Of a DNA stretch of 64,000 nt, positions 1 through 64,000 are shown piece by piece. Position 1 is the stretch's first letter, and each line of letters begins with the position of its first letter. The notes beneath the pieces are model-generated. The model ran no database searches. It was not told the origin of the DNA and saw only the letters and a list, made by a program, of their open reading frames with translations. The DNA comes from Octopus sinensis (Eukaryota). The stretch is taken from NCBI RefSeq assembly GCF_006345805.1, contig NC_043022.1, positions 24,056,001 to 24,120,000 of the forward strand, written 5' to 3'. Made by a program: the position numbers and the translations under genes.

Positions 1-400
1 GGACCATATGATGGCTCAGTGCCCCATGGAATTTACTCTGAGTAAAAAAGAGGAGGAACAGAAAAAAAGGAAAGATGGAAAGGAAAATTGAAACGAGAGA
101 GGATGGAAGTGATGCTGAGCGTGTCAGTGACGTAAAGGAGAAGGAAAGGATCGAGGTGAAAGAAGGGAGTACCGGCTTTAGAAGGAAAGAAACAAGAAGG
201 AAAGAAGCAAAGATAAGAGAGTATCCTACAGAAAACGAGTCAAGGGAAGGACCGAACCGAAGCTAAGAATACGAAGGGACTGGAGAAAGCGAAGCTGCCG
301 AGAGAAGGATTTGAGATGGACGAGAGAGGTATATGGATACCAGAGGGAAAATGTGATGCATTTATGGATGTATTTTTGGATCATTTGAAATGGATAAAGG
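1..400 (+). mobile_element. Possible decayed non-LTR retrotransposon ORF1 fragment (end of a zinc knuckle plus charged tail)
   Basis: Frame 2 begins DHMMAQCP (an H-x4-C knuckle end), followed by frameshifted Lys/Glu/Arg-rich ORFs. It is truncated by a SINE tail at ~402. Confidence 0.3.
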
Positions 401-687
401 AGTACCTATTTCTTTACTACCCACAAGGGGCTAAACACAGAGGGATAAAAGAGTACCGGTTGGATGTAGTGGATTACGAGAGGCTGGAAAGATCGGAGAA
501 ATAAAGGTAGGGGAACTTTCAATATTAATGTGAACTTGGAAAAAAAAGACAAGAAAAAATTACTGTGAAAAATGTGTGTAGGCTTTTTAGAAACAAAAAG
601 AAAAGAGAGAAAAGACTGTGAAAATGTAACCACGCAACTTCGGGGATCGAGTGGGCCTTTGCGCCTTATTTTCATTCTTTCATACTA

Positions 688-1060
688 TACTCTTTACTCT
701 TTTACTTGTTTCAGTCATTTGACTGTGGCCATGCTGGAGCACCGCCTTTTAATCGAGAAACTCGACCCCGGGACTTATTCTTTGTAAGCCCAGTACTTAT
801 TCTATCGGTCTCTTTTGCCGAACCGCTAAGTGACGAGAATGTAAACACACCAGCATCGGTTGTCAAACACAGACACACAAACACTCACATATATACACAT
901 ATACATATATACGACGGGCTTCTTTCAGTTTCCGTCTACTAAATCCACTCACAAGGCTTTGGTCGGCCCGAGGCTATAGTAGAAGACACTTGCCCAAGGT
1001 GCCACGCAGTGAGACTGAACCCGGAATCATGTGGTTGGTAAACAAGCTACTTACTGCGCC
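688..1060 (-). mobile_element. SINE family A (tRNA-like head, CORE-like segment, internal (TA)n, tail ending ACAAGTAAAAGAGTA)
   Basis: One of more than 20 full or partial copies in the window (others at ~2555-2910, 5040-5430, 6015-6290, 25128-25465, 26343-26650, 28355-28718, 42610-42975, 44775-45115, 60900-61260). Confidence 0.85.
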
Positions 1061-1490
1061 TATCATTCGTTTCTTTTCATTTTTCTTCCACTTTTTGTTA
1101 ATTTTAGTTCCCCGAGTTTGTTTTGTCGCGTTTTGTATTTATCGAAGAGCATCTACGTGTGGCCCTTTTATAGTTAATAGGAAAAACAGAACTGCGGTAG
1201 TGATCCCCTGAAATGGCCATAGGTGTGTTTAGATTGATCTTGTGGAATTCTTTTTGCTTTTGGACTTTAACCTACCATGGTTTTAGAATCGAAATTTTTG
1301 AACGTACTCTTGTGTGAGGGGAGTAAACAAACTTCTTAATTATATTTTTAGTCGATTGATATTTTATTTTATCTTGGTTTGTTAGTCTTTGGTAGCATGG
1401 ATGCGCTTTAGAATTTCTATTAATTTTTTGGTCGTTTATATTTATCTTTTTCATAGGCTGTTCCATATATAATGACGTCTGTGTGTGTGT

Positions 1491-1791
1491 GGAGGCGCAA
1501 TGGCCCAGTGGTTAGGGCAGCGGACTCGTGGTCGTAGGATCGCGGTTTCGATTCCCAGACCGGGCGTTGTGAGTGTTTATTGAGCGAAAACGCATAAAGC
1601 TCCACGAGGCTCCGGCAGGGGGTGGTGGCGATCCCTGCTGTACTCTTTCCCCACAACTTTCTCTCATTCTTTCTTCTGTTGGCCTGCTCGCTTAGCCAGC
1701 GGGGTGGCGTCATTTGAAGGCTAAAACAATGCGAAGCGCATTGTGGCCAGCGATGTGTAACAAAATCTGATAGCCTGGTCGGTCACGGTGA
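1491..1791 (+). mobile_element. SINE family C (tRNA-derived head with A box TGGCCCAGTGG and B box GGTTTCGATTCC; (TA)n tail)
   Basis: Near-identical copies at 4496-4730 (+), 21695-21925 (-) and 41931-42232 (+), and a variant at 61591-61885. Confidence 0.85.
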
Positions 1792-1917
1792 TATATATAT
1801 ATATATATGTATGCATATATTTTATTTATTACACTATTGTATGACTGAGCGCCTTCGCGTCGATTCGATTCGATTCGATCCGTTCGTTTCGTTTCGTTTC
1901 TTCTTCTTCTCCCAGTA

Positions 1918-1976
<59 letters not shown>

Positions 1977-4076
1977 CTTTTGTGTACATGTATATTTTTA
2001 TATGTTGAAGAACCATGATCACATTTATGTATGATCAAATGCTTGTGGTATGGTGCTGTATATAAAGTCGTTGACTCGAATTTGATGCTTGTTCTATGAT
2101 CAATGTTTCTTTATCTCTGTCGCAATTACACACGAGCACTTCCTTCTTGGACGCTGGCTGAGAATCACAGCCATAGGCAAACGAAAGGGTCTCTGTGTGA
2201 TCGTCACACACACATCCACTTACATATATATGTGTGTATCTGCTATACCTTTTTCGATTTTCTCCGTTTATTTCTGTGTTCCTTTCTGTCGAAGAGCGTA
2301 GACTCAAAACGTTAAAGACTTTCTCACTTCTCGAGCGTTAGACTAATACATTTGTTTGTTGTTTACACCACCTGTCTTCTTACTATATATATGTATATAT
2401 GCATGTGTGTACTTGTATATATGTACGTGTGTGGATACATATATATACGTGTATGTACACACACATATATATATATACGTGTACACACACACATGTGTAC
2501 GTGTGTACACATATATATAGACGTTTGTGTACACACACATATATATATAGACGTTTTACTTTTTTGTCTTACTTGTTTCAGTCATGTGACAGCGGCCATG
2601 TTGGAGCACCGCCTTTAGTCGAGCAAATCGACCTCAGGACTTATTTTTTGGAAGCCTAGTACTTTATTCTGTCGGTCACTTATGCCGCTAAGTTATGGAG
2701 ACGTAAACACACCAGCATCGGTTGTCAAGCGATGTTGGAGGGGACAAACACACACATATACATACATATATACGACGGGCTTCTTTCAGTTTCCGTCTAC
2801 CAAATCCAATCACAAAGCTTTGGTCGGCCTGAGGCTATAGTGGAAGACACTTGCCCAAGATGCCACGCAATGGGACTGAACCCGGAACCACGTGGTTGGT
2901 AAGCAAGCCACTATAAATTTTGCGTATCGTAGAAGTTTAAGGCACATAAATTTTATTTTAACAACAAACTCTTATCTGGACCCCCAAGGGTCACATGGAC
3001 GCTGCTTGAGAACCACTGCCACAGGCAAACGAAAGGTTCTCTATGTGATCGTCAGGCATGCTAGAAACAACAGCTGTATTTCTCTCATTATACCTTCTCT
3101 GTCATAAGAAAGGAAAGGGTTTGTCGATCAGTCGTTGATGAGATTTTCACAGCTGGATTGGATTTGAGCGTAACTCTGCTGGGTTAGGACGGAGATGGAG
3201 GTTAAAACAAAAACACTACCACCACCATGACCACCACCACCGACAACAGCAATAACGAATAATTATCTCAACACGACTAAGTATAGTTAAATTGCATTTG
3301 TAATATGTTGTCTAGTGAGAATTATAATGAATGTCTATTGATGTTTATCAGATAATCCTCTCGGTAAGATTAAGCATAACAGATTACGTCATAAGCTGTG
3401 TGGCGTAATCTCTGATTAATATCCTCTCTCTTTACACATCATTACAAAGTATTTTCACCCAGAGATTGGGCAGCACTAATTCATATATTTACAATCACGT
3501 AAATAGATTAAATTGTGATTTGATGTAAAAAAAAAATAAAAAAAGCACAATGAAAATAAATCTATTTACTTAATCTGGTTGTAAATTAGCTTAATTGTTT
3601 AAATTACGGGGATATGCATTTAGATTTGTAGAAAAAATACCTTTGGCATTTCGTAAGCACAAGTTTGTCTTAGTCTTTTGTATATTCCATCTATTTGTGT
3701 GTATTTTTACAAGTGATTTGTTTAAATGTATGACACGCTTTAGATAACTTTTTAACAGATATTTGTACAGATTAAGATATAGACAAAACACACCGCCCTG
3801 TTTGACACCACGAGCTGGTCACTGCGTACTTTTACTAGAGTTCGTTCTCTTGTATGTACTTAACCAAAACCAGCAGTGGGCGCAGGCGTGGCTCTGTGGC
3901 AGGAAATTTGCTTCCTAACCACATGGTTCCGGGTTCATGGTTACGTCCCCGTAAGCCAGCTGTTTGGCAGACGATTCCGATGGAATAAGTCCCAAGCTTT
4001 ACAAAACGAAAATATTGGGGTCAATTCGTTCATGTATACACAGACATAGATTAGTGATAAGAGGCAGATAATGTTA

Positions 4077-4111
<35 letters not shown>

Positions 4112-4113
<2 letters not shown>

Positions 4114-4495
4114 CGAATGTGATTTCAGCTTTTCGAAATTCGGTTCGGCATTTCTCATTTTACTGCCGACTGAGACTGCGCTTGCGCGGTGAATTTTGAA
4201 AATTTATAACATATAATGATGAGGCACGTGTTATTTGTCTCTAAATTATATGTTAATTGTTAAGGTACGGTTACTGATGAGGATTCGCCTAGCAAATTAT
4301 TTTATTTGCTAAAATAATCTGAAACCTAGGTATGACCGTAAAAAGATAACAAGGTAAAAGTTTTTATTTTTCTTTCCCTTTGAAAAGTGCTCTTTAAAAT
4401 GTGGTTTTGGTCGTTTTGACTGCTTCTTCTAGCGTGTAAAAATTACCTATTAAAGGTAGTTTTCTCTTGTGTTTAAATGTACACTATTTTATATA
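4112..4495 (+). mobile_element. Probable Penelope-like element fragment or non-autonomous derivative carrying the hammerhead
   Basis: Unique ~385 bp block between TA runs that contains the hammerhead. Minimal type I hammerheads in animals are typically PLE-associated (established knowledge). Confidence 0.45.
4266..4340 (+). ncRNA. Minimal type I hammerhead ribozyme (Penelope/retrozyme-type)
   Basis: Stem I TACGGTTA/TGACCGTA, core CTGATGA, stem II GGATT/AATCT with an internal TAGCAAAT/ATTTGCTA hairpin, GAAA, palindromic stem III ACCTAGGT, and GUA cleavage triplet ending at 4332. Confidence 0.8.
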
Positions 4496-4740
4496 TGGTT
4501 AGGGCAGCGGACTCGCGGTCGTTGAATCGCGGTTTCGATTCCCAGACCGGGCGTTGTGAGCGTTTATTGAGCGAAAACACCTAAAGCTCCACGAGCCTTC
4601 GGCAGGGGGTGGGGTGGCAATCGCTACAACTTTCTCTCACTCTTTCTTCTGTTGGCCTGCTCGCTTAGCCAGCTGGGTGGCGTCATTTGAAGGCTAAAAC
4701 AATGCCAAGCGCATTGTGACCAGCGATGTGCATATTCTTT

Positions 4741-4772
<32 letters not shown>

Positions 4773-7700
4773 AATGTGTGTGTAAAAACGATTACTTGGT
4801 GTATATTTTTGATATACAGCAAATGGTGAATTCCATGAAAGTGACGATGTAAATGAGAGAGGATAGGTTATGAATCATTGAGGTAAAGGATTATTCATTG
4901 GCTGAAACCATTCAACTTTCCTCCAGCCCTTCCCCACCCATGGATGCGAGCACTGATTATCTGTTTCTTGGTTCAATCTTCGAACTGTGGCCATGGTAAG
5001 ACCTCGCCTTGAAGGGCTTAGTTGAGAAAAAAACATCCACCCCAGTACTTATTTTTTAAGTCTAACATTCTATCGGTCTTTTTTGCCGAACCGTCAAGTG
5101 ATAACACTACTTTTGCTGTCAGGACTACAGGATTACGTGGTTTCGGCCTCTTTTGGCTTTGTCATTGGTAAATACCTGGCTGCTGGAAATTGCAGTAACT
5201 GCCACACTTGCGATATACATAGAAAATTTGAGCCCAAAGCGGCACTGGTATCGCTAAAAGCCAGTGATGTAGAACAACTATAATACACAAACATGACGGG
5301 CTTCTTTCAGTTTCCGTCTACCAAATCCACTCACAAAACATTGACTGGCCCGGAGCGAGAGAAGACACTTGCCCAAGGCGCCATGCAAGTGGGACTGAAC
5401 CCAGAACTGCGATGTTGGAAAGCAAACTTACAACATAGCCTGATTGAGCAGACCCCTAACGTAAACCTTCCAGTCACCATCTGTTTCTAACTAGAGCAAA
5501 GATATCTTCTAAAATATGTTTCTTTATGAAGGTGGTAATCAGTGTTGCTATTTCTAGCATGTCGTTCTACCGCACAGAAACCTCTCCAGTTGCTTTAGTT
5601 CTGTTCTAGCAGATAAGTGTGGTAGCCGTGGCCACCCTGTCGATTTCTAAATCCTTGACTACCTTATCCAATGTGCTCAACTTCAGTTTTAAGATACTAT
5701 ACGAGTTGATGCAGATGGGACTGTTATTTTTAGCATTCTGAGCGACCGCTCAGAGGTTCCCGCGTTGGTTCATGTTTTAGTTAACTCTGGGAGTACCATA
5801 TCATTCTTTTATGGAATATTGGTACTCGAAGCACATCACACACAGCACAAGGCCAATAATTTCCCGACCCCAGTGCACAACTGGTACTTATTTTATTTAC
5901 ACTGAAAGGATGAAAGGCAAATTTGACTTCGGCGGAATTTGAACTCAGAACGTAAAGACTGACGAAGTCCCGCTCAGCATTTTGTCTAGCGTACTAACGA
6001 TTCTGCCAATTTTGCTTCTCAACCACATGGTTACTGGTTCATTCCCAATGTGTGGCACCTTGGGCAAATGTCTTCTACTACAGCCTCGGGTCGACCAAAG
6101 CCTTGAGAGGATTTGGTAGACAGAAACTGAAAAGAAGCCCGTCATATGTATGTGTGTTTTGCCCCCATCCCAAGCTTGATAACCGATACTGGTGTATTTA
6201 CGTTCCCATAACTTAGTAGTTCGTCAAAAGGGACCAATAGAATAAGTATCAGGCTTAGAAACAACTGGGGCTGATTGGCTTACATAAGCCTAGATAGATG
6301 ATACACTATCTGAATAAAAGACAGGGTGGTCGTAGCTGGAATGTCTTTGATTAAATAAACACATTAGGTTATGTAGTCTTGGATTGATGATATATCTGAA
6401 TGAAAGGCAGGATGGGCAAGGGTGAGACCTCTTTGATAAATAAGAAACAAAAAAAAATTCCATTGGCTTATGTAGTTCTAGATATCTGTATAGAAGACAG
6501 GAAGGTCACAGCTGGAATGTCTTTGATAAATATAAACCTGGATAGATGATATACTACTGCCTGAATAAGATTGGATGGTCGTTGCTGGAACAATTCTGAC
6601 TGGGCGGTCTTAACTCTTCAGCATTTAAGCTGGCCAAATCTGGTCCAAATGGTCTACGTGTTTTGTGCTCAAATCAAGCCAGATCCAGCTTCTCACACTT
6701 ACCCTACAGTGTCGTCCTTGGACTCTCAAAAGCTGTGAGAATAATGCATGATTAATTCAAAACAATGTGGATAAATAAACATTGACATTTGATAGAATAA
6801 TTTGAATGCTAACGGATTAAACAACAATTCAATGATTATTGAGTGAGATAGGACAGAAGAAAGACAGCGACAATACATGACAAGATGTACATCTTGCAAA
6901 AGAAAGATCCAGAAGTCATTGGTGGAATTCATTAAATTTACAAATTTTTATTCTCCAGTTTCTATGTTGTCATAGAAACCACCCTTATGATACATAGTTT
7001 GTGACGTTTTCATCTTTATAGAGCCACCCACTTTCTCGTATTTACACATCATCCAGGCTTGTTTTTTTTTTCCAAAAAATTAGAATAGTAAAAAAAAAAA
7101 ATTAAAAAAATATTTTGAAAAAAATTTATAATTAATTAATGAATAAATGAGAAGAAAAAATTTAAAATTACCAAAGAAAAAGAAAATTGTATAATAATAG
7201 TAATAATGATAATAATAATAATGATATTATTATTATTATTATAATTATTATTAATGATGATAATTAATCATAACAGCAAGAATTATAATAATGATAATGA
7301 TAAATAAATTAATTAGAAGTAAAAAAAAAAAAATCAAATTTAAAACATCACTATAGAGATATTATCTGACTAATTGTAGACGATCCTATTGGCCAAGATT
7401 GGGTGTTAGTGAGAGGTAAAGAAGCAGTGATAGAAATGTCAAAGACAAGTTTAGAGAGAGAGGAGGAGGAGGAGGCAGCTAGTGTAGTTTTAAGAGAGGA
7501 GGAAGATAGAGGAGAGTGAGGAAGTGGTTGCTGAGAAATATATCAGAGATGAAGGATGTAGTGTGTAGGAAAAAAAAAAAAAGAAAAAAAAGGCAATTAA
7601 GTAGAAACAAGAGAGAAGAGGTGGACTTTGTATCTTTACACCTGTTTCTGTCATTTGGAATTGGTCTTTTAATTTATTCATATATTTTTATCTATATATG

Positions 7701-7859
7701 TGTGTATGGTATTGAACAGTGAGAATGAGTGCTCAACGCCACTGCATTTTGGTGGAAACGATGCTGGCAGTGGAGGTGATGATTACAAGCATTATTAAGT
7801 GGATCACTTGAAAATTGTGAAAGTCCTTGCCACATGAAACCATAGGTAATCCAAATAAA

Positions 7860-8074
7860 GTATGTATGATGTGTGTGTGTGTATATATATATATATGTGT
7901 ATATATATATGTGTATATATATATATGTGTGTATATATATATATGTGTGTATATATATATGTGTATATATATATATATATGTGTATATATATATATATGT
8001 GTATATATATATATATATGTGTATATATATAATATATATATATATATATACACATATATATATATATATGTATG

Positions 8075-8110
<36 letters not shown>

Positions 8111-8177
8111 TGTGGTATATATATATATATGTGTATATATATATATATGTGTATATATATATATGTGTGTATATATA

Positions 8178-8208
<31 letters not shown>

Positions 8209-8478
8209 GTGTGTATATATATATATATATGTTATATATATATATATATATGTGTTATATATATATATATATATATATATTGTATATATATATATGTGTG
8301 ATATATATATATATGTATATATATATGTATGTATATATATATATATATGTGTGTGTATATATACATATATGTGTATATATATATGTGTGTGTATATATAC
8401 ATATATGTGTATATATATATAATATGTGTGTATATATATATATATGTATATATATATATGTTGTATATATATATATGT

Positions 8479-8510
<32 letters not shown>

Positions 8511-8625
8511 TGTGTATATTATATATATATGTATATACATGTATATATAAATATATATGTATGCATACATATATATATATATATATGCATGCATGTATAT
8601 AAATGTGTCTATATATAAATATATA
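7860..8625. repeat. Giant compound (TA)n/(TG)n microsatellite, ~760 bp
   Basis: Direct reading; source of the YI/CV-rich spurious ORFs. Confidence 0.97.
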
Positions 8626-9744
8626 TTACCAGATTTTGTTGGCATTGAAATGTTAGACGTAGATGGCAATGGGTGGGAATGGGCTGACTAACCCCTAGAT
8701 GTGTGACCAAGATGTGAGGGGATGCATGAAGGGCTAAAAAATTTATCTTGAGAGGGGTTCCCCAAGGGTGGGGTTAAACTTGGCTCCAACCAGTGAATCC
8801 ACAGCATTGTGAAAATTTTATCTTGAGAGGGGTTCCCCAAGGGTGGGGTTTTACTTGGCTCCAACCAGTGAATCCACAGCATTGTGAAGAGAACCCTAAC
8901 CATGCTTGGCAATCATAGGTGTCCAGCATGGAGATTATCACCTAGCAGTACTTCCAGCAGGTGAGGGAATTGCAACAATGAAACATCAACACAATTGGGG
9001 CTATTATTTGGTTACAGCTGACTAAAAAGGGGACACAAATTTAGCTTGTTCCTTGTAGGTTTCACTCACAGGGTTGTGCCCAAGGTGGGGTACTACCTTA
9101 AAGGGATTTAGCCAAATGGCATTCATCCTTCCAGGGGTCAATGAAACTAGATCAATTCAATTTGACATGGGCACAATTCTAAATTGGACCCAGGGAAATT
9201 GTAACTAAACACCACAAGGCATTTTAGCTGATGTTCTGATTTTTTTCACTCCGTATATACCCAATGGACTTTTGTGCAGTTCCTGTCTGCCAAATTTTAC
9301 TCCTAAAGCAATTGCTAAGGTAGAAGACACCTGCCCGAGGTGCAACACAGAGGGACTGAACCAAGAACTACTTAATTCTGAATCAAACTTAACCGCTGGA
9401 CCATACCGGTGCTTTGTTTGTTTGTTTGCCCTGATCTACAATAGGTGGCCAACCCCCATCTCTGGGATACATACATAGATTATTTTTTAATTTTCCATTT
9501 TAACTAATTTTATGTAATCTTCCCCACCCCCAGTTTAAACCCCTTTCCCTTACAGTGAAACCCCTGCCCAAGCCTCACTTGAGTGGTAGCAGAAAGAACT
9601 ACCAATATTAACCCTCATCATCATCTGTATTGATAGAAATACACAACCACCCCTGCCATCACCGTCACAATCAAATGGTCAGTCACAGACATAATTCATT
9701 TAAATGCTTTTATCTTTTAAGGCTGCAACAGCACATACATAACT

Positions 9745-9990
9745 TATATGTACATATATATATATATATACATATATATACATACATATATATATACATA
9801 CATATATATATATATATATACATATATATACATACATATATATATATATACATATATACATATATATATACATATACATATATACATATATATATACACA
9901 TACATATATACATATATATATACACATACATATATATATATACATACATACATATATATATACATAGACACACACACACATATATATAAA
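9745..9990. repeat. Compound (TA)n/(CA)n microsatellite
   Basis: Direct reading. Confidence 0.95.
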
Positions 9991-10674
9991 AGGCAAAGAA
10001 ATTTTTCTGTAAAACATATCTGAGGAGTCTTGATGAACGATATGAAAGTGCTAATATTTATCCAAAATTCTGACTACTTCCTTTTTCTTAATATATAAAA
10101 TCTGTACACCACTTCAAACAATCTATACACACATACATACATATATTTTAGGATGGATATATGTAGTTTGTAAGGAGGGAACTGGCTAATTGAGGTGGTG
10201 TGAATGGTCTAGCAGACAATTTTCTTTTTTTTGAATAAAATTAGGAATTGATTTAAGAATTTTAGAGAAATACATTGAAACAAGAAATTGAAGGTGGTTG
10301 AGAGAGATAGGGGGCAGTGGGTAGGGTACAAGAGATAGAAAATTTAGAAAGATGTACTTGTTTTATTTTATTTATTTTTTTGTAAAAAAAAATTCATCTC
10401 TAAATTGATTTTTTTTTTTTTTTCTTCATGGCCAGAATTTTCACAGCTTTGCAACCAATTCCAAATTTGGACAAAAACAAAGCAAAGAGAGAGAAAAAAA
10501 AATCAATAATAATGATAATAATAATAATAATAACAGCTGTAATAAAATCGAAGATTTACCAAAAAAAAAAAAATCAAAACAAAAAAAACATGAAATGAAA
10601 TCTTTCGTCAATATTTTCTTTGTCTTTTAAATTTTCTTTAAGAAATGATCCTTTCTCTGCATACATTCCCATCT

Positions 10675-11003
10675 CTGGCTAGCTATGTGTACTGCTCAGG
10701 TCAGCTCAACTAGTTATGCGCTGGTCAGCTGTTAATTATGCACTGGTGAACTCAGTATATTTTTTTGCTTTTTTCTTTTTGTGTGTGTGAGTGTGAGTGT
10801 GTGTGTGTGTGTGTGTGCTGGTCAGCTCAGCTACTTATACACTGGTCCGTTCAGCTAAATAATTCACGATGAGCTCAGCTGGTTTTGCACTGGTCAATTC
10901 AGTTAAGTTATATATGCTGGCTTGAGCTCAGCTAGTTTACGCGCTGGTCACTTCAGCTAGCTATGCACTAGTCACCTCAGCTAGTATTTATGCGCCGGTC
11001 AGC
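10675..11003. repeat. Degenerate ~24-bp minisatellite (GCACTGGTCAGCTCAGCTAGTTAT), roughly a dozen units
   Basis: Recurring CTGGTCA/CTCAGCTAG/TATGC motifs, interrupted once by T-rich and (GT)n sequence. Confidence 0.8.
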
Positions 11004-12175
11004 CAGCGAGAACGGCTGAAAAGCAAATCCAGCCATTTTCCATCTGTATAGCTCCACTTCACCAGCTTTTTTTTTTTTTTGTGTGTTTTTTTAACAGTCT
11101 GCTGACTTAAAATTGGAGAAGGGGGGAGGGTTTGAAATTTCAAGTTTTTAATCTGTTAAAATTCATTAAATTTATTTATTATTATTATTATTTTTTTTTT
11201 TTTTTTGCAAAATAGGCAAAATAGAATGAGTTATTACATTGAGCAATCACATGAACGGTGTACTGGTGTGCCAGGTGCTAACCACCAGCGATTTTACAGA
11301 GGTTCCTATAGGTGCATATAACATGTGACACTCACTAGATGCTAGGGAAAGGCGGCTGACCCCCTAGTTCTTCCTGACAACACGAGCGGTGGCGGGGAGG
11401 CAGGGGGAGGAGAGGGGCGGGGATGGCGGGGAGATAGAGATAGAAAGAAAGAGAAAGAAAAAGGCTTGGTTGTCGGACGGGCAAGGGGCAACCTCCTGCC
11501 AACCTAGACAGGTCTTGCAGCACACTAAAATACACGCATGCATACGCACACAGAGACGCACGCACATACAAACGCGCTCGCACACACACACACACGCACA
11601 CACAAACTTCTCGCTCTCTTTCATGGAACTACAAACAACACAACAATAACAACAACAGCAGCATCATCAAACAGCAGGTGGCCTGATGTGGTTTCTCTGT
11701 TTTTTTGGTTCAGTAAGATTTGTTTGTTTAAATACAACAATCTCCCAGTCAGTTATTTTTATCATCTTTCTATCTTTGGTGCTGCCATATATAGGAAGTG
11801 TTGTGGCTATCAATCATCGTCAAAAACCATCATTTTAATTTTTTCATATATTTATTTATTTATTTTAAATTCTGCAAAGTCCTGGAAGCTTTTCAGCGTG
11901 GCCAGTCTTCGAGTCTCACCAAAGAACCGTACACAGTACAGTGAAAGACCTACACACAATATTCACGGTATCAAAATCAATGTCTTTTCTTTCCATCACA
12001 ATTAAACAGAAAAAAAAGCACTTTCTTACAATGAATTGGTTTTTATTAAAAAAAAAAAAGAAAAAAATTGTTTTTTTCTTCTTCTTCTTCCTCAAATTTC
12101 AAAAAAAAAAAAAAGTGTGTTTTTTGTTCCAATAAATTTTTAAATACAATTCCATCAAATAGTTTTGAGTTAGTC

Positions 12176-13004
12176 CTATCTAGAATGAGCCTCAGGATCC
12201 GTAGAGCTAGAATGGCTATCTCGTTTGTCTTTCAACTCATTTGCACTGTCTAATGGACTATTTGCCTTTGATTTTGAACTGGCGGGAGAGTTTGTATGAC
12301 TGCGAGGATGTGATGTAGTCGATGAGGGAATCAGAGGGGGTGGGGCCCCTGGTATACTCGCTGGGGAGTTACTCTTACTAGAATGGTTGACCATAGGACT
12401 GACGGTGCGGGGGAAATGTCCGACCGACAACGGATCAACGGCTCTCAATGCCGGCAGTTTGTTTTGCTCGTACTCGTAGCGTTCTCGTTCAAAGAACGGC
12501 ATGCGTTCAAACATCCGTTCTCTTAGATAAAGGTCTCGCATGTGTTCGCGCTCTCGCTCGCGTTCAATATCTCGTAAGTCTAATCGGTGATGCGCAACAT
12601 CGAAACCTTTCTCGTAGTGACTCCAAACCCCGAGCTGTGGACGTTCGTTACTGAAATATCGTGGTCCAATCATGCGTGCCCTTTCCAGCATGTTGACAGG
12701 CATGGTGGCTGCAGTATGGGATAGGGGGCCAAACAAATACTCGTTACTTCGTAACAGTTTATCGCGTTCGAGTAGTTGAGCCTCTTCCTCTCGGCGTTCC
12801 TCTTTGATCTTTATGCTGACCTTCTCTTCGTGGCGTTTATCAACCACCTCAGCTTTGGCTGCTTCAAGCCGACCGTTTCTTATCGGGGAACGAGATCGGG
12901 ATCGCGACCGACGTCTTTCTGCTTCTCTGTATCTGTCGCTTCGATCCTTCTCCCTACCACGGTCAATATCAAGACTGGTTAACCTCTCGAGGTTTCTTCT
13001 TTCT
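12176..13004 (-). CDS. AUTS2: AUTS2-like terminal coding exon (RS/RE-rich, IKIKEERRE, to stop), phase 2->stop
   Basis: Acceptor ttactattttcag|A within the 284-aa ORF. IKIKEERREE resembles vertebrate VKVKEERKED. The joined CDS is 4320 nt, a multiple of 3. Confidence 0.92.
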
Positions 13005-13087
13005 CTGAAAATAGTAAAAGAAAAACACATTTAGAAGCAAAACCAGAAGGGTTGATATTAGAACAATTTTAAATAGCAAACATTTCA

Positions 13088-13460
13088 TAGGTGGCTGTGT
13101 GGTAAGTAGCTTGCTTACCAACCACATGGTTCCGGGTTCAGTCCCACTGCATGGCACCTTGGGCAAGTGTCTTCTACTATAGCCTCGGGTCGACCAAAGC
13201 CTTGTGAGTGGATTTGGTAGACAGAAACTGAAAGAAGCCCGTCGTATATATATATATATATGTGTCTGTGTTTGTCTCCCCAACATCGCTTGACAGCCGA
13301 TGCTGGTGTGTTTATGTCCCTGTAAACTAGCGGTTCGGCATAAGAGACCGATAGAATAAATACTAGGCTTACAAAGAATAAGTCCTGGGGTCGATTTGCT
13401 CGACTAAAGGCGGTGCTCCAGCATGGTCACAGTCAAATAACTGAAACAAGGAAAAGAGTA
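13088..13460 (+). mobile_element. SINE family A, near full length, in the last intron
   Basis: GGTGGCTGTGTGGTAAG head through CTGAAACAAGGAAAAGAGTA tail. Confidence 0.85.
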
Positions 13461-14201
13461 TATGAAACAAACTACTAGCCTTTCTTGACTACTCCAGAAG
13501 GTAATTAACAGTGACAGGGATTTAAGTATAAAATCATACAACAGCTAACAATCTTGTTGATTCTGTTGGAACAATCTCTTGTAACAGGTAACAAGAGCCA
13601 ATGAGGGAGCCCTACAAGGTCTCACAAGTTGCTAGAAATAGAAACTACATCCTACTTCCGAGAAAAAAAGGATATATTGGATGTGGTCATATTTACAATA
13701 TTATGTCTGAAAACTAAATGACAAGATGGTCATGGCTAAGACCTTTCAGTATAGGTCTGCTGGGTCAAAATTGACCAAAGGCTAAACAACAATATCTATA
13801 ACCATTAATACAGATCATTTAATATTCCTCATCCATGCTGGCAATGGGTTGGATGGTTTGACAGGAGCTTGCAAGCCATAGGACTGCACCAAGCTCCAAT
13901 GTCTAATTCTCCACAATTTACAGAGTGGACTGGGTGCTTTGTACATGGCATCAGAACTGGTGAGGTCTAGCACCACTCAAAACTTAGAAAATTTTTTTTC
14001 TAATTTCTAGAGCATAAACCTAATTACACACTGTCTGTTTGCTTCTGTGTTGATAAATTATTTTGCACCATACATTACATGGGTAAAATAAAAGAAACAG
14101 CCAGAACTGGGATGTCTTTGATTAGGGTCGACCAAGATCAAAGCAGTTAGGGGTCACTAACAGGAAGGTCATGGCCGGAACCAAAGAGCAAATCTACGTA
14201 C

Positions 14202-14391
14202 CGTTCACGTTCTTCTTCTTTCCTTCTGTCATGCAGACTCAGCTCCCTCTCCCGCTCCTTCTCCCGTTCATCGGTTTTGGGCCACGTTGGCGGAGTAGGG
14301 AAAGATGAAGGTGTCTTGTGTAAGCGGTTCCATTCTGGAGACAGTGTTGACATGCTGGACAGTTCTCTGGCACCATTAAATAAACTATTTC
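14202..14391 (-). CDS. AUTS2: AUTS2-like exon GNSLFNGARELSSMSTLSPEWNRLHKTPSSFPTPPTW...EEERER, phase 1->2
   Basis: Acceptor ctttgtgtcttgcag|GA, donor CG|gtacgt. WNRLHKTPSSFPTPP matches the family motif WNRLHRTPPSFPTPP. Confidence 0.93.
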
Positions 14392-15199
14392 CTGCAAGAC
14401 ACAAAGAGAACGGGTTAAAGATTTAGAAGTCTTTAGAATACAAGCAAAAAATAGGGATTCAGTCAGAAATGTGATGACATTAAGATCATTGGGGGGGGAC
14501 ACACACACAGAAGGAGACTTTAAGGGGGTCCACCAACCGTCAATATCTCTGTTTATATATATTATCATCTGACGCCATGATAGATTGTGGTGGGAGGAGA
14601 GGAGAGTGGTAGGGAAGGTGGTGATGATGGGATAGGGGGCAGACAGCGTAACAGAGAGAGAGAGAGACAATGATGATGTGGAAGGAGAGAGAGAAGTCAA
14701 AGGAGAGAGCAGCAGCATAGAGAGAAGGTGGAGGACTAACTGGTAAGAGAGAAGGGAGTACACGTAAGTGCTACTCAAAAGCTGTGTATATATAATATAT
14801 AAGTGATAGGTATAAAATCATACAACAGCTAACAATCTTGTTGATTCTGTTGGAACAATCTCTTGTAACAGGTAACAAGAGCCAATGAGGGAGCCCTACA
14901 AGGTCTCACAAGTTGCTAGAAATAGAAACTACATCCTACTTCCAAGAAAAAAGGATATATTGGATGTGGTCTTATTTACAATATTATGTCTGAAAACTAA
15001 ATGACAAGATGGTCACGGCTAAGACCTTTCAGTATAGGTCTGCTGGGTCAAAATTGACCAAAGGCTAAACAACAATATCTATAACCATTCATACGTAATG
15101 TGTGATTACTGGATTGTAGAGAAAGGTAAATTCAGCATAAGGTAGAGGGGACAGGTTTCACAAGGTAAACTGTTGACGTTTAAAGTAAGTAGTTCTTAC

Positions 15200-15253
15200 C
15201 TAGACCAGGGAAGCCAACACTGTACGGAGATGGCCGTGCAAATGGTGATACAC
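15200..15253 (-). CDS. AUTS2: AUTS2-like 54-nt exon GVSPFARPSPYSVGFPGL, phase 1->1
   Basis: Acceptor ttttttgcttgtatttcag|GT, donor CTAG|gtaaga. PFARPS resembles vertebrate PFNRPS. Confidence 0.88.
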   Translation of the reverse strand: MYHHLHGHLRTVLASLV

Positions 15254-16566
15254 CTGAAATACAAGCAAAAAATAGGGATTCAGTCAGAAATTTGATGACA
15301 TTAAGATTACTGGGGGCAGGAGACTTTAAGGGGGTCCGCCAACCGTCAATATCTCTGTTGATATATATTATCATCTGATGCCATGATAGATCGTTAGCCA
15401 CTACACACATTTTTTTCTCTCCTTGTTTTTTCTGTGTCCCTTTCTGTAGAAGAGCATAGGCTCGAAACGTTATACTAATACAGCTGTTTGTTTTGTACAC
15501 CACCTGTCTTCGTCTTTTGTTTTTTTTTCATAAACTGTCCCTATATTTTATCATCTGTATGTTTGTATGACAGTACATTCAATAATGTCACACACGACAA
15601 TAGATACAATATATTATACACACACAACAGTAGACAGAGTATATTACACACATACGTGAGAGTACATACAGTGCCTCACACACACATACAGAAAAATACA
15701 GGCATGCCTCAACTTAGGTCATCTCAAGTTGTGTCTTTCTCGACTTCACATTGGTTTTTTTTCTTTCTTAAAAAAAATGACTAGAAAGAAATAAACCTCA
15801 ACTTGAGTCAATCTATCTGACTTTAACATCAGTATCAAGTAAACATATTTAAAAACATAGAAATTCAAAAAGAACCTAAAACCCAACACTGAAGTAGAAA
15901 ATCAAATAAAACACGTGTAAATCATTTAAAACACACATAAGGCAAATCACCATCATTTAATGTTCGCCTTCCATGTTAGAACGGGTTGGACAGTTTGACA
16001 GGAGTCAGCCAGGTGGGAGATTGCACTAGGCTTTGGTATAGTTTTTACAGTTAAATGCCCTTCCTAATACTAACCACCTTGCTGAGTGGACTCAGTGCTT
16101 TTTACGTGGCACCAGCACAGGAGAGGTCGGTTTCGGCATAGTTTTTACAGCTGGATGCCTTTCCAAATGCCAAACACTTCACAGTGTGGTCTGGATGCTT
16201 CTTACGTGGCACCTGCAGAGTCACCAAATAACTTGCAAGACAAGGAATCCTTGAGAGGGGGACAGGGAATCTTGTGCCAGATGATGAAAGGTTAGGGTGT
16301 TACATTGTTTTTCAAGTCAAGTCAAATTTTTTGGAACTGATTCTGATGTAAGTTGAGGTGTCCCTGTATAAACAATATCTCACTCATACACACGCAACAG
16401 TAGATTTGAATCAGTGAGACCCTAAGGACCTTACCTATATGAGCTGGGTTTAAAAAGCTGCTGTGGTGTGTGGGCCCTGAATCAAATGGAGGTCTTGTAG
16501 ATCCTGAAACGAAACAGAATATATAATAATGAGTGTTTATTTATTCACATTGTTTCAAATTAATCA

Positions 16567-16866
<300 letters not shown>

Positions 16867-17789
16867 CTAGAATAGAAAAAATACAGAACAAGATGAATTA
16901 CATCAAGATCATTAACATCATCATCAATATATATATATATACATTAGTTTCAAATTTTGGCACAAGGCCAGCAATTTCGGGGGAGGTGTTAAGTCGATAA
17001 CTTCGACCCCAGGACCCAACTGGTATTTATTTTATTGACTCTGAAAGGATGAAAGGCAAAGTTGATCTCAGCAGCATTTGAACTCGGAATGTAAAGCCAG
17101 ATGAAATGTTGCTAAGTATTATGCCTGGTGTGCTAATGATTCTGCCAGCTTGCCGCATTCATCAATATATACATGTTGTTAGTTATTCCATCAAGTCAGT
17201 TTAGTCATTGGACGGTTTGACAGGAGTCAGCCAGGTGGGAGGCTTTGGCATGGTTTTTACAGTTAGATGCCCTTCCTAATACTAACCACCTTGCAGAGTG
17301 AACTCAGAGCTTACGTGGCACCAACACAGGAGAGGTCAGTTTCGGCATAGTTTTTACAGCTGGATGCCCTTCCAAATGCCAAACACTTCACAGTGTGGCC
17401 TGGATGCTTCTCATGTGGCACCTGCAGAGTCACCAAATAACTTGCAAGACAAGGAATCCTTGAGAGGGGGACAGGGCATCTTGTGCCAGATGATGAAAGG
17501 TTAGATGATAGCTTAAAGCATGATGTGTTAAGTGTAGTATTGATATTAGGTGTGAGTGTGTGTGTCGATATATCTTCTGAGCTGGTTGCTTGTGCACATG
17601 CACACACGTTTTGTAATTAGCACCTGCACGATAAAATAAAGGGGAAGGCAGCTGAGCAACAATCATGTAGTTATTAGTTTATTATGGAATTTAATGTTGT
17701 CGGTTACTCATATAAGAGCTTGAAAAAGTAAAAGACCCACAGTGGGGGTGGGCATGGCTGGAGATGAAGTGAAAAGGGTATGTAGTTAC

Positions 17790-17879
17790 CTTTGGTGTCA
17801 CTGGAGAAGGACCAGGTTTCACACGTTCTCGAAGAGACAGTAAAGCTGGGTCAGATGATATACCCCCAGGATTGATGGT
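17790..17879 (-). CDS. AUTS2: AUTS2-like 90-nt exon TINPGGISSDPALLSLRERVKPGPSPVTPK, phase 0->0
   Basis: Acceptor ttgtctccacag|ACC, donor AAG|gtaact. In frame, and sits where vertebrate TSNP...PMLR lies between GAFQPK and KPGKW. Confidence 0.8.
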
Positions 17880-19124
17880 CTGTGGAGACAATGGTGACAT
17901 TTAAAAACATGTTGAGTTATGACACAGAGCTGGGGTGGATGACATAATTGTAGTAATAGCAAGCAGAAAGGGTGGTGGTGGAAGATAACAGCTGTGGCAT
18001 GTGATGGAAAGACAGGTATGACATGATTGTACAGGTAGTAAGAGACTGTAAATGGAGGATGACAGATGTGCTTGTGTGATTGTAAGGATAGTAAATATTA
18101 ACATAATTGTATGGGAGTAGATGCAGGTGGGTGAGGGGGGGGCAGGTGTGGTATGCGAGAGTAAAGTTTGTTAATGGGGAGGAGACAACAGGTGTGGCAA
18201 GCTCTCATTCTATACCATAGAGAAGTACAAAGCAACTCATTAACACCATATAGTTAATTAGGTAATCTTGATCTCCAACTTAATGAGGAGGTTGTGTTAG
18301 AACACAGAGTACTGCTTCGTTTACCTTGAGAGGATCTCTCATAAGGTTTCATGAGAATTCTCTGCTGTGGCCACTGGAACTGTCAGATCATGTAATTTCA
18401 CCCTGCTGTGGGTTTCTCAGTGACAGATATCCAGCAGCAGATAACAGCTGAATCTCCCTTCAGCGATATACAAAATCTCGGTGTCTACTCGAGCAAATAG
18501 CTAGAGGGTGTATTAAAAAAATAATTAATAGTGAAAGAAACAGAATACTATTAATAAATACCCAAAGGTTAAATTGGAAGTCAAGATTACCTTTTGCTAT
18601 TAATACTGCTCTTCTGTTGCTTTGAATAATTTAATTACGGTTTTGTTAGACCCTGTTTTGCTAATTTCAAATCCTCCCACTAGTTTTGGTCATGTTACTC
18701 CCACACACTTATACACATACAGAAGCAAATGATCCCTATTATGCACCCTATGTCTAATTATGAATTTTAGATCTTCCACTACTACTACTGCAGTCACCAC
18801 CACGCTTGTAATTATTATCACTAACATAACATGTTAACATTACCACTAACCCCTCCACCACCACCATTACCATAAACGACAAACACTTTAATTAACATCA
18901 TTACTGTTACCCCACCTCCTCATATTGCTACTGCAGCTCGTCTCAATAAACAACCTACCACCATCAACCCTAGAATTATCCTCTCCCTTACTACAACAAC
19001 CCCCTTTTCCTCTGCTAATTAACAGGCTGAAAGCCACCCCCTTTAATCCTATTAGTACAAAGATGATGATAGCTGCCAATATTGAGACATCAGTAGCTGG
19101 TAATCTAGTGATATTTAGCTGGTG

Positions 19125-19512
19125 GAGTATGTGTGAAAGACTGACCATGGTCCTTGGCTTGAGAGCACAAGGATGACCTCGTCTTCGTTCCAAGGATGTC
19201 TGCAAGAGTGATTGATACGAAGTCAAGAGATCAGGATGTCCTGAGATGGGAGGAGGTCGGAAATGATTGCCCACGCTGGAGGCAAGTACTCTATGCAAGG
19301 GGATCGAAATAATCATGGGGAAACTGGATCTTGCCAGCAAAGAAAAGCCCACTTGAAGAACAGAAAAGTGTAGAGAGCTTCTTCAAATGCAGCCGCTATG
19401 TGCAAAACTTCCACTGCTGCATGGGCTCGTATAGTCACAGTGGGTGCGGCACCACCGTCAGCAGCTGACACGAAATTCTCCAGGTTCAGACCCATGGTCT
19501 TTCAAGACCAAT
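19125..19512 (+). mobile_element. Decayed 3' end of an RTE-clade LINE
   Basis: Frameshifted translation G*PRLRSKDVCKSD...WEEVGNDCPRWRQ, then FKCSRY...GSYSH (C-terminal Cys/His motif) and CCATGGTCTTTCAAGAC. These are typical of RTE ORF2 ends (recalled). Confidence 0.7.
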
Positions 19513-19984
19513 GAATGCCTGTCTGTCTGTGTGTGTATGTGTTTATCATCCACATCATCATAGTTTAACATCCCCTTTTTTCCATGTCAGCTCTGAATGG
19601 TGGATGTTGAAAGCAATGACCAAACCCTCTCTTTACACTAAATGAATGGGGTTTTACTAGTTGTTGGGGATCACAGAGTTTGTATTGACAGTAAAAGAAC
19701 AGAGGGGGAGAAAAGGGAGGAATCTGTTATGCCACTTAATATTTGAACAATAATAATCATAATGATGATGATAATCCTTTCTAACATAGGGCACAAGGCC
19801 TCAAATTCGGGAGAGAGTTGGGGACTAGTTTATTGCATCGACCCCTGAAAGGATGAAAGATGAAATTGACTAAAATAATAATAATAATAATGGTAATATA
19901 TTTGTTGTGCAAGATTTTTTATGTGAAATTGTGTGTTGAAACAGATATTGTTGTATTTAGGAATGGCCAAAATAAGATTAAGAT

Positions 19985-20190
19985 TCTCTTTTACTCTTTT
20001 CAGTCATTTGACTGCGGCCATGCTGGAGCACCACCTTTAATCGAGCAACTCGACCCCGGGACTTATTCTTTTGTAAGCCCAGTACTTATTCTATCAGTCT
20101 CTTTTGCCAAACCGCTAAGTAACGGGGACATAAACACACCAGCATCGGTTGTCAAGCGATGCTAGTGAGACAAACACAGACATACAAACG

Positions 20191-20232
<42 letters not shown>

Positions 20233-20403
20233 CATATATATGACGGGCTTCTTTCAGTTTCCATCTACCAAATCCACTCACAAGGCTTTGGTTGGCCTGA
20301 GGCTATAGTAGAAGACACTTGCCCAAGGTGCCACGCAGTGGGACTGAACCGGGAACCATGTGGTTGGTAAGCAAGCTACTTACCACACAGCCACTCCTGC
20401 GCC
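19985..20403 (-). mobile_element. SINE family A, full length
   Basis: Complete head-to-tail match to the other copies. Confidence 0.88.
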
Positions 20404-20561
20404 TATCAATGTAAAAAATAAATAACGCTGAAACAAAGTAACACCAAATATATATAGTGTGCGTGTTTTTATTGGCTAAACTGGCAAAATGACCATTCCT
20501 AAATACAAAAATTATGGTAATAAATGTAGGGAAATAAAAGCAAGAAATATAGAAGAATTAC

Positions 20562-20660
20562 TTTAGGTTGAAAAGCCCCAGGTATGCCAGAATTTAAGGG
20601 GGCAGTTCCTGGAGCAGCTGGGGTCAGCAGTGAGGGTAAAGCATAACTGAGTCCCGGAAT
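20562..20660 (-). CDS. AUTS2: AUTS2-like 99-nt exon IPGLSYALPSLLTPAAPGTAPLNSGIPGAFQPK, phase 0->0
   Basis: Acceptor cgttccacag|ATT, donor AAA|gtaatt. Ends in the family motif GAFQPK. Confidence 0.92.
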
Positions 20661-20740
20661 CTGTGGAACGATAGAAGAAATTTTTATTAGTTTGGTTGGT
20701 TTAGCATTCAAATGAAGTTATGGTTATACATACATACATA

Positions 20741-21148
20741 TACTCTTTACTCTCTTTTACTTGTTTCAGTCAGTTGACTGCGGCCATGCTGGTGCACCAC
20801 CTTTAGTCAAGCAACTCGATGCAGGACTTATTCTTTGTAAGCCCAGTACTTATTCTATTGTCTCTTTTGCCGAACCGCTAGGTTACGGGGACATAAACAC
20901 ACCAGCATCGGTTGTCAAGCAATGCTAGGGGGACAAACACAGACACACAAACATACATACACACATATATATATATATATATACATACATATATACGACA
21001 GGCTTCTTTCAGTTTCCGTCTAACAAATCCACTCACAAGGCTTTGGTTGGCCCGAGGCTATAGTAGAAGACACTTGCCCAAGGTGCCACGCAGTGGGACT
21101 GAACCTGGAACCATGTGGTTGGTAAGCAAGCTACTTACCACACAGTCA
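20741..21148 (-). mobile_element. SINE family A, near full length
   Basis: Same consensus; fills most of the intron between exons 21292 and 20660. Confidence 0.88.
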
Positions 21149-21291
21149 TATTTACACACACGCAAACACAGCTACATACACAAACATGTGTATGTCTTGC
21201 CACACACACACACACACACACACACACACCATGTCCACACTACAGTCATAGCAATAACAGTTGCAAATGTTGAAAAGAGTGAATAACTTAC

Positions 21292-21336
21292 TCCTTGGCG
21301 GTAGAATGAGGGCTCATATCGGGGGATTTTCTCAAA
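21292..21336 (-). CDS. AUTS2: AUTS2-like 45-nt exon FEKIPRYEPSFYRQG, phase 0->0
   Basis: Acceptor atttttacttgcag|TTT, donor GGA|gtaagt. Equivalent to vertebrate FDKYPTKVDPFYRHS (recalled). Confidence 0.9.
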
Positions 21337-22399
21337 CTGCAAGTAAAAATATGGAAATACTGGATAAGAACAGAGTGAAACAGGATCAAGAAAGAAAGGT
21401 AAACCCACAAAAATATAACACACACACAAACGATCTCTGTAACTGGAGAAGGGGGGAAAAAAAACAAACACTGAATACTTTTACAAGGATGGAACCTTTG
21501 TCCAAGGAGTATATGTGCTGCTGTGTCCATGTCTTTACCCACAAGACCATTGAGACAACAACAATTTCTAGTTTGAAAATAATATATTTAAACCTATAAA
21601 ACTAATGTAATCACCAATCATTAAAATAGATTTAAGTATCACATTTTTGGTATAAGTAGTATTACTGGCCTTATAGGCCAGAGGATAAGGGGGGTGGCTT
21701 ACAAACAAGACAGTGGGGTAGACAGTAGGCGTTTTGCTCGTGATCACCAGTCCATCAGATGTAGTTACACATCGCATTGTTTTAGCCTTCAAATGACGCC
21801 ACCCCACTGGCTAAGCGAGCAGGCCAACAGAAGAAAGAGTGGGAGAAAGAGTGGTGAAATAGTACACCCCCTGCTGGAGCCTCGTGGAACTTTTAGGTGT
21901 TTCCGCTCAATAAACATTTACAACACATATATATATATATTTATATATATATATATATACACACACATATATAAAAAAGCCAAGAATAAACATTTTAGAA
22001 ACCAAATAGCAAGAATTATGTGAAAATACGTATAAAAACCTTCAAACAAGACCAAAACCTAAAATCCAACAGTGGGAACATTATTTCATCATTTTTGGAG
22101 CCAACCCATTTGAGCTTACTCCATGATTCCAAGACACAAACTTCCTGATTTATACTAATGTAAATGAAAACCTTTCATCAAAATTCTAAGTTAATTTATA
22201 TTTGACAATCATATTATTATTATTATCATTATTAAGGCAGTGAGTGTGAAGAATTGCTACCACACCGAACTAAATGCTTAGTGGCATTTTGTCCATCTTT
22301 ATGTTTTGAGTTCAAATACTGCTGAGGTCGACTAAAAATGGCTGGCCTTGTGCCAAATTTCCACCTCATCATTATTATTATTATTATCATTATTATTAG

Positions 22400-22636
22400 C
22401 CCGTCGTATATATGTATATATATGTGTGTGTGTTTGTGTGTCTGTGTTTGTCTCCCCAACATCGCTTGACAACCGATGCTGGTGTGTTTACGTCCCCGTA
22501 ACTTAGCGGTTCGGCAAAAGAGACCGATAGGCTAAGTACTAGGCTTACAAAGAATAAGTCCTGGGGTCGATTTGCTCGACTAAAAGGCGGTGCTCCAGCA
22601 CGACCGCAGTCAAATGACTGAAACAAATAAAAGAGA
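22400..22636 (+). mobile_element. SINE family A, 3' half
   Basis: GCCCGTCG(TA)n through CTGAAACAAATAAAAGAG. Confidence 0.8.
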
Positions 22637-22792
22637 AAGAGAGAGAGGTGGTGCCCCAGCATGGCCACAGTCTAATGATTGAAAAAAAGGTAAAAGATAT
22701 CAAAGTGATGTCTGGTTACATTCAGGGTACTCTTGGGCAATAATATTGTGCGGCTGATTACAGAGTTTACTGATGATGGTTCAAAAACTTAC

Positions 22793-23001
22793 CAGGTGCT
22801 GCGCATTGTTGGGCAGTAGAGAAGGTGAGAATGGAGGGGTGCTTAGACCAATCGTGTGTTGGTGTGTGTGTTGATGTTGATGCATATGTTGATGTTGGTG
22901 TTGGTGCATCTCTGTCCTCATGTAGGAGGCCGGTCCGAGCGGAGCGGTTCGGTCATGGGCCAACAACCGGTTGCTCACTTCACGTTGCAAATAGTCAGCA
23001 T
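22793..23001 (-). CDS. AUTS2: AUTS2-like HX-repeat exon ([48 protein letters not shown]...), phase 1->0
   Basis: Acceptor ttgttctctcatag|AT, donor CTG|gtaagt. Strong resemblance to the AUTS2 signature DILRQELNTRFLA...[28 protein letters not shown] (recalled). Confidence 0.95.
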
Positions 23002-23145
23002 CTATGAGAGAACAAAGAAAGGAGGTTAATAAAGAGGGATATCACATGGGAAGCACATTGTAATCTATTATGAACATGTGGAATACCACACGATACATGG
23101 AATACAGTGTAAAACATGATACAGAGAAATTCATACATCAATATA

Positions 23146-23380
23146 TATTTCTTTATTGCCCACAAGGGGCTAAACATAGAGGGGACAAACAAGGACAGAC
23201 AAACGGAGTAAGTCGATTACATCGACCCCAGTGAGTAACTGGTACTTAATTTATCGACCCTGAAAGGATGAAAGGCAAAGTCGACCACGGCGGAATTTGA
23301 ACTCAGAACGTAACGGCAGACGAAATACGGCTACGCATTTCGCCCGGCGTGCTAACGATTCTGCCAGCTTGCCGCCTTAA
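23146..23380 (-). mobile_element. SINE family B monomer (head AAGGCGGCGAGCTGGCAGAA, central GCCTTTCATCC...GGGTCGATAAATTAAGTACC, tail GTAAAGAAATA)
   Basis: Matches copies at ~5860-6010, 17000-17160 and 41677-41908. The central block resembles the Meta/Sauria-type SINE domain (recalled, unverified). Confidence 0.82.
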
Positions 23381-23617
23381 ATTATAATCTATTATGAACA
23401 TATGGGATATCACACGATACATGGAATACAGTGTAAAACATGATACAGAGAAATTCATACATTAATATAAAGAATGTATGTATGTATGTATATACATAAC
23501 ACATATTTTACTTAGGGTAAACCAGTGATATACGTTATGTTAGAGTTTCCTTTATTTATGGGCGATTCCTTAGAAGAACATTGCACTTTTTGTTTGTATT
23601 GAGTACTTCTCCCATTT

Positions 23618-23663
<46 letters not shown>

Positions 23664-23683
23664 TATATATATATATACACACG

Positions 23684-23900
23684 TGGAGGCGCGTGGCTTA
23701 GTGGTTAGGGTATCAGCATCATGATTGTAAGATTGTGGTTTCAATTCCTGGACCGGGTGACACGTTGTGTTCATGAGTAAAACACTTCATATCACGTTGC
23801 TCCAGTCCACTCAGGTGGCAAAAATGAGTAACGCTGTGATGGACTGGTGTCCTGTCCAGCTGGGGAACACATACACCATTGAAACTGGGCCCATGAGCTT
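23684..23900 (+). mobile_element. SINE family E (tRNA-like head, CORE-like TTGAGCAAGACACTT segment), diverged
   Basis: Related copies at ~27480-27745 (-), 45150-45360 (+) and 58130-58420 (+). Confidence 0.65.
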
Positions 23901-25808
23901 TAAAAGGCGCATTTATTTTTTATATATATATATACACACACACACACACAATGAAACCACATACACACATACGATGGACTTCTTTCAGTTTCCATCTACC
24001 AAATCCACTTACAAGGCTTTGGTCGGCCCAACGCTATAGTAGAAGACAGTGGGACTGAACCTGGTATAACATATCAAACTGCTTACCACACAGTCATTAC
24101 TATACCCGTATATATATGTGTGTGTGTGTGTGTCTATTACAGGATTCATCAATGCGCATGTGTGTATAAATATATATGTATACATACAGAATTTGTCAAC
24201 ACACACACACGTTGTCTTAGTGTTGACAAATGGAAGAAAGAGTACTCAATACAAAAAGGTAAATTATTATTATTATTATTATTATCAAGTTACAGCCAGA
24301 ATCCCATTCAGATACCTTGAGCTTCATGTTAACAGATCAAACCTGCCAACACTGGGTACTTGACCAGAGGCCTCTGGATATCTGACTGTGACATACATAC
24401 TAAATAACACACACACACAAAATGACTAGATTTTCTTTCTTCATCCAAGAGAATATCTCTTAAAGTCATGCAAGCATCACCATTTAGTAGTATTAAGTTT
24501 GTTAATTGGTTGTTAATTAGTTGGCATGAACACAGTAGATTGCGGTGGTACCAGAGTGCCACTGTGGAAAAGGTGAGAACTTACTGGGGTTTCATAGAGT
24601 TGACAAAGGAGTTTAAAGATGGGTCAGGGGTTCAACAAGAGAGAAAACAACAGATTCCTGTGGAAGAGCAGGGGATTTGCTTCAATGATGCAGACAGAGG
24701 AAGAGGGGGAGGAGGAGCGAGATTAGGGTACCACATTGAAGAAATGAAAGACGCAGCAGATAAGGAAGGGCAGGAGTCTTTGAGGGTTAATAGTGAAGTG
24801 TTAACATACATACACACACACACACAAACACATTTTTGGCCTGTTTCAGTCACTGGACTGTGGCCATGCTGGAACACTGTTTAGTCAAACAAAATGATCT
24901 CTGATACTTTTCCTATTGGTCCCTTTTTTACTGAACTGCTACATTATGGGGATGTAAACAAACTAACACTGCTTGCCAAGCAGTGGTGGGAGACAAACAC
25001 AAAGACACACACACATAGAAATATACAAATATATATGATGGGTGTCTTTCAGTTTCCATTTACTCTGGTTGGCTCAGGACTGCAGTGGAAGATACTTGCC
25101 TTAGATACCAAGCAGATGTATATATATTCTTTTACTTGTTTCAGTCATTTGACTGCGGCCATACTGGAGCACCGCATTAGTTGAACAAATCACCCCCAGG
25201 ACTTATTCTATCGGTCTCTTTTGCCGAACTGCTAAGTTATAGGAGCGTAAACACACCAACATCGGTTGTCAAGCGATGGTGGGGGACAAACACAAATATA
25301 TATATATATATATATAAAATGGGCTTCTTTCAGTTTCTGTCCACTCACAAGGCTTTGGCTGGGTTGAGGCTGTAGTAGAAGATGCTTGCCCAAGGTGCCA
25401 CGCAGTGGGACTGAACCCGGAACCATGTGGTTGGGAAGCAAGCTTCATACCACACAGCTATGCCTGTTAGTGTTGACAACAGGAAGAGAATCTGGCCATA
25501 AAATCAATTCCCATCTAAGCCAAACCAGCATGGGAAAGAGACATTTTATGGAAATGCGTGTGTATGTATATCTATATATATATATACACACATACACTGT
25601 AAATCACTGAATTTCTATTTCCCACAATCAATACACACAAATATATAGGGTGGGCAGAGGTGATGAGGAGTAATTTGGTTTTGACATAATAAAAGTGGAT
25701 CAATTCCTTTGGTTTCATATATGAAAGTGGAGAAGAAGAGAAGGAGGGTGTTAACAGAAGAGGATAGAGGAAAAAGACAATCAAACAGACTGACAAGATC
25801 ACACATTC

Positions 25809-25809
<1 letters not shown>

Positions 25810-25862
<53 letters not shown>

Positions 25863-25935
25863 GTGTGTGTATATATATATATGTGTATGTATATATGTGT
25901 ATGTATGTATGTGTGTGTATGTATGTGTGTGTATG

Positions 25936-25966
<31 letters not shown>

Positions 25967-26045
25967 GTATATATATGTGTGTGTATATATATGTATATGT
26001 ATGTATGTGTATGTATGTGTATATGTATGTGTATGTATGTGTATA
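25810..26045. repeat. Compound (TA)n/(TG)n microsatellite
   Basis: Direct reading. Confidence 0.95.
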
Positions 26046-27881
26046 CTGGTGCAACCTCCCAACCTGGCAGCTCTGGTCATCCCATGCCGTAATAGGAAAC
26101 AGGCATTAAAGGATAGCTATGATGAAACACGTGTACCACATATGAACATCTTTGTCTTGTGTGAGTTGCTGGTGTCTCACAAAAAAGGCAGAAAGCGTCC
26201 AGTACACTTTGTAAAGTGGTGTGCATTAGAAAGAGCCTCCAGCCATAGGAACCATGCCAAAGTAGAGACTGGATCTCAACACAGTCCCCACCAGCTTGCT
26301 GGATCCTGTCAAACAGTTCGACATGGCAAAAATGATAATAGTTACTCTTTTACTTGTTTCAGTCATTTGACTGTAGCCATGCTGGAGCACCGCCTTTTGT
26401 CGAGCAAATTGACCCCAGGACTTATTCTTTGTAAGCCTAGTACTTATTCTATCGGTCGCTTTTGCCAAACCGCCAAGTTACAGAGACGTAAACACACCAG
26501 CATCGGTTGTCAAGTGATGTTAGGGGGACAAACACACACAAACATATACACATATATATATATACATATATACGACGGGCTTCTTTCAGTTTCCGTCTAC
26601 CAAATCCACTCACACGGCTTTGGTCGGCCCGAGGCTATAGTAGGAGACACTTGTACACACACACATATACACATATTATATATATACACATACATACACA
26701 CACATATATATGAACTGTTACTATGTAGTATTGATAGGTACAAGAACAAATTGTGGTTGACATAATATTAGTGTATGATAGAGAGCGAGAGAAAGGAAGG
26801 GGTATAGTGATGATAGTAAAGATGATGATGGCTACACATGCTTTATCATCAAGAAGCATTATGTATATAAAAATGATGATTTAGTGTTTGTAAGTATAAA
26901 GTGGATGGTGGTGGAGTGGAAACTGCAGTGGACACGCAGCGGCAGCTGCACGATTACCAGCAACCTGTAGTGATGAATGTTTCCCCAGCAATGGAAGCAG
27001 TCGATGGGGAGGGGAAGGGACAGAGAAAGGGACAGGGTAGAAAGGTAGTCAACCAGCCAGTTAGGAATCGCAATACCACAGTGAACTGACTGGACGACCG
27101 TCTGCGAGCAAGAAGAATTTTTTACGGGAATCGCGCGGCGCCAAGCGAAACCAAATCAAATGAAACGATAAATAAGGAGATGCTGATGGTAACTACTAAT
27201 TAGTGCTACTACATGAAAAAAGCCAAACCAATACACTGCTACATCAGTGGTAGAATCACGCAAAAGAAAAACAAAATAATCTCGATAAGAATTCAAAAGC
27301 AAAAAAAATTGAAACAACAAAACAGAACACCACCATCACTGCAACCCCCATCCTCTATCCCAGTGGCAAATCCCTAGAGATGCAATGGTAAGTAAGGAGT
27401 GAGTGGGTCAGAAGAATCGGTGGAGCATTGGGCAAGGTGGGGACAGTCAATTAGCGGAATCGGTGGAGCATCATCGAGGTGTGTCATGGGCTGTAGGACT
27501 CATAAAGCCATAGTTTGACCCTGTTTCCATGGTGTACGAGGAATTGAGATTAAAACTCTAGCCCCTAATTGAGACACCGGTCTGTTGCAGGGTTAACTCA
27601 CCAGCTATAGCGGGAACACAGTTACAGCTGATTGGACTGGAGCAATGTGTGACGAAGTGCTTTTGCTCAAAAACACAACATGCCGCCTGGTTTGGGAATT
27701 GAAACCATGATCATGAGTGCAACATCCTTAACCACTAGGCCAAACAACTTCACACACACACAAATTTTACAGCTTAATTCTGTCCCTCTACATCTGAAGT
27801 CTGAATCTTACAGAGGGTAATTTAACCGTTTATCTTCTCTAGTTCTCAACCAAGGTCCATATGGCTCTTTATCTCTCCAGA

Positions 27882-28133
27882 TAGGGTTCTCAATCAGAGC
27901 TCATATGACCCATGGGGTTCTATAAATGATTTTGGTGTTAAACTTTACCTGCAATAAATTGGTTATCCTTCTACAATACACAAAATATTGGAACAATTTT
28001 TTTTTTTATACAATTCTAATTATTATTTAATTATAAAAGTATGATATTTTAAACATCGAATGGCTAGAAGGGTTCATCTGAGTAAAATAGGAATCAAAGG
28101 GGTCTATAGGCAAAAAATGGTTGAGAACCACTG
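27882..28133. mobile_element. hAT-like MITE (end GGTTGAGAACCACTG)
   Basis: CAGTGGTTCTCAA-type terminus; second diverged copy at 33690-33940. Confidence 0.65.
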
Positions 28134-31100
28134 AGCTAGAGGGTTGATAGTATAAGAAGCAGTCAAGTACTGGTCTGTGGTAGAGTTTATTGAGGCAGCT
28201 GTCCCATCTTCTGTAGAAATTAGACCTTAATATGAAATGTGAAGCAGATGTTGAGGCGCAGGTGTTTTGCTGGATCACAAAGTTACAGGGATGTAAATAC
28301 ACTGACATTGGTTGTCAAGCAATGGTCGGGGACAAACACAGACACACACACAGATATACTCTTTTACTTGTTTTAGTCATTTGACTGCGGCCATGCTGGG
28401 GCACCACCTTTAGTCGAGCAAATCGCCCCCAGGACTTATTCTTTGTAAGCTTAGCACTTATTCTAGCAGTCTCTTTTGCCAAACAGCTAAGTTACGGGGA
28501 TGTTGTCAAGTGATGTTGAGGGGACAAACACAGACACACATATACATATATACGATGGGCTTCTTACAGTTTCCGTCTACCAAATCCACTCAAGGTTTTG
28601 GTCGGCATGAGGCTTTAATATAAGAAGACACTTGCACAAGGTGCTATGCAGTGGGACTGAACCCAGAACCATGTGGTTGGTAAGTAAGCTACTTACCACA
28701 CAGCCACTCCTGCGCCTGTATCTATATATATTTGACGGGTTTCTTTCAGTTTCCGTCTATCGAATCCATTCACAAAGCTTTAGTTGAAAACACTTGCTTA
28801 AAGTGCCATGCAGTGAGACTGAACCTAGAACCATGTGGTTAGGAAGCAAGCTTCTTACCACAAATCCACACCTGTGCCTATAAAAATTGCTTCAAACATG
28901 TACAAAAGAAAGAATGCAGAGAGGTTGAGTGGAGCTAGCTCAAAACATGTTGTATATCTTGATTACCAGTAAACATACACTCATGGCAGCAAGCTGGTAG
29001 AGTTGTTGGAGCACAGGGAAAATGCTTGGATGTATTTCTTCCAACACTTTATGTTCTGAGTTCAAATCTTGCTGGGATCAACATTGTCTTTTATCCTCCC
29101 ATGCTCAATAGAATAAAATATTTAGAGTTGATGGTTACAAACTAATCCTGTATACCTAAAAAATTGCTGGCCTTGTACCTAAATTAGAAGCCATTATTAT
29201 TAAACGTGTAATCATTAAATCTATAATTTAGCAGTGAAATATTATTGCATTATCAAATGAAGCCTGAAGACTTTGCCTGTAGAATCTAAACACGGAAACA
29301 CGGATTCTGCACCTTAGCTTTTCGGCAGGTATACACAATGCGTGGTAGAAATAGGCCTAAATTAATGTCTGATCAGTTAGGATAATAGATAAGGCACAGA
29401 CATTGCAGAAAGGATCAAAGTCATGTGACAACTGCCTTACACAGAATCTCTAAATCATAAGGAAAAAAAAAAAAAAAGCTGAGTTAATTTCTACTGACCA
29501 ACACAAGAACAAATTCTTCTTCAAGAATTTCTAAGACCCTCATGCTTGATGGGTTCTTTTATGTCATTACAGCATGGCATAAAAAATTTTATGTAACATG
29601 TTCTTTTACATGTTTCAGTCACTGAACTGCAGCCATGCTGGACCAGTGCTTTTAATGATTTTAACCCTTTAACGTTTAGATTCCTCTGTCGAGTGTAATG
29701 CTTTACATTGTTTTGCATTAATCATGCATCATCTCAGGTAAGTGTGAGAGGTGGCCAGTTCAAAAATGAAACACAAAGAATATTTGGGTCAGATGTGGCC
29801 AGTTTAAATACTAAATGACTGATTATATATATCAACACTAGGACTTATTTCAGTCTGGTTTATATTTGTTGAGATGTTATGGGACATAACAAACAACATA
29901 AAACACTGTATTGGCTGTAAACAACTGATGCTAGCATAAACACACACAAAGCTTCTGTGCAGTTTTCTTTCTACCATATTCTGGTCACAAGGCATTGGTA
30001 AAAGTGAAAGTATGTTGCATCTGTCTCATATCAACCTCATCATCATCTAATGCCCATGTCCCATGCTGGCATCAGTTGGATGCTTTGAGAGGATCTGATG
30101 TGTCAAAGGACTGCACTCTGCCTGCTCCAATGTCTACTTTGGCATAGTGTCTATGGCTGGATGCCCTTCCTAATGCCAACCACTTCAAAGCATAGACTGG
30201 GTGCTTTGTTTTCCTGCACAACCTATATTATTGAGGATGCTATGCCGTTCACAGGACTGTGAGACCTAAGTGAGGTAAGGTGTGGGGGGGCTCAGCTTTA
30301 TGCTAGGGCCGAGGGGGATTACTATGAGAGAGAGGGGGTACAGCAGATTCCCGCACTGGGATCTGCATGGCTATTCATGTCTAGTCGGGGAAAAGTGGGG
30401 TAGAGAAAGAGAAAATGATCACATAGGATCTGATATACATACAAATATATAATATACCTGACTGGTCTTAACTGCTTTTAAGTTGTGTAGTTATGGGGAC
30501 AGGGTTAGTAAATAAAACACTCCAAGAACAGGGCAGGGGTTATGAGGTGCGAGAAAAGAATCAATCAGTTAGAGGAAGTCTTGCGAGCAGAATATAATGT
30601 TAAAGATTATTATGGTTAGAGAGCAAGGAAACAAAACATCAGGGCAGTGGTGTGTGTGTGTAAGAGGGGCAGGGGAAGGGTCAGTATTCCACCTGGCTTC
30701 TGATTCCGGAGAACTTTAGGCATAATAAAATATTCACCAATTTAATTGGCATTAACCCTTTCTTTACCGTATTTATTTTGAGATGCTCTGTGTTTCTTTC
30801 AATTACTTTAAATATAACAAAGATATCTTTAGTAAGATATCTTTATTACCACTAAGCTAGTGTTAGAAACATAAATTGTGACTAAAGTTTGGTGAAAGAT
30901 TTTAATTCAAAACTTATGAAAACAAGACATTTGTACTCACAGCTTTTAAGTTGTGTAGTTATGGGGACAGGGTTAGTAAACCGTCCAACCCATGCTAGCA
31001 TGGAAAGCAGACGTTAAACGATGTTGAAGATGATCAAAGACACAAATCTTGCCTTGCCCCTCATAGTTCAATACTAGCTGATATTGGTTTACTTCCTTGA

Positions 31101-34100
31101 ACTTTTTCTTTGAAAGGGTGTCTGGGTAAGAGGGGATCAAAACCTATGCAAGTGAGGGATGTCAACCAACTCGACAAGCCGATCTGGCCCTCAACGTTTA
31201 TAGAAGGCAGATAATATTGAATAGAGAGGATGAAAGACAGATACATTGCACGTGAGACAGAAGGGGAGAGAGAGGGACGGAGGGGGGATGTTAGCTTTAA
31301 CTTTAGAAATTTTCTGTACCAAACGGGTGGTTGATGGGCAGTCGGTGGGGGTTCTTAAGAGTTTCTGAAAGGGTCATTAAAAAAGAAACAGGGCCTGTAG
31401 GAGTGGATGGGGTGGGATAGAGGAAGGTATCAAGACGAATCAAGGAAAAATAAGAATCGATAAATAGTAGTAGTAGAAGTAGTAGTAATAATAATAACAC
31501 GCAAATAAATTATGCAAGAAATCAAGACTATTAGTGGAGAAAAATTGAAAATGTATATATATATATACATATATATAGGTAATATATATATATATGTATA
31601 TATAAAATAAAGAGGAAAAAACTAAACAAAGGGAAGCTGTCAAAAATGCGAAGGTGAAACAGAAGAGGTTTAATTGCAAAGTAGTTAGTGAAAAAGGTAA
31701 AGTAGCAAAAAGCTTTTGGTCAGAGAATGGTAAAAAGGTTGTAGCAAGAAAGGTATGAGCCTAAGCTAAGAACAAGCTGCTTGCTGGCAACAAAAGCTCT
31801 TTTCAAACGAAGCCATGTTGTTGACAGAAAAGATTTTGAAACGTACGTAAGTATGGACTAATAACAGACGGACAGAGACCGCCAGGAAAATCCAAATGCT
31901 CGCACTGCTTCGATGTTGGAGGAGGGCGAGCTAGAAAAAGAAAAACACAGGCGTTAACTTATTCCACACTTTGCCCCATCTCGCAAGAACGACTTAAAAC
32001 CCAAAGGAAACTTTCAAGAAAAAAATCAAGGTAAAAAAAAAAATAATAATAATAATAATTTAAAAAAAAACAACCCCAAACAAAAGCCACTTCCCACTGA
32101 CAAAAAATTGAAATAAATAAAATAAAATAAAAATAGTTAAAATAAATTAATCTTGCTACAATAGTTTATTAATACTGAAAAGGATAAACAGGTTACTAAC
32201 GAGTCATTAGATATTTAACAGATTTCTCATAATTTTTTTATAAAGGAGGGAGGATAGTCTTTTTTCCTCTCCCTTGTGAATTTCAGTTTCATTCCATTTC
32301 ATTCCCAGGCGAAATGGCAGGCCTTAATTGACAAAGTGAAGGAATAATTAAAAATTAAGGAAAAAATATGATATCATTAACAAAAACACTAATGAAGTAC
32401 TTCAATATCTCATCAACAGTTTTTTTTTAATCACCACTCATGTGGTTTGGTATTTTGTAACTGACTTGCAATCTATTGACTGCGGGTTCAAACTGAGTGA
32501 TTGTTACATAGTTCCTCGCTTCATTCCAGCCAGAATGCTTGTGTGTGTGTGTGTGTGTGTTTCTTAATTGGCAGCTCATTGTTATGGATACCAGAAATAA
32601 GTATCAACTATGTAAGAACAATCATAAGGGTTAAGGAAACAATTTGACTTCATTTTAGGGTTTTTTTTCTCCCACATTTTTCTTGTGGAGTAGAGACTGT
32701 GTGTGTGTGTGTGTGTGTGTGTGTGGAACAACAAAGAAAAATACAATTGTTTGAATGTGATATCATTCTGCTTCTTGAATCGTTAACAAGGAAGCAAGAC
32801 GGAACGTATGAGATAGTTTAAAAGGCCATTTATAGATATATTCAGCAACTTAATAAATTAAAAACAGGTGCAAGTGAGGAAAGGCCAAAAAAAAAAGAAA
32901 AAAAAAGGGGGGGGCCAATTTATATGGAAGAATGGATTCTGTTAGGATTTCTGTATAAACAGCGATTTATCGATGGTCATGTAAATTTACTGGAACGTAA
33001 AATGATCTGAGCCGATTTACACGTTAACAGTTACACGCAGCAGCCTTGTGCAACTGCGGAGTGTTTATATAGCAGCGATGTAGCACTTCGGGGAAAACTG
33101 ATAACAGATCTTTGATTGTGTGCCAGCTGGCAGTTTTGAATTCGAGAGTGAGGGATGGTTGGTGATATGGTGAGGGAACACTGACAACTGGACCATGTCT
33201 CGATAATGGACAGCTCCGATACTTTCTATTGACCGACTGCAAGCCAACAGAATTAAGACAACCGTAGTTTGGTCTGTCTCTTACTATCACTTTCGTTATC
33301 ATATTTCTGGTGAAATACACAGCCTTTGTTTCAACAAATTTAGAACATAAAATTACTGTGAAATTTTGATGGAAAATTTAAATCAGATAAATTTAAAGCA
33401 GGAAATTTGCAACATTGCACCAAAGGCAGTTTCAGGGCAGGTTCGTAGCAAAAGGATTAACTGATTACTCAGTGATAGTAGCATTGACCTGTTTGTCTTG
33501 ACAAATAACAGAACGGTGTTAAGTTCAGTCAGTGATTGGTAGAACAACATTTGCAGTGGTGTGTGTGTGTGTTTGTACATTCTTGATCAATTACCATATG
33601 TTGTCTAATTGATCAGACCCATGAGTGGTTCAGCCATTACCATCCAATCTTTTTTTACTAGCAACTAGGAGTTCCAGTATTATTTATAGTAGAGGATCTC
33701 AACTGGGGTCCATATAAGATTTTGTTGTTAAGAATTAGGCGCAGTAAATTTGTTATATTTCTACAATGCATAAAATATTTTAATAATTCTTTTTTATACA
33801 ATTACTAATAATATTTAATTATAAAAATATACTGGGATTTTTTAAACACTGAATGTCTGTAGAGGATGGGGGGGGGGGTCCACTTGAGTGGAAGAAAAAT
33901 CAAAAGGGTCCATAGATAAAAAACTGGTTGAGAACCACCGATTTAAAGAGTGTCTTTCTCATTTTGTTTTTAATAGATGGTAAGGGACAATTTAAGGGAG
34001 ATTTGACTGTGACTGCAATTTCTAGTGGGCTGAACAATTCTGAAGGAGCACCCTTTGTAGGCTCAAGCCCCACCATAGACCATCTAGAAGACACCTTCAC

Positions 34101-36324
34101 CTCAAGAACCAATATGAAATCATAATTATTGTCGTTACCATCATCGTCTTTGGAGACTAAACATGTTTTTTGCAATTTATTTCATCATCTGGTCGGGCAA
34201 CTTCCCGGACCAATGCAATTCTTCCATACCAGTGTAGCAATATTGCTATCTTCACTGTTTGAGAAAAACATTAGGAATCATCTCGTTTGAGATTACAAAC
34301 ATCTTTGGCTAGTTTAACCTTGTTGTGTCCACTGATCTGATTGGTTAGCATCTAAGCGCGGTCTGTCTCTCTACTTATTTCACGCCAGTGTGAATAAAAT
34401 CTATCTTCTCTTTATAAAAGTAGAACGGTTTTTGGAGTCCTTTATTCATCTACTCTGGCACGGCATACAAACATGTAATATGGCTTATATAACATTACTT
34501 AATGTTATGTTATGTTGGGATGTGGCCGTGCGCTGTTGTACAAGAGGAGAAATATGTCACCAAACTCCTCACGTACGGTCGTATTCTCACACCAGAAACA
34601 CCAAATGAATGATGTGGTACGAGTATCAGGCTTGGTTTTTAGTCACATTGGTCTTTCGCTAACAGAAATATCACATTTGTGCACACCACAACTACAGATA
34701 ACAGCAGTGGTTCACTAAGTGAACTGGTTGATCCTAGCCATTGACAATTCATCGTCTGTTCAACAACCACTCAGCATCTAATGATATTTGCCACTGAGTC
34801 AACAAGTTCATCTGCCAAAATAGTTCACATCCACCTCACTCCATCTTATGATTTCAATGTACCTTGGCTTCGGTAGTAACACGCTAGTTAACCCATTGCT
34901 GGGACCCTGACAGGTGCTGCTACTCTGTGTCTGAGAACAGACTCAGGAACAACAGTGGCTTAGAGGAGGTTCTGCACTTCTCAAACTCCCGGAAATCCTG
35001 AACCAGGACCCACTACTGGATGCAGGTTAAACTCCTATTTACATTTACACTAAATTTCAATTAATTTGCTTTCCAACTGTCATCAGTTGAGCTAGTGAAA
35101 GCTTATGTACATAATACCAAGCTAGATTCTTCAAATTAGGAACTTTATTTCTAAACTGAGACTAAATGAGGTTGTGATGGGAGAGTTGTCCCCATTCTGC
35201 TCTTTCATTTTGAGTTTGTTGACACAGGTATATGCTCAAAGGCCCTGCATGGCCAGGAAGTTCGTGCCCAACATGACTGCAATCCAATGACCAAAACAAG
35301 AAAATGTGTGTCTGTGTGTAATTTAATATACACAAGATTTAAATGTGAGCCACTATTAGTTTCATACTTCTGGAAATATAATGGTCAGACAAGCATGTCT
35401 AGCATGCTGAGTATTTTCAGTCAATCACTCGGACTCAATATACATATATTTTTCCTAGTATGGATAACAGGAACGAAGCAAGACTAATGATGAAGATAAG
35501 AGATCAAATCCACTTGAAATATAATACAGATGTAAAAAAATAAAGGAGAAATTTTTTTTTTTTTCAAAATCTCTACATCTCTTAAGTCAAGGTTAATAAT
35601 AATGGCAGAAGTCTGTAAATCTTAACATCTCAGCTCATCTGTAGATATGTTTTATGCAAGCCACTCAAATACAAACTATATCAGGAACCAACAAGGACTT
35701 ATTAAGTGCTGATAATAAAAATAACCCCTCACTTATCTCTATAGCTTTTACTGAGATCCTTTACTGAGTGTACAGGAATTATTCTGCGTGTTATGAGTCA
35801 ACGGAAACAATAAATAGAAAACAAAAAAAAAAGTTTTCTGAATTTAATAAAAAAAGTTCATTGAACTTATAAAAACAAACAAAAAAAACTGTAAAGAAAT
35901 CTAAGCATTAATGAATAAACAAGTTTCTAATGAGACATCAGATACTTAAACAATTTTCTCATACTGTTGCATTTCTATATTTTTTTCATTTTATTTATTT
36001 ATTTTTTTTATGTAATTGAAGGGGTAAGTGGGCGGGTGGGTTTCTTATGGCTGCAAATTCCATTTTCCTTTTATAATTTCATTCATTCTGCGGAAAGTGA
36101 AATGGAATCACTTCAGTTTTGAAATGCGCTAGACGATGGCCAGATCAACAACCGCAGTTTTTTTTTTTGCAGAGTTTGTCATATTATAAAAATTTGAAAC
36201 TGCTCCGCAAATAAGCAACGAAATGAAAATAAACACACAAAAAGAAATTAGACGAAATTACAAAAAAAAAATAAAAATCTTAAAGCCTTTGCTGAAAGGG
36301 ACAAATCCAAAAAGTGTTATTCTC

Positions 36325-36393
<69 letters not shown>

Positions 36394-36626
36394 CTGTATT
36401 GCCTCCAAAACAAGATTCGGTGGTTAAAACAACCAGGACAGATTGGGTGGACCAGCAACATACCGTGGATGTGTGTGTGTGTGGACCTACTTAGTTTCAT
36501 TTACCTTCACTTTGCAGCAAGATTCACAGAACTAATAACAATATTTGATGTGTAGTAGAAGCAGAATAATATAATTATTGTCACAAGATGAAAAAAAAAA
36601 TCAGATTTCTTTCTATTAAGATTTAA

Positions 36627-37231
36627 CCCTTCAGCACTTAAACTGGCCCAAATATTCTACATGCTTGATGTCCAAACTGGCCAGAAATGGTTTCTCGCGC
36701 CTACACAATAATGTCATCTTAAAAATAAACAACAAGGCGCAGGAGTGGCTGTGTGGTAAGTAGCTTGTTTACCAGCCACATGGTTCTGGGTTCAGTCCCA
36801 CTGTGTGACACCTTAGGCAAGTGTCTTCTACTATAGCCTCGGGCCGACCAAAGCCTTGTGAGTGGATTTGGTAGATGGAAACTGAAAGAAGCCCATCGTA
36901 TATATATATATATATGCGTGTGTGTGTGTCCCCCTAGCATTGCTTGACAACCAATGCTGGTGTGTTTATGTCCCCGTTACTTAGCGGTTCGGCAAAAGAG
37001 ACCGATAGAATAAGTACTGAGTTTACAAAAGAATAAGTCCTGGGGTCGAGTTGCTTGCGATTAAAGGCGGTGCTTCAGCATGGCCGCAGTCAAATGACTG
37101 AAACAAGTAAAGGGAGGAAAGAGTAACCGCGTCACTGAAAATATCAAAGCTACAAGATAACGGTGTGATTAATTCAAAACAATGTTAATTAATAAGTATT
37201 AGGTTTGATAGATGAATCTGATGCTGAAGGG
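36627..37231. mobile_element. Second piggyBac-like MITE family (TIR CCCTTCAGCA/TGCTGAAGGG) split by a SINE A insertion
   Basis: Perfect 10-bp TIRs with TTAA-like flanks. Relatives at ~6614-6816, 29660-29815 and 57513-57679. Confidence 0.72.
36735..37125 (+). mobile_element. SINE family A, full length, nested in a piggyBac-like MITE
   Basis: GGCGCAGGAGTGGCTGTGTGG head to GAGTA tail, with MITE halves on both sides. Confidence 0.88.
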
Positions 37232-37466
37232 TTTAAAGTGGCAACTTGAGCAGAGAACACACTTCATCTAGGCTATTTCTGAAGATGACTGAGAACCAAC
37301 TGGGCTGAATGTAAAATGCTTTGATTACCCACGTCAAGTATGTAATTGTTTATTAGATTAATTGATTACTTAATAGAGTCGCTGGCTGTGGGGGTGTAAT
37401 GTGTAATCGACAGAAAAAGCCAGAAGGCAGAATAGAAACAGCTGGGAAAATTAAAGTGGTACTTAC

Positions 37467-37750
37467 TTGCTTGGAAAGACATAGAATCTGCAAAATGGCT
37501 CTGCACATTGGCCGGGACTTGCAAGGCAGTAGAGGTTAGAGTTGGTGGTGGAGGTAGAGGAGATGCAAACATACTGTGAGTGGCGGGGTGTGCCGTGGTA
37601 GAGTGGTGTGGGTGGAGAGTTGGCGGCGGCGGCGGGGCAGCCGGGTGATGAGAGAATGATGCCGGATGCGTATGCAGCGAGTTCAATGGGAGGTGTAAGT
37701 TACCAGCCGCAATCGGAATCGGGGAGGAGTATAACTGTGCAGCCGTTGGA
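37467..37750 (-). CDS. AUTS2: AUTS2-like exon (PTAAQLYSSP...HSMFASPLPPPPTLTSTALQVPANVQSHFADSMSFQA), phase 2->1
   Basis: Acceptor tttcgtctctttcag|T, donor GCAA|gtaagt. MFASPLPPPPTLTSTALQV matches vertebrate [21 protein letters not shown] (recalled). Confidence 0.9.
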
Positions 37751-37960
37751 CTGAAAGAGACGAAACACGAGATTTAGAACAAGGTTTCTCCATATATTTA
37801 CAGCAAAAAAAAACCAAACAAACAAAAAAAACATTACATACATATACACACATGTTAGGGTGGGGCTAAAATAATTTGGAATAAATCTTTATGTAACTAA
37901 GTTCACACAGATTGAAGTTCAGGTTTCACTCTATAGATTTATGATAACGATTTTGCATTC

Positions 37961-38356
37961 ACTCTCTTTTACTCTTTTACTTGTTTCAGTCATTTGACTG
38001 CAGCCATGCTGGAGCACCGCCTTTGGTCGAGCAACTCGACCCCGGGACTTATTCTTTGTAAGCCCAGTACTTATTCTATCGGTCTCTTTTGCCGAACCGC
38101 TAAGTGACGGGGACATAAACACACCAGCATCGGTTGTCAAGCAATGCTATGGGGAGAAACACAAACACACACACATATATATATATACATATATATGATG
38201 GGTTTCTTTCAGTTTCCGTCTACCAAATCCACTCACAAGGCTTTGGTCGGCCCGAGGCTATAGTAGAAGACACTTGCCCAAGGTGCCACGCAGTGGGACT
38301 GAACCCGTAACCATGTGGTTAGTAAGCAAGCTACTTACCACACAGCCACTCCTGCG
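37961..38356 (-). mobile_element. SINE family A, full length
   Basis: Complete copy, inverted relative to 36735-37125. Confidence 0.88.
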
Positions 38357-38711
38357 GATGTTCGTTTTTACATATTTTAGGCTGTCACTTACTGTGCAAC
38401 CAGTCCAGGTCTTAGAATTACAAGTACAATCCGTCTTATGGGCTTCCACATAGTTTCCATCTCAGGCTTGAGTCAAACTAGAGGCTATGAGAAAAGACAT
38501 CTACACACACGCCCCATCCAAAATTGACATGAAAAGGAATTACACGGCATGTAACTATTTCTCATGTCAACGGATCCAAATGAGTTGAGCATGGCAGCTC
38601 GAGCGAGATGCACCTGAGCAAGAGAGGCTGGAGTGTGATAGGCCAGCATCAACGAGACACGCAGCTAAAGTGTACTGAGCTACATGGTACAGTAGTTAGC
38701 TTCCTTTCTCA

Positions 38712-39022
38712 ATGTACCTGAATAAGACGGGCCCGAGTGTGATGGGCCTGAATGAGATGAGCCCGAATGAGATGGCCCCGAGTGAGACGGGCCTGAATGA
38801 GAAGTTCCTACGTAGGAAGGGCCAGAATGGGAAGAGCCCGACTGAGATAGCCCCGAATGAGATGAGCCAGAGTGGGAGGAGCCAGAGTGAGAGGAGCCAG
38901 AGTGTAATGGACCGTGTGGGAAGGTCCCGAATGCGATGGACCTGAATGAGAAGGTCCTGAATGTGATGGACCAGAGTGGGAGGGTCCCGAGTGCGTGGGT
39001 GCCGAGTGTGGCAGAGCAGAGT
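38712..39022 (-). pseudogene. Intronic 311-bp copy of AUTS2 exon segment 39710-40021 (HSGPS array) with a 1-bp deletion
   Basis: Nearly base-for-base identical; GGACCGGTGTG is GGACCGTGTG in the copy. Confidence 0.85.
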
Positions 39023-39138
39023 TAACGTCCGCTTTCCATGAGTTGGACACATGATTTGGAATACTTAGGTGGGAGATGTGTAGAATAATGGAAACTCATG
39101 ATACGAGACAGAGAAGACAAGGGAAACTGGATCCTTAC

Positions 39139-41401
39139 CTAGTCCATCCGACAGAGCTCTTGGAAATGTACGGCAACGTTTCTTTCTCTTTTGTGAGGAC
39201 AGGATCGTCTCGGCGTGGAAGTGCTCTGGGAGAGGGCGGCGTTCGTTTTGGGGCTTCACGAACTATAGGCGGCACTGGTGGTGGTGGTGGCGGCGGTTGC
39301 TGTTGAATTGATGAAGCAGCTTTTGACTGGGGGGAGGGACTCTTCAGATGGGGAGAAGGAGACAAGATAACTGAGGGGGCTGGAGGAAGGGGAGGTGGAG
39401 GTGGTAGAGGAGGCTTTGATGGCGGAGTTGGAGGTGTTGGCCCATTGACTGACAGTGATGGCAAGGGCGGAGTGTTGCTAGGGTGAGCAAGGTTGGAGGT
39501 GTGGTGGGTCAAAGAGGAACTAGGATAAGAACTAAGAGAATTAGAAAGAGGATGCACGGAGTGTGGGTGGGCAGAATGAGGGTGAGTGTGACTTGAGTGA
39601 ACAGAGTGGGAGTGGGATGAATGAGAAGTTGAATGGGTAGTAGTTATGTGAAGTGTTGAGTGAGATGGACCCAAGTGAGTTGAGCCCGGGTGCGACGAGC
39701 TCGAGTGAGATGTGCCTGAATGAGACGGGCCCGAGTGTGATGGGCCTGAATGAGATGAGCCCGAATGAGATGGCCCCGAGTGAGACGGGCCTGAATGAGA
39801 AGTTCCTACGTAGGAAGGGCCAGAATGGGAAGAGCCCGACTGAGATAGCCCCGAATGAGATGAGCCAGAGTGGGAGGAGCCAGAGTGAGAGGAGCCAGAG
39901 TGTAATGGACCGGTGTGGGAAGGTCCCGAATGCGATGGACCTGAATGAGAAGGTCCTGAATGTGATGGACCAGAGTGGGAGGGTCCCGAGTGCGTGGGTG
40001 CCGAGTGTGGCAGAGCAGAGTGGGTGGGTCCCGAGTGTGGCAGAGCAGAGTGGGTGGGCCCCGAGTGTGGTAGACCAGAGAGGGAGGATCCTGAGTGTGA
40101 CGGACCAGAGTGGGTGGGTCCTGGGTGAGAAGGACCGGAGTGGGTTGGTCCCGAATGTGATGGACCAGAATGCGTGGGTCCCGAGTGTGAGGGACCAGAG
40201 TGGGAGGGTCCCGAGTGAGAAGGACCAGAGTGGGAGGACCCTGAGTGAGAAGGACCCGAGTGGGAAGGTCCTGAGTGTGATGGACCAGAGTGAGACGGTC
40301 CTGAGTGAGAAGGACCGGAGTGAGAGGACCCTGAATGAGAGGACCCTGAGTGTGATGGACCAGAGTGGGTGGGTCCCGAGTGTGAAAGAGCTGAATTTGA
40401 AAGGTTCGAGAAAGAGTGGGTTAAGTGGGCATGAGTGGAGTGTGGGATTGTATAGTGAGTTGAGTGTGGGTTGGAATAATGAGGCAGAGAGTTGTGTGGC
40501 AAGGAGTTGTGAGAGTTATGTGAGAGTGTGTTGTGTGACTGTGTGTTGTGAGATGGTGTGTTATGTGGCTGTGTGTTGTGTGACTGTGTGTTGTGGGGCT
40601 GTGTGTTGTGGGGTAGTGTGTTATGGGACTGTGTTATGTGAGGTTGTGTGTTGTGTGGTTGGTTGCTGTGATGTTGTGTGTTGTGGAGTTGTGTGGTATG
40701 TGCTTGGTTGCTGTGAGGCTGTGTGTTGTGTTGTGGGTTGTTGTGAGGCTGTGTGTTGTATGGCTGTGAGTTGTGTGACAGGGAGTTGTGAGGCAGTGAG
40801 CTGTGTGGCAACGAGTTGTGTTGTTGTTGTTGTTGCTGCTGTTGTTGTTGTATTGTACTGTGTGCTAAGTTGTGTGGCTGGGAATGGTTGGGCAGAGAGT
40901 TGTGAGCAACGGTGCCAGATGAGGCCGAGGACGAGAATGTCGGGTGGGGAAAAGTCGGTGGAAGAGCTGTGGTGGGAAATGTGTTTGTGTTGTTGTTATT
41001 GTTGCTGTTGTTGTTGTTAGAGTTGCTGGCGTTATGTGGCTGAGGTGTAGAGACCGAGGCAGATACACTGCAACTGGGAGAGTTAGAAGTCGTGCCGGGA
41101 CTTGCAGCAATCGCAGAGCTGCTTGTTAGAGTTGTTGGTGAGTTGGTTGCGTGGGCGATGACAGCTACAGTGGGCGTGGCAGTGATGCTGGTGGCGGGAT
41201 TACCAGCGGTCAACGGGCTGCGTGTGCTGAAAGTATTGGTAGTTGTAGCTGGCACTGCAGTCACGCAGTTGCCGCTAACGCGGTTACTGTTGCTACTACA
41301 ACTGCTACTGCAGGTACTGATAACCCCACATATGGTGGTGATTGTTGTAGTAGTAGTAGTAGTAGTTGTTGTAGTTGTGGTAGTGGCAAGGTTACAGTTT
41401 C
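39139..41401 (-). CDS. AUTS2: AUTS2-like giant low-complexity exon (2263 nt; poly-T, poly-N, poly-Q, HNTQP and HSGPS arrays, Pro-rich), phase 1->2
   Basis: Lies within the 790-aa ORF 39135-41507. Acceptor tttttgcag|GA, donor ACTAG|gtaagg. Phases fit both neighbouring exons. Confidence 0.85.
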
Positions 41402-41676
41402 CTGCAAAAATATAAAAAAAACACATTGTCATTAATAACATCATAAGGTGGTAAGCATACCAGTCAAAACACTTAGTGCATTTCATCATCATCATCATCA
41501 TCATCATGCTGCTGGATTGGGTTGGGCAGTTTGATCAGAGCTGGCAAGATGGGGAGCTGCACCAGACTCTAGTCTAACTTGGTATGGTTTCTACAGCTGG
41601 ATGCCCTTCCTAACGCCAACCCTTTACAGAATGTGCTGGGTGCTTTTACATGGCACCGCACGGGCGCTTTATATAT

Positions 41677-41908
41677 ATTTCTTTATTACCCACAAGGGGC
41701 TAAACACAGAGGGGACAAACAGGGACAGACAAACAGATTAAGTCGATTACATCAACCCCAGTGCGTAACTGGTACTTAATTTATCAACCCCGAAAGGATG
41801 AAAGGCAAAGTCAACCTCAGCGGAATTTGAACCCAGAACATAGCGGCAGACGAAATACAGCTAAGCATTTCGCCCGGCATGCTAACATTTCTGCCAGCTT
41901 GTCGCCTT
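41677..41908 (-). mobile_element. SINE family B monomer
   Basis: Full head-to-tail match, head-to-head with the family C copy at 41931. Confidence 0.82.
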
Positions 41909-41930
41909 TTAATATATATATATATATGTG

Positions 41931-42232
41931 TTGGAGGCACAATGGCCTAGTTGTCAGGGCAGCGGACTCGCGGTTGTAGGATAGCGGTTTCGATTCCCAG
42001 ACCGGGCGTTGTGAGTGTTTATTGAGCAAAAACACCTAAAGCTCCACGAGGCTCTGGCAGGGGGTGGTGGCGATCCCTGCTGTACTCTTTCGCCACGACT
42101 TTCTCTCACTCTTTCTTCTGTTGGCCTGCTCGATTAGCCAGCAGGGTGGCATCATTTGAATGCTAAAACAATGCGAAGCACATTGTGACCAGCGATGTGT
42201 AGCAACATCTGAAAGCCTGGTCAGTCACCGTG
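41931..42232 (+). mobile_element. SINE family C, full length
   Basis: Matches 1491-1791 end to end. Confidence 0.85.
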
Positions 42233-42267
<35 letters not shown>

Positions 42268-43200
42268 ATATATCTTCTGAGTTTAAATACTGCTGAGGTC
42301 GACTGCCTTTCATCCCTTTGGGAGCAATGAAATAAGTACTAACTGAGCACTGGGGTCAATGTAATTGAGGGGCTTCCTCCCCTAAAATTTGGGGCTTTCT
42401 ACATATTATAAATAGTATTATTAATAACAGCATATCATCATCATCATCACCACTTCAAACAAATAGTCAATTAAGGCAGCCTTTATATAGCCATTTGACC
42501 TGCTAAAAACAACCAAATCTCCTTCAATTTGTACCCTACTATCTTTAGGAAAGAAAGATACACTGGACAATGTAGGATGAAAGGCAAAATTGACCTTGGT
42601 GGAGCTTGAAGAAAGTTTGCTTTCCAACCACATGGTTCTTGATTCAGTGCCACCATGGGTAAGTGGCTTCTACTATAACCCTGGCACAAACAAAGCTTTG
42701 TGAGAGGGTCTGGTAGATGAAAACTGAAAGAAGACTACCATTCACACACGCACATGTATATATGTAGTATCTTTCTTCTCCACTACTGCTTGATAACTAG
42801 TGCTAGTTTGTTTACATCCCTATAACTTAGTGGTTTAGCAGAAAAGGGACCAACAGAATAAGTAACAGGCTTTAAAAATAAGTAATGGGATCAATATATT
42901 TGAAGAAAACTTTTCAAGGTAGCACCCCATTGTGACAGCAGTCCAATAACACAAGCAAGTAAAAAAAAAAAAAAGTAGCAAAAAGAAAAAAAGACGGAAA
43001 GAAAAGAAGGGAATTCATAATGATAATAAAATAAAAAAGTGAGCCTGCATTGCATTTGAACTTAAAAATACAGAACTGAACACCAACGTGTCTGATGCTC
43101 TACTAATTCTGCTATCCAAATATCATCATCATTTAACATTGTTTTTCCAAGCTGGCCAACGAGAGGGCCACCCCAAGCTCCATTTGTCTGTTTTTATGTA

Positions 43201-43776
43201 AGGGCGGCGAGCTGGCAGAAACGTTAGCACGCCGGGCGAAATGCTCTGCAGTATTTCGTCTGCTGTTACGTTCTGAGTTCAAATACCGCCGAGGTCGACT
43301 TTGCCTTTCATCCTTTCGGGGTCGATAAATAAAATACCGGTTGAGCACTGGGGTCGATGTAATCGACTTAATCCGTTTGTCTGTCTTTGTTTGTCCCCTC
43401 TGTGTTTAGTCCCTTGTGGGTAGTAAAGAAATAGGTATTTTGTCTGCCGCTACGTTCTGAGTTCAAATTCCGCTGAGGTCAACTTCGCCTTTCATCCTTT
43501 TGGAGTCGATTAAATAAGTACCAGTTATGCACTGGGGTCGATATAATCGACTTAATCCATTTGTCTGTCTTTGTTTGTCCCCTTGTGGGTAGTAAAGAAA
43601 TAGGTATTTCGTCTGCTGCTACGTTATGAGTTCAAATTCCGCTGAGGTCGACTTTGCCTTTCATCCTTTCAGGGTCGATAAATAAAGTACCAGTTGAGCA
43701 CTGGGGGTCGATGTAATCGACTTAATCCCTTTGTCTGTCCCCTCTATGTTTAGCCCCTCGTGGGCAATAAAGAAAT
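43201..43776 (+). mobile_element. SINE family B trimer (one head plus three tandem bodies)
   Basis: Units restart with GGTATTT at 43434 and 43603, each after AAAGAAATA. Confidence 0.85.
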
Positions 43777-45797
43777 AAGTGCTTTTTATGTGACTCCTGG
43801 CACAGGTGTTTTTATGTGGCACACCAGCATGGGAACTTTTTACGCGGCACCAACACGGGTACATCTATGTGGTACTGGCGCTTTTATGTGGAACTGGAAT
43901 GATTCCTTTATGTGTGTCACTGATATAGGTGCTTTCAACGTGGAATTGGTATGAGTGCTATTTCTTGGCAGATAGAAATCTAATTTCTAAGAGAGGCCAA
44001 ATATTTATTATATCATCATAGTTTTTCCCTTTCACAGATATAAACTCAGTTCGAGATTTTTTCTTTTTATCTTTTCTTTTTTTCAGCCAAATTACATCAT
44101 GCTAAGTGCAGGAAAAATACACAACACACGTACACAGATGAGTGAAGAGGTGGCGTGGGATGGGCAGGCATGGAGTGCGCAGGGGTGTGTATGTAATAAG
44201 ATAGAATTAATTAAAATAGAAACAAGCAGCAAGTGGTTACTGTTTAAGGCTGATAACCTTAGGTCAGGCAACAAGAAGACACACACACTGACCTCACAAC
44301 AATCCCACTTGCAAAACAAGAAGGGTCACCAACAGTAGGTGGTTGTGCCTAGGACAAGGGGAGTTAAGTGCCAAGAGAAAACTTCTCTCAAATTACAGTG
44401 TGTGTGTGTGTATTATCACTGATTCATTCACCACCGCACACCTTCCACTTCATGTATGGGAGACAACGAATGAGTGGGGAGGTACAGGTAAAGGTGTGGG
44501 TGGTGGTAGTGGTGGTGGTAGTTAGATCTGCTTTCATAGACAACAAAAGAGCAGTTGTATGACATGTGACGTTGCACAGCTGACAATGTGTGGTGGGGGA
44601 GGAAGTAGCTGTAGTGATGATGTTGTTGTGGTGGTGGTGGATGGTAGCTATGGTACAGTTAGGTGCCAGTAGAATGGATAAGCAAAGGTAGCTAGAGTAG
44701 GGGTAGGTGGTGGTGGTGATGCTGCAGTGGGTGTTATGAAGACATGATGCAACTGAAGAATAGAGGCAAACCAAAAGTTAAGCTTGCTTTCCAACCACAT
44801 GGTTCTGAGTTCAATCCCACTGCACGGCACCTTTGGGCAAGTGTTTTCTACTACAGCCCTGAGCAAACCAAAGCCTTGAGAGTGGATATGGTAAATGGAA
44901 ACTGAAAGAAGTACATCATGTGTGTGTGTGTGTGTGTGTGTGGCCCTCGCTGTTGATTTATGTCTCTGTAACTTAGCAGCTCAGCATAAGAGACTAATAG
45001 AATAAATTCTAGGCTTAATATATAAGTAATTGGGGGCAACTTGTTTGATTAAAACTCATCATGCCAGTGCTCCAGCATGGCACCAGTTCAATGACTGAAA
45101 TAAGTAAGCGACAAAAAGATATACCTTTAACAGAGAGAGAGAGTATAAAGGAGGCATGTGGCTTAGTGGTTAGGGTGCTGAACTCATAATCGTATGGTTG
45201 TGGTTTCAATTCCTGGACCAGGTTGATACGTTTGTTCTTGAGCAAAATACTTCACTTCACGTTGCTTTCAGTTCACTCAGTTGGCAAAGATGAGTAATCC
45301 TGCAACAGACTGGCGCCCTGTCCAGGGGGGAAAATATATGTGCCACAGAAACCAACCCTATGGGTCTATACAAGCCTTTTTTTTTTGTTTTAGCACTAGT
45401 GCCACATAAAAAGCACTAGTGTTGGCGTCATGTAAAATGTACCCAGGACACTCTGTAAAGTGGCTGGCATTAAGAAATAGAAACCACCCCAGAACAGTCA
45501 ATGGTGCCTGATGTGGGTATTGGCCTTGCCAGCTCCAATCAAACATCCAACGAATGAGAGCATGGAAACCAGACATTAAATCATGAAGAAGAAAGAAGAG
45601 GGGTATATGTATGAAAAAGAAGATAGAGAATGCACTTCATGCAAAAAACCAGGGTATCACAAAACATATGCAATGATGATGATAATGAGTAATTATAATT
45701 ATAACAATAATAGCAATAATAAAAATAAGTAAATCAATACTATCAACCCCAGTACATGACACACACACACATATATATAGTCTTAGTGCCAACTTAC

Positions 45798-45840
45798 TTT
45801 TATGATTTATCGTAAATAGATCAGATTCCACATCCGACGC
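45798..45840 (-). CDS. AUTS2: AUTS2-like, most 5' coding exon identified (ASDVESDLFTINHK), phase 0->1
   Basis: Acceptor ttttcctttcatttcag|GCG, donor AAAA|gtaagt. The peptide resembles vertebrate AUTS2 ASDASSEKLFNTVIVNK (recalled). Its phase joins the 41401 exon. Confidence 0.7.
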
Positions 45841-47045
45841 CTGAAATGAAAGGAAAAAAATTATTAGAGATATACAGAAAACTGTCATAAAAAGGTAGTC
45901 AAAAATCAGAAAATAAGTAAATGATTGCTAGAAATATACAGACAACTACTAAAAATATGTAAGCAAAAGTTAGAAAATGTGTGGACAACTGCAAGAAATC
46001 TGTTGACAAAAATGCAAAAAACTGTTTCAGAATAATTGCTAGAAATATGTGGTGCAGGCATTATTAATTCGGAAATAATAAAGGCACAGTTATCACATGT
46101 TATTTTAAAATAGGTGAACTATGATGAGGGACCACAACCTGTCAGAGTGCAAAGAGACTTTTTAGAGGCATAGGAGGAGCACATTTCCCAGTATCAGTGT
46201 GTTTGTTGTAAAGAATATAGATTTAATGGCAAGGGTGGCCCAAGATCATTGGTTTCTTCAGCTGCAGGAAGCCGAGGAAAACCCAGTCTGTTTGAAACTA
46301 TGTAAGAGTTAACTGCCATAATTTGCTTTTCTCTCTCACTGTCATCTGTCTCCCTGGATTTATTCACAAGGGATCAGGGCAATACACACAAGGCCCCATA
46401 ACCGTGGTAAGGGTGACCAATTCACTCCTTTACAAAAGATCCATCATTCCCAAAGGAGTCACCATTTCAAGTATTTCCAGGTTCCTGAGCACTACAGCTG
46501 GATAGGAACTGACCCTCTGATAGGTTTATGCATCTTTTTGATGGGGCTTAGGGTCTGCCCTGCTGGGTTTCTAGCAACCCTCCTCTCCAGCAAAGCATAG
46601 TGGGTCTCCTGATTTAGTTGCTGATGACTGTGTAACAGGTTGTACTGGATTACTTGCTACCTGAAGCATTCAAAATAATACACACAAAGAGACACAGCTG
46701 TATGATTTTGAGAAGTTTGCTTCAGATGGTGTCAGGTTCAAGTCCAAACCATGTGGTGACTTTGGTAAGTAACTTGTAAGCGACATGTGGTTCACAGAAA
46801 CTGTGCTGAAGCCTACTGAAGGGACAATTACTGTTCTTGGATTGTGGAATTAATCCTCTACCAGGTTGTCAACCGACCCTTGGTTGTCTTTAACAGGATC
46901 GGCACTGTTGCATGTGTTTGGGTCAGATCTGCAATCAAACTCATCTCTTAACAACTATTAAAAGAGTTTCAAATTGTCAGAAATATGTGGACAAATTGCG
47001 AGAGACATGAGGACAGCTGCTAGAGACATGGACAACTGCTCTAAC

Positions 47046-47300
47046 ATCGCTTCACTGGCACGAGTAAAAAGATTCGAGCGAGGTCATTGCCAGTACCGCC
47101 TGACTGGCCCCCGTGCAGGTGGCACGTAAAAAGCACCCACTACACTCTCGGAGTGGTTGGTGTCAGGAAGGGTATCGAGCTGTAGAAACTCTGCCAGATC
47201 AAGATTGGAGCCTGGTGCAGCCATCTGGTTCGCCAGCCCTCAGTCAAATCGTCCAACCCATGCTAGCATGGAAAGCGGACGTTAAATAATGATGATGATG
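47046..47300 (+). mobile_element. Retroposon family D, ending CATGGAAAGCGGACGTTAAA(T/C)GATGATG
   Basis: Matches 53338-53525 (-), 57680-58096 (-) and 63745-64000 (+). Decayed relatives at ~15960-16295, 17208-17504, 41490-41660, 51100-51540 and 63500-63720. Confidence 0.75.
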
Positions 47301-49109
47301 CTAGGGATATAAGGACAATTATTGCAAGAACTATGTGGACAATTGGTTGGACAACTGCTTGAAATATCTGATAAGTAAGAAAACAACACATATACAGACA
47401 CACACAGAGTTGTATACAAACATATACATTCATATATAACAGAGATGTTAGAATGAATAAATGGAGCAAATTGTTGTCAAAGGAAACAAACAGTGAAAGT
47501 AGGCTGTATAGTCATAATGTAATCAACTAATTAATAGGTCTCTCTCACTTTCACATTGTATGGGTCTGGTGGAGGTGGTTGGGAACGAGAAAGTGAATGG
47601 ACCAGTAACCAAGACGAAATTTTTCTCTATGAAAACCTCACCCCGGTGGAAGCTTTGTTTTTCAACTGCCACACACACACACATACATATATACACACAC
47701 AGAAGCACATGTACAGATAGTTACACAAACCTGCAGGCATGGGGAGAGAGAGAAACAGAGAGAGCAAGGGAAGCGGAGAGGGTGAAGAAGACACATAGGA
47801 GAGAGAGAGAGAGAGAGAGAGAGAATCAGACAAATAGGACACAGACAGAGAAAGGAAGAGAAAAGGGAGAAAAAGAGACAGAGAGGAAAGTAGAGAGAGA
47901 GAGAGAGAATGGTACTCTGTCAGAGAAGAAGATGAAGTGAAATGCAATGAAATTTGCTGAAGATATGTTCTAATTATCGATTGATCTTCTCCCAAGTTGC
48001 CGTGATTGGTCTGTGCTAATTAACGATTAGCTTAGTGACAGAGCTATTGATTAATTAGCATGTTATCCGTGATACGAAAATAATAATTTCTGCTGAAACG
48101 ATAGTAATGACCACTGGCACATTTGAAGAAATAGGAAAGGTTTTGAAGCTATGTAAACACTGGGGGGAGAGAGGGAGAGAGGGGGGGGAGAGATGAGAGA
48201 GAGAGGGAAGGAGAGATGAGAAAGAGAGAGAGAGGGAGGGAAGAGAGATGAGAGAGAGAGGAAGGGAGAGAGAGGGAAGAGAGATGAGGGAGGGAGAGAG
48301 AGAACAAGAGACAGAAAGGGATAGAGAGAGAGCAAAGAGATTGATAGAAACGAGGTTAGTGTGAAAGGAGAAGGGAGATGGGAGTGGAGGAGAAGGGAAC
48401 TGGGATCGAAACTCATTAATCGCATTAGTCATTGCATTACATTTATTGATAATTAACTCATACCCAGCCATAACTCTTAACGAGCCACATGGTCCTGCTC
48501 GCCGAACCCACTCCACCTCTCCTTTTTATTACATATCGTAATCCTGAAATTACATTATCACACGAATGCAGATATTATTATCACTGACCGTTGGGAAGAG
48601 GAGAGAAGGGTTGTTACTAGGCAGTGTTAATCCTAAACACAGTTATCATTACACAGGGGCTAATCCCAAACACACACACACACAGGGCTAAGGTATATCT
48701 TTTATTGCTTATTTGTTTCAGGCTTAGAGTGCGGCCATGCTGGGGCACCGGCTTGAAGGGTTTAGTCATAACAAATTGATCTCTGTAATTGTTTTTAAGC
48801 CTGATACTTTCTATTGGTCTCTAAAACTGCTTAGTTATAGGGATGTCAACAAATCAATATCAGTTGTTGTCAAGTGGCAGGGGTGCACAGACACAAACAC
48901 ACACACATATATAAATATAGTTGAGTTTACGTAAAAAACAAAAGACGAAGACACGTGGTGTACAAAACAAATAGATGTATTAGTATAAGGCTCAGGAACA
49001 GAAAAAGTCTTTTACGTTTCGAGCCTATGCACTTCTACAGAAAGGGCCACAGAAAAAACAAGGAGAGAAAAAAATATGCGTAGTGGCTAACGATCTATCT
49101 ATCTATCTA

Positions 49110-49144
<35 letters not shown>

Positions 49145-49654
49145 GTCCCCATAACTTAGTAGTTTGGCAAAAGAGACCAATAGAATAAGTACCAAGTTTA
49201 AGAAAAATAAGTACTGGGGTCGATTCTTTGAGGCAGTGCCCCAGCATGGCCACAGTCTAATGACTGAAACAAGTAAAAGATACAAAATACACACACACAA
49301 ACATGCCAGGCTTCACATACATATGGTGTGTTTCTTTCAGTCTCTGTCAACCAAATTTACTAAGAAGGCTTTTCTTAGAACAAGGCTATAGTAGAAGACA
49401 TTTGTCCAAGGTGCCATGATGTGGGAACTGAACCTGGAACCATGTGGTTGGACAGCAAACTTCTTACCACACAGCAATGCCTGTGTCTATGTGTACATAC
49501 ATTATAATATTATACTTATTTTCTAGAAAGAAAATAATGGAAATTACTCTCTGCTCATTAACAGCTATAATAATATTCTTGTGGCTATATCAATGACCAT
49601 TTGCCCTCTCCCTGTCTCCCTTACACTATGTGTACATAAGATTGTTAACCTATC

Positions 49655-50068
49655 TATTTCTTTACTACCCACAAGGGGCTAAACACAGAGGGGACAAACA
49701 AGGACAGACAAACGGATTAAGTCGATAACATCAACCCCAGTGCGTAACTGGTACTTAATTTATCGACCCCGAAAGGATGAAAAGCAAAGTCGACCTTGGC
49801 AGAATTTGAACTCAGAACATAGCAGCAAATGAAATACCTATTTCTTTACTAACCACAAGGGGCTAAACACAGAGGGGACAAACAAGGACAGACAAACGGA
49901 TTAAGTCGATAACATCGACCCCAGTGCGTAACTGGTACTTAATTTATCGACCCCCGAAAGGATGAAAGGCAAAGTTGACCTCGATGGAATTTGAACCCAG
50001 AACGTAACGGCAGACGAAATACGGCTACGCATTTCGCCCGGCGTGCTAACGTTTCTGCCAGCTCGCCT
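49655..50068 (-). mobile_element. SINE family B dimer with a 16-bp TSD
   Basis: AGATTGTTAACCTATC at 49639-49654 and 50069-50084 flanks the whole dimer. Confidence 0.88.
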
Positions 50069-50801
50069 AGATTGTTAACCTATCATCCTGCAAATGCCAT
50101 TGTGGTCTACTTTGTTGTATGCGTTTGAATAAATTATCCAGCCTGGGATGGCGGGGGGTGGGGGTAAGAAGAAAAATACTATACCAGAGAAATAGCTTAT
50201 CTCCTAGCTGTTTCTAAGACCTAGTACCACACAAGGCTATCAATCAGCCGATCCTGAAATGCCTGATATCACACGAATCGAGCTAATTCTGTTTACAGTA
50301 ATTTTGAAAGAAATGAGCTACTCACTAACATAAGGAAGAAAGCTGTCTACCAAAGCCTTGTGAGTAGATTGGCACGAGACTATAGAAAGAAGACACCTGC
50401 TCAAGGTGTCATACAGTGGGACTGAACCTGGGACCATGTGGTTAGAAAGCAAACTTCTCACAACACAGCCATGCCCTACATCAATGTTAACAGTTTTTCC
50501 TTCACCCATCAGTCTATGTAGGCCTTGCCATGCTCTGGGTGCCACAACTTTCTCCCCTCACCAAATTAAAACTACATTAATTTGTGTGTTCTTCATGCTT
50601 TAAGATGGTAAGATAACAATTTCAGGGATCTTTGACTGCAATGTTCAGCAGGTCAAATGAACCCCATGTAGAAGTTCTCTGTTTGATTCAATTCCTGTAA
50701 TAGTGTAATCCATATACTGTTGTTCTATGGTACCTTTACTGTGGTGTGGGTATGTGCAGTAAAACTCAGGTTTTGGACTTCAGACATTAAGCACATGAAC
50801 A

Positions 50802-50835
<34 letters not shown>

Positions 50836-52175
50836 GAAAGAGAGAGAGATTGTTACACATGCATAGACACTTACACAGAGTAACTGAAGAAAATCAACAC
50901 TATCTCCGTTTTTATAACATGAAAGATACAAACAAGATGCCGATAAACCTGTAGGACCTTCTAAGAAGAGCCATACACAGAAACTGAAGATATGAAGGGC
51001 AAAGTTCACCTAGGTTAGGTTTAAACCCAAGAACATGAAGAAGAGGGGGAGGCTTTGGAGAAGAATTTCTATTGGAAAAAAAGGACACACATCATCATCA
51101 TCATTTAACTTTCCCCTTCCATGCTGGCTTGGGTTGGATGGTTTGACAGGAACCAGCCAAGTAGAAGACTACTCCTGGCTACTGTGTCTGTTTTGGCAGG
51201 GTTTTTACAGCTGAATGCCATTTCTAAGATCATCCACTCTGCAGAGTGGACTCAGTGCTTCTTACTTGACACCAGCACTGATAATATCGTTTTTGAAGTT
51301 AGATGCCCTTCCAAATGCCAACTAACTACTTTACAGTGTGGATTGGATGCTTTTTAAGTGGGGCAAGCACTGGCAGGGTCACCAAGTAACTTGCAAGACA
51401 AGGAATTTTGAGGGGAGAGAAGGCATTGGAGGAAGGGATCTTGCATCAGATAATGAAAGGTTAGAGTGTGATAGAGAGACAAAGAGGCAGAGACAGGTAG
51501 GAGCACTAGAGGAGGAGATCTTGTGTCAGATGATGAAAGGTTATACTGAAAATGAACTCTCACAAGCAAATACCCATACATGTTAGTGGTTGTTGATAAG
51601 CTTTAAGTGAATTATCATTTAGAGTTGTTTTGATAACAACCATTCCAATTATGACCATCCGGTCTCTTTTTAGGGTTATATATGACAAGAGCTAATGTAG
51701 TTCTTTCTACCAACCAGCTTGAAACGACCAGTACTAAAGTATTTGTATTTAAATTATATTAAATTTGATTGTGATTAAAATCTCATTTGGCCGACTTATA
51801 ATGTTACAAATGGTTTCCTGAATCCTTCCAAAAGCTAATTACATTGAAAATGGAATGAAACACAATCTATTCATTAAAAATACAGTGGCAGGATATGATT
51901 GGAGGGAAATTTGGTTGCTATTTCTAACAAGTCGAGCAATCAGATATAGGTTCCCTTGTATGCTTCAATGGGTGCTTCTTTTAACAGTTCATATAGCAGT
52001 TGAATCTGGTACCTCTAGGTTAATAGGAAATGTTGTTAGAGGAAATATTGTGAGAGGGGTTGATGGTTAATCCCTGCCCTCAAAATTCCTGGCCTTGTGT
52101 CTAAATCAGAAACAGTCACTGCTACTACAACTACTACTAGAAGTTACTTAAGTGGAAGTTGGGGAACAGTAGACA

Positions 52176-52405
52176 TACTCTTACTCTTTTACTTGTTTCA
52201 GTCATTTGACTGTGGTCATGCTGGAGCACCGCCTTTTAGTCGAGCAAATCAACCCCAGGACTTATTCTTTGTAAGCCTAGTACTTATTCTATTGGTCTCT
52301 TTTGCTGAACCGCTAAGTTACGGGGACGTAAACACACCAGCATCGGTTGTCAAGCGATGTTGGGGGGACAAACACAGAGACACAAACACACACAAACATA
52401 TACAT

Positions 52406-52452
<47 letters not shown>

Positions 52453-52605
52453 GCTTCTTTCAGTTTCCGTCTACCAAATCTACTCACAAGGCTTTGGTCG
52501 GCCCAAAGCTATAGTAGAAGACACTTACCCAAGGTGCCATGCAGTGGGACTGAACCCGGAACCATGTGGTTCGTAAGCAAGCTACTTACCACACAGCCAC
52601 TCCTA
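52176..52605 (-). mobile_element. SINE family A, full length
   Basis: Complete match to the consensus. Confidence 0.85.
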
Positions 52606-54087
52606 CATACATGCTGAAGCATGTATATGAGTTCAGTTATCATGCGAGTAAGATGCACAATTTAAGGCAGTGAGCTGGCAGAATCATTAACACGCTGCAT
52701 GTGTGTATGTGTTCCTGCCCACTGCTTGGCAACTGGTATTAGTGTATTTAAGTCCCCGTAACTTAGTGGATCAGCAAACGAGACCAATAGAGTAGGTACC
52801 AGACTTTAAAAAAAAACAAAAGGAAAGAAGCATTAAAGTTGATTCATTTAACGAGAAATTCCACAAGGTGGTGCCCCAGCATGGTCGCAGTCTAATGAGT
52901 AAAACAAGTAAAAGGCAAAAAAAAACCCCAGCTGTATTAAGTTGGTATTTGGAATATGAATTAAAAAGAAATTTTGATGGACGGTTTTAAATTGAATCCC
53001 TTTAAAACAGGAAGTCTGTATCAGAGAGCTGAATGCAGTCTCAGGCAGGTTGGTGTCAGGAGAGTTAAACAGAAAAACAGTCACACAGCACTTAAGTTTA
53101 ACACATTAAACAGATGTAAACTGATGCAGCAGATGTAATCTGTAAAACAGATGTACAAGACAGAAAAGGGGAATAAACTGAGTGATGGCAGTTAAACCAC
53201 ATATCCATTTTCAGTCAAGGACTGAGGTTGATTTCATTGATGATAACTCTTCAGATAAGATGAATGATGGCAAAGTTGATCACACAACAATAATCTAATA
53301 ATAATAATAATAATAATAATGATGATGGTGATAGTGATTCATCATCATCATCGTTTAACGTCCGTTTTCCATGCTAGCATGGGTTGGACGGTTCGACCGG
53401 GGTCTGGGAAGCCAGGAGACTGCACCAGGCTCCAGTCTGATCTGGCAGTGTTTCTACAGCTTGTTGCCCTTCCTAATGCCAACCACTCCGTGAGTGTAGT
53501 GGGTGCTTTTTATGTGCCACCGGCATATACATATATACGACGGGCTTCTTTCAGTTCCTGTCTACCAAATCCACTCACAAGGCTTTGGTCAGCCCGAAGC
53601 TATAGTAGAAGACACTTGCCCAAGGTGCCACGCAGGAGTAAGCACATGGGCAGTAACGAGTTAACAGCGTAGACTGAAAGACAATACTAGGTATGGCATA
53701 TGTCATCTAAGGAGTGACAACAGAACTGGATCATAGATATAGCACGTCCAGCTGACAAGAAGATAAGTGATAAAGAAGAAAAAATAAGGCAATAGATATA
53801 AAAGGTTAGCTTGGGAGGTTAAGCAGTTGTGGTCACTGGGAAAGGTGGTAGTAATACCAATAATTGGAGCCTTAAGAATAGCAAATAAAGATCTTTGAAA
53901 GTACACTGAACAAATAGGGGTTGGCAGTATGGGTGGAGCACTTGCAGAAAACAGCACTGCTTGAAAAATAAGGGTTGATACCTCAGCTGTTTACAGTGGT
54001 AGTAAACAGATGACAATATAATATCTCCAGCATTAGAAGTTGAATAAAGAAAACAACAATAATAACAAGGGCATAGGAGTGACCGTC

Positions 54088-54495
54088 TGGTAAGTAGCTT
54101 GCTTACCAACCACATGGTTCCGGGTTCAGTCCCACTGCGTGGCACATTGGGCAAGTGTCTTCTACTATAGCCTCGGGCCGACCAAAGCCTTGTGAGTGGA
54201 TTTGGTAGGCGGAAATTGAAAGAAGCTTGTCGTTTATATATATATATATATACACACACACATATATATATGTATGTGTGTGTGTGTGTGTCTGTGTTTG
54301 TCCCCCCACCAACATTGCTTGACAACTGATGCTGGTGTGTTTATGTCCCTGTAACTTAGTGGTTCGGCAAAAGAGGCTGATAGAACAAGTACTAGGCTTA
54401 CAAAGAATAAGTCCTGGAGTCGATATTTGCTCGACTAAAGACGGTGCTCCACCATGGCGGCAGTCAAATGACTGAAACAAGTAAAAGAGTAAAGA
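54088..54495 (+). mobile_element. SINE family A; its tail is repeated at ~55250-55470 by the 1 kb tandem duplication
   Basis: Head GGTAAGTAGCTTGCTTACC through tail GTAAAAGAGTAAAG. Confidence 0.85.
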
Positions 54496-56300
54496 GAGAG
54501 AGGGCACTCAGAGAGCATAAATTTCTGCCAAGGCAACACCAACGTCCTCTCAATGATTAACCAGAGATGATTTTTAAAATATCAATCCCGAAATCGAATC
54601 AGTTTATGCTAGTCATGAGGCCAAATATCTCTGAAAGTTTCATCTGAATCCATCCAGTGGTCCATGAGATATCTTGTCCACAGACAAACAAACAAACACA
54701 ACTGAAAACAATACCACCGCCTGAGAACTATCAGTGATACTGAAGGGGATGTAGCTAGCAATAGCAATGGATCATGTGTGTGTATGTTTCTGTGAGAAGG
54801 TGCACGTACAATCATGGTGTTCTTGAGCAAAACACTTCATGCTGCTTTAGTCCACTCAGCTGGTAAAAATAACCTTGTGATGGAATAGCCTTCCCATCAG
54901 TGGGGGAATGTTCGCCTGTTTGCCTAGTTGGCGGGGTGGGGTGGGTTGGGGGGCAGCAGCATTTGAAAGCTACAACGATACGAAGCACATTGCAACCAGT
55001 GGTGTATAAGAACATCTGATAGTCTGGTTGATACCATGATGGATATATATATATATACATATATATATGCACATATATATATATACATATATATATACAC
55101 ATATATATATATACATGTATATATATATACACACGTATATATATATACACACGTATATATATATATACACACGTATATATATACACATATATATATACAT
55201 ATATATATACACACACATATATATATATAACACACACACATATATATATGTATGTGTGTGTGTGTGTGTCTGTGTTTGTCCCCCCACCAACATTGCTTGA
55301 CAACTGATGCTGGTGTGTTATGTCCCTGTAACTTAGTGGTTCGGCAAAAGAGGCTGATAGAACAAGTACTAGGCTTACAAAGAATAAGTCCTGGAGTCGA
55401 TATTTGCTCGACTAAAGACGGTGCTCCACCATGGCGGCAGTCAAATGACTGAAACAAGTAAAAGAGTAAAGAGAGAGAGGGCACTCAGAGAGCATAAATT
55501 TCTGCCAAGGCAACACCAACGTCCTCTCAATGATTAACCAGAGATGATTTTTAAAATATCAATCCCGAAATCGAATCAGTTTATGCTAGTCATGAGGCCA
55601 AATATCTCTGAAAGTTTCATCTGAATCCATCCAGTGGTCATGAGATATCTTGTCCACAGACAAACAAACAAACACAACTGAAAACAATACCACCGCCTGA
55701 GAACTATCAGTGATACTGAAGGGGATGTAGCTAGCAATAGCAATGGATCATGTGTGTGTATGTTTCTGTGAGAAGGTGCACGTACAATCATGGTTTCTTG
55801 AGCAAAACACTTCATGCTGCTTTAGTCCACTCAGCTGGTAAAAATAACCTTGTGATGGAATAGCCTTCCCATCAGTGGGGGAATGTTCGCCTGTTGCCTA
55901 GTTGGCGGGGTGGGGTGGGTTGGGGGGCAGCAGCATTTGAAAGCTACAACGATACGAAGCACATTGCAACCAGTGGTGTATAAGAACATCTGATAGTCTG
56001 GTTGATACCATGATGGATATATATATATACATATATATATGCACATATATATATATACATATATATATACACATATATATATACATGTATATATATACAC
56101 ACGTATATATATATACACACGTATATATATATACACACGTATATATATATATATACACACGTATATATATATACATATATATATACACACACATATATAT
56201 ATATATATACACACACATATATATATACACACATACATATATACATATATATACACATATATATATACATATATATATACACACACACACACATATATAT
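54250..56300. repeat. ~1 kb near-identical tandem duplication
   Basis: Offset ~978 bp; breakpoints lie inside (TA)/(CA) microsatellites. Confidence 0.92.
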
Positions 56301-56724
56301 ATATCCTTTTAAATTACAGCAATAGCTGGGTGCCTGGGTGGAAAGACTCTTTCAGAAATTAGAAACTATGTACAGAATGGTAATCTGTTTGCTCAAAAGG
56401 CATCTTTCTTTGACATGTTTCTGATAACTGGAAATGTCAGCCGATGAGAAACGTAAATGGTTAGAAAGATAATGGTGCCAGTGGGCAATGATGGTGATGG
56501 TGGTAGTAGTAAGAGTAGGAATGGCTTTGATGGAGGTAGTGGCGGGAGGTGAAGTGGTGGTGTTGGTGAAGGCGGTGGTGGTTATGGTGGTAGTATACAG
56601 ATTTAAATACATTGGAGATGGCAGCACCATCAACTTGCAGAGATGCAAGAAATGTTATCTAAATAGTAGATTCCATTGCCAGATAATGAGGTGTGGGGTG
56701 TCTGTCTGTCTGTCCAAGAAACAG

Positions 56725-57015
56725 CAAAACTAGTAGCAGTGGTAGAAGTAGTAGTAGTAGTAGTAGCAGCAACACCGGTACTAGGTGAAGTAGAAGTACA
56801 TGTAGTGGTAGTTGAAGTAGTAATAGTAACTGTAGTAGTAGTAGCAGTGGTAGTAGTAGTAGTTTAGTAGTAGTAGTAGTAGTAGCAGTGGTAGTAGTAG
56901 TAGTTACAGCAGCAACACTGGTACTAGGTGAAGTAGAAGTACATGTAGTGGTAGTTGAAGTAGTAATAGTAACTGTAGTAGTTGTAGCAGTGGTAGTAGT
57001 AGTAGTAGTAGTAGC
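56725..57015. repeat. (GTA)n-rich low-complexity tract with an internal ~150-bp duplication
   Basis: GGTACTAGGTGAAGTAGAAGTACATGTAGTGGTAGTTGAAG occurs twice. Confidence 0.9.
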
Positions 57016-57679
57016 AGGCAAGATATATATATGTCATAGCAATAAACAATGTCAGTGGGACAGCAGTAATACTGGGGTAAGGGCAACAGCCTATACTACA
57101 TTGTGGTAGCAAACAACTAAAGCATAAGCAAAAGCAACAGTAGTGGTGGGTTGTAGACAACAACAGTGCGGGTAAATGTTGTGGTAGTAGTGGATTGTAA
57201 ACAACAGTATGGGCAAGAGCAGCAGAAAAGCATTGACCAGTGTATAGGTAGGTGTGGTGGCAGTGGTGGCATGCAGTGGAAGTGTGGTAAGAAATTTGCT
57301 TCCCAACCACATGGTTCTGGGTTCAGTACCACTTTGTAGCACCTTGGGCCGATGTCCTCTACTATAGCACTGGGTTGACCAAAACCTTGAGAGTGGACTT
57401 AGTAGATGGTAGCTAAAAGAAACCCTTCATGACTATATACATACACGTTGACCTAGAACTACGATTACAGACACTCCAACCATGCTCCCTCCATCATTTT
57501 AGGTGTATTTAACCCTTTAGCATTCAAACTGGTCAGGTCCAGCCTCTCATACCTGCCCTACAATGTCATTCTATAAGTAAACAATAACACCGTTGAAATC
57601 TCGTAGCCCCGAGATAATTCATGGTTAGTTAAAAACAATGGAAATAAATGAGCATCACATTTGATAAATAAATCCTAAA

Positions 57680-58096
57680 TCATCATCATCATCATCATTT
57701 AACGTCCGCTTTCCATGCTAGCATGGGTTGGACGATTTTGACTGAGGGCTGGCGAACCAGATGGCTGCACCAGGCTCCAATCTTGATTTGGCAGAGTTTC
57801 TACAGCTGGATGCCCTTCCTAACGCCAACCACTCAAAAGTGTAGTGGGTGCTTTTTACGTGCTACCGTCACAGGGGCCAGTCAGGCGGTACTGGTAACAA
57901 CCTCACTCGAATCCTTTTACACATGCCACCAGCACAGGTGCCAGTAAGGCGACGTTGGTAACGATCACACTCGAATGTTGCCCTTTTACGTGCCACTGGC
58001 ACAGAAGCCAGTTGGCTGCTCTGGTAACGATCACGCTCGGATGGTGCTCTTGGCATCCTACTAGCATGGGCACAAGTGCCAGTAAGGCGACGCTGA
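57680..58096 (-). mobile_element. Retroposon family D, long copy with internal diverged ~70-bp tandem units, interrupting a MITE
   Basis: (CAT)n tail at 57680; repeated CTGGTAACGATCAC(A/G)CTCG / GGCAC.GGTGCCAGTAAGGCGACG units. Confidence 0.75.
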
Positions 58097-58475
58097 TCCC
58101 AAATGTGTCTTGTTATCTAAGATGAAGTGAAGGTGAGTGGCTTACTGGTTAGGGCATTTGGCTCACAAATCTAAGGTTGTGAGTTCAATTCCTGGTGGTG
58201 TGTTGTGTCCTTGAGCAAGACACTTTATTGGTAAAAATGAGTGGTACTCTATTTCAAAGGGCCAGCCTTGTCATATTCTGTGTCATGCGGGATCTCCCTG
58301 AGAATTACACACATTAAGGGTACACACGTCTGCAGAGTGCTCAGCCACTTGTACAATAATTTCATGAGCAGTCTGTCCCATTGATTGTATCAACTAAAAC
58401 CCTCATCGCCATAACTAACAGAGGGCTGGGACCTATTTTGCTTTTCTTTATCTAGAATAGCAGGCTGCTGTTTAA

Positions 58476-58695
58476 CCCTTTCGTTACCAACCCAGCTGAA
58501 ACCAGCTCTAGCTCTGAGTACAAATGTCTTGTTTTCATATTTGTTGAATTAAAATCTTCCACCAAACTTTAGTCACAATTTATATTCCTAATACTAGCTG
58601 AATGACAACCAAGTTATTTTACTAAATTCTTTGTTATATTTAAAGTAATTAAAAGAAACACAGAGCATCTCAAAATAAATACAGTAATGAAAGGG
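58476..58695. mobile_element. piggyBac-like MITE, 220 bp
   Basis: TTAA on both sides; TIR CCCTTTCGTTAC / GTAATGAAAGGG. A truncated inverted copy lies at ~30756-30944. Confidence 0.8.
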
Positions 58696-59558
58696 TTAAG
58701 GGTGTTTTGGGTGCTATTTCTAGGAGCTCAAGTAAACACGTAAATACTGTTGTAACAGTGGTTATTAATGGTGTTGGTGATATTGATGATGATAATGAAA
58801 GCAACAGCATTAATGGTAGAACAAGATGATGATTCTTCTCTTGTACAGGACATGTTCTCTGGAATAAAATAAATAGATTCCTAAGACATCATCACAATGG
58901 TACAGAGTGGTGTATGTGCTAAAGAAATTGGTATGTGCTGGTGTACATGGTGAGGGAAATGGTAGATGTGGTGCGTAGGGTGAAGAAAATGGTAGACGGG
59001 GGGGTATTGGGTGGAGTGGAGATGGATGGTGCGGGGTGTAGGCAGAAGGAGTAGGTAGATGCTATTATATTAGACATCAATTTAGTACTTGAAAGCTTAG
59101 AATCTGAGAAACAAATCTAAATAGATTAAGAAAAACACTTTAGAGAATTTCCATCAGAGCAAATTGTGTTACATATGCATTCAGACCTATCACAGAATGA
59201 AGATATATATATATATACACACACACATATATATACATATATATACACACACACATGTATGTGTATGTATATATATATATACATACACACACATGTATGT
59301 GCGTGTTGGTAAGAACACAAACCATATGCAACACACTAGATAACTACTTTATATATACTCATTGCTGTATGTATACACTCCAGTGCTAAGATAGACACTA
59401 TAATGATAATAATCACAAACATACACATTGTATATATGCTCTTCTTATCACTGTATTGTTTAATATACAATCTTATATGCACAAGATATTCACTAGATGG
59501 ACCATTCATATTAATACAGTATTTTACACAAACACATGAGTGTATATATATGTGTGCA

Positions 59559-59606
<48 letters not shown>

Positions 59607-59640
59607 TGTAAACAGTAAGATAACAAAAGAAAGACAGAGA

Positions 59641-59708
59641 CCAGATAACCGAAGAGATGGTGTTGTGGATTTCCACCTCGGCATCCGAAACTCAGAGTTT
59701 TATCTTGG
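59641..59708 (+). ncRNA. Degenerate type I hammerhead-like motif
   Basis: AGATAA/TTATCT stem I, core CCGAAGA (U4->C), GATG/CATC stem II with a GTGG/CCAC hairpin, GAAA, ACT/AGT stem III, GUU triplet. Confidence 0.5.
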
Positions 59709-59929
59709 CTATTGAATAATTGTCACATATTATTCTACAGATATATATATATATATATTATATATATATATATACGTGTATATATATATATATATGATGA
59801 TGATGATGTATACAGACATGCTTATGTACCATCATACTAAGAACTCAGACAATCCAAAATACACCTTTTGAAATAGCAATTTGAAATTGAAAAGATAAAC
59901 TCACACACACACAGAGTGAATATGTATGT

Positions 59930-60322
59930 ATACTCTTTTACTTGTTTCAGTCATTTGACTGTGGCCATGCTGGAGCACCGCCTTTAATCGAGCAACTCGA
60001 CCACGGGACTTATTCTTTTTGTAAGCCTAGTACTTATTCTATTGGTCTCTTTTGCTGAACTGCTAAGTTACGAGGACGTAAACACACCAGCATCAGTTGT
60101 CAAGTAATGTTGGGGGGACAAACACAGACACACAAACACACACATATATATATACATATATACGACGGGCTTCTTTCAGTTTCCGCCTACCAAATCCACT
60201 TACAAGGCATTGGTCGGCCCGGGGCTATAGCAGAAGATACTTGCCCAAGATGCCACGCAGTGGGACTGAACCCGGAACCATGTGGTTCGTAAGCAAGCTA
60301 CTTACCACACACCCACTCCTGC
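59930..60322 (-). mobile_element. SINE family A, full length
   Basis: Complete match to the consensus. Confidence 0.85.
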
Positions 60323-62398
60323 GACTATGCATGTGTGTTTGTGTATAGGTGTCTACGTATATAAATATATATGCAGATATACATATTATATTTAATCTTC
60401 AGAAATCAACTATGAGAGAAACAGGAATGTGTCTGCTTACAGGCCAGCTGGATCAAGCATGACCCGGGGTTCAATACCAGACTGATTTATGGATAAAGGG
60501 TTATTTTCTTGACAGGGACATTCTGAGTGCATATCTTGTGTGATACGACTCCTCCCTCCTGTATCTTGTTCCATTCAAACCAGTCAACCGATAAAGAAAG
60601 TTATTTAGCCCAAGGTCAGGCCTATCATGTACGGTCTCCCGGCTGTGAAAATCACTGCCTTCATTCTTTTTAATTTTTAGTTTTCTAAGAGATTTCTAAG
60701 ATTTCTAAGAGATTTCATAATCTTCTGAGTCTGTCATGTCTAAAGATAGCAAAATATGAGGAAGATTTAGCTGGTATTTCTAGGAGGCTGAGTGACTATA
60801 AACTTTCGGTTTTAAGCTTGGATGGCAATTACAAGAAGTAGTGGCAACCTCACAACTGATTTTGTGTGTGTGTGTGATATTTTTCTTTATTTTTTTATCT
60901 GTATCAGTCATGAAACAATGGCCATGCTGGGGCACTACCTTGAAGAACTTTCAGGTGGATGAATTGACCCCAGTAGGCTTTTTTTTCCTTTTAAAATTTT
61001 GTACTTATTCTATTGATCTCATTTTGCCAAACCACTGGGTTACAGGAATGCAAACAAACCAACACTGATTGTTAAGTAGTGATGGGGACAAACACACACA
61101 CACCACAGGCTTCTTTCAGTTTCTGTCTACAAAATACACTCACAAGGCTTTGGTCGACCCAAGGCTATAGTAAAAGGTACATCCCCAAGGTTCCATGCAG
61201 TGGGACTGAACCTGGAACCATGTGGTTGGAAAGCAAGTTTCTTACCACACAGCCCTGCCTGCATCTGTGGTTATCATCATTGTTTTTACATCTGCTTTTC
61301 CATGTTTGCATGGGTCAGATGGAGTTTTGTTGAGGTGGATTTTTTTACAGCTGGATGCCCTTCCTGTTGCCAACCCTCGCCTGTCTCCCAGTAAGGTAAT
61401 ATTTTCCCGAAGATTGGGAATGCAGGATGCTGCTTGCATGATGATGACATTCATTTACAACAATCACACAATATCAAGGCAGAGAGTCAGTAATACACAT
61501 GAGGTGCCACACAGTGGGATTGAACCTGGAACCACGTGGGTGGAAAACAAGCTTTTTACTGCACAGCCATGCCCATACCTACATGTGAGTGGAGGCACAT
61601 GGCCTAGTGGTTAGAGCAGCGGACTCGAGGTCGAGGGATCGTGGTTTCGAATCTCAGACCAGACGATGTGTGTGTTTATGAGCGAAACACCTAAGCCCCA
61701 CGTGGCTCCGGCAGAAGGTAATGGCAAAACTTCTGCTGATTCTTCTGCCACAACTTTCTCTCACTCTTTCCTCCTGCATCTTGCAGCTCACCTGCTACGG
61801 ACTGGCGTCCCATCCAGGTGGGGAACCTATACGCCAAGAAACCGGGAAACCGGCCCTTATGAGCCAGGCATGGCTCGAGAAGGAACAAACAATACCTACA
61901 TGTGTGAGCAAACATTTTTCTCTGGGGCTTTCGCAGAAGTCAAAAACAAAAATACCAGTTATACTATAAGGTTGAGTAAAGAACCTGTCCCATGTGCATA
62001 AGTCAGTCATAAACTTAATGACAAGATGCCATTGTTGTTGTCAGTGTTCTCAATACTATCACTGGAAACTATCATTGAGTGAAGGCCAAGCGAAGGAGTC
62101 TTTGATTATTATCTCAAGGACTATCTAAGAGAGCCGTCATTAAGAGAATATCCAGCTGAGAGGCTCTATCAGTGACTGAAGGACTGAGATATGATGTGAT
62201 GCCTATGCTATTAAGATATGCTCTATCGTGGTCTTTTATCAGTTGATACTATCATGCTTCCTTTTCATAACAAAACACATTGATGTTATATAAAGGTTGT
62301 TGCCCTCATTTGCAGTAACACATCAGAGAATGAGGTATGTACATGGGCAGGAATATGAATATAAAGCAGTATAAATATTATGTGTGTGTGTGTGTATA

Positions 62399-62560
62399 TC
62401 TATTATATAAAATCCGTTCTGTCTGTCCGTCTGTGTGTCTTCTAGGATCTTGGGCATCCTCCATCCGATTGTGCTCAAATTTGGTATGTAGATACTAATG
62501 GTATCAGGGCTTGTATAAGTCTTGAAATAATTACAAAAATCAATTCCAGACAAAGATGCA
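62399..62560 (+). mobile_element. Possible non-autonomous Helitron-like 5' fragment
   Basis: Starts TCTATTATATAAAA followed by a GTCTGTCCGTCTG repeat, a layout recalled from DINE-1/Helitron derivatives. Confidence 0.35.
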
Positions 62561-62589
62561 CACACACACACACACAGTGTTGTGTGCAT

Positions 62590-62598
62590 GTGTGTGTG

Positions 62599-62644
<46 letters not shown>

Positions 62645-62682
62645 TTTATTTAAAAGCAGCAGAAAATTCAACAAAACCTGTC

Positions 62683-62717
<35 letters not shown>

Positions 62718-63003
62718 TACATACAAAGAGGTGTATGTGTGTGTGTGTGTGTATTCATCAAGTGGCATGCACTTCATGTATGCATACACATGTGTGGTAT
62801 ATATATATATAATATATATATATATAATATATATACATATATATACATATATTATATATACATATATATATATATATATTACATATATATACATATATAT
62901 ATATACATATACATATATATACATATACATATATATACATATTACATATATATACATATACATATATATACATATACATATATATACATATACATATATA
63001 TAC

Positions 63004-63051
<48 letters not shown>

Positions 63052-63080
63052 ATACATATATATATATATTATATATACAT

Positions 63081-63147
<67 letters not shown>

Positions 63148-63200
63148 ATATATACATATACATATATAATATATATATATATATATACATATATATAAAG
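62590..63200. repeat. Giant compound (TA)n/(CA)n microsatellite
   Basis: Direct reading. Confidence 0.97.
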
Positions 63201-64000
63201 TAAAATTCTCTTGATATGAAAGGTCAAACAAATCTATGTAATTATCATCGTGTGTATATGGATAGGAATTGCGGGGGAGAGATAACAAAGATCTTATGAC
63301 CCACGTTGAGTCTAGTGAGGAAGTTATGTATACAGATATCACCAATTTGTTCTCATTCTTCTAAAGGTGAGTAACCATGTAGCTCCACAATAACAAGAAC
63401 CTACTCTACCCTAATCTCTTCCTGCATAGCATAATCCCATTCAACACAAAGATGCAAACCCCCGCCACCACCCACTCCTCAGGTTTTGCTGACTTGTGAG
63501 CTACATGATGATCTCAGTAGTGCTGGGGGGTGGGGTGAAAAAGCACCCAGCCTACACTGTAAAGTGGTTGGCATTAGGAAGGGCATCCAGCTGTAGAAAT
63601 CATGCCAAAGCAGACACTGGAGTATGATGCAGTCCTTGGGCCCTTCAGATCTTCTCAAACCATCCAAGCCATGCCAGCATGGAAAACATGCTAAATGGAC
63701 ACTAAACTCTGCTTGCAAAGACCTGTTGAGGCAAGTGAAATCGAAATCAAATCAAATTTGCAAATTTGATGACTGGCACCTGTGCCAGTGGAGCGCTAAG
63801 AGCACCATCTGAGCATGATCGTTGCCAGAGCAGCTGACTGGCTTCTGTGCCGGTGGCATGTAGAAAGTACAGTTCAAACGTGATCATTACCAGCATCACC
63901 TTACTGGCACTTGTGCTGGTGACACAGGAAAAACATTCGAGGGAGGTCGTTGCCAGTGCCACTGGGCTGGCTCCTGTGCAGGTGGCATGTAAAAAACAAC

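What the first reader, a model, noticed from the sequence alone, without database searches (positions are those of the whole stretch)
13526..15391. Two different exons sit inside duplicated intron flanks: tandem duplication with reciprocal exon loss
Seen: X (13526-13806) matches X' (14810-15089) with about 5 differences in ~280 bp. Y (14437-14585) matches Y' (15258-15391). In transcript order this reads Y'-exon 15253-X'-Y-exon 14391-X. Y' supplies the acceptor of the first exon, while Y diverges at that AG. The two exons correspond to different consecutive parts of vertebrate AUTS2. Inference: Y-A-B-X duplicated in tandem, then copy 1 lost B and copy 2 lost A, restoring one ORF while rebuilding the intron from duplicated parts.
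Basis: partly seen in the sequence, partly recalled or inferred. Interest (0 to 1): 0.7.

Follow-up and report, generated by a model that had tools for sequence, protein, structure and literature searches.

The report
Local copy-insertions enlarging an octopus intron
In an octopus AUTS2-like gene, the intron between two neighbouring exons grew from about 290 to 808 bases because copies of two nearby intron pieces were pasted into it; this is an ordinary, probably neutral repair or replication scar, and there is no sign that the exons were ever duplicated and lost.

Summary
The repeats are real. X (13523-13811) and X' (14807-15094) are 98% identical. Y (14437-14588) and Y' (15258-15394) are 95% identical in two blocks. 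Each occurs only twice in the window. They flank two genuine, consecutive, in-frame minus-strand exons of an AUTS2-like gene: A (15253-15200) and B (14391-14202).

The orthologous Octopus bimaculoides locus is gap-free here. It also refutes the proposed route. The 181 nt between X' and Y (14770-14589) are the ancestral A-B intron, still in place and in order. Deletions from Y-A-B-X|Y-A-B-X cannot produce the order m2-X'-J-Y-m.

The window lineage instead carries two clean insertions into that intron:
- a ~322-nt copy of X, with a 9-10-nt target duplication;
- a 152-nt copy of Y', with 2-nt microhomologies.

Both are in the source orientation and both have the same relative age, about a quarter of the divergence from O. 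bimaculoides. Y also carries the end of a lineage-specific transposon insertion, so it was copied from this locus.

The most likely cause is templated insertion by template switching during repair or replication, possibly in one event. Interest is low.

The parts
15200..15253 (-). Exon A of the AUTS2-like gene (54 nt, phase 1 to 1; encodes (G)VSPFARPSPYSVGFPGL)
   Evidence: AG|GT boundaries read. 100% tblastn match to L001 32037-32087 and to L002 8224-8274. Peptide present in P0001 and P0002.
14202..14391 (-). Exon B (190 nt; encodes GNSLFNGAREL...PEWNRLHKTPSSFPTPPTW...EEERE, the conserved WNRLH-TP-SFPTPP motif of AUTS2/FBRSL1)
   Evidence: Pfam Auts2 spans it.
15258..15394 (-). Y', the source copy, at the ancestral position immediately upstream of exon A. 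It supplies the polypyrimidine tract of exon A's acceptor. Its outer 14-17 nt are the 3' end of the TE1 insertion, followed by TE1's target-site duplication.
   Evidence: Collinear with L001 31914-32030. TE1 junction shown.
14437..14588 (-). Y, the inserted copy of Y' (152 nt), lying 45 nt upstream of exon B. Absent from O. bimaculoides.
   Evidence: Junctions CCCACCAC|AATCTATC and GTATT|CTAAAGAC compared with the O. bimaculoides target CCCACCAC TT CTACCACCAGAC. Carries the TE1-flank junction.
13487..13811 (-). X, the source copy, at the ancestral position in the intron downstream of exon B (well-matched core 13526-13806)
   Evidence: Collinear with L001 33147-33514, with no break at its edges.
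14771..15094 (-). X', the inserted copy of X (~322 nt; core 14810-15089 is about 99% identical to X; the 3' 40 nt are degraded and TA-rich). Absent from O. bimaculoides.
15093..15102 (-). Left copy of the putative target-site duplication of the X' insertion (CACATTACGT)
   Evidence: A single ACTTCTGT site in O. bimaculoides (L001 ~32189-32200).
14762..14770 (-). Right copy of the putative target-site duplication (CACTTACGT)
14589..14770 (-). J, the ancestral middle part of the A-B intron, retained between X' and Y (pyrimidine-rich on the transcript strand, with small microsatellite expansions)
   Evidence: Orthologous to L001 32191-32324, which sits exactly between the orthologues of m2 and m.
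15103..15199 (-). m2, the ancestral 5' part of the A-B intron (exon A donor to insertion site a, a CA microsatellite)
   Evidence: Aligned to L001 32089-32174.
14392..14436 (-). m, the ancestral 3' part of the A-B intron, including exon B's acceptor
   Evidence: Aligned to L001 32338-32377.
15378..15541 (-). TE1, a ~164-nt repeat insertion with a 16-nt target-site duplication (CAGATGATAA[A/T]ATATA at 15557-15542 and 15377-15362). Specific to the window lineage. It dates Y as younger than itself.
   Evidence: Other copies at 48894-49099(-) and 2258-2379. Empty site in O. bimaculoides.
13814..13970 (-). Dispersed repeat with a ~100-nt period, abutting X. Present in both species and many times in the window.
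12176..13004 (-). Last coding exon (acceptor ttcag|A at 13004, stop TAG at 12178-12176)
   Evidence: 97% nt identity to L001 33513-34814.
16435..16503 (-). Exon Q, immediately upstream of exon A (STRPPFDSGPTHHSSFLNPAHI)
16653..16866 (-). Exon P ([22 protein letters not shown]...)

Best explanation
After the window species split from the O. bimaculoides lineage, two short stretches of this gene's own intron DNA were copied and inserted into the intron between exons A and B, in their original orientation. The source copies were not disturbed.

The first is a ~322-nt piece from about 0.9 kb downstream (X, beyond exon B). Its copy went in 97 nt after exon A's donor, at a CA microsatellite, leaving a 9-10-nt duplication of the target. 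The second is a 152-nt piece from just upstream of exon A (Y'). Its copy went in 45 nt before exon B's acceptor, with 2-nt microhomologies at both joints.

The ancestral intron (m2-J-m) is intact around and between the two inserts. The exons were never involved.

The most likely process (inferred, not shown) is templated insertion. A nascent DNA end in break repair or at a stalled fork left its template, primed on a nearby sequence by microhomology, copied a few hundred bases and returned to where it had left (MMBIR/FoSTeS-type template switching, or synthesis-dependent end joining). The two inserts have the same relative age and lie 181 nt apart, so they may be two excursions within a single event.

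The consequence is intron growth from 289 to 808 nt, probably neutral.
For: Orthologue comparison. O. bimaculoides (L001, no gaps between 24908 and 34814) is collinear with the window across 15420-13440 except for two window-only blocks. These blocks are exactly X' and Y. J aligns to L001 32191-32324, between the orthologues of m2 and m.

Polarity and age. X and X' differ at 4 of 283 aligned sites, and 15 sites separate both from O. bimaculoides. Y and Y' differ at 7 of 118 sites, and 21 sites separate both from O. bimaculoides. The ratios of paralogue to orthologue divergence are about 0.24 and 0.28.

The copies evolve independently. X' keeps 3 states shared with O. bimaculoides that X has lost, and Y keeps 3 plus the CCTTCT motif that Y' has lost. 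This argues against an assembly duplicate.

Local origin. Y contains the junction between the window-specific TE1 insertion, its target-site duplication and the unique intron. That junction exists only at Y'. X's edges are not breakpoints in the interspecies alignment.

Junctions. There are no poly(A) tails and no terminal inverted repeats (one search found 0 inverted repeats). GT(A/G)T, AC and TT microhomologies are present, along with the target duplication CAC(A)TTACGT and an error-rich 3' end of X'.

Recurrence. A third, older copy of the same kind lies in the same gene (17208-17504 copied from 15986-16295, 91%, no counterpart at that site in O. bimaculoides).

The mechanism class is documented in PMC8421209 (MMBIR templated insertions, several templates per event, microhomology) and in PMC7954356 (evolutionary short-range template switching).
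Against: Only one outgroup with alignable introns was available. Polarity therefore rests on paralogue versus orthologue divergence, which gene conversion could mimic.

Two-nucleotide microhomologies are weak evidence. A 9-10-nt target duplication is also what a staggered-cut (transposition-like) insertion leaves.

Templated insertions of 150-320 nt copied from 0.4-0.9 kb away are larger and more distant than the commonest class, which is tens of bases from within about 100 bp (PMC8421209).

Genome-wide copy number of X and Y could not be measured. Only about 100 kb of octopus DNA was on hand. No reads or second assembly of the window species could be reached.
Confidence: 0.7

Rival explanations
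1. One reading: one tandem duplication of the whole unit Y-A-B-X, after which the upstream copy lost exon B and the downstream copy lost exon A.
For: X' precedes Y in transcript order, as at a tandem-duplication joint. A+B is 244 nt, not a multiple of 3, so a doubled A-B-A-B would be selected against. O. bimaculoides has a single Y, a single X and a short intron.
Against: X' and Y do not abut. Between them lie 181 nt of the ancestral A-B intron (J), in the right orientation, orthologous to L001 32191-32324. Deletions from Y-A-m2-J-m-B-X|Y-A-m2-J-m-B-X can only give X'-Y-...-J, never X'-J-Y. No exon relics flank X' or Y.
Confidence: 0.03
2. Two independent tandem duplications, each followed by a deletion. 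First [J..B..X] was duplicated and most of the upstream copy, including its exon B, was deleted, leaving X'. Then [Y'..A..J] was duplicated and most of the downstream copy, including its exon A, was deleted, leaving Y. Each exon was briefly doubled and the spare was lost.
For: It is geometrically equivalent to the observed layout. The X-X' spacing (1284) and Y-Y' spacing (806-821) equal the required unit lengths. The 9-10-nt 'target duplication' at X' could be the stump of the deleted copy. The TT at the Y|m joint could be a microhomology-mediated deletion joint. Tandem duplications do occur in this window (54238-56226).
Against: It needs four events instead of two. Each deletion must also end within 0-10 nt of the earlier duplication joint, which is two unforced coincidences. 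No remnant of the deleted exon copies is seen. The matching relative ages of X' and Y would be a further coincidence.
Confidence: 0.12
3. X and Y are mobile or retro-copied sequences. They could be members of a dispersed repeat family. They could be LINE-mediated retrocopies of pre-mRNA or intron RNA. Y could be a 5'-truncated copy of TE1 carrying transduced 3' flank.
For: The X' insertion has a 9-10-nt target-site duplication. Y starts 14-17 nt inside the 3' end of TE1 and continues into its flank, which is the geometry of a 3' transduction. Both copies have the orientation of the transcript. The introns are full of repeats.
Against: There are no poly(A) or microsatellite tails, no terminal inverted repeats, no target duplication at Y and no further copies in the window or in L001. 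X has no element-like edges in the interspecies alignment. Two unrelated sequences each have their nearest relative within 1.3 kb, in the same orientation. Rfam finds nothing in X or Y.
Confidence: 0.07
4. Assembly artefact: X' and Y were introduced by mis-assembly or gap filling and do not exist in the animal.
For: No reads or second assembly of the window species could be examined. Short local duplicates are a known kind of assembly error (general knowledge).
Against: The copies differ from their sources by substitutions and indels. In several places they keep the state seen in O. bimaculoides where the source has changed. That is the pattern of independently evolving paralogues. A haplotype merge would duplicate contiguous blocks including exons, not two separate pieces placed crosswise.
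Confidence: 0.05

Closest known systems
Templated insertions from microhomology-mediated template switching (MMBIR / FoSTeS), e.g. PMC8421209
   Same: The inserted DNA is a copy of a nearby template. The source is left intact. Joints have short microhomology. More than one template can be used in one event. Synthesis near the joint is error-prone, which matches the degraded 3' end of X'.
   Different: The inserts here are 152 and ~322 nt, copied from 0.4-0.9 kb away in direct orientation. They are fixed in a species rather than somatic or pathogenic. The commonest described class is tens of bases from within about 100 bp. The mechanism is inferred from the scar only.
Short-range template switching seen in great-ape genome evolution (PMC7954356)
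   Same: A lineage-specific local rearrangement explained by a transient switch of the polymerase to a nearby template, detected by comparing sister genomes.
   Different: As I recall, and I did not read that paper's text here, those events are mostly very short and produce inverted, hairpin-forming copies that replace sequence. Here the copies are long, direct and purely additive.
Intron creation or expansion by tandem segmental duplication (from memory: Rogers 1989; Hellsten et al. 2011; not checked here)
   Same: Duplicated genomic segments end up as intron sequence and the reading frame is preserved.
   Different: That model needs a tandem duplicate containing AGGT that creates new splice sites. 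Here the splice sites are the ancestral ones, the duplicates are not tandem, and no exon sequence is duplicated.
LINE 3' transduction / orphan transduction (from memory)
   Same: Y consists of the last few bases of a repeat (TE1) plus its downstream flank, reinserted elsewhere.
   Different: Y has no tail and no target-site duplication, was inserted only 0.8 kb away, and has an unrelated partner event (X') beside it.

Membership tests
   181 nt of orthologous ancestral intron (14589-14770 = L001 32191-32324) lie between them.
   Sensitive blastn of the inter-repeat segments against each other found nothing. The flanks of X' and Y are contiguous in O. bimaculoides.
   L001 has Y at 31914-32030, X at 33147-33450 and a 289-nt intron. 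The insertion model predicts the same.
Templated insertion by template switching (MMBIR/FoSTeS-like) | The insert is a copy of a nearby sequence that itself stays in place | tested here: met
   X and Y' sit at their orthologous positions. X' and Y are extra.
Templated insertion by template switching (MMBIR/FoSTeS-like) | Synthesis returns to the point of departure, so the flanks of the insert are contiguous in the ancestral sequence | tested here: met
   Site a is CACAC|ATACTTCTGTG and site b is CCCACCAC TT CTACC, each contiguous in L001. The overlap is 9-10 nt at a and 0 nt at b.
Templated insertion by template switching (MMBIR/FoSTeS-like) | Microhomology at the joints | tested here: inconclusive
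   GT(A/G)T, C, AC and TT (1-4 nt) at the four joints. This is compatible with the model but close to chance expectation.
Templated insertion by template switching (MMBIR/FoSTeS-like) | Both inserts arose in one event | tested here: inconclusive
   Relative ages of 0.24 and 0.28 of the species divergence agree, but the counts are small (4 and 7 differences).
Transposable element or retrocopy insertion | Terminal inverted repeats or a poly(A)/microsatellite tail, target-site duplications, and multiple dispersed copies | tested here: not met
   No inverted repeats, no tails, a target duplication at X' only, and no other copies in 64 kb + 39 kb. Genome-wide copy number is not testable with these tools.
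AUTS2 / FBRSL1 gene family (identity of the host gene) | Auts2 domain (PF15336) with the WNRLHRTPPSFPTPP motif, and orthologues annotated as AUTS2 | tested here: met
   Pfam E 4.7e-33, profile positions 1-215 of 218. 98% identity to XP_014769813.1, 'autism susceptibility gene 2 protein homolog', O. bimaculoides. Alignment with vertebrate AUTS2/FBRSL1.

The most novel reading that the evidence does not exclude
The two inserts, and perhaps the older third one upstream of exon P, are products of one recurrent process in octopus genomes. In this process, short-range, same-orientation template switching copies a few hundred bases from about 1 kb away and returns precisely. X' and Y would be two excursions of a single MMBIR-like event that crosswise copied the outer flanks of two neighbouring exons into the intron between them. 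If such events are common genome-wide, they would be a measurable, non-transposon route of intron growth in cephalopods.
Probability: 0.3. Interest if true: 0.4.

Novelty: new member of a known kind. Interest (0 to 1): 0.2.

Why it matters
It matters little for gene function. Both exons, their splice sites and the reading frame are untouched, and the gene reads as a normal AUTS2 orthologue.

The value is methodological and evolutionary. A layout that looks like 'duplicated flanks around two different exons' invites a story of duplication followed by exon loss. One orthologous sequence shows instead two clean copy-insertions into an intact intron.

It is also a well-resolved example of intron growth by local templated insertion rather than by transposons. 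It has a source, a target, joints and a relative date, and it sits in a genome whose introns are otherwise dominated by SINE-like repeats.

One possible side effect is untested. The Y copy brings exon A's branch-point-like CTGAC and its pyrimidine tract to just upstream of an AG at 14432-14431. Use of that AG as an acceptor would add 39 nt with an in-frame stop.

Tried and rejected
Looking for the window species in independent data failed. Exact look-ups of three window ORFs found nothing: the last-exon ORF, the 179-aa ORF spanning J-Y-m-B and the 107-aa ORF spanning Y'-A. The 90% cluster of the O. bimaculoides protein holds only O. bimaculoides entries. I therefore did not spend a further large protein search on it.

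L002, a more distant cephalopod (ENA ERZ21867824), was tried as an outgroup. Its exons A (8224-8274) and B (from 9298) were found, with an intron of about 1 kb and no internal repeats. Its introns are too diverged to align with X, Y or J, so it cannot polarise the change.

I tested whether X or Y hides a structured RNA or an RNA gene. Rfam gave no hit in X or Y; the only weak hit, E 0.41, lies in the SINE at 13375-13454. There are no tRNAs. The X fold z-score of -1.7 is unremarkable.

I tested whether mid1 and mid2, the sequences between the repeats, are diverged copies of each other. There is no similarity even at word size 7.

The first MAFFT alignment placed the outer 20 nt of Y' against O. 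bimaculoides sequence. This was wrong. Those bases are the end of TE1, and the true orthologue lies at window 15590-15542.

The idea that X' starts exactly at a repeat boundary was dropped. X homology starts 7-12 nt beyond the end of the neighbouring 100-nt-period repeat, and O. bimaculoides reads through that point without a break.
Full report
**What is there.** The window is octopus DNA. A spliced model built from minus-strand exons is 98% identical to the O. bimaculoides 'autism susceptibility gene 2 protein homolog' XP_014769813.1. It carries one continuous Pfam Auts2 domain. The few amino-acid differences, and intron substitution divergence of about 6% in X and about 20% in Y, indicate a related species rather than O. 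bimaculoides itself.

The relevant exons, in window coordinates on the minus strand, are:
- P: 16866-16653
- Q: 16503-16435
- A: 15253-15200 (54 nt)
- B: 14391-14202 (190 nt)
- last coding exon: 13004-12176

All have canonical AG/GT boundaries and compatible phases. The A-B junction peptide is identical in the annotated O. bimaculoides protein and nearly identical in a transcript-derived protein of another cephalopod.

**The observation.** X (13523-13811) and X' (14807-15094) are 97.9% identical over 289 nt. Y (14437-14588) and Y' (15258-15394) match at 95% in two blocks separated by a 15-nt indel. Both pairs are direct repeats, and neither has any other copy in the 64-kb window. In transcript order the layout is Y' - exon A - m2 - X' - J - Y - m - exon B - ... 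- X. Y' homology ends 4 nt before exon A, and Y diverges at exactly that point.

**The decisive comparison.** I fetched the orthologous O. bimaculoides locus (L001, CM046626.1:18054691-18094116). It has no assembly gaps between L001 24908 and 34814. BLAST and a global alignment show the two species collinear from upstream of exon A to the last exon.

O. bimaculoides has one Y (L001 31914-32030, abutting exon A) and one X (33147-33450, downstream of exon B). Its A-B intron is 289 nt (32089-32377), against 808 nt in the window.

Relative to it the window has exactly two extra blocks inside that intron. The first is X' with about 40 nt of degraded continuation. The second is Y.

The 181 nt between X' and Y (J, 14770-14589) align block by block to L001 32191-32324. 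In O. bimaculoides that stretch lies directly between the orthologues of m2 and m. J is therefore not a duplication joint or filler. It is the middle of the old intron, still in place.

A tandem duplication gives Y-A-m2-J-m-B-..-X | Y-A-m2-J-m-B-..-X. Deletions alone can leave X' followed by Y followed by J, but never X'-J-Y. No exon relics or residual similarity between the inter-repeat segments were found. However, the insertion model makes the same prediction, and only the insertion model explains the position of J.

**Polarity, age and authenticity.** In three-way alignments:
- X and X' differ at 4 of 283 sites, while 15 sites separate both from O. bimaculoides.
- Y and Y' differ at 7 of 118 sites, while 21 sites separate both from O. 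bimaculoides.

The copies therefore arose after the species split, at about 0.24 (X) and 0.28 (Y) of that divergence. This is the same relative age within the noise of small counts.

X' retains three O. bimaculoides-like states that X has since lost. Y retains three such states, plus a CCTTCT motif, that Y' has lost. That is the behaviour of independently evolving paralogues, not of an assembly duplicate.

Just upstream of Y' sits a ~164-nt repeat insertion, TE1 (15541-15378). It has a 16-nt target-site duplication, other copies at 48894-49099 and 2258-2379, and an empty site in O. bimaculoides. Y contains the last 14-17 nt of TE1, then the target duplication, then the unique intron. That junction exists only at Y'. 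So Y was copied from this very locus after TE1 arrived, not from a dispersed family.

**Joints (read directly).**
- *Site a.* O. bimaculoides reads ..AATCACACACACACACACATACTTCTGTGTACTCCC.. . The window reads ..AATCACACATTACGT-ATG-[X' AATGG....GAGTAG]-CACTTACGTGTACTCCC.. . This gives a 9-10-nt duplication of the target, CAC(A)TTACGT, and a GT(A/G)T overlap with the sequence preceding X (..CTGTATTAATGG).
- *Site b.* O. bimaculoides reads ..CCCACCAC TT CTACCACCAGACTTC.. . The window reads ..CCCACCAC-[A ATCTATCATGG....GCTTGTATT]-CTAAAGACTTC.. . This is a clean insertion with AC and TT overlaps and no target duplication.

There are no poly(A) or microsatellite tails and no inverted termini. The 3' 40 nt of X' are much more diverged than its core and are TA-rich.

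**Mechanism (inferred).** Two copies of nearby sequence were each inserted with a return to the departure point. The joints have short overlaps and the sources are intact. This is the signature of templated insertion by template switching during break repair or at a stalled fork (MMBIR/FoSTeS class, PMC8421209; evolutionary short-range template switches, PMC7954356).

The inserts lie 181 nt apart, share an orientation and have matching relative ages. A single event with four switches is therefore plausible: forward to X, back, then back to Y', forward again. It is not proven.

The closest alternative is two tandem duplications, each trimmed by a deletion that removed the spare exon. This needs four events, and each deletion must end within 0-10 nt of the earlier joint. 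Retro- or transposon-mediated copying lacks tails, inverted repeats and further copies. An assembly artefact is contradicted by the pattern of substitutions.

**Context.** The same gene holds an older event of the same kind. Window 17208-17504, upstream of exon P, is 91% identical to 15986-16295, which lies in the Q-A intron 1.2 kb downstream. Its next-best relative is the O. bimaculoides orthologue of that source (81%). It has no counterpart at its own site in O. bimaculoides. Short-range copy-insertion thus seems recurrent here.

Rfam, tRNA and folding checks found nothing functional in X or Y.

**Verdict.** It is wrong on mechanism, because there is no evidence of exon duplication and loss. 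This is an ordinary, probably neutral, structural scar of a known kind. Interest is low (0.2).

**Limits.** Only one alignable outgroup was available, no genome-wide copy number could be measured, and no reads of the source species could be examined.

Noticed in passing
window 17208-17504 and 15986-16295: A third local copy in the same orientation within the same gene. The two segments are 91.3% identical and 1.2 kb apart. The upstream one has no counterpart at its site in O. bimaculoides (L001 28953 to 28985 contiguous). It shares window-lineage-specific stretches with its source, so it is an older copy-insertion of the same style as X' and Y.
   Followed up: partly
window 39135-41507 (-) and 38712-39022 / 39710-40021: A 790-aa low-complexity ORF (poly-T, poly-Q, long HSGPS and HN(T/S)QP repeats; GC ~50% against ~40% around it). 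Its C-terminal 78 residues are 97% identical to the N-terminus of the older O. bimaculoides model P0041 (UPI00069549D4). It is probably a large upstream coding exon of the same AUTS2-like gene that the current 662-aa model omits. A 312-nt segment is repeated at 99% identity, 998 nt apart.
   Followed up: partly
window 54238-55249 and 55217-56226: A tandem duplication of about 1 kb at 97.6% identity, containing SINE-like and microsatellite sequence.
   Followed up: no
window 13091-13469: A SINE-like element (translated fragments read ...HLPKVP.SGTEPGTMWLVSKLLTT...) inserted in the last intron. It is absent from O. bimaculoides (L001 33513/33514 contiguous). More than ten copies at 90-95% identity occur across the window.
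   Followed up: partly
window 15378-15541: TE1, a ~164-nt repeat with a 16-nt target-site duplication, specific to the window lineage. Other copies at 48894-49099 (followed by a (TATC)n(TA)n tail) and at 2258-2379.
   Followed up: yes
L001 ~32843-32890 and ~33047-33146, against window 13814-13970: O. bimaculoides has one extra unit of the 100-nt-period repeat. It also has an extra 107 nt resembling a SINE head, flanked by TTAAA(A)TGAT direct repeats, between that repeat and X. These are lineage-specific indels on the O. bimaculoides side.
   Followed up: no
window 14431-14432: The Y copy places a branch-point-like CTGAC and a T-rich tract just upstream of an AG (CTAAAG|AC), 39 nt before exon B. 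If this AG were used as an acceptor it would add 39 nt with an in-frame TAA. The AG itself is ancestral, but in O. bimaculoides it is preceded by C-rich sequence.
   Followed up: no
L002 (ENA ERZ21867824 ctg109476l): A contig in an ENA 'metagenome' assembly is cephalopod host DNA carrying the AUTS2-like gene (exons P, Q, A, B and the last exon at 1379, 5802, 8224, 9298 and 10391). Its last exon was called as a 409-aa prokaryote-style ORF.
   Followed up: partly

What the first reader, a model, noticed from the sequence alone, without database searches (positions are those of the whole stretch)
39663..40820. About 70 His-every-fifth-residue pentapeptides in an AUTS2-family protein
Seen: after a Gln run come ~24 HN(T/S)(Q/L)(P/S) units (40455-40820) and ~48 HSG(P/S)(S/T) units (39663-40382). 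All indels keep the frame and the codons are diversified. Known: vertebrate AUTS2 has only short HX repeats, implicated in P300 binding; that motif is separately retained in exon 22793-23001. I recall no such array in vertebrate AUTS2 or fly Tay. Inference: a lineage-specific pH- or metal-responsive condensate domain added to a neurodevelopmental chromatin regulator.
Basis: partly seen in the sequence, partly recalled or inferred. Interest (0 to 1): 0.75.

Follow-up and report, generated by a model that had tools for sequence, protein, structure and literature searches.

The report
Expanded histidine pentapeptide array in AUTS2
One large exon of a cephalopod AUTS2-family gene encodes about 72 five-residue repeats that each start with histidine; the array is real, is conserved as protein, and is nearly absent from the same gene in two other animals, but its function is untested.

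Summary
On the minus strand, one exon (about 41400-39139) holds about 24 HN(T/S)(Q/L)(P/S) units (40820-40443). It also holds exactly 48 HSG(P/S)(S/T) units with no indel (40382-39663), followed by a His-X tail.

Downstream minus-strand exons carry the Pfam Auts2 domain (81 bits, cut-off 23) and the HQ/HT repeat.

In the 48-unit array, codon positions 1+2 are 85% identical between units. Third positions are at random level (0.335 against 0.349 expected). The peptide is therefore under purifying selection and the array is old. The 24-unit array is much less diversified (Thr is always ACA).

An orthologous spliced cDNA from a diverged cephalopod (RNA-seq contigs L002/L003) confirms the exon junction. 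It has only five H-S-x-x-S pentads, 89 residues where the window has 509. A more distant orthologue cDNA (L006) has His clusters but no array.

The array is thus a lineage-specific expansion of an ancestrally His-rich, disordered linker. The 445-residue tract has no D/E/K/R and 90 His.

The pH-, metal- or condensate-related role is plausible but untested. The lack of aromatic residues counts against simple self-coacervation. Similar His-pentad arrays occur in many unrelated predicted proteins. This is a new variant of a known kind, of moderate interest.

The parts
39139..41400 (-). Large coding exon of the AUTS2-family gene (about 2262 nt, 754 codons). In order it encodes an S/T/N-rich N-terminal part, a Q10 run, array A, array B, a His-X tail and a Pro-rich PR1-like part.
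   Evidence: The acceptor is TTTTTGCAG|G at 41401/41400 and the donor is AG|GTAAGG at 39139/39138. These are the only strong acceptor-like site and the only GTRAG donor in the exon. The frame is open for 800 codons. The orthologous cDNA L002 is colinear with it.
40821..40850 (-). Gln run (Q10) immediately upstream of array A.
   Evidence: Translation.
40443..40820 (-). Array A: 24 pentads of the HN(T/S)(Q/L)(P/S) type plus two 3-residue units. The DNA is CA-rich and the codons are only weakly diversified.
   Evidence: TRF period 15/30.
39663..40382 (-). Array B: 48 pentads of HSG(P/S)(S/T) with no indel. The consensus unit is CAY TCN GGN CCN TCN, and third positions are randomised.
   Evidence: A weak 30-nt higher-order period is present. 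There is one recent local 30-60-nt duplication at 40082-40008.
39549..39662 (-). His-X / His-XX tail (HSTLHITTTHSTSHSSHSHSVHSSHTHPHSAHPHSVHP).
39139..39485 (-). Pro-rich part, equivalent to the PR1 N-terminus, ending ...IVREAPKRTPPSPRALPRRDDPVLTKEKETLPYISKSSVGWT. It is conserved with the cephalopod orthologue cDNA.
   Evidence: Alignment.
37466..37750 (-). Next exon (boundaries approximate): S-PTAAQLYSSPIPIAAGNLHLPLNSLHTHPASFSHHPAAPPPPP...VPANVQSHFADSMSFQA. The previous exon ends with AG and this one begins with T; together they form a Ser codon, which keeps the frame.
   Evidence: L002 cDNA reads ...SSVGWTSPSAQQLYSS... across the same junction.
31848..31931 (-). Small exon (boundaries approximate): RPPPTSKQCEHLDFPGGLCPSVISPYL.
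   Evidence: tblastn of L002 cDNA, 73% identity.
22793..23001 (-). HX-repeat exon: ...[68 protein letters not shown].
14201..21336 (-). Seven further exons (approximate: 21336-21253, 20660-20556, 17880-17790, 16866-16651, 16504-16433, 15254-15201, 14392-14201). They encode the Auts2 domain.
   Evidence: Colinear tblastn hits of L002 cDNA with AG/GT borders. PF15336 scores 47.7, 52.6 and 81.1 bits.
12176..13006 (-). Last coding exon (RS/RE-rich, ending ...STDPEAHSR plus the stop codon).
38712..39022 (-). Copy of part of array B (39710-40021) in the intron. It is 99% identical and has a 1-bp deletion that breaks the frame. It is not part of the coding sequence.
   Evidence: A further 71% degenerate piece lies at 38572-38644.

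Best explanation
The feature is a translated, intrinsically disordered histidine-pentad domain in the single AUTS2-family gene of a cephalopod (probably an octopod). It sits in the known hypervariable linker between the N-terminal domain and the Pro-rich/Tay-homology part, at the position of the N-terminus of PR1.

It arose by tandem expansion of 15-nt (partly 30-nt) coding units from a short ancestral H-S-x-x-S seed. Array B is old and is held by purifying selection on the peptide. Array A is younger.

The product is a roughly 445-residue tract that is uncharged and rich in Ser, Gly and Pro. Its only ionisable groups are about 90 imidazoles at a regular five-residue spacing.

Most likely mode of action (inferred, not shown): the tract is a multivalent, His-dependent interaction and localisation module. 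It would amplify what the short His motifs of AUTS2 proteins are thought to do: partner binding such as P300 at the HX repeat, and nuclear-body targeting by His tracts. Its net charge, and hence its interactions, would be tunable by small pH changes, by Zn2+/Cu2+ and possibly by Ser phosphorylation.
For: Shown:
- The array and its statistics.
- Canonical splice sites, with no competing internal sites.
- Frame continuity into the downstream AUTS2 exons.
- Auts2 domain at 81 bits against a cut-off of 23.
- Variation concentrated at third codon positions of the minus-strand frame: positions 1+2 are 0.85 identical and position 3 is 0.335 against 0.349 expected. Four-fold sites are 0.25-0.33 identical. 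dN is 0.12-0.2 while dS is saturated or above 1.
- The non-coding intronic copy already carries a frameshift at 99% identity, whereas 720 nt of exonic array carry none.
- Orthologue cDNAs assembled from RNA-seq runs show the same exon junction. L002 and L003 cover the linker; L004 covers only downstream exons. The linker is 89 residues with 5 pentads against 509 residues in the window.
- A distant orthologue cDNA has His clusters but no array.
- The tract has 0 D/E/K/R/C/M/W, 90 His and 134 Ser.
- AlphaFold gives mean pLDDT 33.8 and no secondary structure.

From the literature:
- The region is the low-conservation, disordered linker of the family (PMC7732068).
- HX-repeat mutations disrupt P300 binding (PMC9008325; bioRxiv 10.1101/2021.03.30.437620).
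- His tracts target proteins to nuclear speckles (PMC2644819).
- His deprotonation switches phase separation of GHGLY pentapeptides (PMC6884462).
Against: - No RNA or protein evidence from the window's own species; inclusion of the array in the mRNA is inferred from selection and splice signals.
- No closer relatives could be retrieved, so the age and phylogenetic spread of the array are inferred.
- The species behind L002, L006 and L001 are unknown.
- The tract has no aromatic or Arg 'stickers' (1 Phe and 5 Tyr in 445 residues). Tyr is essential for coacervation of the squid-beak pentapeptides.
- The longest His run is 2, whereas speckle targeting was shown for runs of 5 or more.
- Similar His-pentad arrays occur in many unrelated predicted proteins: a teleost HMG-box protein with HMTQP, a goby protein with HSGQY x57 (84 His-His gaps of five), and a bacterial kinase with HSAPS. 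The form alone therefore does not imply a specific function.
Confidence: 0.55

Rival explanations
1. The tract is a tolerated low-complexity expansion. It would be a coding minisatellite that grew in a permissive disordered linker and now serves at most as a flexible spacer, with no His-specific function.
For: The linker is the least conserved part of the family. Such arrays are common in unrelated predicted proteins. Array A is CA-rich, microsatellite-like and little diversified. The Ser/Gly/Pro-rich composition is typical of spacers.
Against: In array B, specific residues are kept (H 45/48, S 43/48, G 44/48) while four-fold sites are fully randomised. That is more constraint than 'avoid stops' would need. 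There are no indels in 720 nt, although the intronic copy acquired one at 1% divergence.
Confidence: 0.25
2. The tract is a dedicated metal-binding or pH-sensing domain (a Zn2+/Cu2+/Ni2+ ligand array, as in histidine-rich glycoprotein). Binding metal or protons would itself be the function, not protein-protein multivalency.
For: There are 90 imidazoles at regular spacing and no competing charged residues. His is the only titratable group near neutral pH (established chemistry).
Against: Single His residues separated by four residues, without Cys/Asp/Glu partners, give only weak, non-specific sites. No metal-binding family was matched in Pfam. Nuclear pH is tightly buffered.
Confidence: 0.12
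3. The array is not part of the mature protein. It would be skipped, spliced at internal sites, or be partly an assembly artefact.
For: There is no transcript evidence from this species. A 99% identical 312-bp copy 1 kb away shows that the region is either recently rearranged or error-prone in assembly. The orthologue cDNA lacks the array, which could in principle reflect splicing.
Against: The codon-position pattern of variation requires translation in this frame. There is no internal GTRAG donor and no acceptor as good as the real one. The diversified units give unique k-mers, so collapse or expansion in assembly is unlikely. L002 and L003 read straight through a complex, non-repetitive linker sequence.
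Confidence: 0.06
4. The constraint acts on the RNA. The array would form a long imperfect duplex, for example as an ADAR editing substrate or a regulatory structure.
For: Array-B RNA folds at -213.5 kcal/mol against -187.1 +/- 5.0 for shuffles, z = -5.3. Pairing is through the GGNCC Gly-Pro codon cores.
Against: Variation is confined to third codon positions, not to compensatory pairs. A strong fold is expected of any tandem repeat with a palindromic core. Array A (C/A only) cannot pair with itself.
Confidence: 0.04

Closest known systems
AUTS2 HX (HQ/HT) repeat and H8 tract of vertebrate AUTS2
   Same: Same protein family. Both are His-periodic low-complexity motifs in disordered regions. The HX repeat itself is also present in this gene, in its own exon at 23001-22793.
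   Different: Vertebrate HX is 18 residues with period 2, and H8 is a homopolymer. Here there are about 72 units of period 5 (about 360 residues) at a different position, upstream of PR1. P300 binding and speckle targeting are documented or predicted only for the vertebrate motifs.
Squid-beak histidine-rich proteins (HBP-1/2), GHGLY/GHGxY pentapeptide repeats
   Same: Both are cephalopod proteins with tandem pentapeptides carrying one His per unit and an intrinsically disordered chain. In the HBPs, His deprotonation acts as a pH switch (PMC6884462).
   Different: HBPs are secreted structural proteins with few units. Tyr in each unit is essential for their coacervation. The AUTS2 array has no aromatic residue per unit and belongs to a nuclear-regulator family. 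There is no sequence homology.
Homopolymeric His tracts and His-rich domains that target nuclear speckles or transcriptional condensates (e.g. DYRK1A, cyclin T1)
   Same: Both are His-rich disordered segments in nuclear regulators (PMC2644819; the role of the DYRK1A and cyclin T1 His-rich domains is from my own knowledge).
   Different: Those are runs of 5 or more consecutive His. Here the longest run is 2, and His is diluted 1 in 5.
Histidine-rich glycoprotein GHHPH pentapeptide repeats
   Same: Both are tandem His/Pro/Gly pentapeptides thought to sense Zn2+ and pH (own knowledge, not tested here).
   Different: HRG has 2-3 His per unit and about 12 units, and it is a plasma protein.
Unrelated predicted proteins with H-x4 arrays found here (HMTQP in a Pampus argenteus HMG-box protein, HSGQY in a goby protein, HAGPT/S in a midge protein, HSAPS in a bacterial kinase)
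   Same: Same repeat form: a 15-nt coding period with one His per unit. Some have near-identical units (HSGPS..., HMTQP against HNTQP).
   Different: They have different host proteins and no shared ancestry, and nothing is known of their function. They show that this kind of repeat recurs.

Membership tests
AUTS2 family / ancestral AUTS2 precursor orthologue (Pfam PF15336) | Auts2 domain above Pfam's gathering score | tested here: met
   47.7 bits (exon 16866-16567), 52.6 bits (14422-14150) and 81.1 bits for the concatenated exons; the cut-off is 23.
AUTS2 family / ancestral AUTS2 precursor orthologue (Pfam PF15336) | Conserved HQ/HT (HX) repeat upstream of the domain | tested here: met
   [19 protein letters not shown] in the exon at 23001-22793. 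The same motif is in the orthologue cDNAs L002 and L006.
AUTS2 family / ancestral AUTS2 precursor orthologue (Pfam PF15336) | RS/RE-rich C-terminal exon with a conserved end | tested here: met
   42 homologues of the last exon; the end ...STDP(D/E)(A/T)HSR is shared.
AUTS2 family / ancestral AUTS2 precursor orthologue (Pfam PF15336) | The array exon belongs to the same transcript as the domain exons | tested here: inconclusive
   The splice phase fits. The orthologue cDNA joins the homologous exon to the same downstream exons. There is no RNA from the window's own species.
Squid-beak HBP-type phase-separating His pentapeptides (GHGxY) | An aromatic residue (Tyr) in the repeat unit, needed for coacervation | tested here: not met
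   5 Tyr and 1 Phe in 445 residues, and none in the consensus units. The requirement is from PMC6884462.
Squid-beak HBP-type phase-separating His pentapeptides (GHGxY) | pH-dependent liquid-liquid phase separation | not testable with these tools
   This needs the recombinant domain.
Nuclear-speckle-targeting His tracts | A run of 5 or more consecutive His | tested here: not met
   The longest run is HH. The criterion is from PMC2644819.
Pfam GETHR pentapeptide repeat (PF05671) | Score above the gathering threshold | tested here: not met
   14.0 bits against a cut-off of 22.4, E = 0.033.
Pentapeptide-repeat beta-helix proteins (A(D/N)LXX type) | A Pfam match or a predicted quadrilateral beta-helix | tested here: not met
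   No Pfam hit. The AlphaFold model has no secondary structure over the arrays and pLDDT about 30.

The most novel reading that the evidence does not exclude
In the octopod lineage a 5-unit His seed in AUTS2 was expanded about 15-fold into a selectively maintained, switchable scaffold. The switch could be pH or Zn2+, hierarchical Ser phosphorylation by the CK2 of the AUTS2-PRC1 complex (the S-x-x-S spacing fits priming), or A-to-I recoding of CAY His codons to Arg in the duplex-prone array RNA. The scaffold would change how AUTS2-Polycomb/P300 complexes assemble in cephalopod neurons, as a lineage-specific rewiring of a conserved neurodevelopmental regulator.
Probability: 0.1. Interest if true: 0.8.

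Novelty: new variant of a known kind. Interest (0 to 1): 0.45.

Why it matters
AUTS2 is a conserved neurodevelopmental chromatin regulator, and its short His motifs are already linked to partner binding and human disease. Here a five-unit His motif has been expanded about 15-fold and then held by purifying selection, in an animal lineage known for independent evolution of a complex brain.

This offers a natural experiment on what His-periodic disordered regions do in this family. It also gives a clean case for studying how coding minisatellites become constrained protein domains. If the tract turns out to be an inert spacer, it is simply one more low-complexity expansion.

Tried and rejected
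- Protein search with the whole exon and with X-masked flanks: 8000 low-complexity candidates and nothing significant. No orthologous exon was retrieved this way, and this is not evidence of absence.
- Exact look-up of the window ORF: not on record. The window's species seems absent from the collection; the best hit to the last exon is 79%.
- phmmer against 1.84 billion representatives: 1180 hits, and the 150 listed match only the arrays, in unrelated proteins; no AUTS2 orthologue among them.
- L001 (ENA contig carrying the 79% relative) covers only the last 18 kb of its contig, so its array-exon region was out of reach.
- L005, L007, L008 and L009 are genomic contigs holding only the 3' exons.
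- Pfam finds no family for the array exon; GETHR is below threshold.
- The plus-strand ORF 39653-41020 was rejected as a by-product of the repeat. Variation falls on third positions of the minus-strand frame only.
- tRNA scan of the window: none.
- Literature: no paper links AUTS2 with cephalopods, and the three papers that mention both AUTS2 and octopus are unrelated.
Full report
**1. What is in the sequence**

Reading the minus strand of 39400-41300 gives one frame that is open for 800 codons, 41534-39135.

After a Q10 run (40850-40821) come 24 five-residue units of the type HN(T/S)(Q/L)(P/S). With them are two three-residue units (HNS, HST). Together they span 40820-40443. A short irregular His-rich stretch follows.

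Next come exactly 48 units of HSG(P/S)(S/T) at 40382-39663, in one unbroken register. 45 of these start with His; one each starts with L, Q and Y. A His-X/His-XX tail ends at about 39549.

The exon has 99 His in 754 residues. In residues 193-637, 64 of 89 successive His-His gaps are exactly 5. Shuffles give a mean of 7.3 and a maximum of 18 in 20,000 trials. Tandem Repeats Finder sees a 15-nt period with 48.3 copies, plus 30/60/90-nt higher orders. The observation and its coordinates are therefore correct.

**2. Is it an exon of an AUTS2-family gene?**

The open frame is bounded by a strong acceptor (TTTTTTTTATATTTTTGCAG|G, 41401/41400) and a consensus donor (AG|GTAAGG, 39139/39138). Inside the exon there is no other GTRAG donor and no acceptor-like site of equal quality.

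The exon ends with two bases of a codon. The next exon starts after TTTCAG with one base, at about 37750. Together they give Ser and keep the frame into ...PTAAQLYSSPIPIAAGNLHLPLNSLHTHPASFSHHPAAPPPPP.

Further downstream on the same strand lie:
- The HX exon, with [19 protein letters not shown], at about 23001-22793.
- Exons that match Pfam Auts2 (PF15336) at 47.7, 52.6 and, concatenated, 81.1 bits against a cut-off of 23.
- A conserved RS/RE-rich last exon, 13006-12179.

**3. Evidence from a relative's mRNA**

The last-exon homologue P0002 lies on RNA-seq assemblies from several runs (L002, L003, L004). Frame 2 of L002 is a single 986-codon ORF. It is a spliced cDNA of the orthologue.

It maps colinearly onto twelve minus-strand exons of the window, each with AG/GT borders. 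It reads ...LPYHKSSVGWTSPSAQQLYSS... across exactly the junction predicted in the window.

The donor species is diverged. Its last exon is 76% identical to the window's. It groups at 89% with P0001, another relative whose four-fold sites against the window are saturated (0.35 identity) and whose introns do not align.

I take these two relatives to be decapodiform cephalopods and the window to be an octopod. It was not tested.

**4. Lineage specificity**

Two anchors are conserved between the window and the relative: FPT(T/A)(A/S)LP and S(V/I)NGP. Between them the window has 509 residues with 96 His. L002 has 89 residues with 8 His. These include just five in-register pentads: HTTIS, HSAYS, HSTYS, HSTLS and HSNST (CAY TCA nnn nnn TCN). 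L003 agrees with L002 at 99.8%.

A more distant orthologue cDNA (L006, 987 codons, 41% identity in the last exon) has His clusters in the equivalent linker (NHHHSHNHS, HHHHHH, HHRSGSHSHTPS) but no pentad array.

The linker was therefore already His-rich, and a short H-S-x-x-S seed existed in cephalopods. The roughly 72-unit array is a derived expansion on the window's lineage. The alternative, loss in both other lineages, is less parsimonious.

Three caveats apply:
- The species names are unknown.
- L002 starts inside the Asn run.
- An isoform lacking the array cannot be excluded formally, although the linker in L002 is complex sequence read straight through.

**5. Selection and age**

In array B the consensus unit is CAY TCN GGN CCN TCN. 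First and second positions are 44-47 of 48 conserved, while third positions are near uniform. Mean pairwise identity is 0.85 at positions 1+2 and 0.335 at position 3; 0.349 is expected from column frequencies.

Four-fold sites are 0.25-0.33 identical. That is as saturated as the window-against-relative comparison. Shift-register dN is 0.12-0.2, with dS above 1 or undefined. The 22 HSGPS units use 18 different 15-mers.

This pattern only makes sense if the minus-strand frame is translated and the peptide is under purifying selection. It also implies that most duplications are old. I therefore predict that array B is shared by related octopods and is not species-specific.

Slightly raised third-position identity at even lags (0.48, 0.42, 0.44) points to a 30-nt unit of expansion. 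Only one local 30-60-nt block (40082-40008) looks recent.

Array A differs. It is CA-rich, Thr is ACA in 14 of 14 units, and third-position identity is 0.55.

A natural control lies in the intron. A 312-bp copy of 39710-40021 sits at 38712-39022. It is 99% identical yet already carries a 1-bp deletion.

**6. Properties of the product**

Residues 193-637 contain no D, E, K, R, C, M or W. They have 1 Phe, 5 Tyr, 134 Ser, 90 His, 56 Pro and 44 Gly. His is thus the only ionisable side chain in 445 residues.

A single-sequence AlphaFold model has mean pLDDT 33.8 and no secondary structure over the arrays. This is consistent with disorder, though a single-sequence model is weak evidence.

Pfam finds nothing for the exon; the GETHR pentapeptide family scores 14 bits against a cut-off of 22.4.

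The family literature describes this position as the poorly conserved, disordered linker at the N-terminus of PR1 (PMC7732068).

**7. How it most likely works**

Shown: a translated, constrained, disordered His-pentad tract in an AUTS2 orthologue.

Inferred: it acts as a multivalent His-dependent interaction or localisation module. Three observations support this by analogy:
- In vertebrate AUTS2, mutations in the HX repeat disrupt P300 binding.
- The H8 tract of vertebrate AUTS2 is predicted to target speckles, as His tracts do generally.
- In GHGLY peptides, His deprotonation switches phase separation.

Because the tract's charge depends wholly on His, small pH shifts or Zn2+/Cu2+ would change it strongly.

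Three points count against a simple self-coacervating domain:
- The tract has no aromatic or Arg residues, and Tyr is essential in the squid-beak system.
- No His run is longer than 2.
- The Ser/Gly/Pro-rich composition is typical of soluble spacers.

The main rival is a largely neutral spacer expansion. The residue-specific conservation in array B argues against that.

**8. How unusual is it?**

A full phmmer scan of 1.84 billion representatives gave 1180 hits; the 150 best that were listed all match the array region. The ones examined are unrelated proteins carrying other H-x4 arrays:
- HMTQP in a Pampus argenteus HMG-box protein.
- HSGQY (57 exact units; 84 His-His gaps of five) in a goby protein.
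- HQFRS (75 exact units; 89 gaps of five) in an alga.
- HSGPSLSSVP decapeptides.
- HAGPT/S in a midge protein.
- HSAPS in a bacterial kinase.

The form is a recurrent product of 15-nt coding minisatellites. What is particular here is the host protein, the size, the evidence for selection, and the contrast with orthologues. I found no paper on AUTS2 in cephalopods.

**9. Verdict**

This is a new variant of a known kind (His-rich low-complexity repeats in AUTS2-family proteins) and of moderate interest.

Noticed in passing
window 38712-39022 (- strand) and 38572-38644: A 312-bp copy of array-B segment 39710-40021 lies in the intron. It is 99% identical (2 substitutions and a 1-bp deletion that shifts the frame) and sits about 120 bp below the exon's donor. 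After about 67 bp of unrelated sequence comes a 71%-identical degenerate piece matching exon 39667-39746. This is either a recent duplication or gene conversion on top of an older one, or an assembly error.
   Followed up: partly
window, 26 places, e.g. 38195-38350, 13091-13243, 20240-20395, 52446-52601: A SINE-like element of about 156 bp occurs as 26 copies or fragments at 74-95% identity, on both strands. Its translations recur among the spurious ORFs. ARAGORN calls no tRNA in the window. From memory it resembles the abundant octopus SINE; this was not tested.
   Followed up: partly
L002 nt 1259-1332 against L004; window about 22790-22715: The orthologue cDNAs differ by a 75-nt in-frame segment (AKLVPQAAWCKRSERPELNSAGSHS) directly after the HX exon. 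This is probably an alternative micro-exon or an alternative donor. Only a weak counterpart is seen in the window, just below the HX exon.
   Followed up: partly
window 39663-40382 (- strand RNA): Array-B RNA folds much better than dinucleotide shuffles (-213.5 against -187.1 kcal/mol, z = -5.3). The GGNCC Gly-Pro codon cores pair between units. This could matter for A-to-I editing in a cephalopod, but it is also expected of any repeat with a palindromic core.
   Followed up: partly
window 39653-41020 (+ strand): A 455-codon ORF lies antisense to the arrays. It is a mechanical by-product of a repeat without stop codons in that frame; variation falls on the minus-strand third positions.
   Followed up: yes
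window 41347-41384, 40988-41028 and 41483-41507 (- strand): The same exon begins with a run of about 14 Thr and contains an Asn-rich run (NSNNNNSNNNNNTN). The Asn run is also present, and longer, in the orthologue cDNA L002. An ATG x8 run lies just upstream of the acceptor, in the intron.
   Followed up: no
L001 10001-11230 (protein P0001): The database gene call for the relative's last exon reads through three TGA codons as Trp (code 4) and extends into intron sequence. This is an artefact of prokaryote-style gene calling on eukaryotic DNA.
   Followed up: yes
window 7700-10000, 25500-26100, 54800-56300 and 62500-63200: Long (TA)n/(CA)n-type microsatellite blocks give the many '[10 protein letters not shown]' ORFs on both strands.
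   Followed up: no
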